The position numbers were made by a program, and so were the translations under genes. DNA of 64,000 nucleotides. It comes from Candidatus Poseidoniaceae archaeon. GTDB lineage: Archaea > Thermoplasmatota > Poseidoniia > Poseidoniales > Poseidoniaceae. The stretch covers positions 5,873 to 69,872 of the forward strand of contig CASIBX010000005.1 in NCBI GenBank assembly GCA_949373075.1, in the 5' to 3' direction. Below the pieces are notes generated by a model. It saw nothing but the letters and a program-made list of their open reading frames with translations. It was not told where the DNA came from and made no database searches. Below, one piece after another: positions 1 through 64,000 of the stretch. Each line of letters opens with the position of its first letter. The first letter of the stretch is position 1.

Positions 1-135
1 TTCTACCTTGACATTCAGAGTACCTGGCCAAGCACTTTGACCAATGATTTGTTTGAATTGTTCCTGATAGTGTTCTTGCGACATGAAAATGTGGGCTCGA
101 CCAAGTCCAGATGAGACAATACCCTCGATGCGCAT
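1..135 (-). CDS. ribK: CTP-dependent riboflavin kinase, N-terminal 45 aa (partial, runs off left edge)
   Basis: Not in the ORF track (<60 aa). The minus-strand frame from the ATG at 135 reads MRIEGIVSSGLGRAHIFMSQEHYQEQFKQIIGQSAWPGTLNVKVE. This matches the archaeal riboflavin kinase N-terminus (GxVxSGLGxG ... PGTLN). An in-frame stop lies just upstream at 154-156. Confidence 0.6.
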   Translation of the reverse strand, partial: MRIEGIVSSGLGRAHIFMSQEHYQEQFKQIIGQSAWPGTLNVKVE

Positions 136-214
136 GACTCGGCGAAAGGCCTCTCATTGATGACTGTTCTGTAACTTGGGGAAACAACATGTAGAACAAC
201 CACTTGGGTCCAAC

Positions 215-1396
215 ATGGCAGGAGACCTATCTTGGATGGAAGAGCGATATTCGCATCTTGAAGAACAATCTTTACTGTGGGAACCTCCAACACTTGAAGG
301 AGCGAATCAACCGCGCTGTATGATGGATGGAAAGCCTACAATCATGCTTTCGGCTAATAATTACCTTAACCTAACCACACACCCTAAGGTGGTTGAAGCA
401 TCGATTGCAGCCACTAGGAAATATGGTGCTGGAAGCGGTTCGGTCAGAGCGATTGCAGGAACGATGGATATTCACTTGGAAGCAGAGGATAAAGTCGCAG
501 AATTCAAGGGAGTTGAATCATCACTAATTTATTCTGCAGGATATACTGCAAATGTAGGACTAATTCCTTCTTTGGTTCAAGGCAAGCAGGATGTAATTAT
601 TTCAGATGCCTTAAATCATGGCTCAATTATCGATGGTGTACGATTAACAAAAGCACAACGTGCGGTTTTTCCTCACAATGACATGGGTGCTTTCGAGCAA
701 GTTCTCAAAGAGCATGAAAGTGCTGACCGTAAACTCGTAATTGTTGACGGTGTTTTCTCTATGGATGGAGATATTTGTCCTCTCGATGAATTAACCGCAC
801 TTGCGGAAGAGTACAATGCCATGGTGATGGTTGATGATTGTCATGGTGAAGGTGTTCTTGGGGATGGAGGCAGAGGAATTGTAGACCATTTCAAACTTCA
901 GGGAAGAGTTGATTTTGAAGTAGGTTCATTCTCTAAAGCACTTGGAGTGCAGGGTGGAATTCTAGCCGGTAAAGAAATCGTTAGGAAGCACGCATTGAAT
1001 CACTCTCGTTCATGGTTACTTTCCGGTTCGCAACCCCCAGGCGTTGCAGCAGCACAGAAAGCGGCTGTTGAAGTGTTGATGGATGAACCTGAGCATCACG
1101 CTAAATTATGGGAGAACACTGAATACTTCCGTGGTGAAATGCAATCATTAGGATTTGATACTGGTGTTTCGACTACACCGATTATTCCTGTAATGTGCGG
1201 TGAGTCTTCAGTTGCTAAAGGCCTTTCAAATGAGATGCTAAAGCAAGGTGTAATGGCTGGAGCAATAGTTTTCCCAATGGTTGCTAGAGACAAAGCAAGA
1301 GTTAGAACACAAATGTCTGCTGGTCTTACCCGTGAAGACTTAGATGAGGTTCTACGGATCTTTGAGGGCGCAGGTAAGACTGTTGGCCTAATTTGA
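215..1396 (+). CDS. kbl: 2-amino-3-ketobutyrate CoA ligase (glycine C-acetyltransferase), PLP-dependent
   Basis: Near full-length resemblance to Kbl/BioF class-II aminotransferases: ISDALNHGSIIDGVRL, DGVFSMDGD, VDDCHG, the SFSKALG PLP-lysine motif and ARVRTQMSA. The track ORF starts at a TTG at 176. The ATG at 215 (MAGDLSW) is the more likely start. Confidence 0.85.
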   Translation: MAGDLSWMEERYSHLEEQSLLWEPPTLEGANQPRCMMDGKPTIMLSANNYLNLTTHPKVVEASIAATRKYGAGSGSVRAIAGTMDIHLEAEDKVAEFKGVESSLIYSAGYTANVGLIPSLVQGKQDVIISDALNHGSIIDGVRLTKAQRAVFPHNDMGAFEQVLKEHESADRKLVIVDGVFSMDGDICPLDELTALAEEYNAMVMVDDCHGEGVLGDGGRGIVDHFKLQGRVDFEVGSFSKALGVQGGILAGKEIVRKHALNHSRSWLLSGSQPPGVAAAQKAAVEVLMDEPEHHAKLWENTEYFRGEMQSLGFDTGVSTTPIIPVMCGESSVAKGLSNEMLKQGVMAGAIVFPMVARDKARVRTQMSAGLTREDLDEVLRIFEGAGKTVGLI

Positions 1397-1435
1397 CGGC
1401 TAAACCTTTATCGAGAAAAGCAATAACCATCTGGT

Positions 1436-3631
1436 ATGGTCGAAATTGAAAGGATATTATCTCAGAGGGACCGATTTATACTTTGGACTCCAATATTGGC
1501 TCTTCTTCTAGTGTTAGCGATGGAGTTCAGCCCATTTTACCAGGTAGAATTCTATGAAACAGACACCGATCTATCGGATGGAGAGAGAACAGTCACTTTC
1601 GATTCCTATGACGATTATCAGAGTGTGCATGGTTCATCAGAGGACTATATTGGTTTAAATCAAAGCAGCGAATATTTCGGGGGTAGTATGCAGAATGTCT
1701 ATGAAATTACTGATCCTGATGATGAAGACTACCTAGGTCTAATGATGGTCGAAGTAGATTCTAAATTATCCACTTGGTTAACAATCTCACTGATTCTTGT
1801 TCTCCTTATTATCGTAGGTACCAAGGAGAAAATAAATTTCAATAAATATGTAAATCACGAAACAATCAATGGTGCATCACTAGCATTCATCTCTATAACG
1901 AGTCTATTTCTAATTTTCAGTATCATGGGATATGGATCTGAATTTTCGGATCCGTACGGAGATATTGACGATGGTGATTCTAATGAATTCGAGTACAATG
2001 ACGGGTTCTGGGGAGGATTATATCTCGAAGATGAAAGCTCTGAAGGTGATGTAATCAAGAATGAAATTACATGGGGCCCACATATCGGTTTTCTGCTCAT
2101 AATTTTCTTATTCACCATTACACTAATAGGCTCGATTTTTTCATTCATTACTCTGTTTGAACAGTTTGATGTTGAACAAAAACCCGAATGGATTTTTTCA
2201 GATGAAACATCTGATAAGATCGCAAAAGGCCTCGAAAAACTACCTTCGATTATGATTGCTGCAACAGTAATTTTAGCGATTTGTTCCGTGTTTACTCCAT
2301 GGTACCAAATCGATCAGACATGGGAAGGTTCGCATGGGGGTGAAGAAAACCGAACGACTCATGAGTTTGCTTGGACGTTATCACCGTTCCTTGTTGTGTT
2401 TGATAATCAATCAGGACTTGATGATAAAGTTGCAGGAGAAAAAAGCACTAGTTACGACTCATATTCCGAACATCCAGAATTAGAAAATATTGCTGAGCCT
2501 TTGTTAGAACTGAAATGGCCTTTAATCTGCATATTTATTCTTTGCATGCTCGCAGTAACTAAACGCATGTCAAGTAGAATAACCGAAGCCATTGAGGGCG
2601 AGGAAAAGTGTTGGAACACATTGTTCATTGCTGCAATTGTCATCTCGATTTCCTTAACTAACTCAGCGTTCGAGGATGGTATATTTGGGAAAGCCGAAGA
2701 CGACCTAGACGACATGTCAGCGTCATATTACACAAAACCGATGTTTGACGGTGCAAGAGACTCAAATTTCGGACAACAGTACACAGTGGTCACCAATGGC
2801 TCCTGGTGGTTGGGAGAAAACGTCTCGACATACCAAGTAGAGATTACATGGGCTAATTCGATTGGTGCAAAATTCGCACAACTCTCCGAGTTAATTGGGT
2901 TGTTGGCAATTGCGCTGATTTGGGCACCGTTCACAATCCGACACATTAATCAAACCAAATTTCCAAAGTTAGGACAAGAACAACTGGAATTGTGGAAAGG
3001 ACGACCTGCAATTGGAGTAATGATAAGTGTTCTACTAATCACATCACTGGGAGGAGGTGTTGGGGAACTAATTGCATCATCAGAATCCTCTGCACCAAAA
3101 AGTATTCTGAAATGGAATATCGATTGGGAAAACACTAATGGAAATATTGACGGATCAGCAACGATGTCTGATGGAGAGAGTATCGAAATAAAGATTGATA
3201 CCAGTGAATTCGAGTTGGGTAACGTCACGTTTGTTGGGGTTTACATCGTATGCGCTGAGGGTGATCAGCAATCACAATTCGACAGCTTCGATTCATTAAC
3301 TTGGGAGTTAACTGCACCTGAGGGAGTAAATACATCTGGGCTTACAACACAAGGTGATATTACTTGCAGCAACCAAAATCCAGGAGAAGATTACGTATAT
3401 TGGTTTGGTGATTGGGAATATCCGAGTGGAGAGATTTATGCTCAAAGTTCAGAAGAGGTCCTCAAGATGTTCAAATGGATAAGTTTAGGGGATGGAGTGT
3501 GGACCTTAACCCTGACAGCTTCTATCGGAGAGGATTTTAGCCCAATTCAAGATGATGATTCATGCCAACCGAGTTGGGAGATTCAACTCGGTGGAATTGA
3601 TGGAGTAAGCGCTCTCGTAGATGAAGAATGA
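1436..3631 (+). CDS. Hypothetical polytopic membrane protein with long acidic extracytoplasmic loops
   Basis: 731-aa ORF with several hydrophobic helices separated by D/E-rich loops. An x-W motif recurs just before helices (STWLTISL, ITWGPHIGF, FAWTLSPF, ITWANSIG). I recognise no family. Confidence 0.6.
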   Translation: MVEIERILSQRDRFILWTPILALLLVLAMEFSPFYQVEFYETDTDLSDGERTVTFDSYDDYQSVHGSSEDYIGLNQSSEYFGGSMQNVYEITDPDDEDYLGLMMVEVDSKLSTWLTISLILVLLIIVGTKEKINFNKYVNHETINGASLAFISITSLFLIFSIMGYGSEFSDPYGDIDDGDSNEFEYNDGFWGGLYLEDESSEGDVIKNEITWGPHIGFLLIIFLFTITLIGSIFSFITLFEQFDVEQKPEWIFSDETSDKIAKGLEKLPSIMIAATVILAICSVFTPWYQIDQTWEGSHGGEENRTTHEFAWTLSPFLVVFDNQSGLDDKVAGEKSTSYDSYSEHPELENIAEPLLELKWPLICIFILCMLAVTKRMSSRITEAIEGEEKCWNTLFIAAIVISISLTNSAFEDGIFGKAEDDLDDMSASYYTKPMFDGARDSNFGQQYTVVTNGSWWLGENVSTYQVEITWANSIGAKFAQLSELIGLLAIALIWAPFTIRHINQTKFPKLGQEQLELWKGRPAIGVMISVLLITSLGGGVGELIASSESSAPKSILKWNIDWENTNGNIDGSATMSDGESIEIKIDTSEFELGNVTFVGVYIVCAEGDQQSQFDSFDSLTWELTAPEGVNTSGLTTQGDITCSNQNPGEDYVYWFGDWEYPSGEIYAQSSEEVLKMFKWISLGDGVWTLTLTASIGEDFSPIQDDDSCQPSWEIQLGGIDGVSALVDEE

Positions 3632-3641
3632 GTCATTCTTC
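3623..3641. terminator. Perfect 9+1+9 inverted repeat spanning both convergent stop codons (possible bidirectional terminator hairpin)
   Basis: The sequence is gaagaaTGA g TCAttcttc. The two arms encode the Glu-Glu-stop ends of the + and - strand genes. The stem is AT-rich (3 GC in 9 bp), so any structure would be weak. Confidence 0.25.
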
Positions 3642-4274
3642 TTCTGATTCGAAGGACTCAACTACTTCCATCAGATCTGAATCATCCGATGCAATTTCTT
3701 CCCCTTGCTCTTGGAGATATTCTTTCGCTGGTATGTCCTTAAATGGATTGTTGCCATCCTCAATCAAACATAAAATCCTCCAACGAGGAGCCCAAGACAA
3801 ATGTATGTAAAATGGCCCTGGAATCATCAGTAAACCCCATGAAAGATATTGGGTGTAATCGTTAGATGCCAACAAATCTGTATGAATTAGGGTGAAAAGA
3901 GTGAAGCCAATGAAAGGCATTGGGTAGAGCAACTTCCTGTTTACCGACATCGGCATACGTTTTGTAAATGCATTGATTAAACGACTGAACATACCCAGGA
4001 AAGCTGTAGCAAACATCAGTAAACTGGCATGGAGTATCCATAATGGGAGCCAAAACTCTTCAGTCATGTAGTATGGTAAAATCAATGCGAGAGATACCAA
4101 AAGGCCGTAAAATGCTCCAATATTAGATGGATGCGAAAGCCAAAGTGGAAGATTGGAAAAGCGCTTAGAAAGCCCTCCTCCAGAAACCAATTCGTGTTGG
4201 GATTCAGTAAGCGTAGAAGTTCGCTCATCCCAGGCAACATCTTCGCCCATAGCCTGCATGGTGATGAATTGCAC
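3633..4274 (-). CDS. Hypothetical membrane protein with acidic C-terminal tail
   Basis: 213-aa ORF with about 4 hydrophobic helices and the C-terminus ...SDDSDLMEVVESFESEEE. It is convergent with the previous gene, with only 1 nt between the stop codons. Confidence 0.5.
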   Translation of the reverse strand: MQFITMQAMGEDVAWDERTSTLTESQHELVSGGGLSKRFSNLPLWLSHPSNIGAFYGLLVSLALILPYYMTEEFWLPLWILHASLLMFATAFLGMFSRLINAFTKRMPMSVNRKLLYPMPFIGFTLFTLIHTDLLASNDYTQYLSWGLLMIPGPFYIHLSWAPRWRILCLIEDGNNPFKDIPAKEYLQEQGEEIASDDSDLMEVVESFESEEE

Positions 4275-4410
4275 ATTTGAAGGTACGGTGAAGAATTACC
4301 CAACTTAGTGCTATTCTCATTCGGATGAAAACATTCTAGATATCGGACCTTGGATTTCTAATTCTTCTTCAGGTAGCCATTCCCTTTCTAACAAAGTTGA
4401 ATCTTGCGAC

Positions 4411-4929
4411 TCACGTTCTCATCGCATCATCAAACTCATCTTTCGATTCATTTATTGCGTTGTTTAATGAAATCGCTTGATTGATGATGGCGAGTTGTTT
4501 TGATAATGATTTTAGATTTTTGTTAGTATCCCATATCGATAAGATTGAATGTTCCCCATCCTGCTTATGGATGAGAATACCACTTACAGGGTCCTTCACT
4601 ATTTTCAGACGATGTATCCCTGGGTCAATCCATTCATCAGTAAATCTAACCATTATCTCTGAGTTATCTACTGCACCTGCTTCCATAAAGGGATGATTGA
4701 GGTTCACCGCTAAGGGTATGGATGAGATTCCATTAAATCTTAGGAATGCAAAAAATGAAAATACCAGACAGATTAGTGCTAAAAATATCAACTCAAAGTA
4801 AAAGATGCTACAAACTAATGAGACACAAGTTAGAATCGAGAATACCAGTATCTGCTGTTTGTTAGAGTGATTGGCTTCTACAGAAACTGGGGTTTTGGAA
4901 AAATGAATCAGCCCTTTCGGCTCGTCCAT
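4411..4929 (-). CDS. Hypothetical membrane protein
   Basis: 172-aa ORF with two adjacent hydrophobic helices (ILVFSILTCVSLVCSIFYF / LIFLALICLVFSFFAFL) followed by a soluble domain. I recognise no family. Confidence 0.45.
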   Translation of the reverse strand: MDEPKGLIHFSKTPVSVEANHSNKQQILVFSILTCVSLVCSIFYFELIFLALICLVFSFFAFLRFNGISSIPLAVNLNHPFMEAGAVDNSEIMVRFTDEWIDPGIHRLKIVKDPVSGILIHKQDGEHSILSIWDTNKNLKSLSKQLAIINQAISLNNAINESKDEFDDAMRT

Positions 4930-4970
4930 ACCTTCGCCAAACGCAAGAAGGACATGAAACCCTCGTCACA

Positions 4971-6713
4971 ATGCTAATACTACCCCCATCATTCAAGAAG
5001 GGTGGAATTACCAACCACCCCGTAGGGGTGTCTATGGTCGAGTTGCCACAAGGTAATATCATTGAAGAAAGGCGCGGAGGCGCCGGCATTCTTGCGACCT
5101 TGGTTAATGAGATGATCAAGATAGGCACTGATGGCTACATCAGATGCGAAAGAACGCCTACTGAGGCTATGCCGAGGGTTGGCCAAGTAGTGGTCAGCAA
5201 CGGCACAGTAGCTGCTGCCATTCATGAAAGTGATGCCATATTGGAATCTGTTGACGCCCTTATTGAAATCGAATCGGACTCAATAGAATTAGATTGTATC
5301 TTACAATTGATTGAAGATGTAGATACTTACAGGATTTTAGACTTACACCCCAATGCTAGATTGAATATCGATAATCCAGAAGAGAGCCGTTCATCGAAAT
5401 GGTGGGATGATGTCAGCAATACCACATCGGGATGGACTAAGGCTAGCAGATTACCAAGCATTGAATCATCAGTAGAGGCTCCCGAATTCATTCAAGCAAA
5501 AGCCGCTGCCATGGTACAGCGGCAAGTCATTGGCGGCAAATATCTCAAACCCGGCAGTGTTTATTCCAATGAGAGTGATGAACTGTTCACTTTAGCTTCG
5601 AATCTGAAAAACCACGGCAGGCCATTACTGGTAATCAGTCGAAGAAACCGAGAAGATTTGGTAGTGAATTACAATTTGCCCACAGAAGATTGCCTATGGT
5701 TATCACAAAAGGAGACTGAAGGAGTACAATTTGTGGATATCGATGCAATAAAAGGCACAGTGTATGGGTTCCTAGAAGGTAATTTGCGCGCTGTATTATT
5801 GCTCGATGGCTTAGAGTACTTGGCTAATATTTGTGGGGCAAAAGAAGTCATTGAGATGGTTCGTGAACTTGCAGATAGAATGAGGTTTGAAGATGACTGC
5901 CTCCTAATCTCTTGTGATAGAAAGGCTTGGAGCGATTCTGATGCAGCGCAAATTACGCGTGCAGCACCTTACCTCGATACAGAAATTATCGAAGCATGGA
6001 ATAGCGACCCTGAATACATACTAGACCACCCACTAATGGCGCCTCCAACTGAAGATGAATTGCTTAGATTAGCAGAATACTTGCAAGCAAACACTCCTGA
6101 AACATTCGAAAAACCAGAAATTATCGAACTGCCGGCTAAGGCAATCGAGTCGGAAGAAATACTCATCGAGGTAGTCGAAGAGGAAATCGTCTTCACTGAA
6201 GACGAAGAAGAGGTAGTTGAGGAGGAAGAGATTTTGGTAGAAATTTCTAAAGGTCCACGAACTCCTCAAACTGTGAAGAGAAGGAGATCAAAACATCCTC
6301 AAATCATGAGTGCAAGGGCCGCTAAGAATGCAGGTTTAGCAGCGGCAAAAGAAGGCACAATTGATGCTGAAATTCCAACTAATTCCAATATTCCAAAAAC
6401 GGCAATTGGCCAAGGCAGAGAAGGTAAACTTCCAAGTATACCAACAGTCATTCGAAATGAACTCAGTGATGCAGTTCGACAAGAGGTCACTCAAAGGGTA
6501 AGTAAACTGCCAGATACTAAATTAGCACCTAAGATTGATGCTGCAGCGAAAGAGCATGATACTCGTAAAGAAGCGATTAGCCCAGTTGCCGCTAGAGGAA
6601 TTAAAGTTCAAAGGAACGTTTCAAAGCGTTCGCAAGCATCTAGTGTTCCACAAAGAAAAATCGACCTTGAAAAAGAGTTAGATTCTTGGAAATTTAAGGA
6701 GGGAGATTCGTGA
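4971..6713 (+). CDS. DUF835-type domain protein with PATAN/DUF4388-like N-terminus and long charged low-complexity tail
   Basis: The central region matches the archaeal DUF835 pattern as I recall it: GRPLLVISRRNREDLVVNYNLPTEDCLWLSQ...AVLLLDGLEYLANICGAKEVIEMVRELADRM...CLLISCD. The N-terminus (GYIRCER...GQVVVSNGTVAAAIHE...ESVDALIEI) resembles PATAN-like domains. The true start may be M22 at 5034. Confidence 0.6.
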   Translation: MLILPPSFKKGGITNHPVGVSMVELPQGNIIEERRGGAGILATLVNEMIKIGTDGYIRCERTPTEAMPRVGQVVVSNGTVAAAIHESDAILESVDALIEIESDSIELDCILQLIEDVDTYRILDLHPNARLNIDNPEESRSSKWWDDVSNTTSGWTKASRLPSIESSVEAPEFIQAKAAAMVQRQVIGGKYLKPGSVYSNESDELFTLASNLKNHGRPLLVISRRNREDLVVNYNLPTEDCLWLSQKETEGVQFVDIDAIKGTVYGFLEGNLRAVLLLDGLEYLANICGAKEVIEMVRELADRMRFEDDCLLISCDRKAWSDSDAAQITRAAPYLDTEIIEAWNSDPEYILDHPLMAPPTEDELLRLAEYLQANTPETFEKPEIIELPAKAIESEEILIEVVEEEIVFTEDEEEVVEEEEILVEISKGPRTPQTVKRRRSKHPQIMSARAAKNAGLAAAKEGTIDAEIPTNSNIPKTAIGQGREGKLPSIPTVIRNELSDAVRQEVTQRVSKLPDTKLAPKIDAAAKEHDTRKEAISPVAARGIKVQRNVSKRSQASSVPQRKIDLEKELDSWKFKEGDS

Positions 6714-8458
6714 GCACCTCGCATCAAGAAAAATTACAACTTGCGCTTGCAAACGCTCGAACTGCGTTGGGTAAAGGTGCTATTGAGGGCAGGCCGGCTC
6801 TTTCAAAATTGAATAGATTGAGGGGGGTGGAATCTGTAAGTGACACCCGTGGTGGAGATTTAATTACCCGAACCAGAGTTAAAACACGACCTGTATTCGA
6901 CATGGTTGCAGATGAAATACTCGGTGAAACTGCTCCTTGGACCCCAAGTATTGACCTCGAAGATGGCGATAGCAGTTTAGCACAAATTGCTGCAAGAAGA
7001 ATTAATCAAATGAGAGAAAAGCAGGTTACTGAAGAAATAAGTGAAGACCTTCTTGGAGACTCTGTCGGAGTTCTGAAGGACGGACGTCCGATTTGGGCAG
7101 AAGTTTTAGATTCACAACGAGGTTACTCGATCAATGCTACCGATTATGGTTTGAAAGATTTATCGTTTAGACCAAAGTGGCCACCTATTCAGAATATGTC
7201 TGAGCACAACACATGGAAATCATGGCATGTTATCGAAGAAAATAGTAGAGCATCCATGGCTTGTGAAAAAGTAATTGCCAAACCGGGAATTACGATGAAT
7301 CCATTACTGATACTAGGCGAAAGTGGCAGTGGTAAGTCTCACATTTTGAGTGCTGCAACTCAAGCGATGATCAGGAGACAGGATGGGAATGTACACTTGT
7401 TATCCACCACTGCAATGCGGGGCTGGGAATCTTTACCAGATGGATGGGAAGAGGCGGTTGCACATGCTAATCTAATCGCTATTGACGACTTACACCTCGC
7501 AGAAGAGAGAATTGCGACAGAGATTGGCCTGATGATTGACTATGCATTGAATTTAGGCGTTCAAGTGATTGCCACTTCAAGAATGGATTCCAATGAATGG
7601 CAAGCAAGAAGGTTGTGGGAGGTGATGCGTTCTGCAACTAGCATTTGGTTACGAAAGCCGAGTGCTTCGTCCCTCATGACACATTTACGTAGAGAAGCGA
7701 GTGGAAGAGCTCTTTTGCTTGATGATAGCATGCTTGCAAGGATAGTAAAGCATGGAAATGGTGATTGGAGAAGCACAGATGCTGCATTTGAGAAAGTCGC
7801 ATTGGGCATCGAATCAGGCGAAAAAATCATTTCTAGTGAAGATGTAACTCACATCTTGGAAGATGTTCCAATACCAATAACTGAACTGGAAAGGTTCGCT
7901 GAAAGAGAAGACTTGGAAGATGTTGCATCCAGAGTAATCAGTAAGACACTGGACCATGTTTACACAGGGACTGACATTGGAGGTGTTGAGATCCATGCAC
8001 CTCTACCAATAATGAGTGACGACTGGGAAGTTCCCGAACTAACAATACAAGAGAAAGACGAACTTCATCAATTGTTAATCAGTGAAAACCTGACACCACA
8101 CGTCACAACTACACTTACGCTTGATGAGAGAGAAGAGTTCTTAGTTCAATCAGAGCAGAAAATCAGAGGCTTAGATAACGTAAGGGCTCGTGAAACGGCC
8201 GCTAGCATCAGTAACATAACAGATGAGATGTTTGAAGAAATGAGCCGTGAACATTTGGACAAATCAAATCAGTTAGCTGAACTTGAAAGCGAAATGATGA
8301 GATTATCTGAAATTAGCAAGGATGCTAGTGTTGAAGAATTGATAGAAATCGCCGATAGGGTAGGCGATATTGAATCATTGTTGGGAGAGATTTCAGGTGA
8401 AGCACATTATGCTAGTTTGACACCCATTACTGTCCTCACACCAACGGGTGAAGAATAA
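6710..8458 (+). CDS. DnaA/Hda-like AAA+ ATPase (DnaA domain III homolog without the domain IV HTH), acidic coiled-coil C-terminus
   Basis: Collinear with DnaA domain III. NPLLILGESGSGKSHILSA is Walker A (compare NPLFLYGGTGLGKTHLLHA). NLIAIDDLHL is Walker B. IGLMIDYALNLGVQVIATSR compares with [21 protein letters not shown]. The lid region is LLLDDSMLARIVKHGNGDWRSTDAAFEKVAL. The GTG start overlaps the upstream stop (GTGA). Confidence 0.7.
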   Translation: MSTSHQEKLQLALANARTALGKGAIEGRPALSKLNRLRGVESVSDTRGGDLITRTRVKTRPVFDMVADEILGETAPWTPSIDLEDGDSSLAQIAARRINQMREKQVTEEISEDLLGDSVGVLKDGRPIWAEVLDSQRGYSINATDYGLKDLSFRPKWPPIQNMSEHNTWKSWHVIEENSRASMACEKVIAKPGITMNPLLILGESGSGKSHILSAATQAMIRRQDGNVHLLSTTAMRGWESLPDGWEEAVAHANLIAIDDLHLAEERIATEIGLMIDYALNLGVQVIATSRMDSNEWQARRLWEVMRSATSIWLRKPSASSLMTHLRREASGRALLLDDSMLARIVKHGNGDWRSTDAAFEKVALGIESGEKIISSEDVTHILEDVPIPITELERFAEREDLEDVASRVISKTLDHVYTGTDIGGVEIHAPLPIMSDDWEVPELTIQEKDELHQLLISENLTPHVTTTLTLDEREEFLVQSEQKIRGLDNVRARETAASISNITDEMFEEMSREHLDKSNQLAELESEMMRLSEISKDASVEELIEIADRVGDIESLLGEISGEAHYASLTPITVLTPTGEE

Positions 8459-8922
8459 TGAGCAAGCCTTGGTGGATGGCAGGAGTGCCTTTCACTTGCC
8501 AGTCCAATTGTGGAAAATGCTGTGATGAGCCAGGTGGAATTGTTTACCTTAGGCCAGAGGATGCCAAAATAATGGCATCTCACCACGAAATGGATGTAGA
8601 AGAGTGGCTGGAAAGAGATGGCCGTCAAACGCTCGATGGAAGATGGGTTCTCAAATCTGATCCGGTTACCGAGGTTTGCATTTATTTGGATGGAGAGAAG
8701 AAATGTACAACTTATCAGGCTCGACCTGCACAATGCCAATCATATCCATTCTGGGCCGAAAATGTACGCTCAGACCGATCTTGGAAAAAAACAGTTAGCG
8801 AATGTCCAGGACTAGAATCTGAAGAGGCCTTTATCATCGATGGTGACACTATTCGGAGGAAAATTCTGGAAGATAGAGATGCATCCAGAGGATTCAGAGA
8901 ATGGCCTCCTAAAAGAATGTGA
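8458..8922 (+). CDS. YkgJ-family zinc/iron-chelating protein (CxxCxxCC, UPF0153)
   Basis: CQSNCGKCCDEPGG, then VCIYLDGEKKCTTYQARPAQCQSYPFW, which is the typical bipartite Cys pattern of this family. The start ATG overlaps the upstream TAA (TAATG). Confidence 0.75.
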   Translation: MSKPWWMAGVPFTCQSNCGKCCDEPGGIVYLRPEDAKIMASHHEMDVEEWLERDGRQTLDGRWVLKSDPVTEVCIYLDGEKKCTTYQARPAQCQSYPFWAENVRSDRSWKKTVSECPGLESEEAFIIDGDTIRRKILEDRDASRGFREWPPKRM

Positions 8923-9055
8923 TTTTTACTTAAAGACACGACTCCCATTGTAGAACACTAAGTGTTTCTAGCAACACCTAATCTGGATTTAATTGAAAAA
9001 ATTAGCGTCGCACTTATACAGAAGTGACTCTTCCCTGTGCTTGGATGGTGATTTA

Positions 9056-10222
9056 ATGAGTGAAGATAAGTCACTGTTGAACTTGACCACCGCCCATCTC
9101 AATACCGGTCTAAGAGGAGTTCCTGTTGGCACCTGTAGAACGTCCTATGTCACTCCGGGAGAAGGGGTCCATTATTGCGGATATCCGATTGGTGAATTAG
9201 CCATGATGTCACCAGAAGACATTGTGTTTTTGCTATTCCACAAGGAACTTCCAACGCTCGAGGAATCAGTTGAGTTCAGAAAGAATCTACAATCCCGAGG
9301 GGACATCCCCGACGGTATTGAACAAGTTCTTGCTACATTACCTAAAAATGGCCACCCAATGGATTGGCTTTCTATCGGTATCCACACTTTAGGGATGTTA
9401 GGTGGAGTCGATGATTGGAGAGAAGATTCATTGAATCTGATAGCAAGAATGCCGAGACTAATGGGTCTTATTTTCCGATATCGTGAAGGGAGAGAGTCCA
9501 ATATTCCAGCAGATGACTTGTCCCTTCCACTAGTTGGTAGATTTACTAATACTCTAGACTTAGATGGTATCGATAAAGCCGTAATGAACAGAGTACTTTC
9601 GACATATCTTGTACTTCACATGGACCATGGAGGAGGCAACCTGTCTACCTTTGCAGGGAAAGCTGTTGCAAGCGGTCACGCTACAGTGTATTCATCGATG
9701 GCTGGAGCAATGAATGCTTTGTCTGGACCATTGCATGGCAGAGCAAACCAGTCCTGCTTTGAATTCGTTCAGCGAATTGGAACATCTGACCCTGCTGAAG
9801 TCGAACGCTTTGTTCGTGGAGAATTAGAATCAAAGAGACCTGTCTTTGGATTTGGACATGCTGTTCTAAGAACCGAAGACCCACGTGCATCTGCTCAGTT
9901 TGCACTTGGTGAAGAGATCTGTCCAGATGACGAATATTTCAGAATCATTAGAGTTCTAAGAGAGATTGCTCCAATGGTGCTTTCTGAAAATCCAAAAATC
10001 AGTAATCCTAATGCAAATGTCGACATCGCCAGTGGCACTCTTCTCAACTTCGTTGGGTTGCAAGATTCTGAGTACTACACTACATTCTTCGGATGGGCAA
10101 GAGTAGCAGGAATTGGTGCGCAAATTGTTGATGAAAGAACGGTTATGCGTGGAGGAAAAGGAATTCCAATCTACAGACCAAAGTACATTGCAGAAGAACA
10201 GACTTTGCGTCATCTTGAATGA
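9056..10222 (+). CDS. gltA: Citrate synthase
   Basis: Motifs LHMDHGGGNLST, GPLHGRANQ and the GFGHAVLRTEDPRA signature. The track ORF begins at a TTG at 8993. The in-frame ATG at 9056 (MSEDKSLL) gives 388 aa, a typical archaeal/bacterial length. Confidence 0.9.
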   Translation: MSEDKSLLNLTTAHLNTGLRGVPVGTCRTSYVTPGEGVHYCGYPIGELAMMSPEDIVFLLFHKELPTLEESVEFRKNLQSRGDIPDGIEQVLATLPKNGHPMDWLSIGIHTLGMLGGVDDWREDSLNLIARMPRLMGLIFRYREGRESNIPADDLSLPLVGRFTNTLDLDGIDKAVMNRVLSTYLVLHMDHGGGNLSTFAGKAVASGHATVYSSMAGAMNALSGPLHGRANQSCFEFVQRIGTSDPAEVERFVRGELESKRPVFGFGHAVLRTEDPRASAQFALGEEICPDDEYFRIIRVLREIAPMVLSENPKISNPNANVDIASGTLLNFVGLQDSEYYTTFFGWARVAGIGAQIVDERTVMRGGKGIPIYRPKYIAEEQTLRHLE

Positions 10223-11247
10223 AAAATTGGCCTGGTTGTTTTACCACAACCGCGATGACCAATCATTCTAACAGCACTCCATCCTAATTGTTCATCACTA
10301 ATTTCATGCCAAGGTGTCACATCTTCTGGATTGAGACCTTTCTCTAAATCCAACCATTGCCTATCTGTCAATGGCATTGTAGCCGGCCTCAACCAACGAC
10401 TGCTTCCACATGGTAATTTCAGATCAGGATCAGCAAAATCAGTGAGGATAGACAATCCAGCACTAAGTAAATCTCTTTCCAATTCAGGGTGACCAGGCCA
10501 TACGTAGACTGGGAAACCATCTCTTATTTTTGTCAAGCGTTTCAATTGTCTACCCTTGAGACCGACTGGTCTACCAAAATGTAAGAACCTCTTGATGCCC
10601 TCAAAATAATCTACTGCACAAGGCATCATTGGAGCGCCAGATTTCTTTTGCGAATGCAATAATCTCCTAAATGAATTAGTGATGAATTCAGGAGCTGCTC
10701 GGAGTCTCTTGCTATTATGTGAACCAGTTCTAGGAACGATTGGTAATAATCTAGACCACGGTCTTTTCGAACCAGATATCTTAGCAACTTCCGACATCTT
10801 GCGATGGAATGCATAGAATACAGCCGCTTGGTCATGTATTCCAGCCTCATCTACCATTTCAGTCGCCAATTCCATAACTCGAGCCAGTCGTTTAGTTGGA
10901 TCTTTAGTAATCTCAGGTAAACTACGTTTGATTTCGAGGCATGCCACTTTGGAATGCTCTTGCCAAGGCAGAAGCCAGTCTTTGTCTGACATTAATTTTT
11001 CAAAAGAGCAAAAACCAACTCCCTCTAAGTCTGCTAAATCCCATTCTTCAACATTTTTAGGACGCCCATCAAACATGTCGGGTGATATTGAAACTGTGTG
11101 GTCGTGGTGAACTACTAGTTGGTCGTCGGCTGTAAGGCGTAAGTCGAACTCGACACCGTCCATACGTTGCATAGCCTCAACCAAAGAAGCATGAGTATTC
11201 TCAGCAGGCTGACTCCACCCCATCGGTACGGCTTGGTATGATTTCAT
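10210..11247 (-). CDS. Glycerophosphodiester phosphodiesterase (GDPD) family protein, atypical
   Basis: QPAENTHASLVEAMQRMDGVEFDLRLTADDQLVVHHDHTV matches the GDPD PENT...E.D...HHD core. The N-terminal HRG motif is absent, and an IGHRGCG string sits at the extreme C-terminus. Confidence 0.65.
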   Translation of the reverse strand: MKSYQAVPMGWSQPAENTHASLVEAMQRMDGVEFDLRLTADDQLVVHHDHTVSISPDMFDGRPKNVEEWDLADLEGVGFCSFEKLMSDKDWLLPWQEHSKVACLEIKRSLPEITKDPTKRLARVMELATEMVDEAGIHDQAAVFYAFHRKMSEVAKISGSKRPWSRLLPIVPRTGSHNSKRLRAAPEFITNSFRRLLHSQKKSGAPMMPCAVDYFEGIKRFLHFGRPVGLKGRQLKRLTKIRDGFPVYVWPGHPELERDLLSAGLSILTDFADPDLKLPCGSSRWLRPATMPLTDRQWLDLEKGLNPEDVTPWHEISDEQLGWSAVRMIGHRGCGKTTRPIFHSR

Positions 11248-11314
11248 TATTGAATCATGTGCCGGTTAACTAATCCGGCCCAACCATCATAAGCAAACAT
11301 GCAGGTCATCACTT

Positions 11315-13081
11315 ATGGCAGAAGACCAACGCGTACGAGGATATTGTGCATATGATTGGGGAAAGAGCGCTTTTGAAACATCGGTTACAACTGCTGTTTT
11401 CCCTGCGTGGTTCGCCTATTTATTTGCTGAAGCGAATGGTATTTCCACCAAATTCTTGGGCTCAGAATGGACAGCAGATACAATGTTTTCAGCTGCAGTA
11501 ATGATTGGAGCACTGATTGTTGCAATATGTGCTCCGTCTTTGGGAGTTATTGCCGACCGTAGAATGATCAAGATGTGGTGGCTTAGGATACTGACGATTT
11601 TAGGTTCAGTATCTTGTATTCTGCTAGCATTATCCACACAATTACCTGTCTCTATGGGGTGGATTTGGGCTTTGATAATGTTCATGGTTGCGAATGTTGG
11701 TCTGAATGGAGCAGGAGTATTCTATAATGCACTCTTACCACATATGGGCGAGAATTCTGAAATGGATTCCATCTCAAACAAGGCCTTTGCAGCAGGTTAC
11801 CTCGGCGGTGGTCTTCTCCTAGTAGTCCACCTAATAATGGTGCTAAACTTAGATGGCGACTGGGTTATTCCATTCGTTATGGCATCGTCCGGACTGTGGT
11901 GGCTTGGATTCGCTCAAATGACATTCAGAATGATACCTGAACCCCATATCGAAAATGAAATGGAATCGATGGGGATTGTTGATTCAACAAAGATGGCCCT
12001 TGGTGAAGTTAAATCCACATTAGGCGACATCAAGAGTTTCAAGACGCTATTCATCTACATGATAGCATATTTCTGTTTCATCGATGGAATAAATTCGGTT
12101 ACAGCACTTGCTGGAGTGTTTGGAATCGTGGTATTGGGCCTGACCACTACCGGACTAATCCTAACAATCTTAATCATTCAATTCGTAGCAGCACCTGCCG
12201 CTATTGGATTCACAAAGTTAGCAGAGAAATGGGGAACTAAGAGTGCTTTACAATTTTCACTCGTTTGCTGGTGCTTCGTAATTGTCGGAGCCCTATCATT
12301 CGCACCACTAGAACTTGAGAACCATGACGAATACGATGTGCAGTACACCTGGGATGAAGATGCAAGCATATACATTGCAGAAGCAAGAGAAGGTGTAAAC
12401 AACATTGCAGCACTTCCAGATGATGATGAACAGAAATGGGCATTAGAACATGAAGACATTCTGCCAGTCGAGCAGAATAATGATGTGAAGAGACAGGGTT
12501 ATTCGGTCAAATGGGCATTTGATGGTGATGATGAGGCGGTCCCGATAGAAGTAGTATTGACTGCAGAAAACCTCGAAGCTCTGAAGTCTACTATGGATGA
12601 ATCAAGATTCTCATATAGCGTAGAAGGGGGCGAATTTGACGGCCAAACTGGATTGGGTGTAAACCACCCGTCTAGCCTAGGTGATGGAACATTAGATGTC
12701 ATTCCAGAAACTGTTCGCTCAATGGTATGGGCGCCACTCGGAATGACTGTATTCTTCCAATTCTTACTTCTCGGAGTATTTGCAGGAGCGCTACTTGGCG
12801 GATCTCAAGGCCTAGCACGCTCGATGTTTGGACAGATGGTTCCTGAAACTCGTTCTGCAGAATTCTTTGGATTCTTTGGATTCTTTGGTAAGGTTGCAGC
12901 TTTACTCGGGCCGCTAATTTACATGCTAATGACACTCTGGTTTGATTCTAGAGTTGGTATTTTCGCACTATCAATACTTATTATTGCAGGAGCGATTATA
13001 CTGCGCAAGGTCGATGTTGAAGATGGAATCGCAGTTGCCAAAGCAGAGGACGAAAGAAACCGTTCAGCCTCTACTGAGTGA
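11315..13081 (+). CDS. MFS transporter, UMF1/Atg22-like family, with a ~140-aa acidic soluble insertion
   Basis: The N-terminus YCAYDWGKSAFETSVTTAVFPAWF is typical of the UMF1 family, and there are multiple TM helices. An acidic non-membrane segment (about 12300-12725) sits between the two helix bundles. Confidence 0.7.
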   Translation: MAEDQRVRGYCAYDWGKSAFETSVTTAVFPAWFAYLFAEANGISTKFLGSEWTADTMFSAAVMIGALIVAICAPSLGVIADRRMIKMWWLRILTILGSVSCILLALSTQLPVSMGWIWALIMFMVANVGLNGAGVFYNALLPHMGENSEMDSISNKAFAAGYLGGGLLLVVHLIMVLNLDGDWVIPFVMASSGLWWLGFAQMTFRMIPEPHIENEMESMGIVDSTKMALGEVKSTLGDIKSFKTLFIYMIAYFCFIDGINSVTALAGVFGIVVLGLTTTGLILTILIIQFVAAPAAIGFTKLAEKWGTKSALQFSLVCWCFVIVGALSFAPLELENHDEYDVQYTWDEDASIYIAEAREGVNNIAALPDDDEQKWALEHEDILPVEQNNDVKRQGYSVKWAFDGDDEAVPIEVVLTAENLEALKSTMDESRFSYSVEGGEFDGQTGLGVNHPSSLGDGTLDVIPETVRSMVWAPLGMTVFFQFLLLGVFAGALLGGSQGLARSMFGQMVPETRSAEFFGFFGFFGKVAALLGPLIYMLMTLWFDSRVGIFALSILIIAGAIILRKVDVEDGIAVAKAEDERNRSASTE

Positions 13082-13117
13082 AAACGCTCATAGCCACTGG
13101 CCATGGGAGGGTGAGAT

Positions 13118-14548
13118 ATGAGTCCGTATTGGGTGATGATGGGATTAATCCTTGTCCTCACACCAATTATCTGTTGGTTGTTCACTTTAGGGAGAGAGCA
13201 TACACGCACCCCAATGGGAAAAGCATTCGAAGTCATACATCAGAAAAGGTACTATCTCCACGCTCTAGGATATCTTTTCATCATCAAATGGAAGGCGACC
13301 ACAGATGACCTGAATGAGCCTATCAAGCAACGTACAGGCAACTGGACTGAATGGATATATTCACTTGAAGGCGACACTACCCTTTGGGTACAACAGACAT
13401 TTGAGAATGCTTGGTTGACTGAGTTTTTGAATTTCCATTATTTGTTTATTTACTTATTTTTGATATACATTACTACTGTTTATTTTGCCTATGTTGGCGA
13501 GAGAGATATGACAGACAAAGTAACTCTCAATTATTTGTTGATATATGCGATTGCAGTTCCATATTATCTGTTTTTCAATGTCGAAGTCACATCATCTTGG
13601 ATTCCAGGAATGAAGGCGTTGCTCTATCATGATGGATGGTATACCGCATTCTATGCCACCCATGACCCATTGGACAATGCCGTACCTTCACTTCACGTCG
13701 CAATTCCATTTGGAATAATTCTCCTTAATTGGCTACATTGTAAAGAGAAGGGTATCAAGATGCGTGAATGGACACATTGGCCTTACCACCTATTCATTGT
13801 ATTCAACACCATACTATTCGTATTCACTATTGCATACCTCGGAATACATTGGCTAATCGATATCCCATTGGGAATGATAGTGGGAGGGATCGGGGCATTA
13901 TTCATTCATCACCTCCAACCAAGAATGCGTAATGACCACGGTAAAATGTTTGAAGGAGTTACCAAAAAGAAAGTTATCAATCATACGTTCTGGGAAGGTG
14001 CTGCAACTCTGATAATACTCTTCCTAGTTCTTTCAGCGGTTTCATATCAAGAAAATAATGTCGATGATAGAGTCTCGATGAGATTAGGTGGAGGGGATTC
14101 CACCTATGAGATTCTAACACCACTATCTTATGGAGAAGAAGTTACCACCACAATTACTAATTTAGATGATTCGTTAACGCTCCAATTCACAATTATTTGG
14201 GTTGACGACTCTGTGTCGGCAATGAACCAAGGCGTGATTGACTGGTCTGTTTTAGAAAAGAACCACACCATCTATGAAGTTGAACCTGGAGGTGAGACTT
14301 CGGTTACAGTTACAGATGAAAACAAATGGCATCTAGTGATATTACATAATGATGCAAGCGATACTAATGATGTAATCGAGGTTCGAATTATCAATGATTA
14401 TGGCGATGACCAAATGACCAAAGCTATCGCATTATCACTTCCATCCATGTGGATGACTGGTTTCGTTTTGCATCGTTTGAAGAGACTAAAGGTGGCTGGA
14501 AGGTCATGGATTGACTCGACCCCATCCCACATGTGGGAGGAAGAGTAG
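13118..14548 (+). CDS. PAP2-superfamily-like integral membrane protein with C-terminal extracytoplasmic beta-rich domain
   Basis: Polytopic N-terminal half with NAVPSLHVAIPF and HWLIDIPLG, resembling the PAP2_3/inositol-phosphotransferase type SxH...H..D motifs. A GGAGGGTGA SD-like element lies upstream of the ATG. The family assignment is tentative. Confidence 0.45.
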   Translation: MSPYWVMMGLILVLTPIICWLFTLGREHTRTPMGKAFEVIHQKRYYLHALGYLFIIKWKATTDDLNEPIKQRTGNWTEWIYSLEGDTTLWVQQTFENAWLTEFLNFHYLFIYLFLIYITTVYFAYVGERDMTDKVTLNYLLIYAIAVPYYLFFNVEVTSSWIPGMKALLYHDGWYTAFYATHDPLDNAVPSLHVAIPFGIILLNWLHCKEKGIKMREWTHWPYHLFIVFNTILFVFTIAYLGIHWLIDIPLGMIVGGIGALFIHHLQPRMRNDHGKMFEGVTKKKVINHTFWEGAATLIILFLVLSAVSYQENNVDDRVSMRLGGGDSTYEILTPLSYGEEVTTTITNLDDSLTLQFTIIWVDDSVSAMNQGVIDWSVLEKNHTIYEVEPGGETSVTVTDENKWHLVILHNDASDTNDVIEVRIINDYGDDQMTKAIALSLPSMWMTGFVLHRLKRLKVAGRSWIDSTPSHMWEEE

Positions 14549-15301
14549 ATGGACGAGTTGCCACAAATAGATCCTGAAATAAAGAATCTATTCAACCAAA
14601 TATCTAACCACATCAGAAGCAGAATCAAATTAATTGTGATTCTCTTCATTATAGGATTGGCATTGGGCATTCCAATAGCTCACAGAGTCATTGATTGGCT
14701 ACTAAATGCAGACTTGCTCCCAGTCGATGTGAACATCATAGTCCTAACACCCGTTGAATTCATCATGCTCCAAGTTAGGGTAGGCGCATGGCTTGGTGCA
14801 GGACTGGCACTATTGGCCCTAATAATTGATGGTGCTTGGAAAAGTGAGCTATCTTCAAAAGTTCCCAAGCCAGGAAGAATGGTGGGTCTAGCGATAGCCT
14901 GTTCTGTTATCTTATCGATTTCGGGTTTGCTATACTCATGGCATCTCCTAACTCCTATGCTGCTAGACTACCTAGCAAGCGATGCTCAGGCTGCCGGATT
15001 GTCTACAGAATGGCGCCTTTCATCATTCATCGGATTTATCGTAAGCCTGTGTCTTGCTTGTGTTATCGGATTTCAAGCCCCACTCATCACATTGTTAGCA
15101 TTGCATAGTGGAGCGATTGATAGGGTGACATTACTAGCGCACAGAAGACATATTTGGTTTACTACATTTGTTCTAGGAGCGGCGTTTTCACCACCAGACC
15201 CACTGTCTCTATTCCTTGTGGCTGTACCAATTATTCTGCTGTTTGAAGCAGCGATAATTTGGGATGGTTTTACGGGCGGAAACAAGCATGTAGATGCTTG
15301 A
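14549..15301 (+). CDS. tatC: Twin-arginine translocase subunit TatC
   Basis: 250 aa and about 6 TM helices. It has the hallmark FSPPDPLS motif and a conserved N-terminal amphipathic region. The ATG directly abuts the upstream TAG. Confidence 0.8.
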   Translation: MDELPQIDPEIKNLFNQISNHIRSRIKLIVILFIIGLALGIPIAHRVIDWLLNADLLPVDVNIIVLTPVEFIMLQVRVGAWLGAGLALLALIIDGAWKSELSSKVPKPGRMVGLAIACSVILSISGLLYSWHLLTPMLLDYLASDAQAAGLSTEWRLSSFIGFIVSLCLACVIGFQAPLITLLALHSGAIDRVTLLAHRRHIWFTTFVLGAAFSPPDPLSLFLVAVPIILLFEAAIIWDGFTGGNKHVDA

Positions 15302-16094
15302 TTGGAACTGCCATCTTACCAGGAGATGGTCGTCTTTCGGTACCATGTGAATCTCCACCCACTGTAATTGGCATTCCTTGTTGCATTAACTCCCAGCGAT
15401 AAGAATCCGCATGCGAATTATGTACTGCTTCGATACAGTCTACCCCTAACCTCAGCAATTCAGGTACTAGGACTTCCATACTTATACCGTAATATTTTGG
15501 GTGTGCCAATGAAGTGATTCCACCTGCTTGTTGAACTGCTCCAACCGCCTCTAAGATACTGGGGAGTGGTCGCTCTCTAAATGCAGGACAACCATCGCCA
15601 ATCCATTTTGTAAATGCTTCGTCTACCGATTCAACAATTCCACACTCGACCATGGCTCTTGCCAAATGTGGTCTTCCTAGTGACCCTTCTGCATTTTTCT
15701 CAACATCTTCAAGTGCAATATCATGACCGTGTTCTTTGAGAGCTTTCAACATTAATTTCATTCGAGGAACTCTCGCTTCACTTAATTCCATAAGCCAACT
15801 TGTAAATTCACTAGATGCACCATCAGGGAAATAGGCGAGTAGGTGCCAAGAGGTTGGTTCATGAGTCTCGCTCTTTAGCCCAACTTCACAGGTAATCTCA
15901 ACGCCAGGAACGAATCGTATTCCTAATTTATCACATGCCTCTTGAGCTTCTTTCCAACCACTATTGGTGTCGTGATCTGTCAAAGCCCAAACCCTTACAC
16001 CTGAATCAAAAGCTCTTTGAGCCATTTCACTAGGTGCCCAAAGGCCATCACTATGCCATGAATGACAATGGAGGTCAACGCTTTCAGTCCACAT
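15270..16094 (-). CDS. PHP-domain phosphoesterase (TrpH/YciV-like)
   Basis: N-terminal DLHCHSWHSDG...ALTDHDT and C-terminal VGGDSHG metal-binding motifs of the PHP family. Confidence 0.75.
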   Translation of the reverse strand: MWTESVDLHCHSWHSDGLWAPSEMAQRAFDSGVRVWALTDHDTNSGWKEAQEACDKLGIRFVPGVEITCEVGLKSETHEPTSWHLLAYFPDGASSEFTSWLMELSEARVPRMKLMLKALKEHGHDIALEDVEKNAEGSLGRPHLARAMVECGIVESVDEAFTKWIGDGCPAFRERPLPSILEAVGAVQQAGGITSLAHPKYYGISMEVLVPELLRLGVDCIEAVHNSHADSYRWELMQQGMPITVGGDSHGTERRPSPGKMAVPIKHLHACFRP

Positions 16095-16103
16095 TATAAC
16101 TCC

Positions 16104-16781
16104 TCAAAAGTCAGGTAATTCGGGTAAGTCAAGGGGAGGTGGTGCGGCTGAAGCAGCATCTTCTTGCAGTAAATCATCCAAGTCAGGCATAGCAGGTAGG
16201 TCTGCCATTGCAGGTAATTCGGGAAGTTCTAGAGCAGGAACAATGGGTAGTGGGATTGAATCCACCCCGTCTGTCTGGAAGCCTCTTGAATCAAAATTAT
16301 CTACATTCACTTTGGTGTGGTCAATATCATTGTGAACTACTGCTGCGGCCGAAGAGGCTCCTATTTCGCCAGAAGTTAGGGTGTTGATAGCATTGGACAC
16401 TGCATTATCCTCTTGGATTGTTTCAGTCCCGATTATAGAAGCGATTACAGCCGCTGTGTTTGGATTTACTAACTCTTTAGCACTATCTAGGTTCACCATC
16501 GTTGGTAAATCTTCCATCGCTTCATATTGGTCAGCAGAAGTACCGTGGGCATGAACTACTGGGATTTCATTTTCCCTTTTAGCCCAGTAAGATAAACCCC
16601 AACTCGCAGCTATCGAGACTGCTAAAATAGTCTCAACAATGGCCCACCCAGTAGGTGTTCCGATCGGCAAAAATAATGAGAACAGTAAACCGATTGCAAG
16701 CACTAAAGCGCATGTATTTGCAGCAAAGGCGACATTAGGGTGTCTTGGGTCCACAATTGGGTACTGGAGTGTCGAACTCAA
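16104..16781 (-). CDS. Hypothetical membrane protein with Pro/acidic LPELP-type C-terminal repeats
   Basis: Two N-terminal helices. The C-terminus is LELPELPAMADLPAMPDLDDL...LDLPELPDF. The DNA repeat caggtaattcggg recurs at about 16112 and about 16211. The only start candidate is a TTG overlapping the folD stop. Confidence 0.45.
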   Translation of the reverse strand: MSSTLQYPIVDPRHPNVAFAANTCALVLAIGLLFSLFLPIGTPTGWAIVETILAVSIAASWGLSYWAKRENEIPVVHAHGTSADQYEAMEDLPTMVNLDSAKELVNPNTAAVIASIIGTETIQEDNAVSNAINTLTSGEIGASSAAAVVHNDIDHTKVNVDNFDSRGFQTDGVDSIPLPIVPALELPELPAMADLPAMPDLDDLLQEDAASAAPPPLDLPELPDF

Positions 16782-17644
16782 GAATGTTGGCTTTCTGCCG
16801 ATGTTACAGTATTGGCCATCAACATCGCTACAGTCATTGGCCCAACACCACCAGGAACTGGTGAAAGAAGGGATGCTATATTTGCCACATCCGGATGAAC
16901 ATCACCCGCTAATCTCCAGCCTCTTTCTCTGGTCTCGTCATCGATACGATTAATTCCCACATCAACAACAACAGCGCCTGGTTTAACCCAATCTGGCATT
17001 ACCATTTCAGGCCGACCTACTGCGGCGATAACAATATCTGCAGACAAACATTCAGCCTTTGCATCCTTTGTTCGGGAATGAACGATAGTGACTGTAGCAT
17101 CGGCTCCTTTTGCAGCTAATAGCAGAGCCTGAGGCATTCCAACATTGAATGAACGACCAATTACTACGGCCTTCTTTCCAGACATTTCAACATCAGCCCA
17201 CCTCAACATTTCCATCACTCCTGCCGGGGTGCAAGGAATCATTCCGTCAAGCCTTCCCTGTACAATACGGCCCAAATTAGCAGGATGAAAACCATCTACG
17301 TCCTTGCTAGGGTCTATCAAATCTGTAAGTGACTCCTCATCCATGTGGTTTGGAAGGGGAGACTGGATCAAGATACCATGCAGGCTTGAATCATTGTTCA
17401 GAGAGATTATTGCCTCTCTAACCTCTTCTTCAGAAGCTTCACTTGGAAATTCAATATGAGTGGATTTGATTCCTAACCTTTCACATGAGCGGACCTTGTT
17501 GCGAACATAAACATGAGATGCAGGGTCATCTCCAACTATTACCACTGCAAGGTGAGGCGTTACGCCGCACTTAGAAATTCGTTGCTTTAGCCTCTCTTCT
17601 AGGTCTGCTGCACACGCTTTACCATCCAAGCGAATTGCTGCCAT
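16778..17644 (-). CDS. folD: Bifunctional methylenetetrahydrofolate dehydrogenase/methenyl-THF cyclohydrolase
   Basis: From M87 of the track ORF (MAAIRLDGKACAADL...) the protein is 288 aa. It has the FolD motifs VGDDPASHVYVRNK, GILIQSPLP, DVDGFHP, PCTP, GRSFNVGMP and PGGVGPMT. Confidence 0.9.
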   Translation of the reverse strand: MAAIRLDGKACAADLEERLKQRISKCGVTPHLAVVIVGDDPASHVYVRNKVRSCERLGIKSTHIEFPSEASEEEVREAIISLNNDSSLHGILIQSPLPNHMDEESLTDLIDPSKDVDGFHPANLGRIVQGRLDGMIPCTPAGVMEMLRWADVEMSGKKAVVIGRSFNVGMPQALLLAAKGADATVTIVHSRTKDAKAECLSADIVIAAVGRPEMVMPDWVKPGAVVVDVGINRIDDETRERGWRLAGDVHPDVANIASLLSPVPGGVGPMTVAMLMANTVTSAESQHS

Positions 17645-17699
17645 ATGATTGGCGAGAGGACCTATGGTGATGAGACTTGCGTATTTGACAAAAGCAAAA

Positions 17700-18077
17700 T
17701 CACTCTTCTTCAGAATGCCATAATTGACGGTTACATGCCGGACAAATGTATTCTTCTGGCTTGGCTCCTTCAACTGTTTGCAAATTACCGCATGGTCCAC
17801 ACAAAATTGTCGATTTAATGGGCTCGTCCATCGTAACATCGACACGATACATGAATCGGCCAGCATCAGGAAGACGCTCCATTGAAGGAGTCCATGCAGC
17901 AACTGCCTCCGGACTCATACTCAGGTCTGTAGGGGTAGACATCCCAATGAAGAAACAAATAATTCCACTAAGTCCTGAAATAGCACCCATGACAATGTTT
18001 ACTGCTAGGGACATCAATGCCCCCATAAGAATCAAGACAATTCCTGATATCAGGAAATTTTCCCTCTTATTTTTCAT
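17700..18077 (-). CDS. Small membrane protein with C-terminal zinc ribbon
   Basis: Two N-terminal helices, then CGPCGN...x16...CPACNRQLW (a CxxC...CxxC pattern). It occupies the region that the over-long folD ORF would otherwise claim. Confidence 0.55.
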   Translation of the reverse strand: MKNKRENFLISGIVLILMGALMSLAVNIVMGAISGLSGIICFFIGMSTPTDLSMSPEAVAAWTPSMERLPDAGRFMYRVDVTMDEPIKSTILCGPCGNLQTVEGAKPEEYICPACNRQLWHSEEE

Positions 18078-18081
18078 CGTA

Positions 18082-19401
18082 TCAACTCGATGCTTTGGCT
18101 AAGGCTTCCGCAACTTTTGGCATATCCGATTCTGAAAGTGCGCACAATCCAATACGTACTCCACCGGTTAACGGAACTAAATAGACGTCCATCTCTGCAC
18201 ATGACTCGGCAAAAGTTTCAGGATCCTCAGTTTCAATCCAAGCAAAGAATCCGTCCATTGTTGGATTTAAATCGACATTCAGTTTTTTGCATTCGACTTT
18301 GAGGTTGTTTCTTCGGTCATCAAGAAGTTTCTTCAAGCGATCTCTTTCTTCTCCCCAAGCAATACCGCCTTCTTCTGTGGAATGCATCTCACTAACACAA
18401 TACTGTGCTACACGAGGAGCAGCACTCCATGTTTGACGGCCAGTCACACTCATCACTGTACTGATTCTGTCAATTACTTCCTTTTCGGGATGAATACTGA
18501 CAAGGGCTCCAGTTCTGAGCCCGTAAATTGTATGAGATTTTGAAAGAGAGATTGCAATGCATATCAAAAGATTCTCTGGCCATGGCATTCCGGAATTTAG
18601 TGCATCCAGGATAGTATCTGCCCAAGCATGAGGTTCCTCTGCATATAGAGAATAAGCAGAGTCTATCAGAAGTGTATGTCCGATTTCCGCATTATTTAAT
18701 GCTGAAGTTACAAACGATGAAAGGCATGCTGCGCGCCCCTCCACCCCTAGTGACAGTCCGGTAGGGTTGTGTGCAGGGTCATTGAGCCAAACCATGATTT
18801 TATCTTGCTTGGAACATAGTTGGTCAAGTTGGTCCTCAAACTCATCAGCCGCAAAATAGGGATGCACAGCATGACCGTTTGGAGGCAATAATGGCCAAGT
18901 CACAAAATCGATTCCATTATTCTCGAGGAATCCTTTGTATGGGCCCCAATGTCTATCTCGAAGCAGAGCAGTTTGGCCGCGTTCTAGTAAATTATTTGCT
19001 GCCAAGTACAGAGCACCGCTGCCACCAGGTGTTGCAGTAGATGCTAAGTGGAACCCAGATTCTTCAAAGATGGATCTCGCATCTCCAAGTGCTAATGTTT
19101 TCGATAAATCAAGGAAAGCAGGGAGGCCTGCTAAAGGAGCGTATGCAGCTATCTCAACTTCAGGTGCTACTCTAACCGCAGCATCAACAGCTTTGTTGAT
19201 TGCCAGATTACCATCATCTTCAAGCAATGCACCGATGGTTCCGTTAACTGCATCCCTACCTTCGGCCTTCGCACTTTGGTACCTAGCCCACCAACTGAAG
19301 ATGGTGTCACTACCTTGCTTAGCGATGCCAGCAGCGTTCAACATATGCTCTCCAGCCATATATCTCGCACCATGTTGGAGGATATTGTACTGCCGACGCA
19401 T
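18082..19401 (-). CDS. aspC: Aspartate/aromatic aminotransferase (class I, AspC-like)
   Basis: Collinear with the AspC subgroup: TPGGSGALYLAA, NDPAHNPTG, IDSAYSLY, SLSKSHTIYGLRTG (PLP lysine) and VRIGLCAL. Confidence 0.85.
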   Translation of the reverse strand: MRRQYNILQHGARYMAGEHMLNAAGIAKQGSDTIFSWWARYQSAKAEGRDAVNGTIGALLEDDGNLAINKAVDAAVRVAPEVEIAAYAPLAGLPAFLDLSKTLALGDARSIFEESGFHLASTATPGGSGALYLAANNLLERGQTALLRDRHWGPYKGFLENNGIDFVTWPLLPPNGHAVHPYFAADEFEDQLDQLCSKQDKIMVWLNDPAHNPTGLSLGVEGRAACLSSFVTSALNNAEIGHTLLIDSAYSLYAEEPHAWADTILDALNSGMPWPENLLICIAISLSKSHTIYGLRTGALVSIHPEKEVIDRISTVMSVTGRQTWSAAPRVAQYCVSEMHSTEEGGIAWGEERDRLKKLLDDRRNNLKVECKKLNVDLNPTMDGFFAWIETEDPETFAESCAEMDVYLVPLTGGVRIGLCALSESDMPKVAEALAKASS

Positions 19402-19432
19402 TCATCAATAGAATGTGGCTCGGCCGGTATGC

Positions 19433-19508
19433 GCCAACGTAGCATAGCTGGTAGTGCTTCGGATTTGTAATCCGACGGTCGGGGGTTCGAGTCCCTCCGT
19501 TGGCTCCA
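19433..19508 (+). tRNA. tRNA-Thr (anticodon TGT), genomically encoded CCA
   Basis: Hand-folded cloverleaf. Acceptor GCCAACG/CGTTGGC. D arm GCAT-AGCTGGTA-GTGC. Anticodon arm TCGGA-TTTGTAA-TCCGA. Variable loop CGGTC. T arm GGGGG-TTCGAGT-CCCTC. Discriminator T, then CCA. Confidence 0.9.
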
Positions 19509-19636
19509 TTAGTTCTAGTGCATTTGCCATTCAGTATGCGCTTTTTGTAATCGCTAAATTATTTAGCATTCGAAAATAGTTGTAAAATGATTTACTTTGC
19601 CAAGGTATTCAAGACCTATTTCTTCCACGACGGGGC

Positions 19637-21097
19637 ATGGCGGAGTTAACCAATCCCGAAAGGCGCATGCTCCGCACCTTACAAAACGACAATAAAAAAT
19701 GGACATTGGACGAGGTTTTGGTTGCCTGTGAGTGGGATGACCAAGCGATTGCTGTTGCAGCAGGTCATGGTTTGACAAACCAAGGATTTCTAAAGACTCA
19801 CGAGACAAGTAATAGAGACGTCATACTTGGAAGCGAAGGCGAAAAGGCAGCCGTTGACGGGCTCCTTGAATCTCGGCTATGGCAATTTATCCAATCAAAC
19901 CCCGATTCTACAATGAAAGATTTATCTGCAAACTTTGAGAAACATGAGGCAGGACCAGGAATCGGCTTGCTCAAAGGATTAGGAGTCACCATACAAGGTG
20001 GGAAATTTGCAACAGATAATCCAAGTTCTGTCTCAAGCAAAATCGAAGAGAGAACTGAATATATTCTATCTCCTTCAATAGACCATGAGTTATTTGAACA
20101 TTTTAAAGGCCGGAAAAAACTGATTGAAGTTGTCGAATTAGTTTCTAGAACATGGACAGTCACTGAAAATGGCAATAGTATAACTTCTGAAGATTTAGAA
20201 GAAGTGGTTAAGGTTGCAGAGATAACTCCCGAATTGCTTCAAAGTGATGATTGGAAAGAGGCACAATTCCGTCCATATGATGTATCACTAGAAGCGTCTA
20301 TGCCACGTTCAGGCAGAAGCCACCCAATGCAGGCATTGATAGAGAGAATCCGCTCTATATTTTTGGAGATGGGATTCTCAGAATTGGTTGATGATTATGT
20401 TCAAACCGCTGGTTGGAACATGGACTCATTATTTATCCCACAAGACCATCCTGCAAGAGAAATGCAGGATACTTTCTATCTTGATGAACCAAAGAAGATT
20501 ACACTTGACCCGAAATTATTAGCGGATTGGAAAGCAATTCATGAATATGGAGGAGACACTGAATCTACAGGATGGGGTGGACAATTTAGCGAAGATATTT
20601 CTCAAAAAGGATTACTTCGCACCCACACTACAGTAAACACAATCCAGTATTTGGCACAAAATCCTACTGACCCATGCAGAGTATTTGCAATCGACAGAGT
20701 ATTCCGTAAGGAAAGCATAGATAGAACGCACTTGCCTGAATTCCATCAAATCGAAGGGATTATCATGGAACCTGGAGCGAACCTTGGGATGCTAGTTAGC
20801 ACTTTGAAAACATTCTATGCCAAAATGGGTTATCCTGAAGTCAGAGTTAGGCCGGCTTATTTCCCTTACACAGAGCCTTCGCTTGAGGTTGAAGTCAAGT
20901 GGCGAGGTAAATGGTTAGAACTTGGTGGAGCGGGTATTTTCCGACCTGAAGTAACTGAGCCGTTAGGAATTAAGGACCCTGTATGTGCATGGGGTATGGG
21001 GTTAGAAAGGCTAGCAATGCTAGTTTTGGGATTAGATGACATCAGGCAATTGTACATCTCAGATTTAGAGTGGCTACGCAATCAACCAATCTTGTGA
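19637..21097 (+). CDS. pheS: Phenylalanine--tRNA ligase alpha subunit, archaeal/eukaryotic type
   Basis: 486 aa with a long N-terminal extension. Class II core motifs: HPAREMQDTFY, LLRTHTT, FRKESIDRTHLPEFHQIEG and GMGLERL. Confidence 0.9.
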   Translation: MAELTNPERRMLRTLQNDNKKWTLDEVLVACEWDDQAIAVAAGHGLTNQGFLKTHETSNRDVILGSEGEKAAVDGLLESRLWQFIQSNPDSTMKDLSANFEKHEAGPGIGLLKGLGVTIQGGKFATDNPSSVSSKIEERTEYILSPSIDHELFEHFKGRKKLIEVVELVSRTWTVTENGNSITSEDLEEVVKVAEITPELLQSDDWKEAQFRPYDVSLEASMPRSGRSHPMQALIERIRSIFLEMGFSELVDDYVQTAGWNMDSLFIPQDHPAREMQDTFYLDEPKKITLDPKLLADWKAIHEYGGDTESTGWGGQFSEDISQKGLLRTHTTVNTIQYLAQNPTDPCRVFAIDRVFRKESIDRTHLPEFHQIEGIIMEPGANLGMLVSTLKTFYAKMGYPEVRVRPAYFPYTEPSLEVEVKWRGKWLELGGAGIFRPEVTEPLGIKDPVCAWGMGLERLAMLVLGLDDIRQLYISDLEWLRNQPIL

Positions 21098-21101
21098 TCA
21101 T

Positions 21102-21749
21102 ATGGACATTGATTCGATTAACAAACATAGCCCTTGGTGGGCTAGAATAATTGCAATAGTGTTTGGATTCATTGTCTTAGGCTCTATTGTCAATGTATTC
21201 TATTTAGAGTATTTTGGGATTGCAGGCATCAATCATTACTCCTTTGATAATGAGCCTGAAAACCCAGGAGATTACCCCCTTAACGGGACAGACGATGAAC
21301 AAAGAAATTACAATTGGTCACTTCAAGAATGGGAAGATTATCTTTCATATCAATCGATGGTTCAGGATTTAGAAGAATCCAATGTCAAAGAAATTTCACA
21401 AGCTTTTGCGGCTCTATCCATCATGATAGGAATACCTGCTATCGCAATGTTTTGGACACAAAATGAAAAAATGCTTCATTTTGGAATTGCATTTGGTACT
21501 GTTAAAGTCGTGGGGGATGTTTTGACTGCCTACATTTCATCGGGAATTGTTGCAAAATATATGGAGAGTTTCCCCGGAGGAGGGGATTATTCTTGGATTG
21601 CAAAAACTTCAGTCTTCTCATCAGCATGCTGTGGATTGTTTTTCATTGGTCTTGCAGTAGTTCTGTCCAATATGTATCATTCATCTAAAGAAATACCAGA
21701 TAGTGGATTTCACCTAAAAGTTAATTTGATTTCAAACTCCGAGGAATAG
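21102..21749 (+). CDS. Hypothetical membrane protein
   Basis: 215-aa ORF with 4 hydrophobic helices and an acidic loop. The start is 4 nt after the pheS stop. No family recognised. Confidence 0.5.
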   Translation: MDIDSINKHSPWWARIIAIVFGFIVLGSIVNVFYLEYFGIAGINHYSFDNEPENPGDYPLNGTDDEQRNYNWSLQEWEDYLSYQSMVQDLEESNVKEISQAFAALSIMIGIPAIAMFWTQNEKMLHFGIAFGTVKVVGDVLTAYISSGIVAKYMESFPGGGDYSWIAKTSVFSSACCGLFFIGLAVVLSNMYHSSKEIPDSGFHLKVNLISNSEE

Positions 21750-21750
21750 C

Positions 21751-22080
21751 ATGGAGACAATAATGACATCCAACACTGAGACGATTCCCGGATTCACGAT
21801 TAACCAATCTTTGGGGATTGTAACCGGTTCAACCGTACGTGCCAAGCACATAGGGAAAGATATCCTCGCGGGTCTAAAAAACATCGTAGGTGGAGAACTA
21901 AAAGCATATACTGAGTTGCTTATGGAAGCCCGTACTGAAGCGCTAGGACGAATGATGATGGATGCTTCACAGCGTGGTGCAAATGCTGTCGTTAATGTCA
22001 GATTCGCCACGAGCAGTGTAGCAGGCGGAGCTGCAGAATTATTTGCATATGGAACCGGCGTAGTTGTCACACAAGGGTGA
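21751..22080 (+). CDS. YbjQ/UPF0145 family protein
   Basis: Full-length family pattern: GIVTGSTVRAKHIGKDILAGLKNIVGGELKAYTELLMEARTEALGRMMMDASQRGANAVVNVRF...AYGTGVV. Confidence 0.8.
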   Translation: METIMTSNTETIPGFTINQSLGIVTGSTVRAKHIGKDILAGLKNIVGGELKAYTELLMEARTEALGRMMMDASQRGANAVVNVRFATSSVAGGAAELFAYGTGVVVTQG

Positions 22081-22606
22081 TCTCTTGACAACTGGTGAGA
22101 TTGGTGAATTGATTGGTCTTGTGGCCATCGCTGTAACTGTATTTTTGTTCATAGCATTCCCTACTCTGGCGTTTATTTATTCAATGATTTTTGCAAGATT
22201 TCATCAAGACAAATACCAGAAGCAACTTTTAACTCGTGAAAAACTTGTTATGCAGCAGTTAGGAAAAGACAACCTGAGCACACTTTCTAAGCCAGTACCT
22301 GAGCGTAAAATCAATCAAACTGGATTAGTTATGTCCAACATTACGGTTTCACCATCTTGGTGGCAATTATTCCTAGGTTCTATTCGGTCTATTTTCGGAG
22401 GAAATATCGTCTCTTTCGATAAAGTTCTGGCTTACGGACGTAATGAAGTAATGCAGAGGCTGCGTGAACAGGCTATTGGCGATGGCTGGGAAGAAGTTGT
22501 CAATGTAAGAGTTGAGACATCTATGGTCATGAACAAAGTCAGGGGTGGCAAACAAAACAAGATGGGCACCCTCGAGTTCCTTGCATATGGAACCGGAATA
22601 CGCTGA
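22064..22606 (+). CDS. Membrane-anchored YbjQ/UPF0145-like protein
   Basis: An N-terminal helix, then a divergent YbjQ domain (GGNIVSFDKVLAYGRNEVMQRLREQAIGDGWEEVVNVRVETS...LAYGTGI). The start is uncertain, with in-frame TTG candidates at 22064 and 22085. Confidence 0.6.
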   Translation: MSHKGDLLTTGEIGELIGLVAIAVTVFLFIAFPTLAFIYSMIFARFHQDKYQKQLLTREKLVMQQLGKDNLSTLSKPVPERKINQTGLVMSNITVSPSWWQLFLGSIRSIFGGNIVSFDKVLAYGRNEVMQRLREQAIGDGWEEVVNVRVETSMVMNKVRGGKQNKMGTLEFLAYGTGIR

Positions 22607-22660
22607 AATAAGGAGATTACATAGAGAGTGCTTTAGTGCTCGATGCTCCGAGAATGTAAC

Positions 22661-24100
22661 ATGAGAAGAACTCGCGTTGTTGCCACTGTCGGCCCATCTT
22701 CGTGGGACTCTGATAATTTGAGTGCATTATTTGATGCAGGTGCGGATGTATTTCGGCTAAATTATTCACATGGAGAACCGGAACACAAAACTGAACTCTA
22801 TGAAAAAATACGTTCACTCGAAACTAGTGAAAGAACCACTTGTATACTTGCAGATTTACCTGGACCAAAACTTAGGTTAGGCGAATTTGATGGCGTTAGA
22901 TTACTCAGAAACGGAGATATTGTTCGACTGATTTGTGGTAAAACCAGCTATGATGGTCCAGAACTACCAGTCGAGTATGATGGCCTTTCTGCCGAGTTGA
23001 AGGTAGGTGATGCTATTCTTTTAGCGGACGGATTAATTCGCTTGTCAGTAAAAGAAACCAGTGGAGTTCGCGCATCTTTTGTCGATTGTTTGGTAGAAGA
23101 TGGAGGTCCCTTAACAAGTCGCAAAGGAATTAATGTCCCTGGAACTACAATCGATTTACCTGCTATCGGTCCCAAAGATGAGAAAGCATTGGCGCATGCT
23201 ATTGAGGCGGGAGCGGACTGGATTGCAGTATCCTATGTTCGAACTGCTGAAGATATTCGCCCCGCTAAAGATGCGGTAAGAGCAGCCGGTCTGCACACTC
23301 CGATTATTGCCAAAATCGAGCACCCATCTGCATTGAAGAATCTCCATTCGATATTAGAGGCTGCAGATGGAGTCATGGTTGCCAGAGGAGATTTGGGTGT
23401 TGAAATCCCTCTAGAGTTGGTACCTCTAGCTCAACAGAATATTATTGATGCTGGTTTGATGAGAGGAATGATTGTCATAGTCGCTACTCAAATGTTAGAG
23501 TCTATGACATTGAACCCCCGCCCAACCAGGGCCGAAGTTAGCGATGTTTCAACAGCTATTCGCCAAGGTGGAACCGCTGTAATGTTGTCTGGAGAGACTG
23601 CATCAGGCGAACATCCAATCAAGGCAGTAGAGACGATGGTACGTATTGCCAAAGCGACCGAAGATGGGTTGGCCAATTCTGGAGGGACACCTGGTGCTCT
23701 TTCGAAATTCCGTTCAACACGAGCAGTTGCTCACGCAGGGGTTGAACTTGCAAGAACATCGGGTGCAAGACACATATTGGTCGCTACTCAACATGGCAAT
23801 GCCCCTAGGTTAGTTTCAGGCTACAGGCCAGATATGGTAGTTACCGCAGTTACTGACCGAATAAGAGCCGCAAGGAGAATGAACTTGCTCCCCGGAGTTA
23901 AATCTGTAATGGTAGATGAGTATGAGAGAGGTTCTCAAACTATGCAGGAAGCCATTCGCATACTTGCAGCGGAAGGTTCGATAAAATCGGGAGAGAGAAT
24001 CGTTGCCATATCTGGCTCACCATTAGCGATGCGTGGCGCTACTAGCACTATTCGACTTTACAGATTAGAGCCCGATGGGACAATATCTGGTACAGAGTGA
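22661..24100 (+). CDS. pyk: Pyruvate kinase
   Basis: MRRTRVVATVGPSS, FRLNYSHG, KIEHPSAL, MVARGDLGVEIP and ATQMLESM motifs. The track ORF starts 6 codons earlier, at 22643. Confidence 0.9.
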   Translation: MRRTRVVATVGPSSWDSDNLSALFDAGADVFRLNYSHGEPEHKTELYEKIRSLETSERTTCILADLPGPKLRLGEFDGVRLLRNGDIVRLICGKTSYDGPELPVEYDGLSAELKVGDAILLADGLIRLSVKETSGVRASFVDCLVEDGGPLTSRKGINVPGTTIDLPAIGPKDEKALAHAIEAGADWIAVSYVRTAEDIRPAKDAVRAAGLHTPIIAKIEHPSALKNLHSILEAADGVMVARGDLGVEIPLELVPLAQQNIIDAGLMRGMIVIVATQMLESMTLNPRPTRAEVSDVSTAIRQGGTAVMLSGETASGEHPIKAVETMVRIAKATEDGLANSGGTPGALSKFRSTRAVAHAGVELARTSGARHILVATQHGNAPRLVSGYRPDMVVTAVTDRIRAARRMNLLPGVKSVMVDEYERGSQTMQEAIRILAAEGSIKSGERIVAISGSPLAMRGATSTIRLYRLEPDGTISGTE

Positions 24101-24138
24101 GATTGTAGCCCTTTTTTCTGCGCAAGGTTCAATGCTGA

Positions 24139-27093
24139 ATGGTTCTCTCGAGAATCATGGGTATCAAGCCAATTAACTTGACAATGGTAATCGCCGGCTT
24201 CATAATGGTCACTTTGAACTTAGCAGTTTTGGGACCGATGGCGACAAGTGCCGTACCAGATGCGGTACGTGATGCGGTTGCAACAAAAGTGAAAGACGAC
24301 ATCTGTAATGATGTAATGTGCAGAGATGTCAATGAGGATTGGACAGAATCTACTAGTCAGAGAGATTTCTATGCTTGGCACATAACCAATGTTGATGATG
24401 TAATAGCGAATTACACCGAACCAGAATATGAGATGGTTGGGCCTGTAACTTATGATGTCACTCTGAAAAGAGTAGTAGATAATTACGATATCAAGAACGG
24501 ATTGCTAACTTACAAACAAACTACTTCCTATGCATGTGCAGAAAACACTGAAGTTCCTTGTTCTACTGAAATTTCACAACTTAATATTGCCTTCACCCCA
24601 CAAGTTGTAGGAGCTACAGGAACTGCTATTGATGCAGTGATGGGAATCACGAAAGTTGGATTCGCAAAAGGGGTAATCGACATTCATTTCAAGCAGGTTT
24701 CAGCTGCACATAATGTTTCAGACTACAATTCATACAATGTTGAAACTCTACAACAGGTAGAAGGAAACTACCCGGGAGCAGTAGTAGATACCGACTTAGG
24801 AAATACTGCAGAGTCATATTTCCTCGATGGTATGTTTGATCTGGTGGATGAAGCATACGGAGATGCTTTCCTCGATGATGACACAAAAACATATCTCGGT
24901 GAAGGCGGAGTAATGCCACAATGGGCAGAAGGTACTTGGAACGACAACGGAAATGGAATTCTCGATAAAGATGAACAATGGATTTACGATGGAAATGGCC
25001 AATACTTTAGCGGCGATGAGAACAACAATTCGATTGAAGATTATTATGGCGAGATTGACAGTTTTGAGCCTCTTCTAGATTTAGAATATGCATTTAATCA
25101 TGCAATTGGACCAGATGGTGAGAATATTTCGCTCTACAACTACATGGGACCTCTAGTTTATGCTGCAATGGGAGAGCCAGAGAGTATTGAAGAAATTCAA
25201 GCAGACCCTGAGAATTCAGTTACACTTGAGCGTGCTGAACTTTGGAACTTCACCCACCCTAGTGACCTAAACATTACACTCGCACGTGATTGGACTCTCT
25301 ATGGTGGAATGGGTAAGTTGATGCTCGACAATGGGGCTGGCGATGACGATTATCTAACCAATGATGATGAAGATTCTATCGACTTTTCACAGCGGTTTGA
25401 ATGGCTAATGGATTTAGAAATTGACAATGAGGTTGCTAGAACATTATTGACTCTTGGAGATGGAACTGATGAACCATTAGGGATTCTAGCGGTTAGTGAA
25501 TCAGGAACATCATTTGGCCTAGCGGAATTCCTTGACATGTCCCGAGATGAAGCCAAAGCAACTTATGGAATAAACAATAATCAACACACTCAACTGAAAC
25601 AATTTTGTGGAGATTGGGTTGATGATGTATCCGCCCTACCTCTAATCTTAGTCGGCGGTGAAGGTTACATCACTGCCTCAGAGTTTGTTAACCAGACATT
25701 CGGCTCGATAAACCCAATCGATGACACATACATGGAATATTCATTGAATGCTGGCGGAATGTGGGGTAGCGGTATACTTGGCTTCCCAGAAGGCGATATC
25801 GTTGACTTAACTCAAGAGGAAAGTGCGAACATGTTGTATGGTGAATATGGGTTGACTACTGCAGAAGGAGCAGGAATTTTCCTTTATGGAGAACTTAGTG
25901 GAAAGAGCATCCCAATCAACTTCACCACTGGAGAAAGTGCAGATGCAATTGAATGGAATAACAAAACTGTGGCAGACATATATGGTATTGACGAAAACGC
26001 AGCGGGTGCTGCAAGACTATTGATGATGGAAGTCATTTTCAAGAACTTCGTACCAGACTTCCTAATCGATTCATTTGGAACTTCCCGCTACCTTACTCAA
26101 CCAATGAATAATTGGATTTTGGGCTGGCATGACCCAGTTAATGCGTACTTAGAGAGCGACGACTCTGAGGACATGACTGTTGGATGGACTAGTCTTGAAG
26201 CCAATGAGACATTCTATGGCTCTGACCAATATGTCGAGGGAGGGATCTCGACAGGAGAGCCAGGTACAATCACAATTTGTACCGGGGAAACAGACCAGTG
26301 CGATAAGGGTGAAACCGTAAGAGTAGGAGATAGCGATTACATTAGTTGGAAATCCCTTGAAAAAGAGATTGCCACATACGGATTAATCACGGCTGAAAAA
26401 CAGCAAGACACGATTGGCGGATTCATTACAGGAGATGGCGATTTAATCGACCTATCAGGATATGGTACTGTTGATGTTGTTTGTGATAAGAAAGGAACCC
26501 TGAAAGGAATACCTGTCGATGTATGTTCAGCATCGATGGACCCTCTTACAAGTCCAATCCAAGCTAAGTTGGTCAACAAGGGAGATTTACTTGATGCAAC
26601 ACCAGGAGCACTTCCTGTATACTTCGGTAGCGTTGTTGAATTACAGGCTGAACAACTCAGTGGAGTGGTACTCGCCGGTAATTCTGAATCTACATTCTGG
26701 CTAGACACCAGACCTATTTGGGAGCAACAAACACAACCTACAGTGGCAGACATGCAACAAGTTTTCGTTATCAAATCAGAAGCGATGGTAGATGATGAAA
26801 CCGCTGAGGCATTGGAGTCATCTATTGTTACCAATCAGGACTCTTTGACCTATTGGACTAATTTTGATACAGACGGATCTGCATTCTACATTGACCAAGT
26901 TACAGCGGTATTCTACGTATTAGGATTGATATTCTTACTCGCAGGGGTAACTATGATTTTCATGTCAAGAGATAAAAATGAAACTACAGAATCGAAATGG
27001 GATGAGGATTTGACACAGCCTGAGACGATGACACCGGAACCTGAGATTGAGGAAGCCAATACAGAGGATTCTGCAGAAGAAATTAACGAATAG
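24139..27093 (+). CDS. Large acidic two-pass membrane protein with CD36/LIMP-2/SR-B-like ectodomain motifs
   Basis: Hydrophobic helices at both termini (about 24184-24243 and about 26905-26965), which is the CD36 topology. [32 protein letters not shown] (24364-24459) compares with [13 protein letters not shown]...[24 protein letters not shown] (26113-26151) compares with LLWGYKDEIL. The CDS is solid but the family call is tentative. Confidence 0.45.
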   Translation: [984 protein letters not shown]

Positions 27094-27098
27094 AGTTC

Positions 27099-27126
27099 GA
27101 TATTAAAGTGATATCACTACGATATC
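27099..27126. promoter_or_regulatory. Three GATAT(T/C) direct repeats phased exactly 11 bp apart, upstream of the SPFH operon
   Basis: GATAT starts at 27099, 27110 and 27121. The middle copy lies within the palindrome TGATATCA. An AATAAATA TATA-like element follows at 27127-27134, 22 nt before the ATG at 27156. Confidence 0.25.
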
Positions 27127-27155
27127 AATAAATACGAGATGGGTGTGGCCAAAAC

Positions 27156-28076
27156 ATGCAGCCAGCGGCCGTAACAATACCTGCGCAATCAGCAATGCCA
27201 CCAAATGAGCCACAATTCAAAGATAAAGAAGCGAATTCAATCAATGGATTCGTGGGTTTGCTAATCCATTTAGGACTTAGCGTTTTCAATTTAGCACTTT
27301 TAGCAACTGGCCCTGGAGCATTTCTACTAATCATCACCGGGCCAATCTGGCTGGTAATGTGGAATTCTTATGTAATCGTCAATCCAAATGAAGCAGCTGT
27401 TTTACAATTTTTTGGGAAATACAAAGCCACACTCAAGACTGAAGGTTTCAGGTTTTTCTTGAATCCATTGTACCAAAAAACGAAGATGTCATTCAAGATT
27501 AACAACTTTGAATCCAGTAAGCTAAAAGTGAACGATGTCAATGCCAACCCAATCGACATTGCAGCAGTAGTTGTATGGCGGGTTTATGATGCGGCGGAGG
27601 CTATGTTCGAAGTAGAGAATTATGGACACTATGTCCAAATTCAAAGTGAAGCAGCACTTCGTGAAATGGCTACAAAGCACCCATACGATGCTATCGAAGA
27701 GAAGGATATCGGAGGAATCACACTCTCAAGTCACCAAGATGTAATCGCTAAGGAACTCCAAAAGTCAGTTGAGGCTCGCCTGGCACGTGCTGGTATCCAA
27801 GTTCTTGAAGCAAGAATCAGTTACCTCGCATATTCTACTGAAATCGCACAGGCAATGCTACGCCGTCAACAAGCAAGTGCTGTTGTAGCAGCACGACACG
27901 AGATCGTTGCTGGTGCAGTTGGAATGGTCGAATTGGCCCTTAATCAACTGAGTAGCAAAGGTATTATTGATCTCGATGAAGACAAGAAAGCAACAATGGT
28001 CAGTAACCTACTAGTTGTCCTTTGTTCTGAATCCGACACAACACCTGTAGTAAACACAGGAACTCTATACCAGTGA
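27156..28076 (+). CDS. SPFH/band-7 (stomatin/prohibitin-like) domain protein
   Basis: An N-terminal helix pair, then the SPFH pattern: VIVNPNEAAVLQFFGKY...NPIDIAAVVVWRV...EAALREM...GIQVLEARISYLAYSTEIAQAMLRRQQA. Confidence 0.8.
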   Translation: MQPAAVTIPAQSAMPPNEPQFKDKEANSINGFVGLLIHLGLSVFNLALLATGPGAFLLIITGPIWLVMWNSYVIVNPNEAAVLQFFGKYKATLKTEGFRFFLNPLYQKTKMSFKINNFESSKLKVNDVNANPIDIAAVVVWRVYDAAEAMFEVENYGHYVQIQSEAALREMATKHPYDAIEEKDIGGITLSSHQDVIAKELQKSVEARLARAGIQVLEARISYLAYSTEIAQAMLRRQQASAVVAARHEIVAGAVGMVELALNQLSSKGIIDLDEDKKATMVSNLLVVLCSESDTTPVVNTGTLYQ

Positions 28077-28894
28077 GGTGGATGATTATGCACACAGCAG
28101 CAAAAGTACTTCTCATCATTGGAACGATTGCAACGGTAATAGGAATTGGAGGCTTTGCAATAGGTGCTGGCCAAGTCGATGATATAGGGGACAGTTGGAA
28201 TACGTTTGAATTTGAAGATGCAACAAATGGTACAATCACAATTGAAGACACAGACGGAATGGGCGACATCGGATTGACATTTTGGGTCAAAGGTGTATAT
28301 GAAGACAAAGATGGAGACGGAACCTGGGATGTCTGCCAAAACACCAATGTTACTATCACAGAAAGTCCTGATGTGAACAATTCTTGGGAATGGGCTGAAA
28401 TTTTGGATGGCAATTTCTACAACGAAGTTCAAGCAAACCAAGGATGTGATTCTAACGATAAAAACATCAATAATGATCGAGAAGCTAAGGGTCTAGCCAA
28501 AATTGGTCGTGCATGCTGGGGTTGTTATGCAGGAAACGTTTCATTTGAATCCAATCAAAGTGTCTGGGTAACCTATGAGGAAAAAGTTGGTGAAGAATTG
28601 GGTGAGGACGTAGGAATACTAATCCTAGGGTTCATTGGCGGTTTCGGCGGTGTTTGCTGTGGTGTTTTGTTCTTGATAATTGGTGGAATCATGGCATTAA
28701 CCATGAAAGATAACAAGCAGGAAATGATGTATGCCCCACCTGCTGATAACCAAATGATGATGGTGAATAATCCTACTACCACCCACATGTCTAGTCCGCA
28801 ATTTGGAGAGTCAGACCAACCTCAAATGAATGCTCCAGCTACAACACATATGTCTCAACCCTCATTTGAGAAACCGCCACAAGGTGGCCTTTAA
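28073..28894 (+). CDS. Hypothetical membrane protein with acidic ectodomain and Q/M/P-rich tail
   Basis: GTG at 28073 overlaps the SPFH stop (GTGA). In-frame ATGs at 28082 and 28088 follow a GAGGTG SD. The protein has N- and C-proximal helices. The tail carries the duplicated motif TTHMSSPQFGE / TTHMSQPSFEK. Confidence 0.55.
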   Translation: MRWMIMHTAAKVLLIIGTIATVIGIGGFAIGAGQVDDIGDSWNTFEFEDATNGTITIEDTDGMGDIGLTFWVKGVYEDKDGDGTWDVCQNTNVTITESPDVNNSWEWAEILDGNFYNEVQANQGCDSNDKNINNDREAKGLAKIGRACWGCYAGNVSFESNQSVWVTYEEKVGEELGEDVGILILGFIGGFGGVCCGVLFLIIGGIMALTMKDNKQEMMYAPPADNQMMMVNNPTTTHMSSPQFGESDQPQMNAPATTHMSQPSFEKPPQGGL

Positions 28895-28906
28895 TCGGGG
28901 GATTAA

Positions 28907-29116
28907 ATGATTGAAATCAGTTCTTTGATGAATTTCATAGGAGCGGCTCTTATGCTGCTTTATGTGGGATATTGCTGGGTTAACCAGGGTTGCCACCACA
29001 AAGGAAAAGGGTGGAGGACAAGAGAAGAATCTCCAAAGGGATTCTGGTTTACAATCGTGCTTTGGTTAGTGATAAGTACTGTAACAATCGCTTCGGGTCT
29101 ATTCTTTAAGAGGTGA
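28907..29116 (+). CDS. Small hypothetical two-helix membrane protein
   Basis: 69-aa ORF with two hydrophobic segments, tightly packed within the operon. No other support. Confidence 0.4.
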   Translation: MIEISSLMNFIGAALMLLYVGYCWVNQGCHHKGKGWRTREESPKGFWFTIVLWLVISTVTIASGLFFKR

Positions 29117-29121
29117 AGGGG

Positions 29122-29358
29122 ATGAAGAGTGGTAAATGCCCCAAGTGTGGAAGTATTAGTTTAACAACAGAAAGGAAAGCCAGATTTCAAGGAACTGAAG
29201 GACTGATGATGATTTCATGTACACAGTGCAGGTACGTGGAATTATATGTCCCAGATGTTCAAGAAAAGTCCAAACAAAAAAGAAATATGTGGCTGATTCA
29301 CCTTTCGATTTGGGGTTCAATGTTTGCAATAATTTTCATATCGGTAATAGCTAATTAG
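29122..29358 (+). CDS. Zinc-ribbon protein with C-terminal TM helix (paralog 1)
   Basis: MKSGKCPKCGS...CTQCRYVELY, then the helix WLIHLSIWGSMFAIIFISVIA. An AGGTGAAGGGG SD precedes the ATG. The track ORF starts at a GTG at 29113. Confidence 0.6.
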   Translation: MKSGKCPKCGSISLTTERKARFQGTEGLMMISCTQCRYVELYVPDVQEKSKQKRNMWLIHLSIWGSMFAIIFISVIAN

Positions 29359-29369
29359 AAGGTGAGATA

Positions 29370-29630
29370 ATGAAGGATAGAAAATGCCCCAAGTGTGGAA
29401 GTTCAGACCTAAAGGCCCCCAGGCACATTCGAGCGAGAGGTGTAACGTCTGCAAAGACTGCGGATTTGAACATAATTACTTGTAGGAAATGCATGTACAC
29501 CGAGTTTTACGAGCTAACTGAAGGCGAAGTGGCTCCTATCGACAAAAAGGCTGGCATGATCTTCCTTTTTGCTGCAGTACTGCCAACTCTGATTGGTATT
29601 GGAGTTTCAGTTTGGTTGATTTGGGGATGA
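29370..29630 (+). CDS. Zinc-ribbon protein with C-terminal TM helix (paralog 2)
   Basis: MKDRKCPKCGSS...CRKCMYTEFYE, then the helix MIFLFAAVLPTLIGIGVSVWLIW. It has the same architecture and KCPKCGS motif as the upstream gene. An AGGTGA SD lies upstream. Confidence 0.6.
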   Translation: MKDRKCPKCGSSDLKAPRHIRARGVTSAKTADLNIITCRKCMYTEFYELTEGEVAPIDKKAGMIFLFAAVLPTLIGIGVSVWLIWG

Positions 29631-29675
29631 AGATTACACAACAAATGAAGTAAGAATTAACAAAAATGGGTGGGG

Positions 29676-29837
29676 ATGATGGATAAGAAAAAGATTCTTC
29701 TGAGGCTTGACCCTAAGCTTCACGAAGCCCTAAGACGATGGGCTGAAGATGAATTTAGGTCTGTTAATTCACACATAGAGTTCCTACTGAAAAAATCACT
29801 CAAGGACAACAGGCAATCCGATTCAAGTGAAGAATAG
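29676..29837 (+). CDS. Arc/MetJ-type ribbon-helix-helix DNA-binding protein
   Basis: Not in the ORF track (53 aa). The translation is MMDKKKILLRLDPKLHEALRRWAEDEFRSVNSHIEFLLKKSLKDNRQSDSSEE. It fits the Arc-like RHH pattern (beta strand LLRLD, then L..A....RS.N..I..LL...L). A GGGTGGGG SD lies upstream. Confidence 0.65.
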   Translation: MMDKKKILLRLDPKLHEALRRWAEDEFRSVNSHIEFLLKKSLKDNRQSDSSEE

Positions 29838-29857
29838 AGGCTATGGGTCAATGGTGA

Positions 29858-30277
29858 ATGAACTCTGAACCAAGAAATACACAGTTTGAAGTATTGATTT
29901 CCTTACGCAGAGTCATGTCGATACAGAAGAATGCCTTAGGCCAAGATATAGGAGAATGCTCTTGCAAGCCGATGACTGGCTGGTATAGAGACGGAAGTTG
30001 CAAAACCGACGAGATGGATAGAGGCTCGCATACAGTTTGCTGCATAGTTAACGAAGAGTTTCTAGAATTTGCACGCTCTAAGGGCAATGACTTGATCACA
30101 CCCGCTCCGCAATTCAACTTTCCTGGATTGAAGCCAGGAGATTCATGGTGCGTCTGTGCAAGAACTTGGCTAGATGCTCTCAACCATGGTAAAGCATGCC
30201 CTGTAGACCTAGAAGCTACAAACATCAAAGCCCTGGAAATCATTCCACTAGAACTACTCGAAGATAGAGCAGTTTGA
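29858..30277 (+). CDS. DUF2237 family protein
   Basis: NALGQDIGECSCKPMTGWYRDGSCKTDEMDRGSHTVCCIVNEEFLEF...GNDLITP...FPGLKPGDSWCVCARTW matches the conserved DUF2237 pattern along its length. Confidence 0.75.
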   Translation: MNSEPRNTQFEVLISLRRVMSIQKNALGQDIGECSCKPMTGWYRDGSCKTDEMDRGSHTVCCIVNEEFLEFARSKGNDLITPAPQFNFPGLKPGDSWCVCARTWLDALNHGKACPVDLEATNIKALEIIPLELLEDRAV

Positions 30278-33073
30278 TTATTCACTCTCACTTACAGGTT
30301 GATTGACCATAACAGATGCCCCTGATTCAGTTGCTAACTTTCTAGCGTCTTGCTTTAGGAAAGGCGTGTAAAGAGCAGGCAATAAGAACAGGCTTGAGAC
30401 GAGTGCCAGAACTATTGCAACAACGAAAACTTGTCCAAACAATTGCAGAGGTACAAGAGATGAGAAGTTCAGAACAGAGAATCCACCTGCAGTAGTAATA
30501 GCAGCACCAAACATAGCACGCCCTGTTGTAGCGGCAGATTTTGTAGTCCATTCTGAAGGGTTAGCATTTGGAGCATGCTCAACCTCTTCTTCCATCCTTG
30601 TAGTGAAATGTACCGCATAATCAACACCCAAACCAAGTGTCAAAGCACCTATCGTAACCGTCTGTGAATTGAGTTGATATCCAGTTAGGCCCATTATTCC
30701 ATAAACCCAAACAACAACTACCATCAAAGGAATCCAAGTCACAAATCCTCTTGCTGCACCACGTACGAAATTCTTCTGACGCGCAGTGTTTATTCCAACA
30801 AGCATCACCAAAATAACTCCTGCAACTGTTGCAGTAGAAATTACAGCAGAATCCGCAACGTCTGCGGTTATTTGGGCAGTAATTAGTGAGCGTCCAGAGA
30901 TTTGAATCGAATAATCACCAGCCATATATCCTTCTAGTTGTGATAAAGCATCACTTAATTCGTCTTCAAAGATTACTGTTGCTCCCCAATCAAGAGTTGC
31001 CGCTTGGAAAGAAATTACAGTTTGTGTAGCATCAGAATTGAGGTTTCCAGAAGATATATTGCGTCCAGCATCACTCAATAACCAGGTTTTTAGCATGTCC
31101 CATGAAGCCTCTGAACCATCTAACTGAATCAGCAAATTATCGAGTTCATCATTTGATGAACGTGATTCTTCTAATATGCCCCAAATACCAATTGGTAAAC
31201 CATTTATTTCATCCGTACCAGATAACTCTTCGATGATAAGAGCATAGATTAATCTCCCTTCAGGTGAGATAATATCTCCATCTAAAACGACATACAGAGG
31301 AGAAGGACTGCTCTGGAATTCATCTGCAATCATCAAGAAATCGGCAACCACCGGAACTGAATCATCAAAGTTGTCTCTAGTATCAAAACCGACTTCCAAC
31401 TGTTGGAAACCGATGAACATAGGAACCGAAATTATCACTGTAACAATAACGACAATTACTGGTGTTTCTGTTAGAGAACCTATCCATTTTGAAATCGGAC
31501 CGATTTCATTTTTCCCAGATTTAGCCAGTGGTAATTTCTTGGGTGGAATAATCATCATCAATGCGGGGAGGGCAGTAATACTCAGTAGATAGATGAAGAA
31601 CAATCCAATTGCAATTACTGTTCCAAAGGAGACTAAGAATTGCTGAGATGAAAATCGGAAGGAGAGGAATCCTACCATGTCGGTAAAGATAGCAACCATA
31701 AGTGCAGCAGAAGTTAAAATTGTACCTCTACGAATTGCTAACTTCCTTGCTTCTAAGGAGAAATCACGCAGTGTTTCCCTTCCCTGGGGGTCATTCTTCT
31801 CTTGGTCTTGCAACTCTTCTCTAATTCTGGCAACTACGTGTAAGCCGTAGTCGACACCAATTGCAAGAAGTAAAATTGGAATAGAATTCATCGCCGCATT
31901 AAATACCATATTTGCGCCTAATAAAGTAAGCAAACCAGCCATACCATATGTCGCCAAAATCGCGAATACAGTCAGTATCAGTACATTCGCAGTATCTCTT
32001 TTACTTCGGAATTTAGTCCATAGAATGAAACCAAGAAGTAAAAGACAAATCGAGTTAAGAATCCCTAATTCTTTGCCAAGATTCGCATTTTGCCCAGTAG
32101 ATAATTGTGAAAACGAAAACACAGACACTCCAGAATCACCCGTCTCTTCAGCTGCTTGTTTGGACAAATCGTCTGCCCACAATGTGACTTTCTCTTGAAC
32201 ATCTCCTATTACTTCGACTCCGTGTTCAGCAGGATCGGTTACAACAACGAAGGTAGTCAAGACTGGTCCATCAGAGGACCAAGGGTCATCGGAATCATCT
32301 GCTGGAAGGTTCGATACCATCATCGAACGATAATCAATAGATTGTAACCCAGTCAGCAAACCTAACTTCCCAGAGATTGGCCCAGTGACTGCCGAGATAT
32401 CAGTTGCATTGGGGCCTTGATTCAAAGCATTAAGTTGACCAATCATTATCCCTAGTGATTGAGATAAGTTGTCACCTGAATCTAATCTATTTAGCCAAAT
32501 CGCTGGGTCTTCTGGCTCCCATGAACGTAATTCATCTGCGCTAACAACGCCAGGAGAAGGAATCGAGTTACCGGTTGTAAAGAGAACATCCAAATTGGCT
32601 TGCAAGGTTGAATTATTAGAATTTGCAACATTAGAAATGGCTGAATTCATTTCCAAAATCCAGCCCGAAGCTGTGTCTTGATCTTGCAGATTATGCCACT
32701 GTATTGCAGAACTAGCCATACCATTGTTCGCCTGTACTCCAAATAGCGGATATTGGTACTGATTCAAATCAGGGTTTTCAATAAGGATTGCTTCAAGGAT
32801 TGCCAATTGTTTCCATGTTGAATCGATGTACAAATCGCCAGACTCTATCTCATCAATGAAACGAATAAAGTCGATTGACGCTTGGTATTCATCCTCAACG
32901 TCATTTAGCAGTCTAACAGTTTCATTGTCAGGGAAAAAGGCGTCTTCGCTATTGTCAAAATTAATGAACATTGCATTTGGAGTCAGCGCCAGTAAGAACA
33001 CAACTATAATCGCGAGAGCGGTTTTAGGACGTCCCACACTGAAATTGGTCATCTCATTGAAAATATTCTTCAT
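30278..33073 (-). CDS. RND-superfamily exporter (MMPL/COG1033-like, two SSD-type 6-TM bundles)
   Basis: 931 aa. Its layout is N-terminal helix, large periplasmic-type domain, TM bundle, second soluble domain, second TM bundle. Motifs are GVDYGLHVVARIREE and GLGVDYAVHFTTRMEEE. Confidence 0.75.
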   Translation of the reverse strand: MKNIFNEMTNFSVGRPKTALAIIVVFLLALTPNAMFINFDNSEDAFFPDNETVRLLNDVEDEYQASIDFIRFIDEIESGDLYIDSTWKQLAILEAILIENPDLNQYQYPLFGVQANNGMASSAIQWHNLQDQDTASGWILEMNSAISNVANSNNSTLQANLDVLFTTGNSIPSPGVVSADELRSWEPEDPAIWLNRLDSGDNLSQSLGIMIGQLNALNQGPNATDISAVTGPISGKLGLLTGLQSIDYRSMMVSNLPADDSDDPWSSDGPVLTTFVVVTDPAEHGVEVIGDVQEKVTLWADDLSKQAAEETGDSGVSVFSFSQLSTGQNANLGKELGILNSICLLLLGFILWTKFRSKRDTANVLILTVFAILATYGMAGLLTLLGANMVFNAAMNSIPILLLAIGVDYGLHVVARIREELQDQEKNDPQGRETLRDFSLEARKLAIRRGTILTSAALMVAIFTDMVGFLSFRFSSQQFLVSFGTVIAIGLFFIYLLSITALPALMMIIPPKKLPLAKSGKNEIGPISKWIGSLTETPVIVVIVTVIISVPMFIGFQQLEVGFDTRDNFDDSVPVVADFLMIADEFQSSPSPLYVVLDGDIISPEGRLIYALIIEELSGTDEINGLPIGIWGILEESRSSNDELDNLLIQLDGSEASWDMLKTWLLSDAGRNISSGNLNSDATQTVISFQAATLDWGATVIFEDELSDALSQLEGYMAGDYSIQISGRSLITAQITADVADSAVISTATVAGVILVMLVGINTARQKNFVRGAARGFVTWIPLMVVVVWVYGIMGLTGYQLNSQTVTIGALTLGLGVDYAVHFTTRMEEEVEHAPNANPSEWTTKSAATTGRAMFGAAITTAGGFSVLNFSSLVPLQLFGQVFVVAIVLALVSSLFLLPALYTPFLKQDARKLATESGASVMVNQPVSESE

Positions 33074-33160
33074 ACGCTATCCTTTACCGCTGCATTATTC
33101 TCAGTTATATTGACTTGTTTGAAATCGAGGGTGATGACATGGAATGATGTGCATTAGCAA

Positions 33161-33293
33161 TGGTGCCGGGAGCGGGGCTTGAACCCGCGACCTTCGGATG
33201 TCTCAGACACGAGAAGGGGCTTTGGTACGTCTCAATTAGCTCGTTAGAAGCTGCCCTATGAGTCCGACGCGCCACCAACTACGCCACCCCGGC
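33161..33293 (-). tRNA. Intron-containing tRNA with CAT anticodon (elongator Met, or Ile2 if C34 is modified), encoded CCA
   Basis: Minus-strand fold. Acceptor GCCGGGG/TCCCGGC. D arm GCGT-AGTTGGTG-GCGC. Anticodon stem TCGGA...TCCGA with loop CTCATA|intron|A. Variable loop AGGTC. T arm GCGGG-TTCAAGC-CCCGC. Discriminator A, then CCA. G1:C72 and the absence of a GGG/CCC anticodon stem argue against an initiator. Confidence 0.85.
33200..33256 (-). other. 57-nt tRNA intron at the canonical 37/38 position
   Basis: Removing GGGCAGCTTCTAACGAGCTAATTGAGACGTACCAAAGCCCCTTCTCGTGTCTGAGAC restores a 7-nt anticodon loop and a 73-nt body. The exact boundaries (+/- 1-2 nt) need a bulge-helix-bulge fold. Confidence 0.7.
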
Positions 33294-33440
33294 AAGTAGT
33301 CCGCCCACCGTACACCCCTCTTTGAAGGATGCGGACTCGCAAGACAACGGTATATACAATTGAATATCAAGATTTATTTTCCGAAAACACAGTTTATTTT
33401 GACCACAGCCTTCATTCACCGGCAACCATCCGCTTAACTG

Positions 33441-34286
33441 ATGGTCGACATCAATACCGCTATGGCCGCCGCCGCTACAGAGCGACGCAATCGAGGCACT
33501 GGTGACAAGGAGAGGAAGAAGAACCGCTCTGGTGCAGACATGGGAATTGAAGCATTTGACCCTGTCAAACATGTAGAGAAAGAAAAGGCAGATACATTTT
33601 CAATGTGGTTAGTAATTACTTTTGCAGCATCCATGGCATTGATTATGAGATATGTAGCCATGCCCAGCGCTCAAGACAATGCAGACATGCTTTGGTTTAT
33701 TCCAATGTTAGCAATATTTTTGCTACCTTCGGTTCACAGAGCAATACTGTCGGAAAAACTTGTAGAGCACTACACCAAGGGCACCTGGTTCAAAGCATCA
33801 TTCCTACATATTTTCACTTGGCTTGCGATAACTTTCCTACTGACTAATGCACCTTTTGCAGATATTGTTGCACCACAAGTGGATGATGGATGGGGCATGA
33901 TTTCTGTTAATGAAGAAGGTGAGTATGATTATGTCAAATCAAGTAAAATAAATCTCACTGAAGGATATACTGGCGAGCATTACCTCGTCCTCGCATTCTC
34001 AGATAACAAGGATGCATCAGACTCTAAATATACGATTTCACTGAAGGACAGTGAACTTCCATTGAACAATTCTTGGGAAGATGTCGAGGCGATTGATGAC
34101 TCTGCATTAGACTCCGTAAGAAAGCATGATGATATCGACCATCCTTTCGCAATCCGAGTACCAGATAACTTAGACGCTGGAGAATATACAATGCTAATCA
34201 AAGTCGTTGAGAATGGAGACCCATGGAAAAACACCCGAACAGTAAAACTAGATTTCACCATCAAAGAAATTGAAGTTGAAGACTAA
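33441..34286 (+). CDS. Hypothetical membrane protein with basic N-terminus and acidic C-terminal ectodomain
   Basis: 281-aa ORF with 4 hydrophobic helices followed by a beta-rich acidic domain. The start is uncertain, with an alternative M34 at 33540. Confidence 0.5.
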   Translation: MVDINTAMAAAATERRNRGTGDKERKKNRSGADMGIEAFDPVKHVEKEKADTFSMWLVITFAASMALIMRYVAMPSAQDNADMLWFIPMLAIFLLPSVHRAILSEKLVEHYTKGTWFKASFLHIFTWLAITFLLTNAPFADIVAPQVDDGWGMISVNEEGEYDYVKSSKINLTEGYTGEHYLVLAFSDNKDASDSKYTISLKDSELPLNNSWEDVEAIDDSALDSVRKHDDIDHPFAIRVPDNLDAGEYTMLIKVVENGDPWKNTRTVKLDFTIKEIEVED

Positions 34287-35251
34287 CCTAGCAATTGAGA
34301 AAGCCTTGCTGTAAGAGCATCGAGTTGAATTGCTTCCCCTCCGCCTTCAACCAATCTGAAATCAATTTCAGCCATCAATTCAGTAAGCTCAAGTTTCTGA
34401 ATCTCTGAAAGGAAATCTGCACCGTATAATTCACGATGAAGCTGATTTACAAAATCAGTACCTGCAAGACCATAACGATCTAACAATTCGCGCAATCTCC
34501 TTCTTGCTGCATGAAACCCATCTTGCCTGCATGCCATCAAATATTGATGCAATGATTCAGGAGGAGCGGTTGCGCTGGTCTCATAAATCAAATTGCGTGT
34601 TACATCTTTTTCTAGAGCAGCAGCAACTTGGAGAGCAGTGATGGCTTTCCTCAAATCGCCTTGAGAAATTCTGACCAATGCTTCAGCAGCCTCATCATCT
34701 AAGCCAATACCTTCCAATTTCGCAACAGCCTTGACCTGATCTAAGACATCAACATCCGCTAAAGGCCTAAATCTGAAAACTGCACATCGACTTTGAATTG
34801 GTTCGATGATTTTACTTGAATAATTGCATGAAAGAATGAAACGACATGTTTGAGCATACTGTTCCATAATTCTTCGCAAGGCACCTTGTGCATCATGTGT
34901 TAATGCATCTGCCTCATCCAAGAAAATAATTTTGAAATCTGCACCGCCATAAGGAGCGGTTCTTGCGAATTGCTTTACTTTGGTTCGAATGCTCTCGAGT
35001 TTACGCTCATCACTAGCATTCATTTCAAGCAAGTTATTTCTGAAATCTGTACCGAATACATCTCTGGTCAAAGCCATGGCAGCAGTTGTTTTACCAGTGC
35101 CTGGCGGTCCAGCAAACAGCAAGTGAGGGAAGTCTGCAATCTTAGCATAAGATGCCAATCTTTGAACTACAGAAGCCTGACCACGGATATCTCCAACCGT
35201 TCGAGGACGGTGACGCTCTACCCAAAGTTCACTCATGCGAATCAAGGTCAT
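34283..35251 (-). CDS. rfcS: Replication factor C small subunit
   Basis: WVERHRP, FAGPPGTGKTT (Walker A), FLDEADALT (Walker B/DEAD), ILSCNYSSKIIEPIQSRC (SRC motif). The 322-aa length is typical. Confidence 0.92.
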   Translation of the reverse strand: MTLIRMSELWVERHRPRTVGDIRGQASVVQRLASYAKIADFPHLLFAGPPGTGKTTAAMALTRDVFGTDFRNNLLEMNASDERKLESIRTKVKQFARTAPYGGADFKIIFLDEADALTHDAQGALRRIMEQYAQTCRFILSCNYSSKIIEPIQSRCAVFRFRPLADVDVLDQVKAVAKLEGIGLDDEAAEALVRISQGDLRKAITALQVAAALEKDVTRNLIYETSATAPPESLHQYLMACRQDGFHAARRRLRELLDRYGLAGTDFVNQLHRELYGADFLSEIQKLELTELMAEIDFRLVEGGGEAIQLDALTARLSQLLG

Positions 35252-35303
35252 AATAGGACGAACTTGAACCTTCGCTTTGCTAGAGTTCAGACCTCATTTC
35301 TCC

Positions 35304-35322
35304 GGCCACCCTACGGGTGGCC
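35304..35322. promoter_or_regulatory. GC-rich perfect hairpin in the divergent rfcS / giant-gene intergenic region
   Basis: GGCCACCC-tac-GGGTGGCC is an 8-bp stem (7 GC pairs) with a 3-nt loop. It lies 48 nt upstream of the ATG at 35370 and just before an AAACTATA TATA-like element at 35333-35340. Confidence 0.25.
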
Positions 35323-35369
35323 AGCCGAAAGGAAACTATACCACCTCTGTCAATGGTTACCCGAGCCCA

Positions 35370-38300
35370 ATGTCAACGAACACCCGCGACCGCCGACGAA
35401 TCGCAAGTTCACTCTTGCTCGCTATGATGTTTTTATTTGCTGATTTGGCACTTCCACAAGCAGTGCCCGACTGGACAAATGAGGTACTAGAAGATGAAAC
35501 CACCGTATTTCAAACTGTATCCACATTTAGTCCATCGAAGGATACAGCTATCGATTCGTCAAATCCTATGTCGAACTATGGCTCTGATGAAACTGTAAAT
35601 TTGGGTTCAACATTCACAGGAGAATCAAAAATCTTGATTTCATTCAACAATACTGTTCCGGGAACTGACTTAGTTACAGATGCTGTATTGAAATTAACCT
35701 GTGGAGTCGACCCCTTAGATTTAGGAGCCATAAATATTTACAACTCACGCCTCCTAAAATCTTGGGATGAAGGAAATTCGACATGGGAAGACGCTGCCAA
35801 TGGAGTTTCATGGGAATTACCAGGGGCGGAAGGAACTTCTGATTATGACTCTTGGGAACCACCATTCTACGGATATGCAAACAATACCTTTTCAATTAAC
35901 GTAACCGCTGTTGTTCAGGACGCTGTAGCAAACTCACGCAGTACAATCGAACTTATCCTTGCAGCAACGGGAACACAGTATGAATGCCAGATGTCTGAGT
36001 CTCCAAACAGTGGTGGCCTACCGTATCTAGAGATATCACACCAAACTGGAAGCCATACTAACGGAGGCTCTCTAACACCTAACTTTGTAGAGGATGGAGC
36101 TGCTTTGATGGATGACAGTCAATTCGTTCTTAGTGCGGCGGCTAATCCTGAATTGTCATGGGAAGGGCTAACTGGAAGTCATGCACAAATCCAACTTTCA
36201 ATGTCAGAAAATTTCTTGTCAAGTGACGACGACAATTGGTATTACAATACCAAAGATAACTCTTCTATATTCACACTTAATTCGGGTGATGGAGAAATGA
36301 CTGTACCTACGGGAGATGAACTTTCGAACTCTTCGACTATGCATTACAGAATGCGTTCAATAGACAGTAACGAAACCATTGGCTCTTGGGTCACAGGATA
36401 TTTCCACCTACCTGGCCATAGTATCACGATGAGCGGCAATTATGGTACGCTATCCGTTGGGTTTGATGATCTAGGGTTAACTGAAAATACAATCGAAGAT
36501 ACCTTCATCGATTCAAATGACAAGAACACCAATCTGGGCAGTGAAGAGAACTTTACTGTTGGTTCATCATCGAGTTCAGACCAGTATGGGTTAATGCGCC
36601 TGAACCTAGATGACCTCGGATTGCATCATAATTCCTCTATTATTTCGGCTAACATAGTGATGACAAGAGACTCTTTCAGCAGTTCAGCAGATGTTAGTCT
36701 ACATGTGATGGACGGTGAAGATTGGACTGAAGATAGCGTTACTTGGCGAAAGTATGATGGTACCAACAACTGGAATGATGGCGGAAGAGTTCCATCGATG
36801 TCTGTAGGTAATTTCACTGGTTCACAATCCAGTTCAACTATTGAAGTTGACATCGCAGTGGCCTTACAACATTGGATCGATGAGAATAATGACGCTATAC
36901 AAGCGGGGTTGTCGCCTGAAAGTTCACTTGATTTGCTCATGGTAGCCTCTACCTTTGGAATCGAAGAGTTGAGCACACAATCTGTGAAAATTTGTGCAAC
37001 AGAATCATTAACTTGCAATCAACCAAAAATCGAGATAACCTATGATTGGGATAGTAACGGACCTCCTGAGATCCCAACACATGTCGCTCCACTTGACGGG
37101 CATGGCGTGTGGGATTTAATCGGAGACAACCTAACTGGAGATACCAATCCAACACTTAGTTGGAATGGTTCGATCGTTTGGAGTGGCGACATGATCATGC
37201 AGGTTGCAAAAGACCCAGAGTACCGCGAAATCATACATTCGTTTAACACAGGAGATTCCTCAACATCGTTTGCTTCATCAGATGGAAATTGGACTGTCAG
37301 CAGTACAGATACACTTCAAGATGGTGTGATGTACCATTGGAGATTAGCACAACAAGACTCCACTACTAACCATCACTCTTGGTGGGAAACATCTTCATTC
37401 CTTGTATCTGGATTAGAATCAGAGTACATTCAGGATGATGAACATCGCTTACGATTATCTCATGGTAACGCAACCACTGCAGGGGATTCTCCTGACTGTG
37501 GCGACACATACATCGACAGTGGAACACCAAACAGCAACTACAACGGCGAAGATGATATGCAAGTATCATACAACACATTCCCATCTGAAACCTCGATTAT
37601 CCTCGGTTGTGATTTGACAAGTCATCTACTTCCATCTGGCTATGCTGTGCAAACTGCAACACTGAAAATGCGACTATCTGACTACCCTATTGGAAGTCCA
37701 AAGATTGGAGCATGGGAAAGTCGACAGCACAATTGGACTGAAGAAGGAGCAACTTGGCAATCTTATGACGGAAATTCTGCAAACTCTTGGGGCACCTCGG
37801 GTGCTAAAGGCTGGGAGCGTGCTGGATTATTGGATTCAATAACACTTGGCGGTACTTATTCTGCAGGAGATTGGGTAGAGTTCGATATTACCCTCGCTGT
37901 GCAAAATGCAATGCGAGAAGATAGAGCAGTAGATTTGGTTCTGGGTATTGTTGGAGTAGGTAGTGGCGTTGATAGAGACGCTTTGTTCTATCCAAATAGT
38001 GCCTCCTCTTCGAACCGTCCTGAAATATCTTTCATCTATGTACCTGGTTCAGATGCTTTACCTTCAGAACCGGTACCACAATCACCTCTGAATGGATCCT
38101 GGTCAGTCGAAAACGGAATTAATCCAGCGCCTGAACAATCCCCTCAATTATCATGGAATTTCTCATCGACAGCTGTTACAATAGGTGGATGGTCAATCGA
38201 ATTAGACACATCTCCTAATTTTGACTCGGCCGACTTATTGATGGCTACCAGTTGGACGGACTCTGGATTTGACATTACGAACCAAACATACGACATTGCT

Positions 38301-41300
38301 AGCCCACTTGATACAGGTGAAACTTGGCATTGGAGGGTAAGAGCTACCAGTTCAACCAATCAAATTGGAAACTGGTCGAATTCGTTCCACTTTTTACTCC
38401 CAGACATTACGACTTGGAGTATCGATTCAAATTCAGCGGCAGTTGAATTGCACCACAGAGAAGCAATGCCTTCCCTGAACATACCTAATTTCATCGACTC
38501 TTGGGTTGCAGATTCAGGAATCGGCTCCACTGCAGACCAATCTTCATCCTCTTCGATGAAGGTAGGCACAGATAGTAACGGAGCAAATGCCACAGGGTTA
38601 CTAAAGATACCTTTGACAGAGTTACCTAATCCACAAAACGCACACATTGCGAATGCTGTACTGAACTTGTATGCCGAATTCGGTTCAGATACTGGCAACT
38701 CAGTATCGATTCATCCAGCACTTGTTGCTTGGAATACAAGTGCTAATGGCACGACCTATGATGGAGTGAATAACTGGTCCTCACCAGGTGCCATGGGTAC
38801 TGGCGACAGAGGATTGTTAGTTGATGTTCAAGATAGTGGGTCTGCTACTTGGATGAGCTTTGATGTAACTGAATTAGTTCAAGCGGCCTTTGCAAATGGA
38901 GATTCACACGTATCTTTGTTAGTTGTAGGATCTGTGGATGAGGGACAGACAACGTTCACCACTACCGAAGGAACCAGTAGCGATAGGCCATGGATAAACA
39001 TGACTTGGGCCACAGGAAATGCCTCATCTCCTGAAAGCGCAGGTAGCAATTCAAACCCAACGCCCAATCAAATAATCTGGGACACATCGACACACGCATT
39101 ACTTCCTGGAAGCACCCCGAGTCTTACATGGACCCATTCTAATCCATCGAATGTAGATGATTGGAGAGTATTCATCTGGAATGATTATTCAGATGAAAGA
39201 GCAGGTTGGACTGTATATGATAGCCGAGATTCTTCTAATGGATGGGATATTGCCAACCTAACTTGGACTTCGCCTTCGAGTCTTTCAGCCGGAGATTCAT
39301 ACGAATGGTTTGTCCAACCGATTACCAATGACATCCTTGGTTCTCGTGGCACTGACACTATATTCCACATACCAGCAAGTACTGGTGCATCCATCAATTC
39401 CACAGATGCTTACATCACTTTACAAGAAGGCCAAATTGTAGAGGCATTAAATTATCCAGCCATATTCATGGATACTTATCTTGATTCAGGTAATGCAAAT
39501 TCCGCCTATGAAGGGGGAACTGAACTGATAATCGGACGTTCAAACTATACTACTGCACAGAACCATTACACAGAGTCGATGATAATGGTGGATTGGTCGA
39601 CACTACCTATTCCAAGTTCTCACGAATTCTTTGATTCGGAATTGACACTGCACAAGGTTAGCGGTGGAGATATAAATCAAGAATCAGTTAGAATCGCAGT
39701 TTGTGAAGTACAAGATACCTGGAATCAAAGTGCTACTATGAATGGACCAACAGGAGCTAATTCGACTTGGACCAATCCTAAATGCGACATTCCGTTTGAA
39801 ATAAAAACTATGGATTATCAAGATAACACCATCGATTTAGACATCACATATGCTGTCCAACATGCTCATGCTGCAGGTTTAGACAAAGTGAATTTATTGT
39901 TCAAAATCGTTAGTGATACCGATGAAGAGTGGCACTTCGCAAGCAGTGACTATACCGATGATGAAACAAAGCGTCCTGAAGTCAAACTTGAATGGAGAAC
40001 TGGTACTCAATGGCTGCCATCACCTGCAATGAGCCTGCTACCTGCCGATGGTTCAACGATTTGGAATGAAACTTCATCTAGGCCTCGTGGTGCTGATGAT
40101 GTAACCATGAATTGGACGGGTGTTGAATCTAATGAAACACGCTGGGTTATGCAATCCTCAACTTCTGCTCATTTCACAAATGAAAATGAGACTTGGTTGA
40201 TGGACCTTACAGATAATAATACGTTCAACGGAACATGGGACTATTCCAGCCTCGCTTACACAACCAGCGATAATATCGAATGGGGAGATTATTGGATATA
40301 CTGGAGAGTTAGGGCTGAGCAAGACCACCGCTTAGGAACATGGTCCAGTGTCAACTCATTCCGAGTGCCAGGAATTCTTGGAAGTGACGACGGCGCTGGA
40401 AACAATACTATCGTACTGTATGATGGTTCTGTATTCAACCAAACCTCATCTCTGCCAGGCGTTCCAGATGCAACAATCGATTCCAGTCGTTCCAATAATT
40501 CTCTAGGCAATAATGGCGAATTAGACTTGGGGATCTCTGCAGGCGGCTCAGGAGAATCTATGATATTACTAACATTTGATTTGTCAGAATTACCATTCCC
40601 TTCTGCTATGACTCCTACAAACGTTCTGCTATCACTATACAGGTATGATGTCAATGGAACATCATCTCAAACTGTAAGTGTTCATGCCTGTGATACATTC
40701 AATGAAAGGAGTGTAACTTGGAATACAGCACCTTCGTGTTCGAGTACTGAAGTCACTCGCACTACATTGCTAATATTCCCTCCAGATGGTTGGCAGGAAT
40801 GGGACCTTACATCATTGGCTCAATCTAATATTGCAAATGGAAATAACACTCTGTCCATTATGCTAAAATCAGTTGGAACCCCGACTTCAGGGCACTCATT
40901 CTATGATAATTCATACAATGATTCGATTAAGCCTAAATTGATTTTAGAATATGTTGACAACGTTGACGGAGTTATACCTCCTTCTCAACCAGTACTAAAC
41001 AATCCAATCGATGGAGCTATTCTGTATAACACAACTAATTGGGTATTAGAATCTCTTGACAAACCTGAATTAACTTGGAATTCTGTAACAAATGCAACAG
41101 GATATGTCGTGACTATTGCAAGCACAGGTGGCCAATTAAAGTACAAATCTTGGGAAGATAGTGAGATTAACGGAACTACATTCACTTTCAGCCAGGACTT
41201 GGTAGAAGGTAGCGTTTACAGTTGGTGGGTACAAGCCATAAATGGATCTATACCTGGACCTTCTTCAAGTCGAAGGTCGTTCGCAATTGGTTCTCCTGTC

Positions 41301-44300
41301 GATAACACGTACAATGACGACCATACGTGGACATATAATTTCCAAACCGGCAATGAAGTTGCTGATTTAGGTCACACCAATATCAGAGACTCATACATTG
41401 GTAGTGGATTCGCAAACCAAAATCATGGTTCTGAATCAATGATGGTAGGAACAAATTGTGAAGGCGCTAATACAGAATGTCGCATGATTATCGCTCTGGA
41501 TAACGACCAAGTTCCTCTACCACCTGGTGCTAAAATCCATTCCGCATCAATCAAATTAAGTACAGAATCTCCTTTGGTTGGTAATTTAACTTTGAACGTT
41601 CATCGTCTGCTAACAAATTCATGGACGCAATCTGGTTCGACTTGGAATAACTCAGCTGGTGGAACTCCATGGTCTGCAGCAGGAATGACTGCGGGAGTTG
41701 AATATGAAGCATCACCAATTTATTCGAAAACCATTAATCCGGCTGTGAGTGAAGTTTGGTTAGAATTAGGACATTCTGGAATGTTGATAGATGGAGACCA
41801 TGCTTGGATAGTAATTGGAACTTCAACTGTAGGAGCACCAGGCTGGATTGAATTCTTTTCAAGTGAAAGTTCTCTGGATTATAGGCCTACGATTCTCATA
41901 AATTACACAGATGTCCATTCTGCATCAGTATCACCTACAGGGACTACTACTGATGCTGACACGCCAGTACAATTCTCACATATCCTGAACGATGCTGCAG
42001 GAGGAAATGTAGCAGAAGACGTAGTATGGTCTACGACTGATGGCACAATTAACACGACTGGAATGTTTACTCCTAAACAAATAGGTACGCACAGCATTAC
42101 AGCATGCTTTGGAGTTATTTGCGCTACTGAGCAAATCACTGTAACGCCGGGGCTGCCGGTAACTCTGATTGTTGAAGATGTAGAGGAAACAATAACCGCC
42201 GATGATACATTTACTGTAATAGCAATGGTACATGACCAACATGGAAACATTGTTCCAGGCCAGACTATCTCGTACACTCCATCTAATGGAACTATGAGTG
42301 GTAGCACATACTATCCATACAGTTCTGGCAACCAGGTTGTAAGCGTATTCTGGAATGGTCAAAGCATTGCTGTGAATATTGAAGTGGTTGGCGGAATACC
42401 AACCCATTACGTTACAACAGGATGTGAAAGCGTGGTCAATGCAGGAGAAACTTGTCAACTAAATTGGACATTGCACGACCAATTTGGCAACATGCTAGAT
42501 CTAGCAGTTGGTGGCGGAATCACATGGACTACTGGAGGCGGTGTTTTCACTGAAGCCAACGGAACTTACTACGCAACCACCGTAGGAGATTACAACATTA
42601 CAATGCAATCAACTGGCGGAATAAGCCATGTAATCCCTATTACAGTGGATCATGGAGAGATGGTGAGCCTAGAGATTATCGCATCTGAAACCTTCGTTAC
42701 AGCGGATGACACTGTGTGGTTGAACACTACAAGAATTGACATAATGGGTAACAGGTTGTCCGTAGAGTTACCACTTGCAAACTGGACGGTAAGTGATGGA
42801 CTATTGGTAGAAGGCTTACCTGCAGAGTGGCATGCTCAGCGCCGTGGTTCTAAGACGATTACCGGAAGTTATGCTGGAATGGAAAGTAGTGTCGTCATCC
42901 AAGTAGTTGAAGGAGCGATTACTGGATTAGTATTGGTTATCGACTCTGAAGATTCAACTAACTCATTGCAAGAGATTACTGCTGATGATGAGATTACTAT
43001 CAAGGTCAAAGCTCATGATTCAGATGGAAACCGTTGGACTGAGAATGTCGCTTGGACTATTGAGCACATTCAATTTAGTGACCAAAGCGTACTGCAAGAG
43101 ATGACTTATGGAAGCACGACAATGTTTGTACCTGTGTTCTCATCTGATTCTACTTACACACTACGTGCCACTTATACAGACTCAAACATCACGCTTGATG
43201 TCACACTAGACATATCAGTGGCGCACGGATACTTGGTAAATGTAGCATTAGAACTCCCTAATTCATTGTCACAGAATATTGATGCTGACAATAATCTGCA
43301 GTTCCTTCCTAAGTTAACAGACAGTGATGGAAATATAATCGATTCATCCATTGTGTCTTACTCTTTGAAGGACTTAACTTCAAGAAATGTGACTAACATT
43401 ACCGATATCATCGTTGGAAACGGTGGTGTTTGGGAAGCTAGTACTGTTGGTGATTGGGAGATCACCGCATGGGCAATGTCTGGAAATGGCTACATGATCA
43501 ATGAGACTGTTTCGATTACAGTCCAGCATGGAGATGCAGTTAGTGTTGCAATCGATGTGATTGCAAATACGGCTAAGGCAGGAGACCAGTATAGTCTAAC
43601 TATTACTGGAACTGATTCTGATGGAAACACGTTTTTGGAGAGTGTACTATGGACGCAAAACAACAAGGCTGTACCATCTTCCACAATCTATGGAAATTCA
43701 GGTGAATACAACTGGAATGCCACAACTGCAGGTGATCACACCTTCAAATTCCGCTCACCGAGCGGGGCCGAGAATGAATGGACTGTGACTGTATCTGCAC
43801 ACCAGACAGTCTCAAGAATTGAATTGACCATTGCTGATGAAACAGTGCAGCAATTAGAGACCTTTGAAATCGAAGTGCATACTTTCGATGCGTGGGAAAA
43901 TGAAATCCCTGTCCCTCCTGAAACTCAAGTTGAATTAACTGGTCGCATGACTGCAGAAGCCGGAGAGAATGGATTCTGGACAATCACTACATTGGATGAT
44001 GAGAAACAAACTGTAACCATCAAGGTACACAGTGTCGAGGCATCTAGTACTATTGTTGTTGAAGGAAATTTCATGGGCTTCTTTGAATCCGGTGGAACTC
44101 TTTACTATGCAGGAGGAATTTTGGCTATTCTAGTTGTGATTGTTCTGTTAGTGGTTATCGTTATGGTATTCCGTTCCGGAAATTCCGAATATGAGGATGA
44201 AGATGAGGATGATGACGGTTACTACCCGGAAGAGAAATCTGAACAGAGTCCTGCGGCTGTAGGCCCTGGACCTAGCGGCCCTCCACAGGTGAAAACTGGC

Positions 44301-44423
44301 AGAGAAGATTGGATGTCAGACTATCGTGTTGAAGACGACGGTACTGAATGGGCTGAAGATGGTGAGGCATCTTGGTGGTTCCGTGATGCTGGAACATCTG
44401 AATGGCAAGAGTGGACCGATTAA
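35370..44423 (+). CDS. Giant (3017-aa) surface protein: 7x [DNRLRE-like + FN3-like] super-repeat, ~8 Ig-like (Big_2-like) domains, TM anchor, acidic/Trp-rich tail
   Basis: The start is taken at MSTNTRDRRRIASSLLLAMMFLFADLALPQA, a signal that may be Tat-type. D(T/S)xIDS...N.G motifs begin at nt 35541, 36498, 37503, 38496, 39471, 40466 and 41388. Interleaved modules end in W/Y-x-W-R-V. Ig-like repeats delimited by ITVxxG run from about 41920 to 44050. The TM helix is at about 44098-44172. Confidence 0.85.
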   Translation: MSTNTRDRRRIASSLLLAMMFLFADLALPQAVPDWTNEVLEDETTVFQTVSTFSPSKDTAIDSSNPMSNYGSDETVNLGSTFTGESKILISFNNTVPGTDLVTDAVLKLTCGVDPLDLGAINIYNSRLLKSWDEGNSTWEDAANGVSWELPGAEGTSDYDSWEPPFYGYANNTFSINVTAVVQDAVANSRSTIELILAATGTQYECQMSESPNSGGLPYLEISHQTGSHTNGGSLTPNFVEDGAALMDDSQFVLSAAANPELSWEGLTGSHAQIQLSMSENFLSSDDDNWYYNTKDNSSIFTLNSGDGEMTVPTGDELSNSSTMHYRMRSIDSNETIGSWVTGYFHLPGHSITMSGNYGTLSVGFDDLGLTENTIEDTFIDSNDKNTNLGSEENFTVGSSSSSDQYGLMRLNLDDLGLHHNSSIISANIVMTRDSFSSSADVSLHVMDGEDWTEDSVTWRKYDGTNNWNDGGRVPSMSVGNFTGSQSSSTIEVDIAVALQHWIDENNDAIQAGLSPESSLDLLMVASTFGIEELSTQSVKICATESLTCNQPKIEITYDWDSNGPPEIPTHVAPLDGHGVWDLIGDNLTGDTNPTLSWNGSIVWSGDMIMQVAKDPEYREIIHSFNTGDSSTSFASSDGNWTVSSTDTLQDGVMYHWRLAQQDSTTNHHSWWETSSFLVSGLESEYIQDDEHRLRLSHGNATTAGDSPDCGDTYIDSGTPNSNYNGEDDMQVSYNTFPSETSIILGCDLTSHLLPSGYAVQTATLKMRLSDYPIGSPKIGAWESRQHNWTEEGATWQSYDGNSANSWGTSGAKGWERAGLLDSITLGGTYSAGDWVEFDITLAVQNAMREDRAVDLVLGIVGVGSGVDRDALFYPNSASSSNRPEISFIYVPGSDALPSEPVPQSPLNGSWSVENGINPAPEQSPQLSWNFSSTAVTIGGWSIELDTSPNFDSADLLMATSWTDSGFDITNQTYDIASPLDTGETWHWRVRATSSTNQIGNWSNSFHFLLPDITTWSIDSNSAAVELHHREAMPSLNIPNFIDSWVADSGIGSTADQSSSSSMKVGTDSNGANATGLLKIPLTELPNPQNAHIANAVLNLYAEFGSDTGNSVSIHPALVAWNTSANGTTYDGVNNWSSPGAMGTGDRGLLVDVQDSGSATWMSFDVTELVQAAFANGDSHVSLLVVGSVDEGQTTFTTTEGTSSDRPWINMTWATGNASSPESAGSNSNPTPNQIIWDTSTHALLPGSTPSLTWTHSNPSNVDDWRVFIWNDYSDERAGWTVYDSRDSSNGWDIANLTWTSPSSLSAGDSYEWFVQPITNDILGSRGTDTIFHIPASTGASINSTDAYITLQEGQIVEALNYPAIFMDTYLDSGNANSAYEGGTELIIGRSNYTTAQNHYTESMIMVDWSTLPIPSSHEFFDSELTLHKVSGGDINQESVRIAVCEVQDTWNQSATMNGPTGANSTWTNPKCDIPFEIKTMDYQDNTIDLDITYAVQHAHAAGLDKVNLLFKIVSDTDEEWHFASSDYTDDETKRPEVKLEWRTGTQWLPSPAMSLLPADGSTIWNETSSRPRGADDVTMNWTGVESNETRWVMQSSTSAHFTNENETWLMDLTDNNTFNGTWDYSSLAYTTSDNIEWGDYWIYWRVRAEQDHRLGTWSSVNSFRVPGILGSDDGAGNNTIVLYDGSVFNQTSSLPGVPDATIDSSRSNNSLGNNGELDLGISAGGSGESMILLTFDLSELPFPSAMTPTNVLLSLYRYDVNGTSSQTVSVHACDTFNERSVTWNTAPSCSSTEVTRTTLLIFPPDGWQEWDLTSLAQSNIANGNNTLSIMLKSVGTPTSGHSFYDNSYNDSIKPKLILEYVDNVDGVIPPSQPVLNNPIDGAILYNTTNWVLESLDKPELTWNSVTNATGYVVTIASTGGQLKYKSWEDSEINGTTFTFSQDLVEGSVYSWWVQAINGSIPGPSSSRRSFAIGSPVDNTYNDDHTWTYNFQTGNEVADLGHTNIRDSYIGSGFANQNHGSESMMVGTNCEGANTECRMIIALDNDQVPLPPGAKIHSASIKLSTESPLVGNLTLNVHRLLTNSWTQSGSTWNNSAGGTPWSAAGMTAGVEYEASPIYSKTINPAVSEVWLELGHSGMLIDGDHAWIVIGTSTVGAPGWIEFFSSESSLDYRPTILINYTDVHSASVSPTGTTTDADTPVQFSHILNDAAGGNVAEDVVWSTTDGTINTTGMFTPKQIGTHSITACFGVICATEQITVTPGLPVTLIVEDVEETITADDTFTVIAMVHDQHGNIVPGQTISYTPSNGTMSGSTYYPYSSGNQVVSVFWNGQSIAVNIEVVGGIPTHYVTTGCESVVNAGETCQLNWTLHDQFGNMLDLAVGGGITWTTGGGVFTEANGTYYATTVGDYNITMQSTGGISHVIPITVDHGEMVSLEIIASETFVTADDTVWLNTTRIDIMGNRLSVELPLANWTVSDGLLVEGLPAEWHAQRRGSKTITGSYAGMESSVVIQVVEGAITGLVLVIDSEDSTNSLQEITADDEITIKVKAHDSDGNRWTENVAWTIEHIQFSDQSVLQEMTYGSTTMFVPVFSSDSTYTLRATYTDSNITLDVTLDISVAHGYLVNVALELPNSLSQNIDADNNLQFLPKLTDSDGNIIDSSIVSYSLKDLTSRNVTNITDIIVGNGGVWEASTVGDWEITAWAMSGNGYMINETVSITVQHGDAVSVAIDVIANTAKAGDQYSLTITGTDSDGNTFLESVLWTQNNKAVPSSTIYGNSGEYNWNATTAGDHTFKFRSPSGAENEWTVTVSAHQTVSRIELTIADETVQQLETFEIEVHTFDAWENEIPVPPETQVELTGRMTAEAGENGFWTITTLDDEKQTVTIKVHSVEASSTIVVEGNFMGFFESGGTLYYAGGILAILVVIVLLVVIVMVFRSGNSEYEDEDEDDDGYYPEEKSEQSPAAVGPGPSGPPQVKTGREDWMSDYRVEDDGTEWAEDGEASWWFRDAGTSEWQEWTD

Positions 44424-44473
44424 TCGGTAACTTAGATAATCTAAGAATGTGATTTTAGAATGGAGATGGTGTA

Positions 44474-47044
44474 TTGGACAAACGGATTATCTCCATCATG
44501 TTAGTTATCTTGATGGTACAAATCTCAGTTCCAGTGCATGCTGCAAACCCTGCAAGTATCAATATTGATTCACACACTCAAAGTGTTAGCGCTGACCAAG
44601 CAGTTCGTTTTTCTGCGGTGGTGAAGGATTCATCTGGAAGTCCGATAAATGAACCTATTATTTGGTCAGCAAGCTCAGGGTCAATCGATTCAGAGGGGTT
44701 GTTTACACCTGGCGTTGTTGGACAGACAATTATTACTGCAACTAGTGGAAATGTAAATTCTTCAACTACGATTAACGTCGTGGCTGGTTGGCCTGTTGGA
44801 ATACAATCGGGATTCAATGGTACTGAGATCAGTATTGATGATGAAATTCAGTTGAATGCATCTCTTATCGATAGAGCGGGTAATATGGTCGAAGGTGAAC
44901 TAAGTTGGCGTTGCCAAAATGGAGTTATTGACTATGATAACAACACATGGAAACCCGAAGAAATAGGTAACACAACAATGCGAATTATTCACTTAGAATT
45001 AGAAGAGCGGGTAATATTTCATGTAGTTCCTGGAAGTCCTGAAACACTTGAGATTCCTTACGGATTAACTGTACAAAGTGGTACTACTCAGCATGTTATA
45101 CCAATAGCAAAAGATTCTCAAGGTAATGAAGTCGGTATTTCTAAAGCAGGTATTCTAACTTGGTTTGTAGAAAACGGTTCAATCTCTCAAACTGGATTAT
45201 TCTTTGGTGGAGCACCGGGCCTATGGAATGTTAGTGTTAACAGTTCATCTGGAGCCTCGGGAGTAGGAGTTATTCGAGTACTACCTGCTCAAGCCACAGG
45301 ACTAGATATTGAGATGGATGTAGAACAAGCAAGAACTGGCTCACCAGTAATCATTTCAGCCATAAGAACTGACGTTCTGGGTAATTCTGGTGAAGTCATT
45401 TTACCGTTAGCAAATTGGACAGTCCCTACTGGTTCACTATCGATGGATGGAGATTCAGTCATCTGGATTCCTTCTAAAATTGGTGAATGGACGATTGGGG
45501 TATCCGACCAAGGATTCTCTGCAACTATGCAAGTGAGTGTCTCTCAAGGAATAATCATAGGAATTGATGTATTGCTCTCAGAAGAGGTTTTACGCTCAGG
45601 AGATTCGATTGTTGCATCGATTTCAGCCTATGATGCTGCGAGTAATCAAAGATCTGTGGATGGTGCATGGACCATCGATAGCGAACTTGGTGCAGAAGAG
45701 CAAGATGGTTGGATGCAATTGAGACCGGGCCCTACAGGTGACTTCGCAATTTCTGCAAACTGGTTTGACAATGAAACTCAAATTGTGCATGAAGTCGATG
45801 TGGTTCTAAATGTCTCAACGGGAGAATTAGCTAGGATTGTTTTACCAACGAGTGGAACAAGAGTGCCCTCTGACGGCGTGCTAGACCTTTTGCCAACCTT
45901 TGAGGATGAATACGGCAATCATCTTGATGACGTACTAGTCAATTGGGTTATTGATGGCAATGACATGACTATGGAAATCAGATTAGCAGGTGAGAAATGG
46001 GCGCCATCTTCTCTTGGAATGCATGAAATACGGGCTATGGCTCAAGGTGTATTTGCGATTACTGACGTCGAGGTTATTGCAGGCACTGCAAGGCATATTA
46101 CAACTGACTACGATGGTGGAATTAACGTCACAAGTGGAGAAGAAGTTGAGATTACTGTGTCAACATTAGATGTTCATGGCAACATTGCTTTAGCATCGGA
46201 TATCATTTTCGAATTCGATGACCAACAAGGATTGATTTCTCCTTCATCTAAAGGTGATGGGTACTGGATGATTGAAGGTGGAGATGAAGGCGATTGGAAT
46301 TTACGTATGACTACTGGCTCTGCCGTACGAGACATCACAGTAAGTGTCACGCCAGGGGAACCGATTCGACTACTAGCTGAGATTCCAGAACAAAATCCCG
46401 AAGAAGGTAGCAAGATGATAATCAGGATATATGCTATTGACCAAGCAGGGAACAGAGTTGAAGTTCCGTCTGATGAGATTACCATTCAATGTACCGTAGG
46501 TTCAGTAAAACACCTATCTGATGATACGTATGAGGTATCAGTAGACCAAGCAGGTCAATCCCAATCTTGTAATGCATATTGGAATGACCTCGTCGCACAG
46601 AGATTTTTCGATGTAAATGCAGTACTATTTGGTGGGGGGCTGGGCAACACCAATACTGCTCTCACAATGGTATCAATCATAGTTTTCTTATTCATATCGA
46701 TAATGTTAGTTTTGATTCGCCGAATCAAGAGTGAACAAAGTGATGATGAATATTGGGAAGATGAGGAAGAAGATGATGAGGATTACTCCGAACCTGAAGT
46801 CGAACCCGAAACTGTAACTGAGATAGTTCCAAGAGAAAAAGAAGTTACTGTAGAAGAAGATTCTAGTGAACTGAAATCTAAGGAAGATCTACGTCAACAC
46901 CTTGCAGATGAAGCGAAGAAAACTGGTGTAATGCAAGCAGCACCTGGAACTGAGCAAGGAAAAACGGGATGGTACATCGATTCAAGCGGAGAACTAACCT
47001 CATGGTTGGTTACGGAAAGTGGAGAATGGACTAGGATGTCCTAA
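44474..47044 (+). CDS. Surface protein of ~8 Ig-like (Big_2-like) repeats with signal peptide, C-terminal TM anchor and acidic/Trp-rich tail
   Basis: A TTG start with GGAG 8 nt upstream gives the signal peptide MDKRIISIMLVILMVQISVPVHA. Repeat borders are INVVAG, FHVVPGSPETLEI, IRVLPAQATGLDI, VSVSQG, LNVSTGELARIVL, VEVIAG and VSVTPGEPIRLLA. The TM helix is at about 46658-46717. Confidence 0.8.
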   Translation: MDKRIISIMLVILMVQISVPVHAANPASINIDSHTQSVSADQAVRFSAVVKDSSGSPINEPIIWSASSGSIDSEGLFTPGVVGQTIITATSGNVNSSTTINVVAGWPVGIQSGFNGTEISIDDEIQLNASLIDRAGNMVEGELSWRCQNGVIDYDNNTWKPEEIGNTTMRIIHLELEERVIFHVVPGSPETLEIPYGLTVQSGTTQHVIPIAKDSQGNEVGISKAGILTWFVENGSISQTGLFFGGAPGLWNVSVNSSSGASGVGVIRVLPAQATGLDIEMDVEQARTGSPVIISAIRTDVLGNSGEVILPLANWTVPTGSLSMDGDSVIWIPSKIGEWTIGVSDQGFSATMQVSVSQGIIIGIDVLLSEEVLRSGDSIVASISAYDAASNQRSVDGAWTIDSELGAEEQDGWMQLRPGPTGDFAISANWFDNETQIVHEVDVVLNVSTGELARIVLPTSGTRVPSDGVLDLLPTFEDEYGNHLDDVLVNWVIDGNDMTMEIRLAGEKWAPSSLGMHEIRAMAQGVFAITDVEVIAGTARHITTDYDGGINVTSGEEVEITVSTLDVHGNIALASDIIFEFDDQQGLISPSSKGDGYWMIEGGDEGDWNLRMTTGSAVRDITVSVTPGEPIRLLAEIPEQNPEEGSKMIIRIYAIDQAGNRVEVPSDEITIQCTVGSVKHLSDDTYEVSVDQAGQSQSCNAYWNDLVAQRFFDVNAVLFGGGLGNTNTALTMVSIIVFLFISIMLVLIRRIKSEQSDDEYWEDEEEDDEDYSEPEVEPETVTEIVPREKEVTVEEDSSELKSKEDLRQHLADEAKKTGVMQAAPGTEQGKTGWYIDSSGELTSWLVTESGEWTRMS

Positions 47045-47051
47045 TCCGTAA

Positions 47052-48692
47052 TCACTCGAATTGAGCGGTAAACTCTACAATATCGATTACGCCATTTTCA
47101 TCGGTGTCTATTTCATGGAAAATGACTCGGCACTCAGCATCGTCATATGAGAAACCTAAAGCATGCATTGCAACTTGGAACTCTTTCAAAGTCAGGTGAC
47201 CTTTGCCACCCATATCGGCTGCATTGAAGGCAACTTCTCTTCTATCATGTTCGGTTTCACTTGGATTTCTAAATTCAGAACGGAATGTATCAAACGGAGT
47301 AGTTCTTGGGTGAGCGTGGTTTTTACCATATAGTTGGTAAACAATCAAACCCATTACTATAGCAGCTACTGCTCCTATGATTGCCTTTTCTCCCATGATA
47401 TATACCAGAGCCAAACCAGATAAGATTCCCCAAATGTGAATTAAAGGATAAAGTGGAGCCCTATACTCAGGGTTCCATTCGTGTTTGTAACTAGTCTGAC
47501 GTAGAATGATTACACATGAATTGATCATAATGAATATCATTATTTTGAACCCTGATGCTAGTTTTGCAACATCCTTTACAGGAAGTAAAAGAATTGTCAA
47601 ACCCATTGCTGCTGCAGTCAAAATAATTGGCCAATGAGGAGTTTCATATTTTGCATTGACTTCCTCTAAGGATTGAGGAAGTAAACCATCTCTAGCCATT
47701 GCAAACAAAAATCGAGATGCGGCTAAGATTCCTGCAAGAGCCATGGAAATCATAGTGAGAACCGCTAAAATGGCTGCAAACACACCGATTTTTGAACCTG
47801 CAACCGATTCTACAAATTTGTAAATTGGGTCTTCTATTGCATCTCCGCTACTGTTCACCCACCACTCTCCGGGGATTGCTGCCATCATCATGTAGGTGAT
47901 GCTACAATAGAGAATGGTTGCTATTATCAAAGAAATTAGGATTCCATAAGGCAAATTCTTTCCAGGGTTTTTGACTTCACCCCCAATCGCAGCAACCTTG
48001 GTAACACCTGCATAAGCGACGAAAACAAAGGCAGCAGTTTCAGCAATTGTCCACGGGTCTGTATCCCATGCCGCATTCCATGGCCCAGACATATCAGTCG
48101 AATCAGCGAATAAAGCCATCACTGAGACAATTAACAAAAGACACAATGTAAATCCTAAAATTGGAGCTTGTATTATCTTGACTTTCTTAACCCCGAGAAT
48201 ATTTACTACTGTGATTAATATTAGTGCCGATAATGAAACGATGTACGTATTCAGTTCAATATCAAAATAAGTAGTAACAGTGTACATGTAGGCAGAGAAG
48301 CCAATTAGAGCAAATGAAGATTTTAACAAAAATGATGCCCATAATCCTAAACCGCTAATCGTACCAACAAGTGGACCATAGGTTCGCTCCAAATAAACGT
48401 ATGAACCCCCACTAGAAGGCATTCCTGAAGCCAATTCTGATTTTGAAAGAGCACCAGGCAACACAACAGATGCAGCGAGTAAGAATGCTAACCAAATACC
48501 TTCACCCATTATCATTGCTGCAAAGGATGGTAAAACGAATAACCCCGAACCAAGCATTGCTGAAAGTGAAATAATAATTACACCAACTAGACCCACCGAG
48601 CGCTCAATCTGGACCTTTACGTCCTCGACAACACCCCGTACATCACCTTTCAGTAATTTGTTAGCAGTTGATCTGATATCGATTGTAACCAC
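47052..48692 (-). CDS. APC-superfamily amino acid permease fused to a C-terminal EF-hand pair
   Basis: About 12 TM helices with the APC-type motifs MLGSGLFVLP and GGSYVYLERTYGP. The C-terminal 70 aa has a degenerate EF loop (DMGGKGHLTLKE) and a canonical one (DTDENGVIDIVE, 47073-47108). The start is a GTG. Confidence 0.8.
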   Translation of the reverse strand: MVTIDIRSTANKLLKGDVRGVVEDVKVQIERSVGLVGVIIISLSAMLGSGLFVLPSFAAMIMGEGIWLAFLLAASVVLPGALSKSELASGMPSSGGSYVYLERTYGPLVGTISGLGLWASFLLKSSFALIGFSAYMYTVTTYFDIELNTYIVSLSALILITVVNILGVKKVKIIQAPILGFTLCLLLIVSVMALFADSTDMSGPWNAAWDTDPWTIAETAAFVFVAYAGVTKVAAIGGEVKNPGKNLPYGILISLIIATILYCSITYMMMAAIPGEWWVNSSGDAIEDPIYKFVESVAGSKIGVFAAILAVLTMISMALAGILAASRFLFAMARDGLLPQSLEEVNAKYETPHWPIILTAAAMGLTILLLPVKDVAKLASGFKIMIFIMINSCVIILRQTSYKHEWNPEYRAPLYPLIHIWGILSGLALVYIMGEKAIIGAVAAIVMGLIVYQLYGKNHAHPRTTPFDTFRSEFRNPSETEHDRREVAFNAADMGGKGHLTLKEFQVAMHALGFSYDDAECRVIFHEIDTDENGVIDIVEFTAQFE

Positions 48693-48792
48693 CCCGGATA
48701 ACTACAGTTAATTTACCGCTAAACCGGAGCATGGGCGAAGAGTAGTTATTGTTTGCCACCTTTTGAGGCAACTAAACCCCGGAATATGGAAG

Positions 48793-50178
48793 TCAAACTT
48801 TAGCGATAACCTTCATTTCAACAGCGATTGGTGTAGGAAGGGCCCTAATTGCTAAAGTCGTCCTAGTAGGACCTACTTTACCCAATGTCTCAGCCCAAAC
48901 TTCGTTGTAACCGGAAAAGTCACGATCCATGTCCACCAAAAATGAAGTTACATCAATCACCTTATCGAGTGAAGACCCTGCTTCCTCTAGTATTCTTGCA
49001 ATGTTGTTGACTACTGCTTTTGTTTGAGCTTTGATATCATAATCAAGTGGATTGCCATTCGAGTCTTTGATAGGCCCTCCTGGAATTGAGTTGTCACCGG
49101 GCTGTCTTGGCCCAACACCTGAAAGATAGAGTAAATCCCCTTCTCTTCTGGCATGAGGGTATGCTCCAACTGGCTTAGGTGCCTTGTTGGTATTAACCGT
49201 ATTTTTACCTTCTACTGGGTCATATAATTTCGGCCCAGAATTAGTTGAAGGTGAGGAATCATCCTCGCCTGAGTCGAGAACATTTCTGTCGCCTCCATAG
49301 AAGTCAACATCGTCTTCATCATACTCTTTGTCGCCAGTTCCATTAGATTCGGGGTCTAGTACAACTACGGCAGCACCCGCACCATGAATTGGCTCATAGG
49401 CCAATACCTTGCCAGTTAGATCATTCCTATTACCATTCATTGCAGATAGCCACCACATCGGTTTGAAAGCAACCACTTTCTTGACACGTATTTGGTCATG
49501 TATAGTTCTACTCAGTTGTCCAATATCTTCCAAGCGACCTTCTGAAAGGAACTCGAGTATTTTTTGATTCCATTCATCATCTTTGAGAGAATGTATGCGG
49601 TCCTCATGTGGTTCAATAGGTTCTGTAAACATGCGGTTAGACAAAGACATTACTGAAACAGCGACTACTTTCTTTCCTTGTGCCTTAATCACGTCTTGGC
49701 AAGCCTTAGCTAAAACCGTGGTTTCAGCACGATTAGAATATACATTTGTTGAACAAATTACTGCAGGAATACGATTGTTGGGATTTAGTAACTCAAGCGC
49801 AACTACGGAACCAACGTCTACTGGAAATCCTTCGTAAGCGACCGTACGTGATTCTAATCCTCTTGCGAGATTCGCCTTATTCCATGCATGAGAAAAATCA
49901 GAATCGATGCGGAGGGAATAATGAATGCTGCCTAGGTCATGGAAATCTGCATCGACCATAACCCATTTGGGATTGGGGTCTGCTTGGATTTGATGACCAA
50001 TAACACTAGGCCATAGAGTCGAGTAAATGATTATCAAATCAGCATCGCTTTCTTCGATTTGGCGTCGAGCCTCATCATAAGCATCACGAATGCGTTGCCA
50101 TCCCTCATTCTTCTCCGGACAAAGTACGGGATGTGGATGTGCAGGAACGATTAGGGATTTGATTACCTCTCCTGACAT
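48793..50178 (-). CDS. Fusion: LigB-family dioxygenase alpha-like subunit (AmnA-like) + RidA/YjgF domain (AmnD-like 2-aminomuconate deaminase candidate)
   Basis: The N-terminal ~285 aa are a LigB-superfamily domain without the HPPH metal motif (PAHPHPVLCP). An acidic linker follows. The C-terminal ~128 aa (about 48796-49180) are RidA: KPVGAYPHARREGDLLYLSGVGP...IDVTSFL...RTTLAIRALPTPIAVEMKVIA. The ATG at 50178 follows GGAGGAG and the upstream TGA. Confidence 0.7.
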   Translation of the reverse strand: MSGEVIKSLIVPAHPHPVLCPEKNEGWQRIRDAYDEARRQIEESDADLIIIYSTLWPSVIGHQIQADPNPKWVMVDADFHDLGSIHYSLRIDSDFSHAWNKANLARGLESRTVAYEGFPVDVGSVVALELLNPNNRIPAVICSTNVYSNRAETTVLAKACQDVIKAQGKKVVAVSVMSLSNRMFTEPIEPHEDRIHSLKDDEWNQKILEFLSEGRLEDIGQLSRTIHDQIRVKKVVAFKPMWWLSAMNGNRNDLTGKVLAYEPIHGAGAAVVVLDPESNGTGDKEYDEDDVDFYGGDRNVLDSGEDDSSPSTNSGPKLYDPVEGKNTVNTNKAPKPVGAYPHARREGDLLYLSGVGPRQPGDNSIPGGPIKDSNGNPLDYDIKAQTKAVVNNIARILEEAGSSLDKVIDVTSFLVDMDRDFSGYNEVWAETLGKVGPTRTTLAIRALPTPIAVEMKVIAKV

Positions 50179-50180
50179 AT

Positions 50181-51074
50181 TCACTCCTCCCATGAATGGC
50201 ATGGCCATTCCATTATTGCATTACCAGTTCCAATAATTGTCCCATAACCATGTAGAATTGCAGGCTGTTCGGGGACATCTAAAGCAGATAGTAGCCAAGT
50301 CAATGCCCCACCATCTGCTTCAGCGATTGCTTGTTCACAGAATTCTGGCATTTCATCGATTAACTGTTGAGATTTACCTTGCCTCATCATTTCGATCATT
50401 CGCATATCCCAAAGGTGCATTGCATGACTAGCAATATGCTCTTTACTCATGTCTTCAGGGGGATTGGTTTCAGTTACGAAATGGCGATGCGATAGAGAAT
50501 TACTAGCCAAAAGTAAGCACTTCTTGCCACTTTCTTCTATTGCCTTGGCGGTTGAACGTCCAAGCTCTAGCATCATTTCTTGCATTACTTCAACCGAATA
50601 ATAGGATAGGCTGCGGTTAGATGAAATCGAAACTATCGGTTTATCCCACTCTGGCCTGACCATATGACAAGATACGATTGTGCCATAATCGACGCGGAAA
50701 TCGGGGTTTTCCATCATCTTTACAGCCATTCCTTGAGATTCGGCTTGGTCATGAATTGCACGTGCAAGTTCAACATCGATATTCAAATCATAATTGAATC
50801 TGAATAGATTTGGGAAAACGGGGTCTACACTTTTTGAAGTACACTTTTCTACTCCAATAAAGTGAGTTCCAACATAGGTTTGCCAATGAGGAGATAGTAC
50901 AACTATTACATCGTAGTCGATGTTTTTCAAGGATTCTCTAAGACGCTCATAACCCCAGCGTAATTGTTCCCAGCCACCTTCGGAAACCGGTTCATTTTGC
51001 TCGGGGTTTTCCGCATAAACAAGATGAGGTGGATGAGGAGCAAGGCAGCCTGCAACAATAGAACCCTTCGCCAT
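50181..51074 (-). CDS. Extradiol ring-cleavage dioxygenase, LigB family, catalytic beta subunit (2-aminophenol 1,6-dioxygenase AmnB-like)
   Basis: IVAGCLAPHPPHLVYAENPEQNEP, SPHW, SVDPVFPNLFRFNYDLNIDVELA, FRVDYGT, ASNSLSHRHF, WDMRMIEMMRQGK and GYGTIIGTGNAIMEW. The protein closely recalls AmnB along its whole length. Confidence 0.75.
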   Translation of the reverse strand: MAKGSIVAGCLAPHPPHLVYAENPEQNEPVSEGGWEQLRWGYERLRESLKNIDYDVIVVLSPHWQTYVGTHFIGVEKCTSKSVDPVFPNLFRFNYDLNIDVELARAIHDQAESQGMAVKMMENPDFRVDYGTIVSCHMVRPEWDKPIVSISSNRSLSYYSVEVMQEMMLELGRSTAKAIEESGKKCLLLASNSLSHRHFVTETNPPEDMSKEHIASHAMHLWDMRMIEMMRQGKSQQLIDEMPEFCEQAIAEADGGALTWLLSALDVPEQPAILHGYGTIIGTGNAIMEWPCHSWEE

Positions 51075-51117
51075 GTCATAACCAAGAGGTTCCGCATCTT
51101 CTATTCATCGGCGACGC

Positions 51118-51540
51118 TTGGGCCAAAATATGGGAAACGGTGTCGACCTCAAATTCCGCCATGTTTTGTGGCCTACTGTTTTTGGAATTGGCGTTGTATC
51201 TTTGTGCGCATATACATTAGAAATACATAATCTCCCGCCTATGGTTCTTGCATTGTTACTAATGGTATTATTTTCACCAGTACTAGGAGTTCTAACCAAA
51301 TCGGGCGACCTTCGTGAACATGCCATCGGGGTAGCAGTTGTCTGCATCCCAATGGCTGGCTTATGGGCACTTGGAGGTAATTATTTTAATATTGCAATAC
51401 CTTTCTTAATTTGGATTTGGCAATGTGCATCATGGTCAAAAAAGAACCTGCCCCCGTTTAGATATGGGATTTGGCACGGATTTGGTATTGCATTCAGCAT
51501 AGTACCTGGTGCAATGTTGTATGCTGGAATATTTCAGTAG
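51118..51540 (+). CDS. Small hypothetical 4-helix membrane protein
   Basis: 140-aa ORF that is hydrophobic throughout. It is the only + strand gene inside the minus-strand catabolic cluster and overlaps the panB 3' end by 7 nt. Confidence 0.4.
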
Positions 51541-52349
51541 GACTCTTCTTCATTTGGGAAATCGCCACTACGGACATCTTCACAATACTGTTGCACTGCT
51601 CCCGTAATTTGAGTTTCCAAATCGAGATATCGTCTCAGGAACCTTGGACTGAAATCAGTAGTAATTCCTAGCATATCGTGTAAAACTAGAACTTGACCAT
51701 CACAATCTTGACCAGCCCCTATTCCAATAGTTGGAATGGAAATTGCCTCACTAACTTGTTTTGCTAGATGCGCAGGTATCTTTTCGAAAACTATTGCAAA
51801 GCAACCAGATTCTTCTAGCAACTTAGCATCTTCAATTAATTTTGCAGCTTCTTCCTCTTCTTTAGCCCTAACTGTGTAGGTTCCGAACTTGTAGATTGAT
51901 TGTGGAGTTAGACCAAGATGCCCCATTACTGGAATACCTGCACTCAAAATTCTTTGAACACTTTCAACTATTTCGGAGCCACCTTCAAGTTTCACAGCGT
52001 GGCCTCCTGATTCTTTCATTATGCGAATAGCGCTTTCGAGGGCTATTGCAGAATTGCCCTGATATGTACCAAATGGCATATCGACAACGATTAGAGCACG
52101 GTCAACCGCTCTCTCAACACATTGTGCATGATAGATCATATGGTCTAGACTCATTGGAACGGTTGTATCTCTACCAGCCATAACGTTTGACGCTGAGTCT
52201 CCAACAAGAATTACGTCAACACCACCTCGGTCAACCAGTTTAGCAAGGCTGTAATCATAAGCGGTTAGCATAGTGATTTTTTCACCCGCTCTCTTCATTT
52301 CCTGAAGGGTGTGTGTAGTCACTTTGCGAGCGTTTGAATGGACGGACAT
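51534..52349 (-). CDS. panB: 3-methyl-2-oxobutanoate hydroxymethyltransferase (ketopantoate hydroxymethyltransferase)
   Basis: [51 protein letters not shown] and IVFEKIP motifs. Confidence 0.9.
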
Positions 52350-52386
52350 ATGATTACCTCGATTTGTGCGAAAAGGTGTTCAGCCT

Positions 52387-53766
52387 TCAATCTTCCATAA
52401 CGCAAATATTGACCGCTTCACTGAAGAAACCGACGGACCACATACCACCTTCCCTACCAACACCGCTATCTTTCACTCCACCAAAGGGTACGCGCAAGTC
52501 GCGGTGCAACCAAGTGTTGACCCAAACCATTCCAGAATCTATTTTTTCGGCTATCACACGGCCTTTATTCTTCGACCAAACGCTGCCGGCTAATCCGTAC
52601 TGAGTTGAATTTGCCATTTGTATTGCTTCATCATCAGAATCAAACTGGTGAATTGTGACTACTGGTCCAAATATCTCTTCAGTTGCTGTGCGTGATTTAT
52701 GTGAAAGGCCACCTATCACAGTTGGCTCTATCCAGGAGCCTGGTTTATCTGGAATATTTCCTCCAGCCAATATGTGGCCTCCTTCTTGTTTTGCTAATTG
52801 AACATAAGACATGACTTTGTCTCGATGGCTATCATTAATCACAGGACCTATTTCGAAACTCTGAAGTTGTTCGAGGTACTTTGACATGAAGTCCTCATAG
52901 ATAGAGGAATGAACCAGAACTCTAGAACCACACAAACAAATTTGTCCAGAGTTAAGGAATGACGCTCTTAGCACCCCTGGAACTGTAATCTCTAGGTCTG
53001 CATCTTCCATAATTATGGATGCATTCTTACCGCCTAATTCAAGACTTAATTTCTTGAACATAGGAGCTGCCGTGGCTGCAACTATTTTCCCTGTGGCTGT
53101 GCCACCTGTAAACGAGATTGCCTTGATTTTAGGATGCTCAACTATTGCTTGTCCAATCTCTGGCCCGTAACCATGTACAATGTTTAGCACCCCATCTGGC
53201 AACCCTATATCAGTGCAAACTTTGCCCAAAAAGTGAGCTGTGATTGGAGTTATTTCGCTAGGTTTAGCAATAATGGTATTCCCCATCAACAGTGCAGGAG
53301 CAACTTTCCAAGATAGAAGGTATAGTGGGAGGTTCCAAGGTGAAATTAAGCCGACTATTCCGATTGGTTTTCTCATGACATAATTTGTTGCATCTGGCAT
53401 CTCGAAGGTTTCCGATTTCATATTCCTACCAAATTCAGCAAAGAATCTGAAATTATTTACAGACCGGTCTGCGTCTACATTGAGAGCTACATGATGCGGT
53501 TTACCAGTATCCAATGATTCCAGTCTGGCAAGTTCGTCTATTTGTGATTCCAAAGAGTCTGCAATTTTGTCTAGCCAGTCACAACGTTGCAGTAAACTTA
53601 GTCCACTCCATTGCGATTGTGCTTTTTCAGCAGCAGTTACCGCTCCTTCAACATTCTTAGTACGAGGAATCGTTGCAATTACAGTACCATCTAAGGGTGA
53701 GATATCATCAAAGAATTCAGTGGGGGAAACAAACTCTCCCCCAATCAAATTCTCTATTCGAATCAT
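52387..53766 (-). CDS. NAD(P)-dependent aldehyde dehydrogenase (2-amino/2-hydroxymuconic semialdehyde dehydrogenase-like)
   Basis: ALDH superfamily motifs: SPWNLPLYL, FTGGTATG, LELGGKNA (catalytic Glu), GQICLCGSR (catalytic Cys) and EEIFGPV. Specificity is inferred only from the neighbouring amn-like genes. Confidence 0.8.
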   Translation of the reverse strand: MIRIENLIGGEFVSPTEFFDDISPLDGTVIATIPRTKNVEGAVTAAEKAQSQWSGLSLLQRCDWLDKIADSLESQIDELARLESLDTGKPHHVALNVDADRSVNNFRFFAEFGRNMKSETFEMPDATNYVMRKPIGIVGLISPWNLPLYLLSWKVAPALLMGNTIIAKPSEITPITAHFLGKVCTDIGLPDGVLNIVHGYGPEIGQAIVEHPKIKAISFTGGTATGKIVAATAAPMFKKLSLELGGKNASIIMEDADLEITVPGVLRASFLNSGQICLCGSRVLVHSSIYEDFMSKYLEQLQSFEIGPVINDSHRDKVMSYVQLAKQEGGHILAGGNIPDKPGSWIEPTVIGGLSHKSRTATEEIFGPVVTIHQFDSDDEAIQMANSTQYGLAGSVWSKNKGRVIAEKIDSGMVWVNTWLHRDLRVPFGGVKDSGVGREGGMWSVGFFSEAVNICVMED

Positions 53767-54878
53767 ACGTCGACCTCATAATGCCAGCGGTCTTGATCAG
53801 GGTCCCATTCATCCCAAGTGGGAATTGTTTCTAGTACATCATGTAGATTGTCAGGAACGATTCCTGAGACGATGAATGCTTTTTGTCTGTGAAGCGGGTA
53901 AGGATTTCTCAATTCAATTCCGAGGCAACCCAATATTGCTCTGGCAACATACCATGTTGCTTGAGAATTCCATCCATGCGCAATTTTCACCACGATTCCT
54001 AACCCCTTAGGGTAATCAGGATGCTCAATCGCCATTCCCAGTAAACCATCTGCGCCTTCTTTAGCGATTACCTTACCATTGCCAATTTTTAGAATTGTAG
54101 AATCTAGCCTGTTAAATCCGCCAACTAAATCGGGATGGCGACACATTGCTTCCCAAATCCAATCCTCATCTTTGTCCCTAACCAGTCCAGCGTAAATTTT
54201 AGCCAACTCTGCAACTGTGTTTGAGACGGTAGGAAGACCACAACCATCTTTTGCAATCCTTAGTGGATTCCAATCATCGCCCAAATACTTCCTTATCTGC
54301 TCCATATAGGCATGAAATACCTCGTGATTAGGCAAGGTATAGCCGGCTCTGCCCCATCCTTTTGCACGGCAACCTGCTAGAATTGCAGCATGTTCACCAC
54401 TACAGGTATGATACCATCTTCTTGGACGTCTTACTTGGCGTCCAAATTGAATAAGAGGAACATCTACTGGAGTGAGCATAAGGGGCCATTCCGCTTCATA
54501 AAGTAAAGATTGAGCGGCAGCTACATGTTCAGTATCGCCATTATGGCTAGCGACAGCAATTGCTTTTTGTTCCCAAGTGTGGTCTTTTAATTCCTCAGTA
54601 AAGGCCTTGAGCATGAAGGGCTTCATCATTGAACGACCATAACACAGTACATTGCCTCCAAATGAATGTACTACTTCGTCACCGTGGCACCATGCAACAG
54701 CACCATGTATTGTGGTTTCTGAAACACCATTGCGACGGTAATCGACCAACGGCTCCCATTCAACATCTCTTCCGGTGGGAATGCCTTCTACATCCTCCCC
54801 TAATGGTGAATCGGGATAGATTGCAGACCCTGGTTTGCCCGGTGCTACTGCTGAATTAGGGTCGTGTCTTAATCCCAT
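53763..54878 (-). CDS. Asparaginase II (PF06089-type) family protein
   Basis: RSMMKPFMLKAF, ASHNGDTEHV, HTCSGEHAAILAGC and DGCGLPT match the family's S.xKP / SHxGE..H / CSGKHA / DGCG series. The start overlaps the ALDH stop by 4 nt. Confidence 0.65.
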   Translation of the reverse strand: MGLRHDPNSAVAPGKPGSAIYPDSPLGEDVEGIPTGRDVEWEPLVDYRRNGVSETTIHGAVAWCHGDEVVHSFGGNVLCYGRSMMKPFMLKAFTEELKDHTWEQKAIAVASHNGDTEHVAAAQSLLYEAEWPLMLTPVDVPLIQFGRQVRRPRRWYHTCSGEHAAILAGCRAKGWGRAGYTLPNHEVFHAYMEQIRKYLGDDWNPLRIAKDGCGLPTVSNTVAELAKIYAGLVRDKDEDWIWEAMCRHPDLVGGFNRLDSTILKIGNGKVIAKEGADGLLGMAIEHPDYPKGLGIVVKIAHGWNSQATWYVARAILGCLGIELRNPYPLHRQKAFIVSGIVPDNLHDVLETIPTWDEWDPDQDRWHYEVDV

Positions 54879-54882
54879 TTAA

Positions 54883-56109
54883 TCACTCCAACAAAGGTAC
54901 TACTTCGTGCCACCATGCTTCCATATTACGGATAACTCGGTCGCTATCGTGATTAAAGAAATCAAACCAACACATTAGACGGTCTTCAGGATGAAAACGC
55001 TCTTTGACCTGAGATGCTACCTCGCTGGCATTCCCAATTAGTGCATTATCTGCTGCCTTCTCGACCTTAGATGGGTCCAGAGTGCCTTCGAGTGCTTTCC
55101 AATACTCTCCTAATGCTTGCCTAGCCTCTTCGTGAGCAGCAAGAGATTGCTCCTCAGGAGAAAGTCCCTTCTCGGAATTAAGGAATACAAATGTAGTCCG
55201 AGGCATATCCCTACGTTGCCATTCGCCCCCATCCGAATGAAACATTTCGCTCATTCTTTGGTGGGTCGAATCAATAACTTCGGGAGAGGTTATAGAGAGA
55301 TTGAAAACTTTGACTGGCATGAATTTGTTGACAAACTCTTGGGCCTTAGGATCGTGAGTTCCCGCAACCAATTCTAATTGGGATCTAGGCCATTGTTTAG
55401 GAACTATTGAAATCTCTTCGAAATTATATCTCCTTTCAACCTCTATACTTCCCACAGTCGATTCTCCGGATGTTTCCTCTACTGCAAGTTGGACTTTGTC
55501 CCAATCTTCGTCACTACGGAAATTATCTCGAGTCAATATGGTTTCTCTTATGTCATCAGAATGAATCGTATCACCGCGTAGTAGTCGCAAGAATATCTCG
55601 CTTGCTTCCATGAAAATCTGACCGCGCAAAGCTGGCCATGCTGCTTCTTCGATTGGATTACGGGGGACGATTCCATATGGACGTGCCATGAATTCAAATC
55701 TGCCAGCACTAAAACCAACATGCAATTTCCTTTTGGAATCCATGTGGGAAAGGAATTGTACGGTGTTAGCAACTCTTTCGGCTTGAGCGATTGGACCACC
55801 ACTAGCCAGTATACTGACTACTGCCGAGCCAACATCAATTCTTTTTGTCCTTCTAAAAGATTCCATTGCTAATTGACAAAAGTCAGTACATAAACCAACT
55901 TCGCCTTGCCAATGAGGAACCACTGGCTTGGAGTTATCCTGTTGTGTTTGGGTCGATAAATGAGCCTGAGCTATCCATGCAACTCCGAACCCTAAACGGT
56001 CTGCTGCATCTAATTGTGCGTAGTAATTAGAGAACATTTCGGACTCGCTAGGTGTGAATCCATTATGGTCTGGAGTCTGTGATATCGAGAAGAATATGTC
56101 GTACTCCAT
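54883..56109 (-). CDS. Luciferase-like (LLM class) flavin-dependent oxidoreductase, with an internal insertion
   Basis: DAADRLGFGVAWIAQAHL and RIDVGSAVVSILASGGPIAQAERVANTVQFLS...HVGFSAGR resemble the LLM N-terminal barrel. The ATG at 56109 (MEYDIFFSI) is preferred over the track start at 56154. Confidence 0.5.
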   Translation of the reverse strand: MEYDIFFSISQTPDHNGFTPSESEMFSNYYAQLDAADRLGFGVAWIAQAHLSTQTQQDNSKPVVPHWQGEVGLCTDFCQLAMESFRRTKRIDVGSAVVSILASGGPIAQAERVANTVQFLSHMDSKRKLHVGFSAGRFEFMARPYGIVPRNPIEEAAWPALRGQIFMEASEIFLRLLRGDTIHSDDIRETILTRDNFRSDEDWDKVQLAVEETSGESTVGSIEVERRYNFEEISIVPKQWPRSQLELVAGTHDPKAQEFVNKFMPVKVFNLSITSPEVIDSTHQRMSEMFHSDGGEWQRRDMPRTTFVFLNSEKGLSPEEQSLAAHEEARQALGEYWKALEGTLDPSKVEKAADNALIGNASEVASQVKERFHPEDRLMCWFDFFNHDSDRVIRNMEAWWHEVVPLLE

Positions 56110-56153
56110 GTAATCCCTCTCCCTAGGGAGAGGGGCTCTATGTATCAATATCA

Positions 56154-56951
56154 CTATTCGGCTGTTAGTTTAGAGACACGTTCTCTAACTGGCTCAGGAA
56201 CTACTTCTCCTGCTTCCATGAAAACGGTCATGATGTCTGAAAGTTGAACCATTGCCTCATCGGGCTGATTCGAAATTTCGGCTAAATCTGCTAATCCCCA
56301 TCGAGCAACTAATATCCCGGAGAGGTCATTAATTTCAGTTGCTATCGTAAGAGACTGAATGAGTAATTCTTGAGATTGTTCCAACTCACCTAGCGTAGAA
56401 TGGGAGTGCGCTAAATCAGCAAGTGCTTCCATTTTCTCAAAACGCTCTGATTCGGGAATGAGTTCCAATCTCTTTCGAAGATGGAGTTGACTCTTTTCAA
56501 ACTCGCCATCTTCTTTTGCAATATGGGCAATTAATGCATGACCGTAAATCATGCCCTCTAAGTCCTCGGCTTGTTCACGAAGTCGCATTGAGCGGTTTGC
56601 AAAAACACCTGCATCTTCGCTGCCCAATGAGATCAAGGACACATGGTGAAAAATACCTGCCGCTAATCCAGGTAGTCCTTCATTTTCAGAAACCACACCT
56701 AGACCTATCAATTCATCCTTACTCGCACCATTGTGCTTCAGTAGTTCGAATTGGCACCAACCTTGGTCTTCAGGATTCAATGAAACCTTAGCAGCATGGT
56801 CTAGTAACCTAGCGACAAGCGCATCTCTTCCCAAGTCGCGTGCTAATTCAACAAGATGTAATGCTAGACTTGTGTTTACCGATTCCAAACCTTCGCCTTC
56901 GGCGAACATCTCTAGAACTTCTTCTGCTTGTGTTGGACTCATTTCTGGCAA
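56154..56951 (-). CDS. Hypothetical all-helical TPR-like repeat protein
   Basis: 265 aa with recurring ~34-aa helical-hairpin periodicity (for example ALADLAHSHSTLGELEQSQELLIQSLTIATEINDLSG). No catalytic motif. Confidence 0.4.
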   Translation of the reverse strand: MPEMSPTQAEEVLEMFAEGEGLESVNTSLALHLVELARDLGRDALVARLLDHAAKVSLNPEDQGWCQFELLKHNGASKDELIGLGVVSENEGLPGLAAGIFHHVSLISLGSEDAGVFANRSMRLREQAEDLEGMIYGHALIAHIAKEDGEFEKSQLHLRKRLELIPESERFEKMEALADLAHSHSTLGELEQSQELLIQSLTIATEINDLSGILVARWGLADLAEISNQPDEAMVQLSDIMTVFMEAGEVVPEPVRERVSKLTAE

Positions 56952-56960
56952 GTTCTCACC

Positions 56961-57746
56961 TCAGATTGAACGCATTCGTCCGCCGTCGACAGCTAAGGAG
57001 ACACCACGAATACCGCCTGCTATGGGCATGCAAAGATATGCGATTGCAGCACCGGTTTCCAATGGGTCGATCAATCGGCCAATTGGAACCTGAGTCATCC
57101 ACCCAGAATGTACATCTTCCACACTCTTTCCTGTCTTTTCATTGATGGAAGCCGCCAAGGAACCTAGACGGTCAGTATCTGTAAACCCAGGAAGGACATT
57201 GTTGATGGTAATGCAAGATGGTAATTCGCTTGAAAGCGTTTTCGACCAAGATGCCATTGCTCCACGAAGTGTATTGGAAAGTCCAATGTTTGGAATTGGT
57301 TCTCTAACTGAAGTAGAGATGACATTGACTATCCTACCCATTCCTGCGTCTTCCATCATCGGAGCGATTCCTCTGACTAAAGTGTGGGCGGCGTGAAGAT
57401 GACGCTTGAAAGGTGCTTCAAAGTCTTCGATGTCATTATCCAGAAGTGGACCTCCTGGCGGACCTGCTGCATTATTGATTAAGATGTGACATTCGCCAAT
57501 TGAAGAAATGAATTCGGCAATTGCTTCTTGGTTTTCCAAATCGAGACTAACTGCTGTATGTCCTGAGCCTGATAGTTTGGAAATTAAGTGCTCAGGATTC
57601 CTACTAACTGCAGTTATTTTTGCTCCTGCTTTTGCCAGCATTTGGGCAGTTGCAGCACCGATTCCTTTGGATGCCCCACAAACAATTGCATGTTTGCCAA
57701 CTAAGGCCGTAGTTGAGAAGGGGTAGTCGTCTCCTAGCCAGTCCAT
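56961..57746 (-). CDS. Short-chain dehydrogenase/reductase family protein, atypical active site
   Basis: GKHAIVCGASKGIGAATA (TGxxxGxG-like), NNAAG, PGFTDT. The usual YxxxK position reads SNTLRGAMASWSK, with no Tyr, as in the BKR-like SDR subgroup. The start is taken at M25 to avoid overlapping the upstream gene. Confidence 0.75.
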   Translation of the reverse strand: MDWLGDDYPFSTTALVGKHAIVCGASKGIGAATAQMLAKAGAKITAVSRNPEHLISKLSGSGHTAVSLDLENQEAIAEFISSIGECHILINNAAGPPGGPLLDNDIEDFEAPFKRHLHAAHTLVRGIAPMMEDAGMGRIVNVISTSVREPIPNIGLSNTLRGAMASWSKTLSSELPSCITINNVLPGFTDTDRLGSLAASINEKTGKSVEDVHSGWMTQVPIGRLIDPLETGAAIAYLCMPIAGGIRGVSLAVDGGRMRSI

Positions 57747-57778
57747 GCCAATGCCAAGGGGCGCACAGTATTGAACCT

Positions 57779-58369
57779 TCACAGCCAGTCTCGAATAGTT
57801 TCTACTTGCGCTAACCAATCATCACTGGCTACATCGATGATTGAAAAATGGTCGCCAGGCAACCATAACTTCTGAATTTCTACTCCCTTAGCATCCATGG
57901 CTCTAGCGTATGATTCTGATTGTGTCCAAGGGACTTCATCATCCGCTTTACCATGCATTACTAGGACTGCTGTTCGAGGGGGATTATCTACTGGATTAAT
58001 CCGCCTCCAAACCTCCTCATTACCTTCTGGCTTACAACCGACCCATCGGCGCACTGCATCTCCATCATCAGATAATTTAGCATGATCTGCTGCAACTAAA
58101 TCTGTGATCGGAGCTTGAGCGATAGTTAGCCAAGGTTTTCGATCTGCAACTGCAGCCATCATCAAAGCAAGATGACCACCAGCAGAATGACCCATTATCA
58201 TTGAGCGAACAATGTCGATTCCGGGTAACAAAGCAAGTTGGCCCCACGCACGCATGACGTCAGATAAAGTATCAACCCAAACGCCTTCATCACCTTCTGA
58301 CCATCCTTTGAATTCGATATTCCATGCCGCTATTCCTTGCTCAGCAAGGTCTTCAGCAATCGGTGCCAT
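57779..58369 (-). pseudogene. Alpha/beta hydrolase (esterase/arylformamidase-like), 5'-truncated at the compositional breakpoint
   Basis: GHSAGGHLA nucleophile elbow and C-terminal HGKADDEVP / GDHF. Upstream in frame the sequence reads ...FGFFLNNGGFWKTEYTLEL, the oxyanion-hole HGG region. There is no ATG or GTG there, and the frame hits a stop at 58469-58471, inside AT-rich foreign-looking DNA. Confidence 0.55.
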
Positions 58370-58446
58370 CAATTCCAGAGTATATTCAGTCTTCCAAAAA
58401 CCACCATTGTTGAGGAAAAATCCAAAACTCCTAGAAATCGATATTA

Positions 58447-59360
58447 TGAATTCAGGATCAGCTTCTGACTATAGAATTCTAGATTTTAGAAAACCTATGA
58501 TTCGTTTTTGCAGTCAAGAAAGAAAACTCCATCAACAAGTTCAAGACTTTCCTGTCTTTAATGGAAAATATTCAACAACATGCTACTTAGATGAAACATT
58601 GCATGCCCTAGATGACATGTATAACAAAAGAAAACTAAATCCGATTAAGTATCTACGCTCTCTTCAAACTGTGTTTATGCACAGGCCTTACAGAAAAATG
58701 CCAGAAACTGGTCTTGCCATCGCTTATCTCTTTGCGCTCTCCACGGGTGATTCCGATGATCGAGCTGAACTCACATCATATTGTTATGAAGCAGGAATTG
58801 ATCCCGTTAAAGTCATAAATGAAATGCAAGAATACTCACCAGATATAAAAAATCTAGCCAATCCAACAGATCTTAATAATGAAGCCTTCCCAATGACAAT
58901 GGCCATATTTAAAATATTCAGAGCCTCAAGACATTATCGTAGGGAAGTTTTAGATAAGATGGCTCTAGGAAGTGATACGATGTTAGATCTTGGTAATCTT
59001 TATACAGCTGCTTTACCAGCATGGATAGCAGCTGGTATAGAACAAGCATTAATAGAGAATATAGATCTCACTGGTACTGAAATTCTCACTCTTGGATATG
59101 GCAGTGGCGATGCCGCAGAAGTAATACCTTTTAAAGTCTGTAAAGGATGGAAAGACGCTGCAAAAAACATTCAATTTTCTAAAGCTATGTCATTCACAAT
59201 AGATATTAATAAAGAGCAATATATTGATCTTCATAACGGGAAGTCCCTAGAAAGATTAAATTATGAATTAAAGAACGAATTTATTATTGAGCGTGTAGGC
59301 AATTCAGCACAAAAAAATTATCAGGATATAGGTATCGAGTATCATCGATATATTAAATAA
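58447..59360 (+). pseudogene. mvaS: HMG-CoA synthase (bacterial MvaS-type), C-terminal ~300 aa only; the catalytic-Cys N-terminal third is missing
   Basis: KNPKLLEIDI..SDYRILDFRKP compares with NPSILAL..DVYDFWRP. FPVFNGKYSTTCYLDE compares with YPLVDGALSKDAYI. Also present are FMHRPYRKM, GNLYTAALP and LGYGSGDAAE. The upstream part of the track ORF (58212-58446) is antisense to the hydrolase and has no MvaS similarity. Confidence 0.6.
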
Positions 59361-59371
59361 TTGAATAATTT

Positions 59372-59941
59372 TTATGGGCTTGTCTTTAATAGCTCACTAT
59401 GATCTGAATTAATTCGCTCCCACTCCATAATGAACCATGGAGTATAAATACCCTCTCTCTTTAACAAGGTCGTTATATCTTTTGAATTTAAAAACTTAAA
59501 GTCTGCAATTTCATTCAGATTAATTTCTATCTTTTGGTCTATTTTGCCAATAAAAACATGACATAGTTCATTTTCAGAACCAACATCTTTATATTTAGCT
59601 GTATATGAAAATTTATAAATATATTCTAAATCAACAGCTTCAATACCCAATTCATCAAGCAATCTTCTATTCACAGCTTCAGTTATATTTTCACCCTCTC
59701 GTGGATGACTGCAACAACTGTTTGACCAAAATAAAGGCCATAATTTCTTTAATGCACTTCTTTGCTGTATCAGAAGTTCTCCTTTTGCATTGAATAAAAA
59801 AACCGAAAAAGCACGATGTAATCTTCCTTCACCTTGATGACAATCAATCTTACTCATTGTACCAATTTCATTATCAAGTGAATCAACGAGTATTAATCTC
59901 TCGCTATCAAACGAAACTATATTTTTATTTAATTTATGCAT
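59372..59941 (-). CDS. idi: Isopentenyl-diphosphate delta-isomerase, type 1 (Nudix)
   Basis: HRAFSVFLFNAKGELLIQQRSALKKLWPLFWSNSCCSHPREGE...AVNRRLLDELGI matches the IDI-1 core, including the catalytic Cys/Glu region. Confidence 0.85.
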   Translation of the reverse strand: MHKLNKNIVSFDSERLILVDSLDNEIGTMSKIDCHQGEGRLHRAFSVFLFNAKGELLIQQRSALKKLWPLFWSNSCCSHPREGENITEAVNRRLLDELGIEAVDLEYIYKFSYTAKYKDVGSENELCHVFIGKIDQKIEINLNEIADFKFLNSKDITTLLKREGIYTPWFIMEWERINSDHSELLKTSP

Positions 59942-59953
59942 TTATTTAGGCCA

Positions 59954-62197
59954 TCAAGATGAATTTATTGAAATAATTTTATAACCTGCTAACTCAAAAG
60001 TCTTTGCTATTTCTTCTTCTTTTCCTGGACAGAGGATAACGATTGATCCTCCACCACCGGAACCAGTGATCTTTGCCCCCAGCGCACCCTCTGATCTGGC
60101 TAAATTTACCATTTTCTCAAGCTCTGAATTTGATACTCCTATGGCGTTAAGCAACCCATGTGCCACATTCATTAATATTCCAAGCTCATCAAAATTACGA
60201 TCTTTTATTGCAGCTAAACCCTTCGTTGACAACTTTCCAAGCTGCATAAATATATCTGTATAAATATTTTTATTTTTTTCATACCTTGAACAAACTTCAT
60301 TGATTACATCGATAGTTTTTGATGATTTATTGCTTACTGCAATAATTATAGGAAGAGATTTAATATCATCAAAATCAATATTTTTAACGCCATCTTTTCT
60401 ATTATATAAAATTGGTTGAGCATAGCAGGCAACCGTATTATCAATACCAGAGGGATTTCCATGAGACAATGTTTCACACTCATACGCAATATCATTAATC
60501 TCCTTATCCGTTGATGTTAGATTAAATAAATCAATTAATCCTCTTATTAAAGCGACAGCATATGAAGCTGATGCTCCTAATCCCATGGAGAGAGGTATGC
60601 GAGAAAAGATTTTGATCTTATATTTCCCTCGATCTATTTTTAGTAAATCGGATATCATTTCTATCATTCGAACCAGATATGTATATTCATCAGAATTATT
60701 ATCAAAAAAACTATTTGAGTTTCCATTAATAATAAATTGATAATCTCCTTCTATTTCTTGCAGCTCAACTTTAACGGCCTTTTCAATAGGAATGGCTATT
60801 GCATAATGATCATAAACAACAGCATGTTCTCCAAATAATATTATTTTTCCTGCAGAAAAACCAAATCCTATTGGTCCAGTATCATCCTGAGAATCATCAG
60901 GCATAGTCTCTTTTAGCTTTATCGAGTCAAAAATCTCTTGAGCCTTCCATGCTTTAATTTCATTACTTAAAATTAAAGCATCCAAAACTTTAGAAAAGTA
61001 TCTCTCAGGAACATTAATACTCATCACCACACTTTTTGCGTGTAATTTCATATGGCCTTTTTGAATACCATAAGTTGTTAAAGCCCTTAATGCAGCTAAA
61101 TTTTGTGCTAGACCTACGGAGCCCATAATTATTGCTAACTCATTTGAATTTTTGGCAGCTGTTATCTTTAATCCTAACTGAGCGCCTGGATTTGCCTTCA
61201 AAGAACTGCCAACAATACCAACTTTAATCGGCATTTTTAGCTCGCCAACCAGATCACCATCAGCATCAACAAACCACTTTGTCAGTGATCTATATCTACC
61301 ATCTTGACAAGCATAAGCATGGGCCGCTGCTTCAATTGAGCGCCAATCGTTCCCAGTAGCAATCGCAACAGCATCAATTCCATTCATAATGCCTTTGTTA
61401 TGTGTTGTTGCACGATATGGATCAGAATCAGCAAAATCAGTCGCATTTATTATGCCATCACGAACCTCTGGGCCATCATAATCGTCTTTAGTCAAATATT
61501 GGTGAGGTATTTTCACTTTAATATTAATCAGAGATCGATCAGTCAAATTGGACAATATTTTCAAACCAACTCTGCAACTGGTTAATTCTGATAAATCATC
61601 TGCCAGAGACTCACAAATTGTATTTACCAAATTAGCTCCCATTGCATCTTTAGTGTCTATCAACAGATGTAATACAACTATTTGCTTACTTTTTTGCTTT
61701 ACTATTCGAATCTCAATATCTTTAACACCACCTCTTCTTTTAATTAAATTTGGTTGAGATAAATTTGCTGAATGAATTAATATTTTTTTGTTCTGCTCAA
61801 GAATGCCAACCGTATCTGCTATATTTTTAACATCAAGAAGCTGGATTTGCCCAATCAATAGAGACTCATGAATGGATGCAATAAATCCTCCTGACTTTCT
61901 AATAATCTTGGCAGCACTACTAACACCAGCAACTATGGATGGCTCTTCTACTACCATTGGCACTAAATAATCTTGATCATTAATTAAAAAATTAGTAGCT
62001 ATTGAGAGGGGTAACCCAAAAACACCTATTACATTTTCACTCATATTATCAGCAGTATGAGTCAGAATTACTTGATTTCCTGATTTGAGCAGTTGAGATT
62101 CCTCAGAAGTTAATATATCAAGATTAGATAGCACCTCAATCCTTTCGGCAATCGTCATTTTATAAAAGCCAGTTATATCTGATTTATTCATGATCAA
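59954..62197 (-). CDS. Fusion protein: class II HMG-CoA reductase (N-terminal, ~430 aa) + mevalonate kinase (C-terminal, ~300 aa)
   Basis: HMGR-II motifs: VEEPSIVAGVSSAAK, DAMGANLVNT, THNKGIMNGIDAVAIATGNDWR. MVK/GHMP motifs: GKIILFGEHAVVY, PLSMGLGASASYAVAL, KITGSGGGGSIVIL. It is a single uninterrupted 747-aa ORF. Confidence 0.85.
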   Translation of the reverse strand: MIMNKSDITGFYKMTIAERIEVLSNLDILTSEESQLLKSGNQVILTHTADNMSENVIGVFGLPLSIATNFLINDQDYLVPMVVEEPSIVAGVSSAAKIIRKSGGFIASIHESLLIGQIQLLDVKNIADTVGILEQNKKILIHSANLSQPNLIKRRGGVKDIEIRIVKQKSKQIVVLHLLIDTKDAMGANLVNTICESLADDLSELTSCRVGLKILSNLTDRSLINIKVKIPHQYLTKDDYDGPEVRDGIINATDFADSDPYRATTHNKGIMNGIDAVAIATGNDWRSIEAAAHAYACQDGRYRSLTKWFVDADGDLVGELKMPIKVGIVGSSLKANPGAQLGLKITAAKNSNELAIIMGSVGLAQNLAALRALTTYGIQKGHMKLHAKSVVMSINVPERYFSKVLDALILSNEIKAWKAQEIFDSIKLKETMPDDSQDDTGPIGFGFSAGKIILFGEHAVVYDHYAIAIPIEKAVKVELQEIEGDYQFIINGNSNSFFDNNSDEYTYLVRMIEMISDLLKIDRGKYKIKIFSRIPLSMGLGASASYAVALIRGLIDLFNLTSTDKEINDIAYECETLSHGNPSGIDNTVACYAQPILYNRKDGVKNIDFDDIKSLPIIIAVSNKSSKTIDVINEVCSRYEKNKNIYTDIFMQLGKLSTKGLAAIKDRNFDELGILMNVAHGLLNAIGVSNSELEKMVNLARSEGALGAKITGSGGGGSIVILCPGKEEEIAKTFELAGYKIISINSS

Positions 62198-63195
62198 ACC
62201 TCACGATTGAAGCCTACTTTATCTAACCCTAGGCACAATGGTACAAAACCCTTTTGTTTTGCTAATTCTTTAAACTCATTCAATAATTTATCAGATGAAG
62301 AAATACAAATACCAATGTCACCACCTGCACCACAGGGTTTGTAGACTAAATCGCTATTTTTCTTTGCTAAATCTAACAGCATATTATGCTTATTCCCAAA
62401 GATATTTAAATCATATTCAATACTAAATTCCATCAAAGCATTGGTATATTCATCGAGACAACTCAAGAATAGTTTGCTTGTGCCCCGCTCCCATATTGAA
62501 GCAAATTGTAAGGCTTTTTTGTTTAGATTTGAAAAACTTTGTTTTGAGAATGTTGTAATTTTAGACAATTGCCTAGGAGTACTAACCGGTATGCCACTCC
62601 AAAAAATTTTAAATTTTAAATTATCTGGAAAGTTCAAAGAAGTTGTAACTTTATCTTTACTACGAAAGTATTTAATAATTCCACCTTCTATTGAGGTGGC
62701 AATATCCACACCACTGCCATTAGCATCTTGAAACTCTTGGTGAGTTTTTAATGCCAACTCTTTTACTCCAATTGATAATTTGAAAGTGTCAATAAAAACA
62801 CTAGCCATAGAAACCGTGAGTGCTGCGCTAGAACCTATACCATATTTAAGCCCAGTAATTTCATCATAAAAACCACTGGTATCTAAGACGAATTGATAAA
62901 AAGCAGTAGGAACAATATTTATTTGTCGCCAAAAACACCCAAAAAATAATCTAATAGAATTATCATCCAATTCAGCATCTAACCATTCTATTTTTCCCTT
63001 GTCATTTACAATAAATGATAGTTCTCTATCTTTAAAACCCATAGTTTTTAAGATATGCCTTTTCTGACCATGCTCCGTGATAGAAGCAATTGCTCGTTTA
63101 TTAATAGCCATTGAAATTGCAGGAGCTTCAGCTAATACTGCAAATTCACCGGCAATAATAATTTTACCTGGCGCGCTTGCCTTAAAAGTTTTCAT
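62194..63195 (-). CDS. mvaK2: Phosphomevalonate kinase (GHMP type)
   Basis: SAPGKIIIAGEFAVL (compare PGKLFIAGEYAVV), YGIGSSAALTVS and YKPCGAGGGDIGI. There is a 4-nt ATGA overlap with both flanking genes. Confidence 0.7.
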   Translation of the reverse strand: MKTFKASAPGKIIIAGEFAVLAEAPAISMAINKRAIASITEHGQKRHILKTMGFKDRELSFIVNDKGKIEWLDAELDDNSIRLFFGCFWRQINIVPTAFYQFVLDTSGFYDEITGLKYGIGSSAALTVSMASVFIDTFKLSIGVKELALKTHQEFQDANGSGVDIATSIEGGIIKYFRSKDKVTTSLNFPDNLKFKIFWSGIPVSTPRQLSKITTFSKQSFSNLNKKALQFASIWERGTSKLFLSCLDEYTNALMEFSIEYDLNIFGNKHNMLLDLAKKNSDLVYKPCGAGGDIGICISSSDKLLNEFKELAKQKGFVPLCLGLDKVGFNREV

Positions 63196-64000
63196 AATTG
63201 GGTACTAGAAGTAGGAGCTTCCCCCAGACTTGATGTCATTATAGATTCTACACCATCTATTTCTGCCAATCTTTTTATGATTCTTGTTTCATTCTCAGGC
63301 AGACATACCGCTTTTATTTGTGGTCCAGCATCCATTGTAAAAAAAACAGGTTCACCACTTTGCTGTAAATCTCGAATAGCATGCATACAGTTAAGAGTTG
63401 CAGCATTCCAATAGACAACAGAGGGCTTAGTAGTCCACATAACAGAATGCATTTTCAAGCAATTATGCTCAGAAACCGCCGCTAATTTTGCAAAATCTTT
63501 CTCTTTTACAGCTAATCTTGCTTCATTCATATCTGGAGATTGATTTTCAATCCAAGCTGAATAAAAAGGAGAAGAATGCGAACTTAAATTCATTGCCTTT
63601 GATGATGAAATACTTTTTTTATTTTTATCAGTGATAGCAATCACCACACTCAATGGCCATCGTGTAACATTTGATAATTGTTTTATTTTAATAGTATTCG
63701 ATATATTTTTAAGTTCTACGATACCACCCAATAAAGATCTTGCTGCGGAACCTGAAATATTTCCTGCTTGCGAAGCGAATAGCTGAGTGTCTGATTTTTT
63801 ATTCATCACTGCATTTGCAGCAACAACTAAGGCAGAAAATGAAGAGGAGGAGGATGCCAGTCCAGCTGAAATAGGAAAATTACATTCACTAATGATCTTA
63901 GCGAATTTTCGATTTTTACCCATAACAAGATCCAAACATTGGCTAACACGTGATAAATTTGACTCATTATTGACACCATTTATGATTAATTCATCACATT
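63192..64000 (-). CDS. mvaD: Diphosphomevalonate decarboxylase (partial, N-terminus beyond right edge)
   Basis: FPISAGLASSSSSFSALVVA, HSSPFYSAW and FFTMDAGPQIKAV. The frame stays open upstream of the track's M at 63935 (…DELIINGVNNESNLSRVSQCLDLV) to the window end. Confidence 0.8.
   Translation of the reverse strand, partial: CDELIINGVNNESNLSRVSQCLDLVMGKNRKFAKIISECNFPISAGLASSSSSFSALVVAANAVMNKKSDTQLFASQAGNISGSAARSLLGGIVELKNISNTIKIKQLSNVTRWPLSVVIAITDKNKKSISSSKAMNLSSHSSPFYSAWIENQSPDMNEARLAVKEKDFAKLAAVSEHNCLKMHSVMWTTKPSVVYWNAATLNCMHAIRDLQQSGEPVFFTMDAGPQIKAVCLPENETRIIKRLAEIDGVESIMTSSLGEAPTSSTQL

Follow-up and report, generated by a model that had tools for sequence, protein, structure and literature searches.

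A translationally coupled gene pair for a DUF835 protein and a DnaA-type AAA+ protein in the archaeal order Poseidoniales

What could a protein of the DnaA/Hda type do in an archaeon, where Orc1/Cdc6 is the replication initiator? The question is raised by a locus in the genome of a Candidatus Poseidoniaceae archaeon, analysed in a window of 64,000 nucleotides (GCA_949373075.1, CASIBX010000005.1:5873–69872). Three consecutive + strand open reading frames encode a DUF835 protein (protein A), an AAA+ protein (protein B), and a YkgJ-type cysteine-cluster protein (Table 1). The overlapping junctions described in the initial annotation, GTGA between the first two frames and TAATG (8456–8460) between the last two, were both read in the sequence. 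A 4-nt overlap joins the DUF835 and ATPase genes in 67 of 71 species-level loci, persisting to about 27% identity, and the ATPase and CxxCxxCC genes in 62 of 72; at these frequencies the junctions represent more than chance. A probability of about 50% is assigned to the reading that proteins A and B constitute a Poseidoniales-specific, co-translated module that acts as a scaffold or regulatory complex and not as an initiator. No description of such a pair was found in the literature searched.

Table 1 Features of the locus, in window coordinates.
Feature	Position	Strand	Remarks
Intergenic, strongly conserved; probable 5' UTR/promoter common to divergent upstream gene	4930–5033	+	Nucleotide alignment, 20 loci
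Longest ORF of adaptor protein A, 580 aa	4971–6713	+	
Probable true CDS of protein A, 559 aa, from MVELPQG	5034–6713	+	
Protein A N-terminal α/β domain, residues 22–135	5034–5375	+	AF2 pLDDT 80–87
Protein A linker, residues 136–190, modelled as disordered	5376–5540	+	Invariant W144, W145, W155, P171-E172
DUF835, inactivated KaiC/RecA-like domain (iKaiC), residues 191–375	5541–6095	+	
Protein A disordered tail, acidic then basic	6096–6710	+	dN/dS 0.11–0.20
Shine–Dalgarno-like AAGGAGGGAG	6696–6705	+	Within 3' end of protein A gene; 4 nt ahead of ATPase GTG
GTGA start/stop overlap of protein A and ATPase genes	6710–6713	+	
Protein B, DnaA/Hda-superfamily AAA+, 582 aa, lacking domains I, II, and IV	6710–8458	+	dN/dS 0.05
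Protein B family-specific N-terminal region, residues 1–160	6710–7189	+	Mostly low-confidence/disordered
Protein B AAA+ core and lid, residues 161–390, DnaA domain III equivalent	7190–7879	+	pLDDT 89–95
Walker A GESGSGKSH of protein B	7316–7342	+	
Walker B IAIDDLH of protein B	7475–7495	+	
Protein B middle region, residues 391–486, short helices in place of domain IV	7880–8167	+	
Protein B acidic antiparallel coiled-coil hairpin, residues 487–561, pI 4.2, and C-terminal tail	8168–8455	+	
YkgJ-type CxxCxxCC protein (putative Zn/Fe-chelating), 154 aa	8458–8922	+	Pfam PF03692, 44.9 bits

The pair occurs only in Poseidoniales (Marine Group II) and always at one syntenic locus. Of 1.84 billion cluster representatives, only 275 match at E values up to 1e-3, and all 80 GTDB species loci belong to Poseidoniales or to generically labelled archaeal metagenome-assembled genomes. 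Both genes are present wherever the contig extends far enough, relatives with 21–28% identity sit in the same synteny, and the translationally coupled pairing is kept in every related genome examined. The YkgJ identity proposed for the third product is supported by a profile score above the curated cut-off of 23 bits. Its gene is inverted in five species and was undetected at the usual position in three; it is a usual but not constant member of the operon, linked more loosely than the pair.

The locus is part of a block conserved throughout the order, which encodes an aminotransferase, two membrane proteins, the DUF835 protein, the ATPase, the CxxCxxCC protein, citrate synthase, and GDPD. No replication, pilus, or archaellum genes adjoin the locus, and its neighbours are metabolic. 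Since synteny extends over all 10 kb of this neighbourhood in Poseidoniales, gene order alone says little about linkage, and the adjacency of the pair, being inseparable from general synteny, provides no independent genomic context. The three genes might be mere neighbours in a frozen block, acting independently and overlapping as a result of genome compaction, given that unrelated metabolic genes are retained with them and that in some species the CxxCxxCC gene is inverted or absent. This explanation is improbable, however, in view of the retention of the overlap within the pair at large sequence distances and of the confinement of both families to one order, in which they always co-occur. 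Among 21 neighbour pairs, proteins A and B also show the highest residual distance correlation (partial r 0.59), in a rough test involving saturated distances, 38 non-independent species, and two fast-evolving proteins. The evolutionary rate of both proteins is roughly five times that of the neighbouring citrate synthase. Their dN/dS ratios are 0.02–0.07 in the folded parts and 0.11–0.33 in the tails, values that indicate strong purifying selection and therefore real, constrained genes.

Protein A most likely starts at M22 (ATG 5034), because nearly all of its homologues begin at MVELPQG and codons 1–21 of the longest frame behave as conserved non-coding DNA, with dS of about 0 compared with about 0.9 in the adjoining part, and dN/dS of 0.4–0.9. 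A perfect palindrome, CACCCC-GTA-GGGGTG (5016–5030), lies upstream of the gene and includes a Shine–Dalgarno-like GGGGTG positioned 4 nt ahead of this ATG. The palindrome occurs once in the window, and 17 loci share an exact copy of its core. The region has no Rfam match, and the hairpin is invariant and therefore offers no covariation to analyse.

The N-terminal domain of protein A has the modelled topology β-α-β-β-β-β-α-β-α and a dN/dS of 0.02; the value for the whole protein is 0.06, relative to an orthologue with 89% identity. The domain had been annotated as PATAN-like and the following one as DUF835. The second assignment is secure, since the Pfam DUF835 profile matches residues 202–330 with 62.7 bits (curated cut-off 33.1) and recognizes all 33 family members. 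By contrast, no member has a Pfam match in the N-terminal domain at E values up to 10 and no PDB sequence matches it, whereas hhalign aligned it to bacterial PATAN in the expected register with P of about 0.05, a score reached by 2–9 of 100 shuffles. The domain resembles PATAN in topology and motif register, at a level short of demonstrated homology, and stays unclassified.

Alignment reveals no Walker A motif or P-loop in the DUF835 domain of protein A, and its Foldseek matches are RecA (2zrd), FlaH (4yds), KaiC CI, and PH0250 with E values of 4e-4 to 3e-3. Galperin et al. (2018, PMC5847659) classify DUF835 as iKaiC, which serves archaeal response regulators as an output domain. Protein A shares with the REC-DUF835 regulators this Pfam domain and a RecA/KaiC fold devoid of a P-loop, presumed in both to be a protein–protein interaction module. 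However, no receiver domain serves as the N-terminal partner in protein A, which ends in a 200-residue disordered charged tail and whose gene is translationally coupled to that of a DnaA-lineage AAA+ protein and unlinked to KaiC-type ATPases. The tail is acidic in residues 376–425 (pI 4.1) and basic in residues 426–580 (pI 10.4). It retains the short motifs KGPRxAQxVKRRK, LPKTAIG, SPxAARG, and RSQASSxPQ...ELxSWK, and its dN/dS shows that it is still constrained.

The motifs that had suggested a DnaA-like protein, NPLLILGESGSGKSHILSA, IAIDDLHL, VQVIATSR, and a lid peptide, are all found in the translation of protein B and align to the Walker A, Walker B, sensor I, and box VIII/sensor II regions of DnaA. 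Sensor II is R354, and the box VII region contains R301 and R307. The Pfam Bac_DnaA profile scores 32.4 bits (curated cut-off 23) over only positions 4–72 of 162, and the NCBIfam DnaA model spans residues 161–386, the whole of domain III. The family profile matches DnaA with an E value of 6e-30 and Hda with 1e-5, and the fold superposes on domain III of B. subtilis DnaA (8bv3) with a TM score of 0.81 and an rmsd of 2.9 Å over 234 columns. None of 32 family members matches an Orc/Cdc6-specific Pfam family, the 60 best profile matches and 50 best fold matches include no Orc1/Cdc6 chain, and protein B lacks the winged-helix domain of Orc1/Cdc6. Profile and fold matches agree in placing it in the DnaA/Hda clade and not with Orc1/Cdc6 or generic AAA+ proteins. 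The two points on which the initial annotation hung, this affiliation and the conserved pairing, both held.

DnaA domain III (PF00308; PDB 8bv3, 8btg, 2z4r, and 1l8q) is the best sequence and structure match of protein B and is collinear with it through Walker A, Walker B, sensor I, box VII, sensor II, and the lid. Unlike DnaA, protein B has no domain I, II, or IV, is not encoded at an origin, and reaches 50 bits on the DnaA equivalog, which has a 344-bit cut-off. In an ungapped profile alignment (8btg), the hydrophobic V305 occupies the canonical arginine-finger position of DnaA (E. coli R285), two residues before the conserved R307. Compared with DnaA, the initiator-specific-motif region is shortened by about 6 residues, and it is modelled as two very short helices.

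The flanks of the AAA+ core are specific to the family. Within residues 1–160, which match no known domain in Pfam or NCBIfam, an N-terminal helix is conserved, as are the motifs RPxFDxIADxVLG, DGRPxW, and WPP. The middle region carries GG(I/V)E(L/I)H..LP...DD(W/Y)xxPEL and LTPxxPxxLxxDERDxxL. The absence of domain IV and the acidic coiled-coil ending, both noted previously, are corroborated: none of the 32 members matches Bac_DnaA_C, and a hairpin of helices 487–536 and 541–561 is modelled by AF2 with pLDDT of 84–91. Charged low-complexity tails had been attributed to both proteins; the C-terminal 190 residues of protein B, which contain this hairpin, do not fit that description. For the AAA+ core the dN/dS is 0.03, and for the coiled coil 0.02. 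Protein B ends in G-E-E in the window; the consensus C-terminus of the family is GEEE preceded by a hydrophobic and then any residue, and 49 of 76 sequences end in EEE.

Bacterial DnaA-like ATPases lacking domain IV provide a parallel. Tandem genes for such proteins lie directly upstream of genes for true PATAN-TPR proteins, to which they are coupled, in 73 of 74 metagenome loci and also in two further loci. These pairs, of which no description was found in the literature searched, occur for example in candidate division WOR-3 and many soil metagenomes. As in Poseidoniales, a DnaA-derived ATPase gene abuts or overlaps that of a multi-domain adaptor, which opens with a small α/β domain of β-α-β-β-β...α-β pattern. 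The bacterial pairs differ in having two AAA+ domains instead of one, TPR repeats in place of iKaiC, the reverse gene order, and a PATAN domain whose homology to the N-terminal domain of protein A is not significant. A tree gives the protein B family no specific affinity to the PATAN-coupled ATPases. The parallel nevertheless lends the PATAN-like idea indirect support.

PATAN docks on PilB1 and PilC (bioRxiv 10.1101/2021.06.11.447907), and in structure FlaH/ArlH (4yds) ranks second among the matches of DUF835. The module might regulate cell polarity or a type IV pilus-like machine, either the archaellum or adhesion pili: protein A would dock on a PilB/ArlI-type motor ATPase through its ArlH-like iKaiC domain, its PATAN-like domain, or both, with protein B gating the docking. 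The bacterial DnaA-like/PATAN-TPR couples and the topology and motif register of the N-terminal domain also count in favour of this reading. In the archaellum, the KaiC-like ArlH (FlaH) likewise acts by binding a hexameric ATPase, ArlI. However, ArlH is an ATP-binding protein paired with a PilB-type ATPase, whereas protein A has no P-loop and a DnaA-type neighbour, and the similarity to FlaH is that of the RecA/KaiC fold in general. Only half of the Thalassarchaeaceae genera possess the archaellum operon (PMC6461757), whereas all loci retrieved, with identities as low as 21%, contain the DUF835–ATPase module. Together with the PATAN statistics and the absence of adjoining pilus or archaellum genes, this makes a pilus or polarity function unlikely.

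The Walker A lysine of protein B has been lost in 29 of 76 species (38%), to Cys, Arg, Gly, Ile, or Val, in at least five independent events. The whole P-loop and the sensor I threonine are degenerate in the K-to-C clade of 18 species, which keeps R301 and R307 in every species and the sensor II arginine in 16. Family-wide, the Walker B DD is retained in 75, R301 in 68, and R307 in 62 of 76 sequences, and N178, N197-P198, and W353 persist despite loss of the lysine. The "ATP-driven switch" proposed previously thus suits the copy in the window, where P-loop, Walker B, and sensor II are canonical, but not the family as a whole. The losses indicate that ATP turnover is not the conserved core of the function; hydrolysis may be relevant in the lineage of the window. 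It is very unlikely that protein B is a replication initiator, because domain IV is missing, the initiator-specific-motif region is shortened, the adjoining intergenic region of ~100 nt is too short to hold an origin, and the genes around it are metabolic.

Hda stimulates ATP hydrolysis on DnaA (RIDA), and Orc1/Cdc6 and DnaA-type proteins belong to the same broad initiator clade of AAA+ proteins. Protein B could act similarly in trans, through its box VII arginines, on Orc1/Cdc6 or another initiator-clade protein, with the iKaiC protein as cofactor and its basic tail as DNA tether. Hda (TIGR03420; PDB 5x06 and 3bos) resembles protein B in retaining domain III and the lid but not domain IV, in structure (TM 0.73–0.78), and in the ENxxA/NPL hallmark motifs, Walker B DD, and sensor II arginine, and the arginines kept by the dead-P-loop clade would fit an interface role. 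However, Hda has about 230–250 residues, and protein B has unrelated N-terminal (160-residue) and C-terminal (190-residue) extensions, an archaeal host, an obligate iKaiC partner, and a P-loop lost in many lineages. Its profile fits DnaA proper far better than Hda, and it scores 45 bits on the Hda equivalog (cut-off 195). Neither protein has a conserved PIP box or bacterial clamp-binding motif (2 of 76 and 0 of 76), the finger position is altered, the evolutionary rate is unusual for core replication control, and no replication genes are adjacent; an Hda-like role is a slender prospect. A functionless, decaying relic of an ancient bacterial dnaA or hda transfer, as P-loop decay and fast evolution might suggest, is effectively refuted by purifying selection on the core and coiled coil; intact full-length frames in about 75 species and many invariant non-catalytic residues also speak against it.

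In the favoured reading of a scaffold or regulatory module, the two genes would have been inherited vertically within Poseidoniales, protein B being derived from the bacterial DnaA/Hda lineage by retention of the AAA+ domain III and lid, loss of domain IV, and acquisition of a new N-terminal region and of an acidic C-terminal coiled coil. The adaptor would be protein A, combining its α/β domain, inactivated KaiC/RecA domain, and long acidic-then-basic tail. Produced in equal amounts, the two proteins would form a complex, with the YkgJ-type protein as a frequent yet dispensable third subunit. The DnaA-like domain may serve as an assembly or docking platform, nucleotide-binding or, in many lineages, nucleotide-independent, and not as a motor, while the coiled coil and tails could recruit further partners. 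Analogies with the iKaiC output domain, PATAN adaptors on motor ATPases, and the bacterial DnaA-like/PATAN-TPR couples point to a module that would control the assembly or activity of another machine, rather than melt an origin.

The middle gene of the locus encodes an ATPase (protein B) whose AAA+ core is of DnaA lineage. A profile of 32 family members matches the DnaA structures of B. subtilis (8btg, E 6e-30), T. maritima (1.6e-26) and Aquifex (5e-19) in the PDB, Hda at about 1e-5, and DnaC/DnaI at 1e-4 to 1e-2; a PDB search with the single sequence was uninformative (E about 0.5). The AlphaFold model calculated from the 32-sequence alignment has a pLDDT of 89-95 over residues 160-390. Its 15 best Foldseek matches in the PDB are all domain III of DnaA or Hda (best 8bv3, TM 0.81, rmsd 2.9 Å), with RuvB and RFC ranking after them. 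Protein B is not an Orc1/Cdc6: no such chain is present among the 60 best profile matches or the 50 best fold matches, and none of the 32 members matches an Orc1/Cdc6-type Pfam family. The Pfam family Bac_DnaA (PF00308) is matched by all 32 members, with a best E of 4.4e-18; the protein of the window scores 32.4 bits against a cut-off of 23, with only positions 4-72 of the 162 in the profile aligned. The NCBIfam match to DnaA spans residues 161-386, which is the whole of domain III (E 2e-13), and is followed by Hda (8.5e-12) and by ZapE, IstB and RFC near 1e-3, all of them far under the equivalog cut-offs.

Protein B is neither DnaA proper nor an Hda equivalog. It reaches 50.2 bits against the cut-off of 343.9 of the DnaA equivalog TIGR00362, and 45.1 bits against 194.8 for the Hda equivalog TIGR03420. 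DnaA has a domain I and, for binding DnaA boxes, the helix-turn-helix of domain IV, whereas protein B lacks both: Bac_DnaA_C, the Pfam family of the helix-turn-helix, is matched by 0 of 32 members, and residues 1-160 carry family-specific motifs with no known domain found in Pfam or NCBIfam. Hda is a short protein consisting of domain III only, with a clamp-binding motif at its N-terminus, whereas protein B is 582 residues long; PIP boxes and bacterial clamp-binding motifs are absent or not conserved in the sequences of protein B and of its partner, the adaptor protein A. At the site of the initiator-specific motif, between β2 and β3, the model of protein B has two short helices (residues 233-236 and 246-251), and the corresponding segment of B. 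subtilis DnaA is, by profile alignment and model, about 6 residues longer. The acidic C-terminal part (residues 391-582, pI 4.3) contains a modelled antiparallel coiled-coil hairpin at 487-561. The initial annotation, which described a protein of the DnaA/Hda clade without domain IV and with an acidic coiled-coil C-terminus, is upheld on all three counts. The chain ends (8444-8455) in a hydrophobic residue, any residue, and GEEE; the EEE end is shared by 49 of 76 sequences (loci L005-L084), and the motif looks like a docking peptide.

Features of the window and of protein B. Nucleotide positions refer to the window; residue numbers refer to its protein B, with retention counted over 76 species.
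Feature	Position	Strand	Details
Protein A, longest ORF	4971-6713	+	580 aa; ORF list
Protein B, ORF	6710-8458	+	582 aa; ORF list
CxxCxxCC protein, ORF	8458-8922	+	154 aa; ORF list
Conserved intergenic region, divergent membrane-protein gene to M22 start	4930-5033		blocks 4948-4965 and 4982-5030
Small membrane protein	3633-4274	-	no Pfam match
Small membrane protein	4411-4929	-	no Pfam match
ORF with AAA+ P-loop	34283-35251	-	322 aa; GPPGTGKT at residue 48
ORF of giant protein	35277-44423	+	3048 aa
Low-G+C segment	58001-64000		G+C 0.34-0.36 vs ~0.43 in remaining window
Walker A Lys	K209		Lys 47, Cys 18, Arg 6, Gly 2, Ile 2, Val 1
GxxG glycine	G206		Gly in 34/76
Walker B DD			75/76
Asn	N178		75/76
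Asn-Pro	N197-P198		invariant
Trp	W353		75/76
Equivalent of E. coli R281	R301		68/76
Arg	R307		62/76
Sensor II, aligned with DnaA sensor II Arg	R354		64/76

AAA+ proteins of the DnaA lineage are considered bacterial; the initiator of archaea is Orc1/Cdc6. The window belongs to a Poseidoniaceae (Marine Group II) archaeon, as indicated by the source names of proteins identical or nearly identical to its own. When 1.84 billion cluster representatives were scanned exhaustively with HMMER, 275 proteins matched at E ≤1e-3 and 35 at E ≤1e-30. The matches beyond the full-length protein B family are all Bac_DnaA proteins, and the only organism named in this outgroup belongs to candidate division WOR-3. 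A scan of 185,579 GTDB species genomes, which was built on a six-sequence alignment and depended on the peptide pattern [IVL]DxALNLGV[QH], yielded 80 protein B loci. Their labels are Poseidoniales, Poseidoniaceae, Thermoplasmatota, and generic Euryarchaeota or "Methanobacteriota", with two exceptions in bacterial bins: L008 (NZFX01000059.1, "Phycisphaerae bacterium") and L040 (CALDQY010000035.1, "Rhodobiaceae bacterium"). Their ATPases are 74% and 32% identical to that of the window, respectively, and both contigs, which have complete Poseidoniales synteny, are almost certainly archaeal and mis-binned. The gene order is identical even in relatives of no more than 21-28% identity (P0260, P0301 and P0313), and a further profile search for homologues found mostly close relatives that were already known. 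The restriction of the loci to one order, together with a gene order shared down to 21-28% identity, indicates that the family represents a single vertically inherited locus. It was presumably derived from an ancient bacterial dnaA- or hda-like gene. According to a neighbour-joining tree and per-domain scores, the family is equidistant (about 2.3-2.4) from canonical DnaA, Hda-like and tandem DnaA-like proteins, with RFC much more distant at 3.26. The tree does not single out a sister group; with bootstrapping, the family is monophyletic in only 36 of 100 replicates and its sister group is unstable. The ATPase gene is split into two ORFs at L005:4977-6753 and L062:4998-7047, probably by a frameshift or an assembly error and not as a true pseudogene.

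The gene of protein A, which contains a DUF835 domain, precedes the ATPase gene in every locus with sufficient contig reach, and the two share a 4-nt start/stop overlap in 67 of 71 species. The junctions in the window are GTGA at 6710-6713 and TAATG at 8456-8460, and AAGGAGGGAG at 6696-6705 lies 4 nt 5' of the GTG start of protein B. The third protein belongs to the CxxCxxCC (YkgJ) type, with a PF03692 match of 44.9 bits against a cut-off of 23 over residues 14-113 and the cluster CQSNCGKCC readable in its N-terminal translation. Thus, the three overlapping ORFs of the initial annotation, its YkgJ-type assignment and the expected conservation of the DUF835-ATPase pairing in relatives are all confirmed. 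A 4-nt overlap joins the CxxCxxCC gene to the ATPase gene in 62 of 72 loci; however, the CxxCxxCC gene is inverted in 5 loci of one divergent clade (L074-L078) and was not detected at this place in 3 others (L016, L056 and L057), so that its membership of the operon is not obligatory.

The trio is part of an order-wide syntenic block that also includes an aminotransferase, two small opposite-strand membrane proteins, citrate synthase, GDPD and an ATG22-like transporter. Because the whole block is syntenic across the order, it offers no independent context, and adjacency alone is weak evidence of linkage. The three genes might accordingly be mere neighbours in a frozen block, which is improbable in view of the conserved overlap, the co-occurrence and the covariation of rates. 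In a mirror-tree comparison of 38 species, which is a rough test, the DUF835-ATPase pair has a residual distance correlation of 0.59, the highest of 21 neighbour pairs; the two membrane proteins rank second (partial r 0.55) and do not covary with the DUF835-ATPase pair. Proteins A and B evolve several-fold faster than citrate synthase, and their dN/dS values of 0.02-0.07 in the folded parts and 0.11-0.33 in the tails correspond to strong purifying selection. A role of the pair in anti-phage defence, or a phage origin, has been rejected, since PADLOC gave only P-loop-limited matches at E >1e-3, PHROGs gave none, and the locus is core and syntenic, not variable. The genes of the two membrane proteins are divergent from the module, at a position conserved across the order. 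The 213-aa membrane protein has a conserved acidic C-terminus (...ESEEE) that is reminiscent of the GEEE end of the ATPase. A small TPR protein is encoded a few genes upstream of the ATPase in the syntenic block of L001, L004 and L087.

Protein A probably starts at M22 (ATG at 5034) and not at the beginning of its longest ORF. The sequence MVELPQG forms the first residues of nearly all its homologues, and the 21 "codons" upstream of M22 have a dS of about 0, compared with about 0.9 in the adjoining coding sequence, and dN/dS of 0.4-0.9; therefore, they behave as conserved non-coding DNA. The intergenic leader is more conserved than the synonymous sites of the flanking genes, even in species where the ATPase retains no more than 50% identity. 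At its end stands a perfect palindrome, CACCCC-GTA-GGGGTG (5016-5030), which holds the likely ribosome-binding site 4 nt 5' of the ATG and the core of which is exact in 17 related loci. The palindrome would act either as RNA, by forming a hairpin that masks the ribosome-binding site, or as DNA, by serving as an operator. RNAalifold predicts an invariant hairpin without covariation in the leader; a known RNA family has been rejected, as the leader has no Rfam match, and a regulon search found no further copy of the palindrome or of the second conserved block within the window. The only other canonical AAA+ P-loop of the window is in an ORF that probably encodes a small clamp-loader (RFC)-type AAA+ protein, and no Orc1/Cdc6-like ORF was seen in the window. 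The window also contains a giant protein encoded by a single ORF, and its low-G+C segment is possibly a genomic island, such as a cluster of genes that were acquired horizontally or have surface-related functions.

The AlphaFold model of protein A has two folded units, an α/β N-domain (about 28-125) and the DUF835 domain (about 190-375). Residues 376-580 are disordered; they run from an acidic block (pI 4.1) into a basic one (pI 10.4) and carry conserved short motifs. DUF835 (PF05763) is matched by 33 of 33 family members, and in the protein of the window by 62.7 bits against a cut-off of 33.1 over residues 202-330. The fold of the domain matches those of RecA, FlaH/ArlH, the CI domain of KaiC, and PH0250 (Foldseek E 4e-4 to 3e-3), and the family alignment has no GK[ST] at the Walker A position. 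A KaiC/RecA fold without a P-loop agrees with the published classification of DUF835 as an inactivated KaiC (iKaiC), which is an output domain of archaeal response regulators (PMC5847659). Both proteins A and B look soluble.

Whereas the DUF835 part of the initial description of protein A stands, the PATAN-like nature of its N-domain does not reach significance. PATAN (PF14332) was not matched at E ≤1 by 33 full-length members or at E ≤10 by 16 isolated N-domains, and a profile search of the N-domain against PDB sequences and Pfam scans at E ≤10 gave noise only; with the full-length model, the Foldseek output mainly reflects the KaiC-like domain. The hhalign comparison of the N-domain with 74 bacterial PATAN domains gave a non-significant score of 16.3 (P 0.05, probability 1%). 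Column shuffles reached this score in 9 of 100 cases, and in 2 of 100 once the helical insertion of PATAN had been removed. The alignment is in the register expected from the motifs ILATLV/DVVQLLA, GYIRCER/TGRLALS and VGQVVVSNGTVAAA/LGAIYFDRGRICFA (Poseidoniales/PATAN). Since the score is not significant, the likeness to PATAN, which is backed by topology and context, is treated as a lead and not as a finding.

Among the bacterial proteins that rank nearest to protein B in the search are DnaA-like ones with two tandem AAA+ domains, mostly without domain IV. At L089:1774-5213 and L090:1717-4910, which differ in their flanking genes, the tandem DnaA-like gene is directly followed on its 3' side by a gene encoding PatA_N (PATAN, PF14332) and TPR. 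A metagenome scan from the PATAN-TPR protein returned 80 loci, and the DnaA-like gene is directly upstream, usually abutting or overlapping, in 73 of the 74 with enough upstream sequence, as counted with start positions corrected for an artefact of calling them from the longest ORF. This two-gene module (L089, L090 and L091-L170), of which no description was found in the literature searched, occurs in candidate division WOR-3 and many soil metagenomes. The tandem ATPases have been rejected as the closest relatives of the protein B family, to which per-domain scores and the bootstrapped tree give them no specific affinity; they rank high in the exhaustive search because the scores of two domains are summed. 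PATAN is documented to act as an output domain in its own right, with the pilus motor ATPase PilB1 and the platform protein PilC as binding partners (bioRxiv 10.1101/2021.06.11.447907). By analogy to PATAN and ArlH, the archaeal module might regulate an archaellum or pilus motor. This role is doubtful, as the archaellum operon is missing in half of the Thalassarchaeaceae genera (PMC6461757), whereas the module is present in every locus retrieved.

As regards the ATP-driven switch suggested initially, the protein B copy of the window has a canonical Walker A (GESGSGKS), Walker B (IAIDD) and sensor II; however, the Walker A lysine is present in only 47 of the 76 species-level sequences from which the residue statistics were derived. 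The lysine has been lost in at least five separate lineages. In the clade of 18 species with cysteine at this position, the sensor I threonine has also been replaced, with glycine in 18 of 18, and R301 and R307 are retained in 18 of 18 and R354 in 16 of 18. The repeated loss of the lysine while other core residues persist indicates a conserved function that is independent of ATP hydrolysis by protein B itself. The conserved surface suggests that protein B acts structurally or in docking or, alternatively, possibly in trans. In an ungapped profile alignment, the finger R285 of E. coli DnaA corresponds to V305, with the conserved R307 two residues downstream, and protein B may or may not have an arginine finger.

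The best-supported reading, with a probability of about 0.5, is that proteins A and B form a stoichiometric complex. The DnaA-derived domain would serve as a nucleotide-sensing or nucleotide-independent platform, and the iKaiC adaptor, the coiled coil and the charged tails would recruit other components. Protein B would not be an initiator, given the lack of domain IV, the shortened initiator-specific motif, the decayed P-loop and the lack of adjoining room for an origin. The persistence of the arginines in lineages with a dead P-loop could instead fit an Hda-like regulator of Orc1/Cdc6 acting in trans, which is unlikely for a module with neither a clamp or PIP motif nor a replication context. 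Less likely still is an archaeal counterpart of Hda/RIDA, in which a bacterial-type AAA+ protein, captured by the ancestor of the Poseidoniales, would act in trans on Orc1/Cdc6, or on a related initiator-clade ATPase, through its box VII arginines, with the iKaiC partner and the basic tail tethering it to chromatin; if true, this would be a cross-domain hybrid replication-control system. That protein B is a functionless relic is contradicted by the dN/dS values and is barely credible.

Annotation pipelines name protein B "DnaA ATPase domain-containing", "DnaA/Hda family" and even "chromosomal replication initiation ATPase DnaA", the last of which misleads genome-based inference of replication in these uncultured archaea. 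Neither the family nor the pair is described in the literature searched, which covered DnaA in Poseidoniales or Marine Group II, DnaA-like proteins with KaiC, and DUF835. Each component falls into a known superfamily; what is new is the architecture, the obligatory pairing, the occurrence in archaea and the tolerance of P-loop loss. Poseidoniales are one of the most abundant archaeal orders of the ocean, and throughout their history a DnaA-derived protein has been fixed that has lost DNA binding, gained new termini and become tied to a partner with an inactivated KaiC domain. The scaffold of DnaA domain III is thus re-usable for roles other than initiation, and the non-initiator role of protein B survives the loss of the P-loop lysine. 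The Poseidoniales pair and the bacterial DnaA-like/PATAN-TPR pairs may belong to a wider class of modules with no part in replication, each combining a DnaA-like ATPase with an adaptor, and none of them is described in the literature searched.

What the first reader, a model, noticed from the sequence alone, without database searches (positions are those of the whole stretch)
24139..27093. CD36/LIMP-2/scavenger-receptor-B-like protein in an archaeal context
The 984-aa protein has the defining CD36 topology: one TM helix at each terminus and a large ectodomain between them. It also carries at least two collinear family motifs.
- [33 protein letters not shown]...[12 protein letters not shown] (24361-24530) parallels [30 protein letters not shown]...NGTTISAVSNKAY of LIMP-2.
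- [15 protein letters not shown] (26107-26151) parallels ELLWGYKDEILSLI.

The ectodomain is about twice the eukaryotic size because of acidic insertions. The CD36 family forms a lipid-conducting tunnel. To my knowledge it is regarded as essentially eukaryotic, so a homolog in a marine heterotrophic archaeon would matter for both lipid uptake and the origin of the fold.
Basis: partly seen in the sequence, partly recalled or inferred. Interest (0 to 1): 0.75.

Follow-up and report, generated by a model that had tools for sequence, protein, structure and literature searches.

The report
CD36-type lipid-receptor homologue in marine archaea
This gene of a marine Group II archaeon (Poseidoniales) encodes a genuine relative of the animal CD36/LIMP-2 lipid receptors with a large extra head domain, found across the order and probably moving fatty acids or other lipids at the cell surface.

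Summary
ORF 24139-27093 (+) encodes a 984-aa, very acidic protein with one hydrophobic helix at each end. It passes Pfam's curated CD36 threshold (37.4 bits against 26.5), although only residues 68-162 match.

An AlphaFold2 model built from archaeal sequences alone finds only LIMP-2/CD36 structures as top Foldseek hits (E 7.5e-7). A 730-aa relative gives E 1e-10 and a target-normalised TM-score up to 0.66. The C-terminal half gives weak but collinear CD36 matches.

The doubled size comes from one block of about 450 aa (residues ~190-640) in the apex. It has a variable acidic segment and a conserved helical domain with no PDB match.

The family is confined to Poseidoniales, in both Poseidoniaceae and Thalassarchaeaceae. 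No viral relatives were found, and no other group appeared among the listed hits.

It is not entirely new. NCBI already labels one Thalassarchaeum orthologue "CD36 family protein", and bacterial fold relatives (mycobacterial LmcA/PgfA) are published. I found no paper on archaeal CD36.

The function is inferred: a lipid or fatty-acid transfer tunnel at the membrane surface, direction unknown.

The parts
24139..27093 (+). Complete CD36-like gene (984 aa plus stop). The start used by most orthologues is probably M7 at 24157.
24169..24246 (+). N-terminal transmembrane helix (residues ~11-36), a signal anchor preceded by R5 and K10
   Evidence: hydropathy; AF2 helix 11-36
24340..24624 (+). N-terminal part of the CD36 beta-barrel (residues 68-162). 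It contains [11 protein letters not shown] and GPVTY and matches Pfam PF01130 profile positions 43-134.
   Evidence: AF2 strands 70-82, 97-117, 122-133, 144-148
24709..25098 (+). Variable acidic segment of the apex insertion (residues 191-320). It is 9-130 aa long across the family and carries DxDxDG-like loops in this clade. It is partly low confidence: pLDDT is below 50 at 271-273 and 282-307 but 78-94 at 191-240.
25099..26058 (+). Conserved, mostly helical apex domain (residues 321-640) with many invariant Gly, Pro and Trp residues. It has no Pfam or PDB match. Only its second half (441-640) is present in the 730-aa short form.
26059..26883 (+). C-terminal half of the CD36 barrel (residues 641-915). 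It includes [15 protein letters not shown] (26107-26151), [21 protein letters not shown] and the last strand/helix [25 protein letters not shown].
   Evidence: sub-threshold collinear PF01130 hits in 4 of 9 relatives; hhalign; Foldseek alignment length
26884..26964 (+). C-terminal transmembrane helix (residues ~916-942)
26965..27090 (+). Short, acidic, poorly conserved C-terminal tail, presumed cytoplasmic
27156..28894 (+). Downstream SPFH/Band-7 gene (27156-28076) and an overlapping membrane-protein gene (28073-28894). They are linked to the CD36-like gene in 18 and 14 related loci respectively, in this clade only.
30278..33073 (-). HAE3/MMPL-type RND transporter gene, from a lipid-exporter family. 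It lies 3.2 kb downstream and is linked in 14 related loci of this clade only.

Best explanation
The gene encodes a true homologue of the CD36/LIMP-2/SR-B family.

Shown: it is anchored in the cytoplasmic membrane by one helix at each end. It exposes an ectodomain of about 880 aa on the cell surface, whose core is the CD36 asymmetric beta-barrel. The small apical helix bundle of the eukaryotic proteins is replaced by a lineage-specific helical head of about 450 aa.

Inferred: as in CD36, SR-B1 and LIMP-2, the barrel holds a hydrophobic tunnel. The tunnel passes fatty acids or other lipids between a ligand docked on the head and the outer leaflet of the membrane.

Inferred from ecology: in these heterotrophs, whose genera all encode fatty-acid degradation, the most likely direction is uptake of exogenous fatty acids or lipids.
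For: Homology:
- Pfam CD36 is above its curated cut-off. Ten divergent relatives score 29-70 bits.
- The family profile hits only LIMP-2/CD36 among 177,635 PDB sequences.
- hhalign gives 93.7-96.4% probability.
- Collinear sub-threshold matches cover the C-terminal half.

Fold:
- Two independent AF2 models were built from archaeal-only alignments. Their top 13 Foldseek hits are all LIMP-2/CD36.
- The window protein gives E 7.5e-7. The 730-aa relative gives E 1.1e-10 and target-normalised TM-scores of 0.52-0.66.

Topology.

Real and conserved gene:
- More than 200 clusters at 90% identity.
- 114 species genomes.
- Members in both Poseidoniaceae and Thalassarchaeaceae.
- 26 columns invariant down to 27% identity.

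Lipid context, clade-specific:
- An HAE3/MMPL RND gene and an SPFH gene lie nearby.
- A PlsC-type acyltransferase is divergently adjacent in 3 of 4 divergent, Thalassarchaeaceae-type loci.
- An overlapping ABC ATPase plus FtsX permease operon follows the gene in the short-form clade.

Published background:
- All Poseidoniales genera encode fatty-acid degradation (PMC6461757).
- CD36 holds palmitate in its central cavity (as summarised in PMC8972800).
Against: - The tunnel was not examined, because no model coordinates are available.
- No lipid-binding data exist.
- No gene neighbour is conserved across the whole family. Other contexts are housekeeping genes.
- The lineage-specific partners (RND, FtsX-type ABC) belong to families better known as exporters, so the direction may be outward.
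- For the window protein itself the target-normalised TM-score is only 0.41-0.44, and Pfam covers only about 20% of the profile.
Confidence: 0.55

Rival explanations
1. The fold is the same but the job is outward. The protein is an extracytoplasmic lipid chaperone. It receives lipids, glycolipids or lipid-anchored molecules from an RND (HAE3/MMPL) or FtsX-type ABC transporter and passes them to the cell envelope. This is what mycobacterial PgfA/LmcA does with MmpL3.
For: - Foldseek ranks LmcA directly after the CD36 family for both models.
- PgfA has a CD36-like fold, co-precipitates with MmpL3 and binds trehalose monomycolate (PMC9678360, PMC8972800).
- An HAE3/MMPL gene is linked to the gene in 14 loci of this clade.
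- The short-form clade has the CD36-like gene overlapping an ABC ATPase plus FtsX permease operon.
Against: - The RND linkage is 3 kb away, on the opposite strand, and absent outside one clade.
- The sequence is far closer to eukaryotic CD36 than to DUF3068 (PF01130 up to 70 bits against PF11271 at 16-17 bits).
- No envelope lipid that needs such a carrier is known in Poseidoniales.
Confidence: 0.25
2. The protein is a surface receptor or adhesin. The large conserved head binds particles, algal surfaces or proteins, as CD36 binds thrombospondin and LIMP-2 binds glucocerebrosidase. The barrel is only a stalk and lipid transport is not the main role.
For: - The head makes up about half of the ectodomain and is as conserved as the barrel.
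- It carries a hypervariable acidic segment with Ca-binding-like loops.
- In eukaryotic SR-Bs the apex is the ligand-sensing region and expands in a lineage-specific way (PMC10715195).
Against: - Barrel residues are the most conserved part of the protein (C-core majority fraction 0.59).
- The clade-specific neighbours are lipid-related, not adhesion-related.
Confidence: 0.13
3. The similarity to CD36 is chance or convergence, or the gene is a eukaryotic contaminant in an archaeal bin.
For: Identity to LIMP-2/CD36 is only 9-13% in the structural alignments. A single-sequence phmmer search against the PDB finds nothing.
Against: - Independent sequence-profile and fold evidence agree and are collinear along the whole domain.
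- The gene sits between archaeal housekeeping genes (PheRS, pyruvate kinase, RFC) in conserved synteny on contigs up to 1.5 Mb.
Confidence: 0.02

Closest known systems
Eukaryotic CD36 / scavenger receptor class B family (CD36, SR-B1, LIMP-2/SCARB2; Pfam PF01130)
   Same: - Hairpin topology with two terminal transmembrane helices.
- An asymmetric antiparallel beta-barrel ectodomain.
- Collinear signature motifs: FY.F.[IV]TN, GP.TY, W/LLWG[WY].DP, KG[IL]P, and a final strand followed by a helix before TM2.
- Expansion at the apex, which is also where eukaryotic lineages vary.
   Different: - The host is an archaeon.
- The ectodomain is about 880 aa against about 400 aa.
- The three-helix apex is replaced by a helical domain of about 450 aa with no known relative.
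- Identity is only about 10-20%.
- Cysteines are conserved only within Poseidoniaceae.
- Tunnel and ligands have not been examined.
Actinobacterial DUF3068/PorA family (M. smegmatis LmcA/PgfA, PDB 7N3V/7SHW)
   Same: - A prokaryotic, membrane-anchored, extracytoplasmic protein with a CD36-like elongated beta-barrel.
- A proposed lipid carrier that works with an MMPL-family transporter.
- An MMPL/HAE3 gene is linked to the gene here in one clade.
   Different: - The match is much weaker (Foldseek E 1e-3 to 4e-2; PF11271 below threshold).
- LmcA lacks the apical bundle and any large head.
- The family is reported as restricted to actinobacteria.

Membership tests
CD36 / SR-B family (PF01130) | Sequence match to the family profile above Pfam's curated gathering score | tested here: met
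   The window protein scores 37.4 bits against a cut-off of 26.5, E 1.4e-9, but only over residues 68-162 (profile positions 43-134 of 463). Ten divergent relatives score 29.3-70.5 bits, and P0138 covers profile positions 2-263.
CD36 / SR-B family (PF01130) | One transmembrane helix at each terminus, short tails, large ectodomain between | tested here: met
   There are hydrophobic peaks only at ~6-39 and ~915-945. AF2 helices lie at 11-36 and 916-942. Basic residues flank the cytoplasmic sides (read from the sequence).
CD36 / SR-B family (PF01130) | Asymmetric antiparallel beta-barrel ectodomain fold | tested here: met
   Foldseek against the PDB gives LIMP-2/CD36 as all of the top 13 hits. 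The window protein gives E 7.5e-7 to 5.5e-4, about 310 aligned columns and target-normalised TM-scores of 0.38-0.44. The relative P0138 gives E 1.1e-10 to 5.8e-6 and 0.52-0.66.
CD36 / SR-B family (PF01130) | Conserved motifs in the middle and C-terminal parts of the domain (the M6 and M17 regions of Boohar et al. 2023) | tested here: inconclusive
   C-terminal halves scanned alone give collinear but sub-threshold PF01130 hits in 4 of 9 relatives (E 6e-5 to 0.02; profile positions 152-243 and 338-443). hhalign gives E 0.0045, 0.0065 and 0.25, in the correct order.
CD36 / SR-B family (PF01130) | Apical three-helix bundle that binds ligands | tested here: inconclusive
   Long helices 152-206 and 619-646 flank a domain of about 450 aa, mostly helical, in the position of the bundle. 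Whether a bundle equivalent exists cannot be judged without coordinates.
CD36 / SR-B family (PF01130) | Continuous hydrophobic tunnel through the barrel | not testable with these tools
   Structure prediction returns no coordinates, and /data holds only FASTA files.
CD36 / SR-B family (PF01130) | Binding or transfer of fatty acids, sterols or phospholipids | not testable with these tools
   This needs an experiment.
DUF3068 / PorA / LmcA family (PF11271) | Sequence match above Pfam's gathering score (29.5 bits) | tested here: not met
   The window protein has no hit. Two relatives score 16.4 and 17.0 bits.
DUF3068 / PorA / LmcA family (PF11271) | Closest structural match | tested here: not met
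   LmcA ranks below all CD36-family entries, at E 0.011-0.039 and 1.2e-3 to 4.5e-3.

The most novel reading that the evidence does not exclude
Poseidoniales carry an old, order-wide prokaryotic branch of the CD36 superfamily. It is either a relic of the lineage from which the eukaryotic family arose or the result of a very ancient inter-domain transfer. It would be the so far unidentified device by which the most abundant surface-ocean archaea take up fatty acids or lipids, using a new type of ligand-docking head domain.
Probability: 0.25. Interest if true: 0.85.

Novelty: new variant of a known kind. Interest (0 to 1): 0.66.

Why it matters
[quoted passage not shown] An order-wide archaeal branch, together with the actinobacterial LmcA/PgfA fold relatives, makes the pre-eukaryotic history of this lipid-tunnel fold directly testable.

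There is also an ecological reason. Marine Group II archaea are among the most abundant surface-ocean archaea, and all genera encode fatty-acid degradation (PMC6461757). I know of no described lipid or fatty-acid uptake system for them. This conserved surface protein is a concrete candidate.

The conserved head domain of about 320 aa has no known structural relative and could define a new ligand-recognition module.

Tried and rejected
- A single-sequence phmmer search against the PDB found nothing relevant. Profiles were needed.
- NCBIfam has no model for the protein.
- No functional partner is conserved across the family. The arrangement PheRS, YbjQ, pyruvate kinase, CD36-like gene, SPFH and MMPL holds only in relatives with at least about 50% identity. 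Two other Poseidoniaceae contexts are housekeeping genes such as tRNA methyltransferase, PurM-like, MCM, GatE, fibrillarin/Nop and Fpg.
- The insertion is not an internal duplication. hhalign of the insert against the core, and against itself, shows nothing. A faint resemblance of [13 protein letters not shown] to the WGY motif has E 0.11.
- No relatives were found in IMG/VR viral contigs.
- The bacterial-type promoter and terminator scan was at background level and is not appropriate for archaea.
- The organism of the short-form (730 aa) clade could not be named.
- Eukaryotic CD36 proteins did not appear among the 150 listed hits of the profile search of 1.84 billion representatives. The 108 weaker hits were not listed.
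Parts of the LIMP-2 sequence were confirmed by the alignments printed.
- Seven literature searches were run. Five paired CD36 with archaeal, Poseidoniales/MGII or prokaryote terms, and none of them found a paper on archaeal CD36.
Full report
**Observation**

The window has an uninterrupted ORF at 24139-27093 (+) of 984 aa. Hydropathy windows above 1.6 occur only at residues ~6-39 and ~915-945. The protein is very acidic (pI 4.05, 17.7% Asp+Glu).

Most orthologues begin at the second Met (24157), which is a trivial difference.

The antisense ORF at 26337-26834 lies wholly within the gene on the opposite strand and was not examined further.

**Is it a CD36 relative? Sequence evidence**

- Pfam PF01130 (CD36) matches with E 1.4e-9 and 37.4 bits, above the curated cut-off of 26.5. 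Only residues 68-162 match, against profile positions 43-134 of 463.
- A profile of 28 orthologues searched against all PDB sequences returns only LIMP-2 and CD36 chains (E 0.014-0.08). It also gives a second, insignificant but collinear stretch near the C-terminus.
- A broader profile that includes relatives at 27-35% identity gives hhalign probability 93.7%, E 1.9e-7, against LIMP-2.
- With the central 450 aa removed, the alignment to a small profile of human LIMP-2, CD36 and SR-B1 extends through [10 protein letters not shown] aligned to ELLWGYKDE. Probability is 96.4%, E 1.2e-9, and the score is 78 against 63 for the N-terminal part alone.
- The C-terminal part alone gives three weak hits in the correct order, E 0.0045, 0.0065 and 0.25. 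The last is the KGIP motif.
- C-terminal halves of nine relatives scanned alone against Pfam gave sub-threshold, collinear CD36 hits in four. One gave a weak hit to PorA/DUF3068.
- Ten divergent family members all pass the CD36 threshold, at 29-70 bits.

**Fold evidence**

An AlphaFold2 model of the window protein was built from archaeal sequences only, without templates. It has mean pLDDT 74 and pTM 0.61.

In order, the model has:
- a transmembrane helix;
- long beta-strands at 70-82, 97-117, 122-133 and 144-148;
- a 55-residue helix at 152-206;
- a mostly helical region up to helix 619-646;
- a further set of strands at 651-883;
- a helix at 886-905 and a second transmembrane helix.

In Foldseek against the PDB, the 13 matches with E <= 0.001 are all LIMP-2 or CD36 entries. 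They have E 7.5e-7 to 5.5e-4, probability 1.0, about 310 aligned columns out of about 390, and target-normalised TM-scores of 0.38-0.44.

The next hits are Mycobacterium smegmatis LmcA (E 0.011-0.039). Everything else is above E 0.28.

A second model, of the 730-aa relative P0138, has pLDDT 79 and pTM 0.73. It gives the same list with E 1.1e-10 to 5.8e-6 and target-normalised TM-scores of 0.52-0.66, followed again by LmcA.

The family therefore has the CD36 fold over the whole domain. The tunnel itself could not be inspected because no coordinates are returned.

**Anatomy of the extra half**

The insertion is a single block, residues ~190-640. It lies between the helix that follows the N-terminal strands and the WGW motif. 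In the eukaryotic proteins this is the position of the apical helix bundle.

| Part | Residues | Properties |
|---|---|---|
| Variable acidic segment | 191-320 | 9-130 aa across the family; 43% gaps; partly low pLDDT (below 50 at 271-273 and 282-307); DxDxDG-like loops in this clade |
| Conserved region | 321-640 | majority-residue fraction 0.46-0.53, close to the barrel's 0.55-0.59; many invariant Gly, Pro and Trp; pLDDT mostly 80-95 |

The short form lacks residues ~191-440 but keeps 441-640.

The block is not a duplication of the core and has no internal repeat. No PDB structure matches it.

Lineage-specific apex expansion is also the main mode of variation among eukaryotic SR-Bs (PMC10715195).

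**Distribution**

- More than 200 clusters at 90% identity match, nearly all already carrying a precomputed PF01130 tag. Those with names are Poseidoniales or Poseidoniaceae.
- A profile search of 1.84 billion representative proteins finds only 258 hits. The 150 listed are the same family or fragments of it.
- A motif-seeded scan of 185,579 species genomes finds the gene in 114. Every informative title is Poseidoniales, Poseidoniaceae or Poseidonia.
- Divergent members carry NCBI names from Thalassarchaeaceae. One (MCH2637922.1) is already named "CD36 family protein". The family therefore spans both families of the order.
- A third, short-form clade sits on 1.86-Mb marine contigs with archaeal genes. 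I could not name its organism.
- There are no viral relatives.
- The gene is embedded in archaeal housekeeping context: PheRS alpha, pyruvate kinase, RFC and TatC. Synteny is conserved. Contamination is therefore excluded.

**Context and function**

No neighbour is conserved across the whole family. Each clade has its own context:

- Window's clade: the gene follows pyruvate kinase. It is followed by an SPFH/Band-7 gene and a membrane-protein gene. An HAE3/MMPL-type RND transporter lies 3.2 kb further on, on the other strand.
- Other Poseidoniaceae: the neighbours are housekeeping genes.
- Divergent, Thalassarchaeaceae-type loci (two of the four proteins have NCBI-named Thalassarchaeaceae relatives): a PlsC-type acyltransferase is divergently adjacent in 3 of 4, and an HTH_10 regulator lies downstream in 4 of 4.
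- Short-form clade: the gene overlaps by 8 bases the start of an ABC ATPase gene, which is followed by an 808-aa FtsX permease gene.

These lineage-specific partners are all lipid- or membrane-related, but they do not fix the direction of transport.

Published work shows four relevant points:
- CD36 holds palmitate in its central cavity (as summarised in PMC8972800).
- The bacterial fold relative PgfA binds trehalose monomycolate and interacts with MmpL3 (PMC9678360).
- The LmcA crystal structure has two enclosed cavities (PMC8972800).
- All Poseidoniales genera encode fatty-acid degradation (PMC6461757).

My best reading is a surface lipid-transfer tunnel, most likely for uptake of exogenous fatty acids or lipids. 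Export or envelope assembly together with the RND or ABC systems is the main rival. A receptor or adhesin role for the head is a lesser one.

**Novelty**

Seven literature searches were run. Five of them paired CD36 with archaeal, Poseidoniales/MGII or prokaryote terms, and none returned a paper that links CD36 to Poseidoniales or Marine Group II.

The broad evolutionary survey of the family searched eukaryotes only (PMC10715195). However, automated annotation already flags these proteins. A prokaryotic CD36-like fold is published for actinobacteria.

I rate it a new variant of a known kind: the first archaeal clade of the family to be examined, with a doubled ectodomain and a new head domain. 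Its origin could not be resolved here. It could be ancient vertical descent or inter-domain transfer in either direction.

Noticed in passing
window 35277-44423 (+): A giant 3048-aa ORF with five matches to carbohydrate-binding module CBM96. It is followed by an 856-aa ORF (44474-47044) with a weak bacterial Ig-like hit. These are probably large surface glycan-binding proteins.
   Followed up: no
window 47052-48692 (-): An amino-acid permease fused to a C-terminal EF-hand pair. This is an unusual fusion of a transporter with a Ca-binding domain in an archaeon.
   Followed up: no
window 24922-25038 (residues ~262-300 of the CD36-like protein): The variable acidic segment carries DxDxDG-type loops resembling Ca-binding loops: [13 protein letters not shown] here and WDDDGDGILEEDE in close relatives. 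They are present only in this clade and are modelled with pLDDT below 50.
   Followed up: partly
window 30278-33073 (-): An HAE3/MMPL-type RND transporter. It gives sub-threshold NCBIfam matches to HAE3, HpnN, BstA and MmpL3 models. It is linked to the CD36-like gene in 14 related loci, which echoes the mycobacterial PgfA-MmpL3 pairing.
   Followed up: partly
L080 10001-15311 (and L081): In a short-form clade (730 aa) the CD36-like gene overlaps the start of an ABC ATPase gene, which is followed by an 808-aa FtsX-domain permease gene. This suggests a three-gene transport operon on a 1.86-Mb marine archaeal contig.
   Followed up: partly
L082 5387-6871 (-), L084 5283-6965 (-), L079 1-783 (-): In divergent, Thalassarchaeaceae-type loci a PlsC-type acyltransferase (PF01553) is divergently adjacent to the CD36-like gene in 3 of 4. 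An HTH_10 regulator lies convergently downstream in 4 of 4.
   Followed up: partly
window 10210-14548: A small cluster of lipid- or phosphoester-related genes: a GDPD-like phosphodiesterase (-), an ATG22-like MFS transporter (+) and a PAP2-family phosphatase (+).
   Followed up: no
window 21751-22606 (+): Tandem YbjQ (PF01906) genes lie between a hypothetical gene and pyruvate kinase. They are conserved in 18 related loci.
   Followed up: no
L011 and L056 (MAG JAACDL01): One metagenome-assembled genome holds two different CD36-like genes, at 63% and 42% identity to the window protein. They are either true paralogues or the result of a mixed bin.
   Followed up: no

Follow-up and report, generated by a model that had tools for sequence, protein, structure and literature searches.

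The locus lies within a window of 64,000 nucleotides, that is, the whole stretch of DNA analysed, from an archaeon of Marine Group IIa (Poseidoniaceae). The open reading frames named in a preliminary description of this DNA are all present, on the minus strand; panB and a small ORF on the opposite strand were absent from that description. The features are as follows.

47052-48692, minus strand: APC-family amino-acid permease with a C-terminal EF-hand pair (Pfam), directly downstream of the fusion gene
48793-50178, minus strand: AmnA-RidA fusion gene, 461 aa, with a LigB domain, an acidic linker and a RidA domain
48793-49203, minus strand: AmnE/AmnD-type RidA domain, putative 2-aminomuconate deaminase (fusion aa 326-461 plus stop)
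49204-49350, minus strand: acidic, disordered linker (about aa 277-325 of the fusion)
49351-50178, minus strand: AmnA-type non-catalytic alpha-subunit domain (fusion aa 1-276)
50181-51074, minus strand: AmnB-type catalytic beta subunit of 2-aminophenol 1,6-dioxygenase, 297 aa, Pfam LigB alone
51118-51540, plus (opposite) strand: small ORF between the ALDH gene and the LigB pair
51534-52349, minus strand: panB (ketopantoate hydroxymethyltransferase; TIGR00222, 338 bits), between the ALDH gene and the LigB pair
52387-53766, minus strand: AmnC-type 2-aminomuconate/2-hydroxymuconate 6-semialdehyde dehydrogenase (ALDH), 459 aa, Pfam Aldedh
53763-54878, minus strand: class-3 (Rhizobium etli type) asparaginase-like serine hydrolase (Pfam PF06089, 2.7e-49), conserved module member
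54883-56109, minus strand: divergent luciferase-like (LLM) flavin-dependent oxygenase, weak Pfam Bac_luciferase match, conserved module member
56154-56951, minus strand: TPR protein, conserved only among the Poseidoniaceae loci
56961-57818, minus strand: atypical SDR without the catalytic tyrosine (adh_short_C2 and NAD_binding_10), conserved module member
57779-58372, minus strand: alpha/beta hydrolase (GHSAGG), N-terminally truncated in the window; relatives have it intact (248 aa) and in synteny

The 461-aa protein carries two families on a single polypeptide, with Pfam LigB at residues 18-271 and Ribonuc_L-PSP at residues 331-460. The 297-aa LigB gene ends in TGG GAG GAG TGA and the fusion ATG follows 2 nt on, at 50178, with GGAGGAG just 5' of it; the sequence thus agrees with the gap and the Shine-Dalgarno motif described earlier. 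A second in-frame ATG occurs at 50208; homologues nevertheless start at the MSGE position. The N-terminal domain matches alpha subunits (3vsg_A, 3.9e-41; Foldseek TM 0.93). Judged by alignment, it has lost the first two iron ligands, as AmnA has: the two positions, to which the statement is limited, hold Ala13, where the family consensus has Gly, and Leu55, within STLW in place of SPHW.

The C-terminal domain (Pfam PF01042, 3e-24) finds its top solved-structure match in the AmnE 2-aminomuconate deaminase 6izh, at 2.7e-27 versus 8e-20 for generic RidA. It also has the AmnE Lp2 loop insertion of roughly 12 residues, and Foldseek against AmnE gives a TM of 0.87 at 40% identity, in keeping with the AmnD-type assignment first proposed. 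Asn425, Arg439 and Glu454 are invariant, whereas Arg56, which determines the AmnE hexamer, is replaced by Asn, a point that counts against the pathway proposed below. AlphaFold2 models the fusion as two confident domains joined by a disordered linker (pLDDT < 50 at residues 291-313), and the top Foldseek matches for this model are AmnA and AmnE. Across the family the linker ranges from 24 to 101 aa; Poseidoniaceae linkers hold a semi-conserved GDKEYDEDDV[DE].[YF] motif, and those of Oligoflexus-type proteins read SEEGSQAE.VEELTDFE.

The fusion is conserved across two domains of life. The identical 461-aa sequence occurs on 11 public contigs from several sources; homologues with 74-92% identity form more than 120 full-length protein clusters; in Poseidoniaceae (Marine Group II), at least 80 species-level genomes encode it at 69-94% identity over residues 1-461; and it is found at full length in many bacteria, including the isolate Oligoflexus tunisiensis. 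That the fusion might be a frameshift, a read-through or an assembly artefact found no support, and its probability is practically nil: the exact protein recurs on contigs of separate origin, full-length orthologues number in the hundreds in archaea and bacteria, one isolate genome among them, and both domains remain in frame while the linker varies in length. These conservation data refute an artefact.

The 297-aa protein matches beta subunits of 2-aminophenol 1,6-dioxygenase over its whole length at E-values of 8.5e-113 to 3.9e-90 (best solved structures 8ihg_A, 8.5e-113, and 3vsg_B, 4.6e-110), versus 4e-9 for the next family, DHPA dioxygenase, and 0.003 for DODA; protocatechuate 4,5-dioxygenase does not appear among its solved-structure matches. 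The aminophenol type claimed for the LigB pair is therefore borne out, by these values for beta and 3.9e-41 for alpha. By alignment, the iron ligands His13, His62 and Glu251 of the Comamonas enzyme correspond to His14, His63 and Glu252, and the second-sphere Tyr129 and His195 to Tyr130 and His196 (residue list in PMC5291488). The ALDH is closest to 2-aminomuconate semialdehyde dehydrogenases (7bzv, 6.3e-133; 4npi, 2e-131; next family 1e-107), as had been supposed, and it carries both signature arginines of the HMSDH family along with the catalytic Cys and Glu: Arg120, Arg464, Glu268 and Cys302 of the Pseudomonas fluorescens enzyme correspond to Arg101, Arg422, Glu243 and Cys277.

From these established family assignments, catalytic residues, fusion and fusion conservation, we infer the substrate, activities and assembly of the locus, and we consider it likely that it forms an amn-type ring-cleavage module. 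The iron-binding AmnB and the AmnA domain would form a two-subunit extradiol dioxygenase that opens the ring of an o-aminophenol to 2-aminomuconate 6-semialdehyde. This unstable product would be oxidized to 2-aminomuconate by the AmnC-type ALDH, and the RidA domain, which the flexible acidic linker attaches to AmnA, would hydrolyse the enamine/imine to 2-oxohex-3-enedioate and ammonia. Gene overlap or near-overlap together with the fusion would set alpha, beta and deaminase at 1:1:1 and keep the deaminase next to the enzyme whose reaction initiates a series of labile intermediates.

Sequence alone does not fix the amino substrate, since AmnAB-type enzymes cleave catechol too and this type of ALDH also takes 2-hydroxymuconate semialdehyde (PMC10470539). 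NCBIfam holds no aminophenol-specific model; all best matches fall below the equivalog cut-offs, and the top model for the ALDH is 2-hydroxymuconic semialdehyde dehydrogenase. Such promiscuity, and this top model, would suit a dioxygenase that acts on catechol or another non-amino substrate, with the RidA domain fused by chance as a general scavenger of reactive imines. We regard this as unlikely: the domain resembles AmnE more closely than it does generic RidA and has the AmnE loop insertion, a catechol pathway would require a tautomerase in place of a deaminase, and a validated deaminase of this RidA clade is inactive on 2-iminopropanoate, as is human RIDA on 2-aminomuconate (bioRxiv 10.64898/2026.06.05.730449). 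A separate, independent fusion also stands against it, in which a semialdehyde dehydrogenase-type ALDH (49% identical, both arginines) is joined to a tandem array of three RidA domains from this clade; this protein links steps 2 and 3 and ties the clade to the dehydrogenase step.

It is also conceivable that the tethered domain acts one step earlier, on the imine tautomer of 2-aminomuconate semialdehyde leaving the dioxygenase, which would yield 2-hydroxymuconate semialdehyde, block cyclisation to picolinate and leave the hydroxy compound for the ALDH to oxidise. The deaminase is indeed fused to the step-1 and not the step-2 enzyme, the top NCBIfam model of the ALDH is that of the hydroxy form, and the ALDH family accepts this semialdehyde and has arginines that stabilise the imine tautomer (PMC4286809). 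We nevertheless judge such an order very unlikely, given that 2-aminomuconate is the substrate of the characterised relatives and that RidA is placed after ALDH in the ALDH-3xRidA protein.

For the amn-type module, then, steps 1-3 are clustered and two of them fused, as had been noted, and the absence of the decarboxylase, hydratase and aldolase from the window was confirmed; no classical lower meta-pathway family was found in the window or any 10-kb flank. The product probably exits by a route other than this classical branch. Six genes form a block common to archaea and bacteria, namely those for the atypical SDR, the LLM oxygenase, the asparaginase-like hydrolase, the ALDH, AmnB and AmnA-RidA. 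The asparaginase-like protein keeps Ser48-Lys51, Ser80, Lys263, Cys135 and Cys189 of ReAV, with the zinc ligand Lys138 changed to Glu, and its orthologues in the same operon of bacteria score 450-480 bits. The LLM protein, 45-46% identical to its bacterial operon partners, has no solved-structure match by sequence; for its AlphaFold2 model, which is of low confidence (pLDDT 67), every fold match belongs to the LLM superfamily, type II Baeyer-Villiger monooxygenases among them. In archaeal and bacterial SDRs alike, the Tyr position is an invariant Ala162 and Lys166 is retained, and the SDR and LLM genes overlap by 4 nt in bacterial loci.

Other neighbours are more local. The panB gene, embedded in the cluster in Poseidoniaceae and missing from bacterial operons, is probably outside the pathway; the small ORF, for which Pfam gives no match, is present in almost all loci of Poseidoniaceae; and the permease, which adjoins the fusion gene in most of these loci, is a candidate substrate importer. 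Synteny with relatives ends at window position 58407. An assembly or rearrangement breakpoint lies at about 58.4 kb, away from the fusion.

Directly after the fusion, six of the seven distinct bacterial loci encode a KynB kynurenine formamidase (4cob, 6.8e-49); KynB is absent from archaeal loci, and Poseidoniaceae carry the alpha/beta hydrolase instead. The earlier, speculative suggestion that neighbouring genes extend the pathway gains from archaea-bacteria synteny, but an arylformamidase-like nature of this hydrolase found no support in sequence searches, including those against solved kynurenine formamidases. This negative result, the truncation of the hydrolase in the window, the missing archaeal KynB and the lack of a tryptophan dioxygenase close to any of the loci speak against the proposed module. 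Because the module includes these conserved partners together with KynB (most bacterial loci) or the alpha/beta hydrolase (Poseidoniaceae), the cell probably makes the aminophenol itself, from a precursor that is an N-formyl-arylamine or of kynurenine type, and not from nitroaromatic pollutants. The locus probably represents the amn pathway in a new form, linked to kynurenine-type substrates, and we found no paper that describes it. The neighbour genes suggest an undescribed route for the breakdown of a tryptophan-derived compound in an abundant ocean archaeon.

An extension of this explanation, compatible with it and entirely inferential, is a new kynurenine catabolic route, which we hold to be possible but improbable. 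The formamidase would produce kynurenine; with the atypical SDR as its flavin reductase, the LLM oxygenase would perform a Baeyer-Villiger insertion on the aryl ketone of kynurenine; and the asparaginase-like hydrolase would cleave the resulting beta-(2-aminophenyl) ester of aspartate to L-aspartate plus 2-aminophenol, the latter to be degraded by AmnAB, the ALDH and the RidA domain. Every conserved gene would be accounted for, and 4-hydroxyacetophenone catabolism is an established case in which an aryl ketone is turned into a phenol by way of an aryl ester. Further points in its favour are the adjoining KynB, the LLM and asparaginase-like orthologues held in common, the nucleophile and base Ser-Lys tandems retained by the hydrolase, the proposed ester being an oxygen analogue of asparagine, the Baeyer-Villiger enzymes among the top fold matches, the coupling of a tyrosine-less SDR to the LLM gene, and the archaeal amino-acid permease. 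Against it, the LLM fold matches are generic to the superfamily and confidence in the model is low, flavin reductases of the SDR type are uncommon, KynB is missing in archaea, the loci have no tryptophan 2,3-dioxygenase nearby, and we found no precedent in the literature.

Compared with amnBACD(E) of Pseudomonas sp. AP-3 and P. pseudoalcaligenes JS45 and cnbC of Comamonas CNB-1, the three enzyme families and the chemical order are alike: the beta subunit is catalytic and of LigB type, its alpha paralogue is degenerate, the ALDH belongs to the HMSDH family and the deaminase is of RidA type; the AmnB iron ligands are identical to those of the solved amn enzymes. Unlike in those systems, the alpha subunit and deaminase are one polypeptide in the archaeon, whose locus has no amnR regulator and no nearby 4-oxalocrotonate decarboxylase, hydratase, aldolase or acetaldehyde dehydrogenase. 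The SDR, LLM, class-3 asparaginase-like and formamidase partners are not known from amn clusters, and instead of pollutant degraders, planktonic archaea that are uncultured and Oligoflexia carry the genes. The ARO bacterial microcompartment locus of Actinobacteria likewise keeps AmnAB, ALDH and 2-aminomuconate deaminase together, with later steps elsewhere, and its true substrate was concluded to lie upstream of 2-aminophenol (PMC10470539); it uses a protein shell and encapsulation peptides, whereas the archaeal module, without shell genes, would use a covalent fusion.

With the lower kynurenine pathway of bacteria and fungi (HAAO, ACMSD, AMSDH and 2-aminomuconate deaminase) the module shares the last two enzymes, that is, the two-arginine semialdehyde dehydrogenase and the RidA-clade deaminase, as well as KynB in bacterial relatives. 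No TDO, KMO or kynureninase lies near the loci, and 2-aminomuconate semialdehyde would come from a LigB-type aminophenol dioxygenase instead of the cupin HAAO and ACMSD. The deaminase AmnE (PDB 6IZH, PMC6742747) is 40% identical to the archaeal domain and has the RidA fold and the inserted Lp2 loop in common with it, and in both a PH motif replaces the SQ of generic RidA; AmnE is a free 142-aa protein with the hexamer-forming Arg56, whereas the archaeal RidA is the C-terminal domain of AmnA and has Asn at that position.

The locus encodes enzymes of the types that catalyse three successive steps of the 2-aminophenol pathway, with their catalytic residues intact; two of them share one polypeptide chain, and the set is conserved. 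The open reading frames named in the preliminary description are all present on the minus strand; it did not mention panB or the small plus-strand ORF that lie among them.

Features of the module and its surroundings (window positions)
33164-33293 (-), 130-nt tRNA match to Rfam, unseen by ARAGORN and fitting an archaeal tRNA with an intron
35277-47044 (+), two giant secreted or surface proteins, 3048 and 856 aa long, whose C-termini carry membrane anchors and acidic tails; homologues with CBM96 matches flank the cluster in relatives too
47052-48692 (-), APC-family amino-acid permease with an unusual C-terminal EF-hand calcium-binding pair; conserved beside the fusion gene in Poseidoniaceae
48793-50178 (-), AmnA-RidA fusion: AmnA-type LigB domain, acidic linker, RidA domain
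50181-51074 (-), AmnB, LigB-family beta subunit
51118-51540 (+), small ORF between panB and amnB, without a Pfam match, kept in almost every Poseidoniaceae locus
51534-52349, panB, between the ALDH gene and the LigB pair
52387-53766 (-), ALDH, AmnC-type semialdehyde dehydrogenase
53763-54878 (-), asparaginase-II-like protein
54883-56109 (-), LLM, luciferase-like oxygenase
56154-56951 (-), TPR protein
56961-57818 (-), SDR, scoring on NAD_binding_10, a family that includes flavin/biliverdin reductase B
57779-58372 (-), alpha/beta hydrolase
58212-63935, low-G+C mevalonate-pathway cluster: HMG-CoA synthase-like gene, NUDIX gene, further GHMP kinase, diphosphomevalonate decarboxylase-like gene
59954-62197, HMG-CoA reductase and GHMP kinase fusion (747 aa), within the mevalonate cluster

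The AmnB gene terminates in TGG GAG GAG TGA and the ATG of the fusion gene, at 50178, comes 2 nt later, so the GGAGGAG proposed ahead of the fusion gene is in position. From this ATG the fusion ORF runs to 48793 (461 aa), and Pfam assigns LigB to its residues 18-271 and Endoribonuclease L-PSP/RidA to residues 331-460. The 297-aa AmnB has a LigB domain only, and the product of 52387-53766 has an aldehyde dehydrogenase domain.

Among solved structures, AmnB matches the beta subunits of 2-aminophenol 1,6-dioxygenases best by far (E-values of 8.5e-113 for 8ihg_A, 4.6e-110 for 3vsg_B and 3.9e-90 for 7txy_B); the next families are DHPA dioxygenase (4e-9) and DODA (0.003), and protocatechuate 4,5-dioxygenase is not among the matches at E<=1. 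These values rule out membership of the protocatechuate, DODA or DHPA clade and bear out the proposed likeness to a catalytic AmnB subunit. In the Comamonas enzyme, the 2-His-1-Glu Fe(II) triad consists of His13, His62 and Glu251, and the second sphere includes Tyr129 and His195 (PMC5291488); a HMMER alignment to 3vsg_B places AmnB His14, His63 and Glu252 at the triad, and Tyr130 and His196 in the second sphere. The N-terminal domain of the fusion matches the non-catalytic alpha subunit 3vsg_A (3.9e-41; Foldseek TM 0.93 with AmnA), and in the family alignment its first two metal-ligand positions are occupied by Ala/Gly and Leu/Gln, as expected of the non-catalytic paralog it had been taken for. 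Family membership supports the identification of AmnB plus the AmnA domain as a putative 2-aminophenol 1,6-dioxygenase (AmnAB/CnbC, LigB superfamily), for which an alpha2beta2 assembly and ring cleavage are predicted.

The best solved relative of the RidA domain is AmnE (6izh, 2.7e-27, versus 8.4e-20 for the best generic RidA protein), the 2-aminomuconate deaminase of Pseudomonas sp. AP-3, in which an extended Lp2 loop has been described (PMC6742747). The Lp2 insertion, of about 12 residues, is common to both and absent from PH0854, TTHA0137 and ST0811; Foldseek gave a TM of 0.87 at 40% identity to AmnE. Across the fusion family Asn425, Arg439 and Glu454 are invariant, and we take these to be the catalytic Asn88, Arg105 and Glu120 in RidA numbering. 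The data support the domain as a putative 2-aminomuconate deaminase of the AmnD/AmnE clade, in keeping with the AmnD-type function suggested for it. Arg56 of AmnE stabilises the hexamer (PMC6742747); the position is Asn in the window RidA domain, which thus lacks this stabilising residue, and the difference bears on oligomeric state, not on catalysis.

The ALDH is closest to 2-aminomuconate 6-semialdehyde dehydrogenases (6.3e-133 to 1.2e-127, with the next family at 1e-107). Huo et al. described two arginines (Arg120 and Arg464) as invariant within the HMSDH family and confined to it, together with the catalytic Cys302 and Glu268 (PMC4286809). In an alignment to 4npi, Cys277, Glu243, Arg101 and Arg422 of the ALDH correspond to Cys302, Glu268, Arg120 and Arg464, respectively, and the label of AmnC-like dehydrogenase stands.

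The fusion is real and widespread; conservation leads us to reject a frameshift or assembly artefact. The identical 461-aa protein occurs on 11 public contigs, and the identical AmnB on 13, from several sources. More than 120 full-length fusion clusters share 74-92% identity; their named sources are Poseidoniaceae, Poseidoniales or Euryarchaeota MAGs, and their automatic database names include 'Rid family hydrolase' and '2-aminomuconate deaminase'. A scan of one genome per species returned at least 592 relatives, the best 80 all being Poseidoniales with 69-94% identity over the whole fusion; the putative intron-containing tRNA of the window agrees with an origin in Archaea. The same architecture is found in many bacterial proteins at 41-57% identity (seen among 50%-identity representatives and in a further homology search), including the isolate Oligoflexus tunisiensis (WP_176736482.1), Oligoflexus sp. 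and a Bdellovibrionales MAG; since Poseidoniales filled the species-level scan, this breadth is drawn from protein names in the homology search plus six context look-ups.

Both domains remain conserved across the family, the RidA domain more so: it is 58% identical to that of the window versus 46% for the AmnA-type domain, and the linker spans 24-101 residues. AlphaFold2 (pLDDT 86) models both domains of the fusion with confidence and leaves linker residues 291-313 below pLDDT 50. In Poseidoniaceae, the otherwise variable, disordered linker (49204-49350 (-)) contains the short conserved acidic-aromatic motif GDKEYDEDDV[DE].[YF], and Oligoflexus-type proteins have SEEGSQAE.VEELTDFE. Such motifs, which are absent from short-linker family members, may serve as peptides that dock a partner.

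Two other fusions lead in the same direction as AmnA-RidA. An 873-aa metagenomic protein joins an ALDH, 49% identical to that of the window and with both arginines, to three tandem RidA domains of the same clade, and a triple RidA protein of the diplonemid protist Diplonema japonicum is 54% identical to the window RidA domain. In two further proteins, an AmnA-like LigB domain is attached to the permease domain of a branched-chain amino-acid ABC system.

In the proposed sequence of reactions, AmnB and the AmnA domain would cleave an o-aminophenol, the ALDH would oxidise the resulting semialdehyde, and the tethered RidA domain would deaminate 2-aminomuconate. In solved AmnAB, the beta subunits join two alpha-beta heterodimers, and each subunit is insoluble by itself (PMC10470539); with contacts of this kind, the alpha C-terminus is a plausible site for an extra domain. 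RidA proteins are trimers with active sites between subunits (PMC6742747), from which we infer that a single RidA domain per subunit of a two-fold complex would cross-link it into larger assemblies; the ALDH fusion, unlike the AmnA fusion, carries three tandem RidA copies. Dimer-forming and trimer-forming units in one chain could in this way build a higher-order assembly that confines labile intermediates.

Gene context was compared by a script locating orthologues of the window genes in 89 loci. In nearly all Poseidoniaceae loci, the order is (alpha/beta hydrolase, SDR) - TPR - LLM - asparaginase-II-like - ALDH - (LON substrate-binding gene) - panB - small ORF (opposite strand) - AmnB - AmnA-RidA - amino-acid permease; one subclade instead has its hydrolase and SDR genes just past the permease. 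The module is syntenic in at least 80 species-level MGII genomes. Bacterial loci form a tight operon, SDR - LLM - asparaginase-II-like - ALDH - AmnB - AmnA-RidA. Because these operons are without panB, the TPR gene, the LON substrate-binding gene and the small ORF, we set these four aside as pathway members. The suggestion that neighbouring genes extend the pathway gains from this comparison, as the partnership with SDR, LLM and asparaginase-like genes is kept in archaeal loci and bacterial operons.

The LLM and asparaginase-like proteins have clear archaeal-bacterial orthologues (380-480 bits; 45-46% identity). Sequence search with the LLM gave no solved-structure match, and its shallow-alignment model (pLDDT 67) gave superfamily-level fold matches only. 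Compared with the Rhizobium etli enzyme, the asparaginase-like protein retains the tandems Ser48-Lys51 and Ser80-Lys263 as well as the two cysteines, and has Glu for the zinc-binding Lys138. The SDR is without the catalytic tyrosine (invariant Ala162, with Lys166 kept) in each of the seven aligned sequences from archaea and bacteria, and all seven share an invariant SNT.RG motif; the SDR gene overlaps that of the LLM in two of four bacterial operons examined (L090 and L092).

Of seven distinct bacterial loci compared, six have a PF04199 gene directly after the fusion, and the two such genes tested are KynB kynurenine formamidases (4cob, 6.8e-49; TIGR03035, 206-209 bits against a cut-off of 223). 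KynB releases formate. A formate dehydrogenase-like set (ferredoxin, molybdopterin oxidoreductase and FdhD) follows the KynB gene at a distance of about 1.5-2 kb in two Oligoflexus genomes (L009 13718-17137; L092 14006-17406), which count as one observation since they are closely related.

Judging by the adjacent KynB and by the conservation of the LLM, asparaginase-like protein and SDR as partners, the module probably makes its own aminophenol, from an N-formyl-arylamine or kynurenine-type compound. One possible route starts from kynurenine and uses seven conserved genes: the LLM, as a flavin-dependent oxygenase, would insert oxygen at the aryl ketone (Baeyer-Villiger), giving an aspartyl aryl ester; the asparaginase-type hydrolase would split this into L-aspartate and 2-aminophenol; and the AmnB/AmnA-RidA complex with the ALDH would degrade the latter. 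Although this reading accounts for every gene of the module, we regard it as rather unlikely, given the weak LLM model, the lack of a visible tryptophan dioxygenase, and the unrelated hydrolase that stands in KynB's stead in archaeal loci. If true, it would replace KMO, kynureninase, HAAO and ACMSD, and would run in Oligoflexia and in one of the surface ocean's most abundant archaeal groups.

The archaeal hydrolase had been likened to arylformamidases. The resemblance holds at motif level only: in sequence search, an intact orthologue had matches to carboxylesterase, MHETase and S9 peptidases, with kynurenine formamidases absent. The window copy has lost its first ~50 codons and has no start codon, with IHGGFW replaced by NNGGFW; synteny with all close relatives ends inside this gene at ~58407 (region 58372-58420), where G+C drops from ~0.45 to ~0.33 (58400-64000). 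Either a rearranged genome or a chimeric join in the assembly could account for the break, which leaves the genes of the finding untouched.

As the preliminary description had noted, the lower meta-pathway steps are missing from the window. Pfam searches of 39 of the 48 window ORFs of at least 150 aa, including every long one except those of the giant surface proteins, found no 4-oxalocrotonate decarboxylase, 2-keto-4-pentenoate hydratase, 4-hydroxy-2-oxovalerate aldolase or acylating acetaldehyde dehydrogenase, and neither the window nor any 10-kb flank of archaeal or bacterial loci holds an FAA-hydrolase, HMGL-type aldolase or acylating dehydrogenase. The locus is not a complete amn meta-cleavage operon. 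Nor is it a canonical kynurenine pathway cluster: TDO, KMO, kynureninase, HAAO and ACMSD are absent from all flanks, and KynB occurs in bacterial relatives only.

To the uncultured, abundant archaea of Marine Group II, the module would give a defined oxygen-dependent route for an N-containing aromatic, releasing ammonia. Since Oligoflexus tunisiensis is a cultured isolate with the full operon, the predictions are directly testable. The amn chemistry is known mainly from pollutant degraders; the module shows that it has a natural, ancient context, probably tied to tryptophan-derived compounds. The AmnA-RidA and independent ALDH-3xRidA fusions indicate that labile intermediates are handled by physically linked enzymes.

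In the literature searched, including the MGII genomic and transcriptomic surveys checked, we found no description of the module, the AmnA-RidA fusion or the proposed route; in databases, the proteins bear automatic names only. Enzyme families and chemistry are common to the module, the amn/cnb clusters and the lower kynurenine pathway. The module differs from known clusters in the fusion of the alpha subunit to the deaminase, the absence of lower meta-pathway genes and its new partner genes; its hosts, planktonic archaea and Oligoflexia, are also unlike those of amn/cnb systems. Actinobacteria meet the same problem of labile intermediates with the ARO microcompartment, in which the same early steps are held together by other means (PMC10470539).

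Follow-up and report, generated by a model that had tools for sequence, protein, structure and literature searches.

An archaeal Marine Group II contig joined at one base to gammaproteobacterial mevalonate-pathway DNA, very probably as an inter-domain chimera

The window analysed here, a stretch of 64,000 nt, contains two truncated genes that meet near position 58407. To the left of this site, the minus strand carries the 3' remnant of a BD-FAE/S9-type alpha/beta hydrolase (57779..58405; residues 62-269 and the stop codon; Pfam BD-FAE and Peptidase_S9). To the right, the plus strand carries the 3' remnant of an HMG-CoA synthase (58419..59360; residues 181-493 and the stop codon; Pfam HMG_CoA_synt_C), which is followed by four minus-strand genes assigned with Pfam: an IPP isomerase (59372-59941), an HMG-CoA reductase-mevalonate kinase fusion (59954-62197), a GHMP kinase that is probably a phosphomevalonate kinase (62194-63195), and a diphosphomevalonate decarboxylase (MVD) that extends from 63192 past the window end. 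Two segments can be delimited around the breakpoint (58406..58408, as defined by base-by-base comparison with both parents). Positions 19433..58407 form a Poseidoniaceae/Marine Group II (MGII) segment that is colinear with Tara scaffold_260, as judged from 99.9-100% identity and from the record coordinates, and the composition of window 1-19432 matches the rest of this archaeal part. Positions 58407..64000 form a gammaproteobacterial segment (NCBI label Woeseiaceae) with 99.95% identity over 5,594 nt to five independent contigs (L001-L004 and L006).

The two parts differ sharply in composition. The GC fraction is 0.432 over 1-58407 versus 0.340 over 58408-64000; the 1-kb profile stays at 0.40-0.47 over 1-58000 and at 0.31-0.36 over 59000-64000, and 200-nt windows go from 0.46 (starting at 58200) to 0.325 (starting at 58400). 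A two-segment maximum-likelihood model puts the single change in GC at 58367 (support interval 58330-58479). The initial annotation had described a drop to about one-third GC on the right and a change from acidic to Lys/Ile/Asn-rich proteins, and had named sliding GC and tetranucleotide z-scores as checks; all of this is borne out. Relative to the distribution of all 5.6-kb windows to the left, GC on the right lies at z = -12.3 and the tetranucleotide distance from the left centroid at z = +16.2, and both measures switch at the site. The median pI is 5.14 for the 40 ORFs of the left part versus 8.11 for the right part, where only five ORFs are available, and the fraction of Lys, Ile and Asn is 0.149 versus 0.229 for the same sets of 40 and 5 ORFs. 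Such a profile might be read as an established genomic island of low GC, with both sides belonging to one archaeal genome, and the one observation in favour of this reading is the contiguity of both parts in the record. The genes on the two sides, and the way in which each side continues elsewhere, bear directly on it.

The left side is 99.91-100% identical to independent contigs L009-L011 and L093-L096. More specifically, window 46961-58407 matches Tara scaffold_260 (L010) at 99.97% and L011 at 99.91%, and window 23440-44286 matches another stretch of scaffold_260 (L093) at 99.95%. The short-chain dehydrogenase to the left of the site is present on 11 contigs by exact-protein look-up. In protein clusters at 90% identity, the left part retrieves the NCBI names 'Euryarchaeota archaeon' and 'Candidatus Poseidoniaceae archaeon', and among its genes is one for the small subunit of replication factor C (NCBIfam equivalog, 425.7 bits for a cut-off of 303). 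Scaffold_260 runs 22.5 kb beyond the break and there carries an intact hydrolase of 269 aa, preceded by a nondiscriminating AspRS of archaeal type and by SAM synthetase; AspRS stands before the intact hydrolase in both L010 and L011, and the archaeal locus goes on into archaeal genes in at least four independent contigs.

The hydrolase remnant in the window (57782-58405, residues 62-269) is 100% identical to the corresponding part of the intact 269-aa protein of L010. Truncation of this gene had been recognized from the start, and alignment to the intact parent sets the loss at 61 aa, where about 50 had been estimated. Codons 1-61, which the parent has, are gone, and with them the His of the I-H-G-G-F-W oxyanion motif; GHSAGG is kept, and a complete hydrolase fold with both HGG oxyanion hole and GxSxG elbow is not encoded in the window. 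The frame meets its first stop at 58469-58471, as originally described, and has no credible N-terminus on the way; the residues FGFFLNN, at first taken for hydrolase sequence, are bacterial DNA read backwards across the join. The source's gene caller predicts the remnant as a 196-aa protein. In the intact archaeal locus, the called start of the hydrolase overlaps the 3' end of AspRS by 53 nt (L010 9195-9247).

The archaeal part holds several further features. A tRNA(CAU) at 33164-33293 on the minus strand (Rfam match of 52.3 bits; missed by ARAGORN in bacterial mode) carries 59 extra nucleotides immediately behind the anticodon loop, and this insertion looks like an intron of archaeal type. 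Strain differences were nowhere else in the left part seen so closely packed as within it, at 33210-33250, where two SNPs and one indel separate the window from three independent contigs. Scaffold_260 ends exactly at the start of tRNA-Thr at window position 19433, according to coordinate arithmetic. CD36 is normally a eukaryotic family. The plus-strand gene at 24139-27093 encodes a 984-aa archaeal protein of pI 4.05 with a Pfam match to CD36 (37.4 bits, gathering threshold 26.5) over residues 68-162 only. At 47052-48692 on the minus strand lies an archaeal amino-acid permease with a C-terminal pair of EF-hands (Pfam EF-hand_7, 38.6 bits), an uncommon combination, and at 35277-44423 on the plus strand a giant archaeal protein of about 3,017-3,048 aa (pI 4.1) with a CBM96 domain, followed by an acidic protein of 856 aa. 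Positions 12757-14764 are the sole stretch covered by three independent contigs of 1.8-2.0 kb at 100% identity, two of which end exactly at 14764, and most of the contigs with the exact 476-aa PAP2-like protein are below 5 kb in length, which suggests flanks of 12757-14764 that vary between strains and break assemblies.

The right side leads to a different organism. The bacterial segment differs from its parent contigs by two mismatches and one gap in 5,594 nt; L005, L007 and L008 match it over shorter spans, and identities across L001-L008 range from 99.88% to 99.96%. The IPP isomerase to the right of the site is present on at least 20 contigs from Tara, JGI, other ENA assemblies and Logan (exact-protein look-up). 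The bacterial parent has a complete HMG-CoA synthase gene (493 aa), after which come DUF4399 (so placed in L001-L004 and L007), acyl-CoA dehydrogenase, malate/lactate dehydrogenase and GshA; the opposite flank of the mevalonate cluster carries GspB/ExeA-like genes of type II secretion. In eight independent contigs, which are up to 112 kb long, the low-GC part continues at the same low GC with bacterial genes, among them those for GspB, GshA, FakA/DegV and ABC transporters. The HMG-CoA synthase cluster carries the NCBI name 'Woeseiaceae bacterium', and the neighbourhood encodes both a GspB-like protein and a glutamate-cysteine ligase of proteobacterial type (570 bits for a cut-off of 393). The right-hand parent is a bacterium, most likely a low-GC pelagic gammaproteobacterium.

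In the synthase remnant (58419-59357), residues 181-493 match the complete 493-aa protein of L001 at 100% identity. Nothing is left of residues 1-176, and an extra A shifts residues 177-180 out of frame. The plus-strand ORF of the window has an HMG-CoA synthase C-domain over its C-terminal two thirds. In the HMG-CoA synthase family, the catalytic role of a Cys in the N-terminal domain is established. Here the catalytic-Cys motif is KHAC126LGG, aligned with QHACYGG in PDB 5hwp; it falls among the lost residues, and the window holds the C-terminal domain only. The initial annotation was therefore right that the synthase is truncated and has lost its catalytic Cys; the loss amounts to about 180 aa by alignment to the 493-aa parent, not about 160, and the K of 'KNPKLLEI', given as the first retained residue, is a product of reading across the join. 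The label 'MvaS-type' holds approximately: the best NCBIfam match of the 493-aa protein is the prokaryotic model TIGR01835, at 171 bits for a cut-off of 360, and the protein falls under the cut-off of all NCBIfam HMG-CoA synthase models. At 493 aa, the intact synthase (L001 10582-12063, minus strand) is unusually long.

The HMG-CoA reductase and GHMP-type mevalonate kinase of the bacterial segment form a single polypeptide of about 745 aa. A protein search of GTDB representatives with this fusion gave a best identity of 48% among the matches listed, with many Woeseiaceae, Rhodanobacteraceae and Pseudomonadales MAGs at 41-48%, and neither the bacterial parent itself nor the source contig was among the matches listed. 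The fusion also occurs in a few MAGs outside Gammaproteobacteria, again among the matches listed.

Each side of the window is at least 99.9% identical to the contigs of a different organism, and the two sides therefore do not share a history, as the initial annotation had proposed. Checking taxonomy side by side, another of its suggestions, returned archaeal names on the left (Euryarchaeota/Poseidoniaceae) and Woeseiaceae on the right, and the taxonomic and the compositional discontinuity coincide at the breakpoint, with archaeal markers to its left (replication factor C small subunit, archaeal-type AspRS in the parent locus, and the tRNA with the intron-like insertion) and bacterial markers to its right (GshA and the GspB-like protein in the parent). 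These observations speak against the genomic island to the point that we give it next to no credence: the low-GC part leads into bacterial genes of the same GC in eight independent contigs, the archaeal locus leads into archaeal genes in no fewer than four, and both boundary genes are truncated. We instead consider it very probable that the contig is an inter-domain chimera, in which DNA of a Poseidoniaceae archaeon has been butt-joined at 58407 to DNA of a co-occurring gammaproteobacterium, and that the join is an artefact. Both parents continue differently beyond the break, with the interrupted genes intact.

The join can be placed to the base. In a base-by-base comparison with L010/L011 and with L001-L008, archaeal identity stops at 58407 and bacterial identity starts at 58407, so that the two parents overlap by 0-1 nt, a single T at 58407. 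The archaeal parent reads ...CCAAAAACCACCAT up to the join and GGATTAGC... beyond it, the bacterial parent reads ...GCAATGC before the join and TTGTTGAGGAAAATCC... from there on, and the window reads ...CCAAAAACCACCATTGTTGAGGAAAAATCC... across it. In the triplet 58406-58408, the hydrolase His61 codon CAT of the archaeal parent has become AAT in the window. The break had first been put at about 58415; its sharpness stands, and the parent comparison moves it to 58407. A run of five A at 58416..58420 (plus strand) contains a 1-nt insertion, given that all eight bacterial-parent contigs have four A here. This insertion is the sole indel in the 5.6-kb bacterial segment and lies 9-13 nt away from the join.

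Little else marks the site. No k-mer of 14 nt or longer common to both parents lies within 2 kb of the break, and no direct or inverted repeats flank the join beyond 12-27-mers at chance level. Neither an integrase, a transposase or other mobile-element gene nor a tRNA lies at the join, where the adjoining genes are metabolic by Pfam; the tRNAs closest to it are at 19433 and 33164. Inspection of the join by eye revealed no adapter remnant and no restriction-site scar. No target-site duplication and no second junction were seen, the bacterial sequence continuing to the window end and, on the source contig, to at least about 64155. The lost gene halves and their neighbours are absent from the rest of the window. 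We reject a rearrangement inside one genome on the strength of this absence, together with the origin of the two sides from different domains.

The junction is a singleton. The exact sequence of the intact hydrolase is present on 13 contigs (the longest of 141,883 bp) and that of the intact HMG-CoA synthase on 46 (the longest of 167,409 bp). The truncated 196-aa hydrolase, in contrast, is found on one contig only, the deposited 70,157-bp source (NCBI/ENA), and the 304-aa synthase fragment on two, namely this source and a frameshifted long-read contig (L092). An MVD variant specific to the window, K307T, is likewise present at full length on one contig only, of 70,157 bp; its full-length presence implies that the bacterial part reaches beyond the window by no less than 155 nt (to about 64155). 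Since the truncated products and the K307T MVD are all on the 70,157-bp contig, the join lies inside the deposited record. For the same reason, it can be ruled out that the join was made while the window was cut from concatenated records. Searches of JGI metagenome contigs returned no exact match to a 40-mer across the junction, nor to a 28-mer tolerating either four or five A. A 100-nt IUPAC pattern allowing for either parent gave no match either, but this search requires an exact 100-mer in a species representative and its outcome is uninformative. None of the contigs L001-L011 and L093-L096 matches both sides of the join, and neither the junction searches of JGI metagenomes nor the look-up of the truncated hydrolase showed the junction a second time. 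A single Tara sample, ERZ2783084, contains the two parents on scaffolds of their own (scaffold_260 and scaffold_63).

These results weigh on the possibility of a genuine and very recent insertion, in which at least 5.7 kb of gammaproteobacterial mevalonate-pathway DNA would have entered an MGII hydrolase gene by illegitimate recombination. The join does lie within one deposited contig, both organisms occur in the same water sample, and a blunt, homology-free junction fits illegitimate recombination. However, the bacterial part is 99.95% identical to a free-living bacterial population and shows no amelioration, and the transferred operon would have been cut within HMG-CoA synthase and be non-functional. 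The hydrolase is intact on 13 of the 13 contigs that carry the exact protein, and the junction is absent from the JGI metagenomes. A single junction, with neither target-site duplication nor integrase or mobile-element gene in the window, lacks the hallmarks of integration. Finally, metagenome contigs reflect abundant genotypes, and an event in one cell should not assemble. We therefore regard a real insertion as very improbable. The initial annotation had left the cause between misassembly or concatenation and a recent insertion of foreign DNA; its first option is favoured by the intact state of both genes in every independent assembly found (13 and 46 contigs) and by the singleton junction, and its second is disfavoured, as no insertion hallmarks are seen. 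The synteny comparison that it had suggested likewise showed the hydrolase intact elsewhere, at 269 aa on 13 contigs, with AspRS and SAM synthetase adjoining.

How the artefact may have arisen is constrained by the absence of shared sequence. Chimeras of de Bruijn graphs normally form at shared k-mers. Because the parents share no sequence at the join, the usual graph collapse does not apply, and either an in-vitro chimera or the joining of contig ends has to be invoked. Under the chimeric reading, the join would cut the archaeal hydrolase gene after codon 61 (read from the 3' end) and the bacterial HMG-CoA synthase gene at codon 177, and would stem either from a chimeric fragment or read that arose while the library was made or sequenced, or from the joining of two contig ends by assembly or scaffolding software.

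An independent 5.4-kb contig of the bacterial parent, L008 (Logan ERR10946520), has one end at 58411, 4 nt inside the bacterial side. Only 2 nt from its other end it has A at 63843, a rare allele that the window shares and that is G in five other contigs. These features suggest that L008 and the window come from a common or a sister data set, and that bacterial coverage there runs out at the join. Together, the sole bacterial-side indel near the join and the end of L008 point to thin coverage at the site.

In one version of the artefact, an archaeal and a bacterial contig, placed in one bin, would have been abutted by scaffolding, gap-closing or merging without an N spacer, with no chimeric molecule involved. 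In favour of it, the junction is blunt and homology-free; L008, which shares the rare allele and ends 4 nt inside the bacterial side, suggests a bacterial contig that dead-ends there; and a homopolymer error at the bacterial tip is typical of contig ends with low coverage. Against it, standard scaffolders add Ns and depend on read pairs that connect the two ends, pairs that would have to be chimeric too, and binning based on composition normally keeps a piece of 34% GC apart from a genome of 43% GC. By sequence alone, abutted contig ends look the same as a join that came from a chimeric read. We consider this sub-type of artefact possible though rather unlikely.

We prefer an origin in which one or very few chimeric reads bridged two places of thin coverage. 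With thin true coverage, no competing true path would be present in the assembly graph and the chimeric bridge could survive graph cleaning. If only one read or a handful formed the bridge, or if the join was out of reach of polishing, a 1-nt homopolymer error could stay beside it, as is seen in the run of A at 58416..58420.

The feature is almost certainly an artefact without biological significance. It nevertheless has consequences for the use of the record, since in a public NCBI/ENA contig of 70,157 bp an archaeal genome fragment is fused to bacterial DNA of 5.7 kb or more. The enzymes encoded by this bacterial DNA belong to the mevalonate pathway, which supplies precursors of isoprenoid lipids; at face value they could pass for bacterial-type mevalonate genes of MGII and lead to false claims of inter-domain transfer. 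The contig needs to be divided at 58407, with its bacterial part taken out of the archaeal bin. The locus also provides a clean case of a homology-free, cross-domain chimeric join that independent assemblies place to the base without reads. Were the join real, it would represent an inter-domain transfer seen essentially at time zero, at 99.95% identity to the donor population.

Compared with known systems, the feature shares with genomic islands and inter-domain transfers a block of foreign composition that carries a metabolic cluster and adjoins host genes. Unlike these, it has no integrase, tRNA or repeats, shows no divergence from the donor, carries a truncated cargo operon, has a junction that is absent elsewhere and shows no second boundary up to about 64155. 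Inter-genome translocation was the most prevalent misassembly type in CAMI data, and about 65% of misassembly breakpoints lay inside coding sequence (metaMIC; PMC9661791). Misassembly is also one of two computational sources of chimeric MAGs, rarer than mis-binning, according to GUNC (PMC8201837). The present join resembles the inter-genome translocation misassemblies that metaMIC, DeepMAsED/ResMiCo and GUNC target: two genomes occupy one contig, the breakpoint falls in coding sequence, composition and taxonomy switch abruptly, and each half is colinear with a different reference. Typical de Bruijn-graph chimeras arise where genomes have sequence in common, as in conserved genes, repeats or strain variants; here, in contrast, no more than 1 nt is common to the parents at the join, and they come from different domains. 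Chimeras of library preparation and sequencing include the blunt-end ligation of two fragments, chimeras of MDA, and consecutive nanopore reads that were left unsplit. The present join differs from these in that no adapter remnant or restriction-site scar is seen at it. Like them, it is a blunt and homology-free junction of unrelated molecules from the same sample, and it retains beside it a homopolymer error of the kind that is left over when polishing fails for want of a true spanning read.
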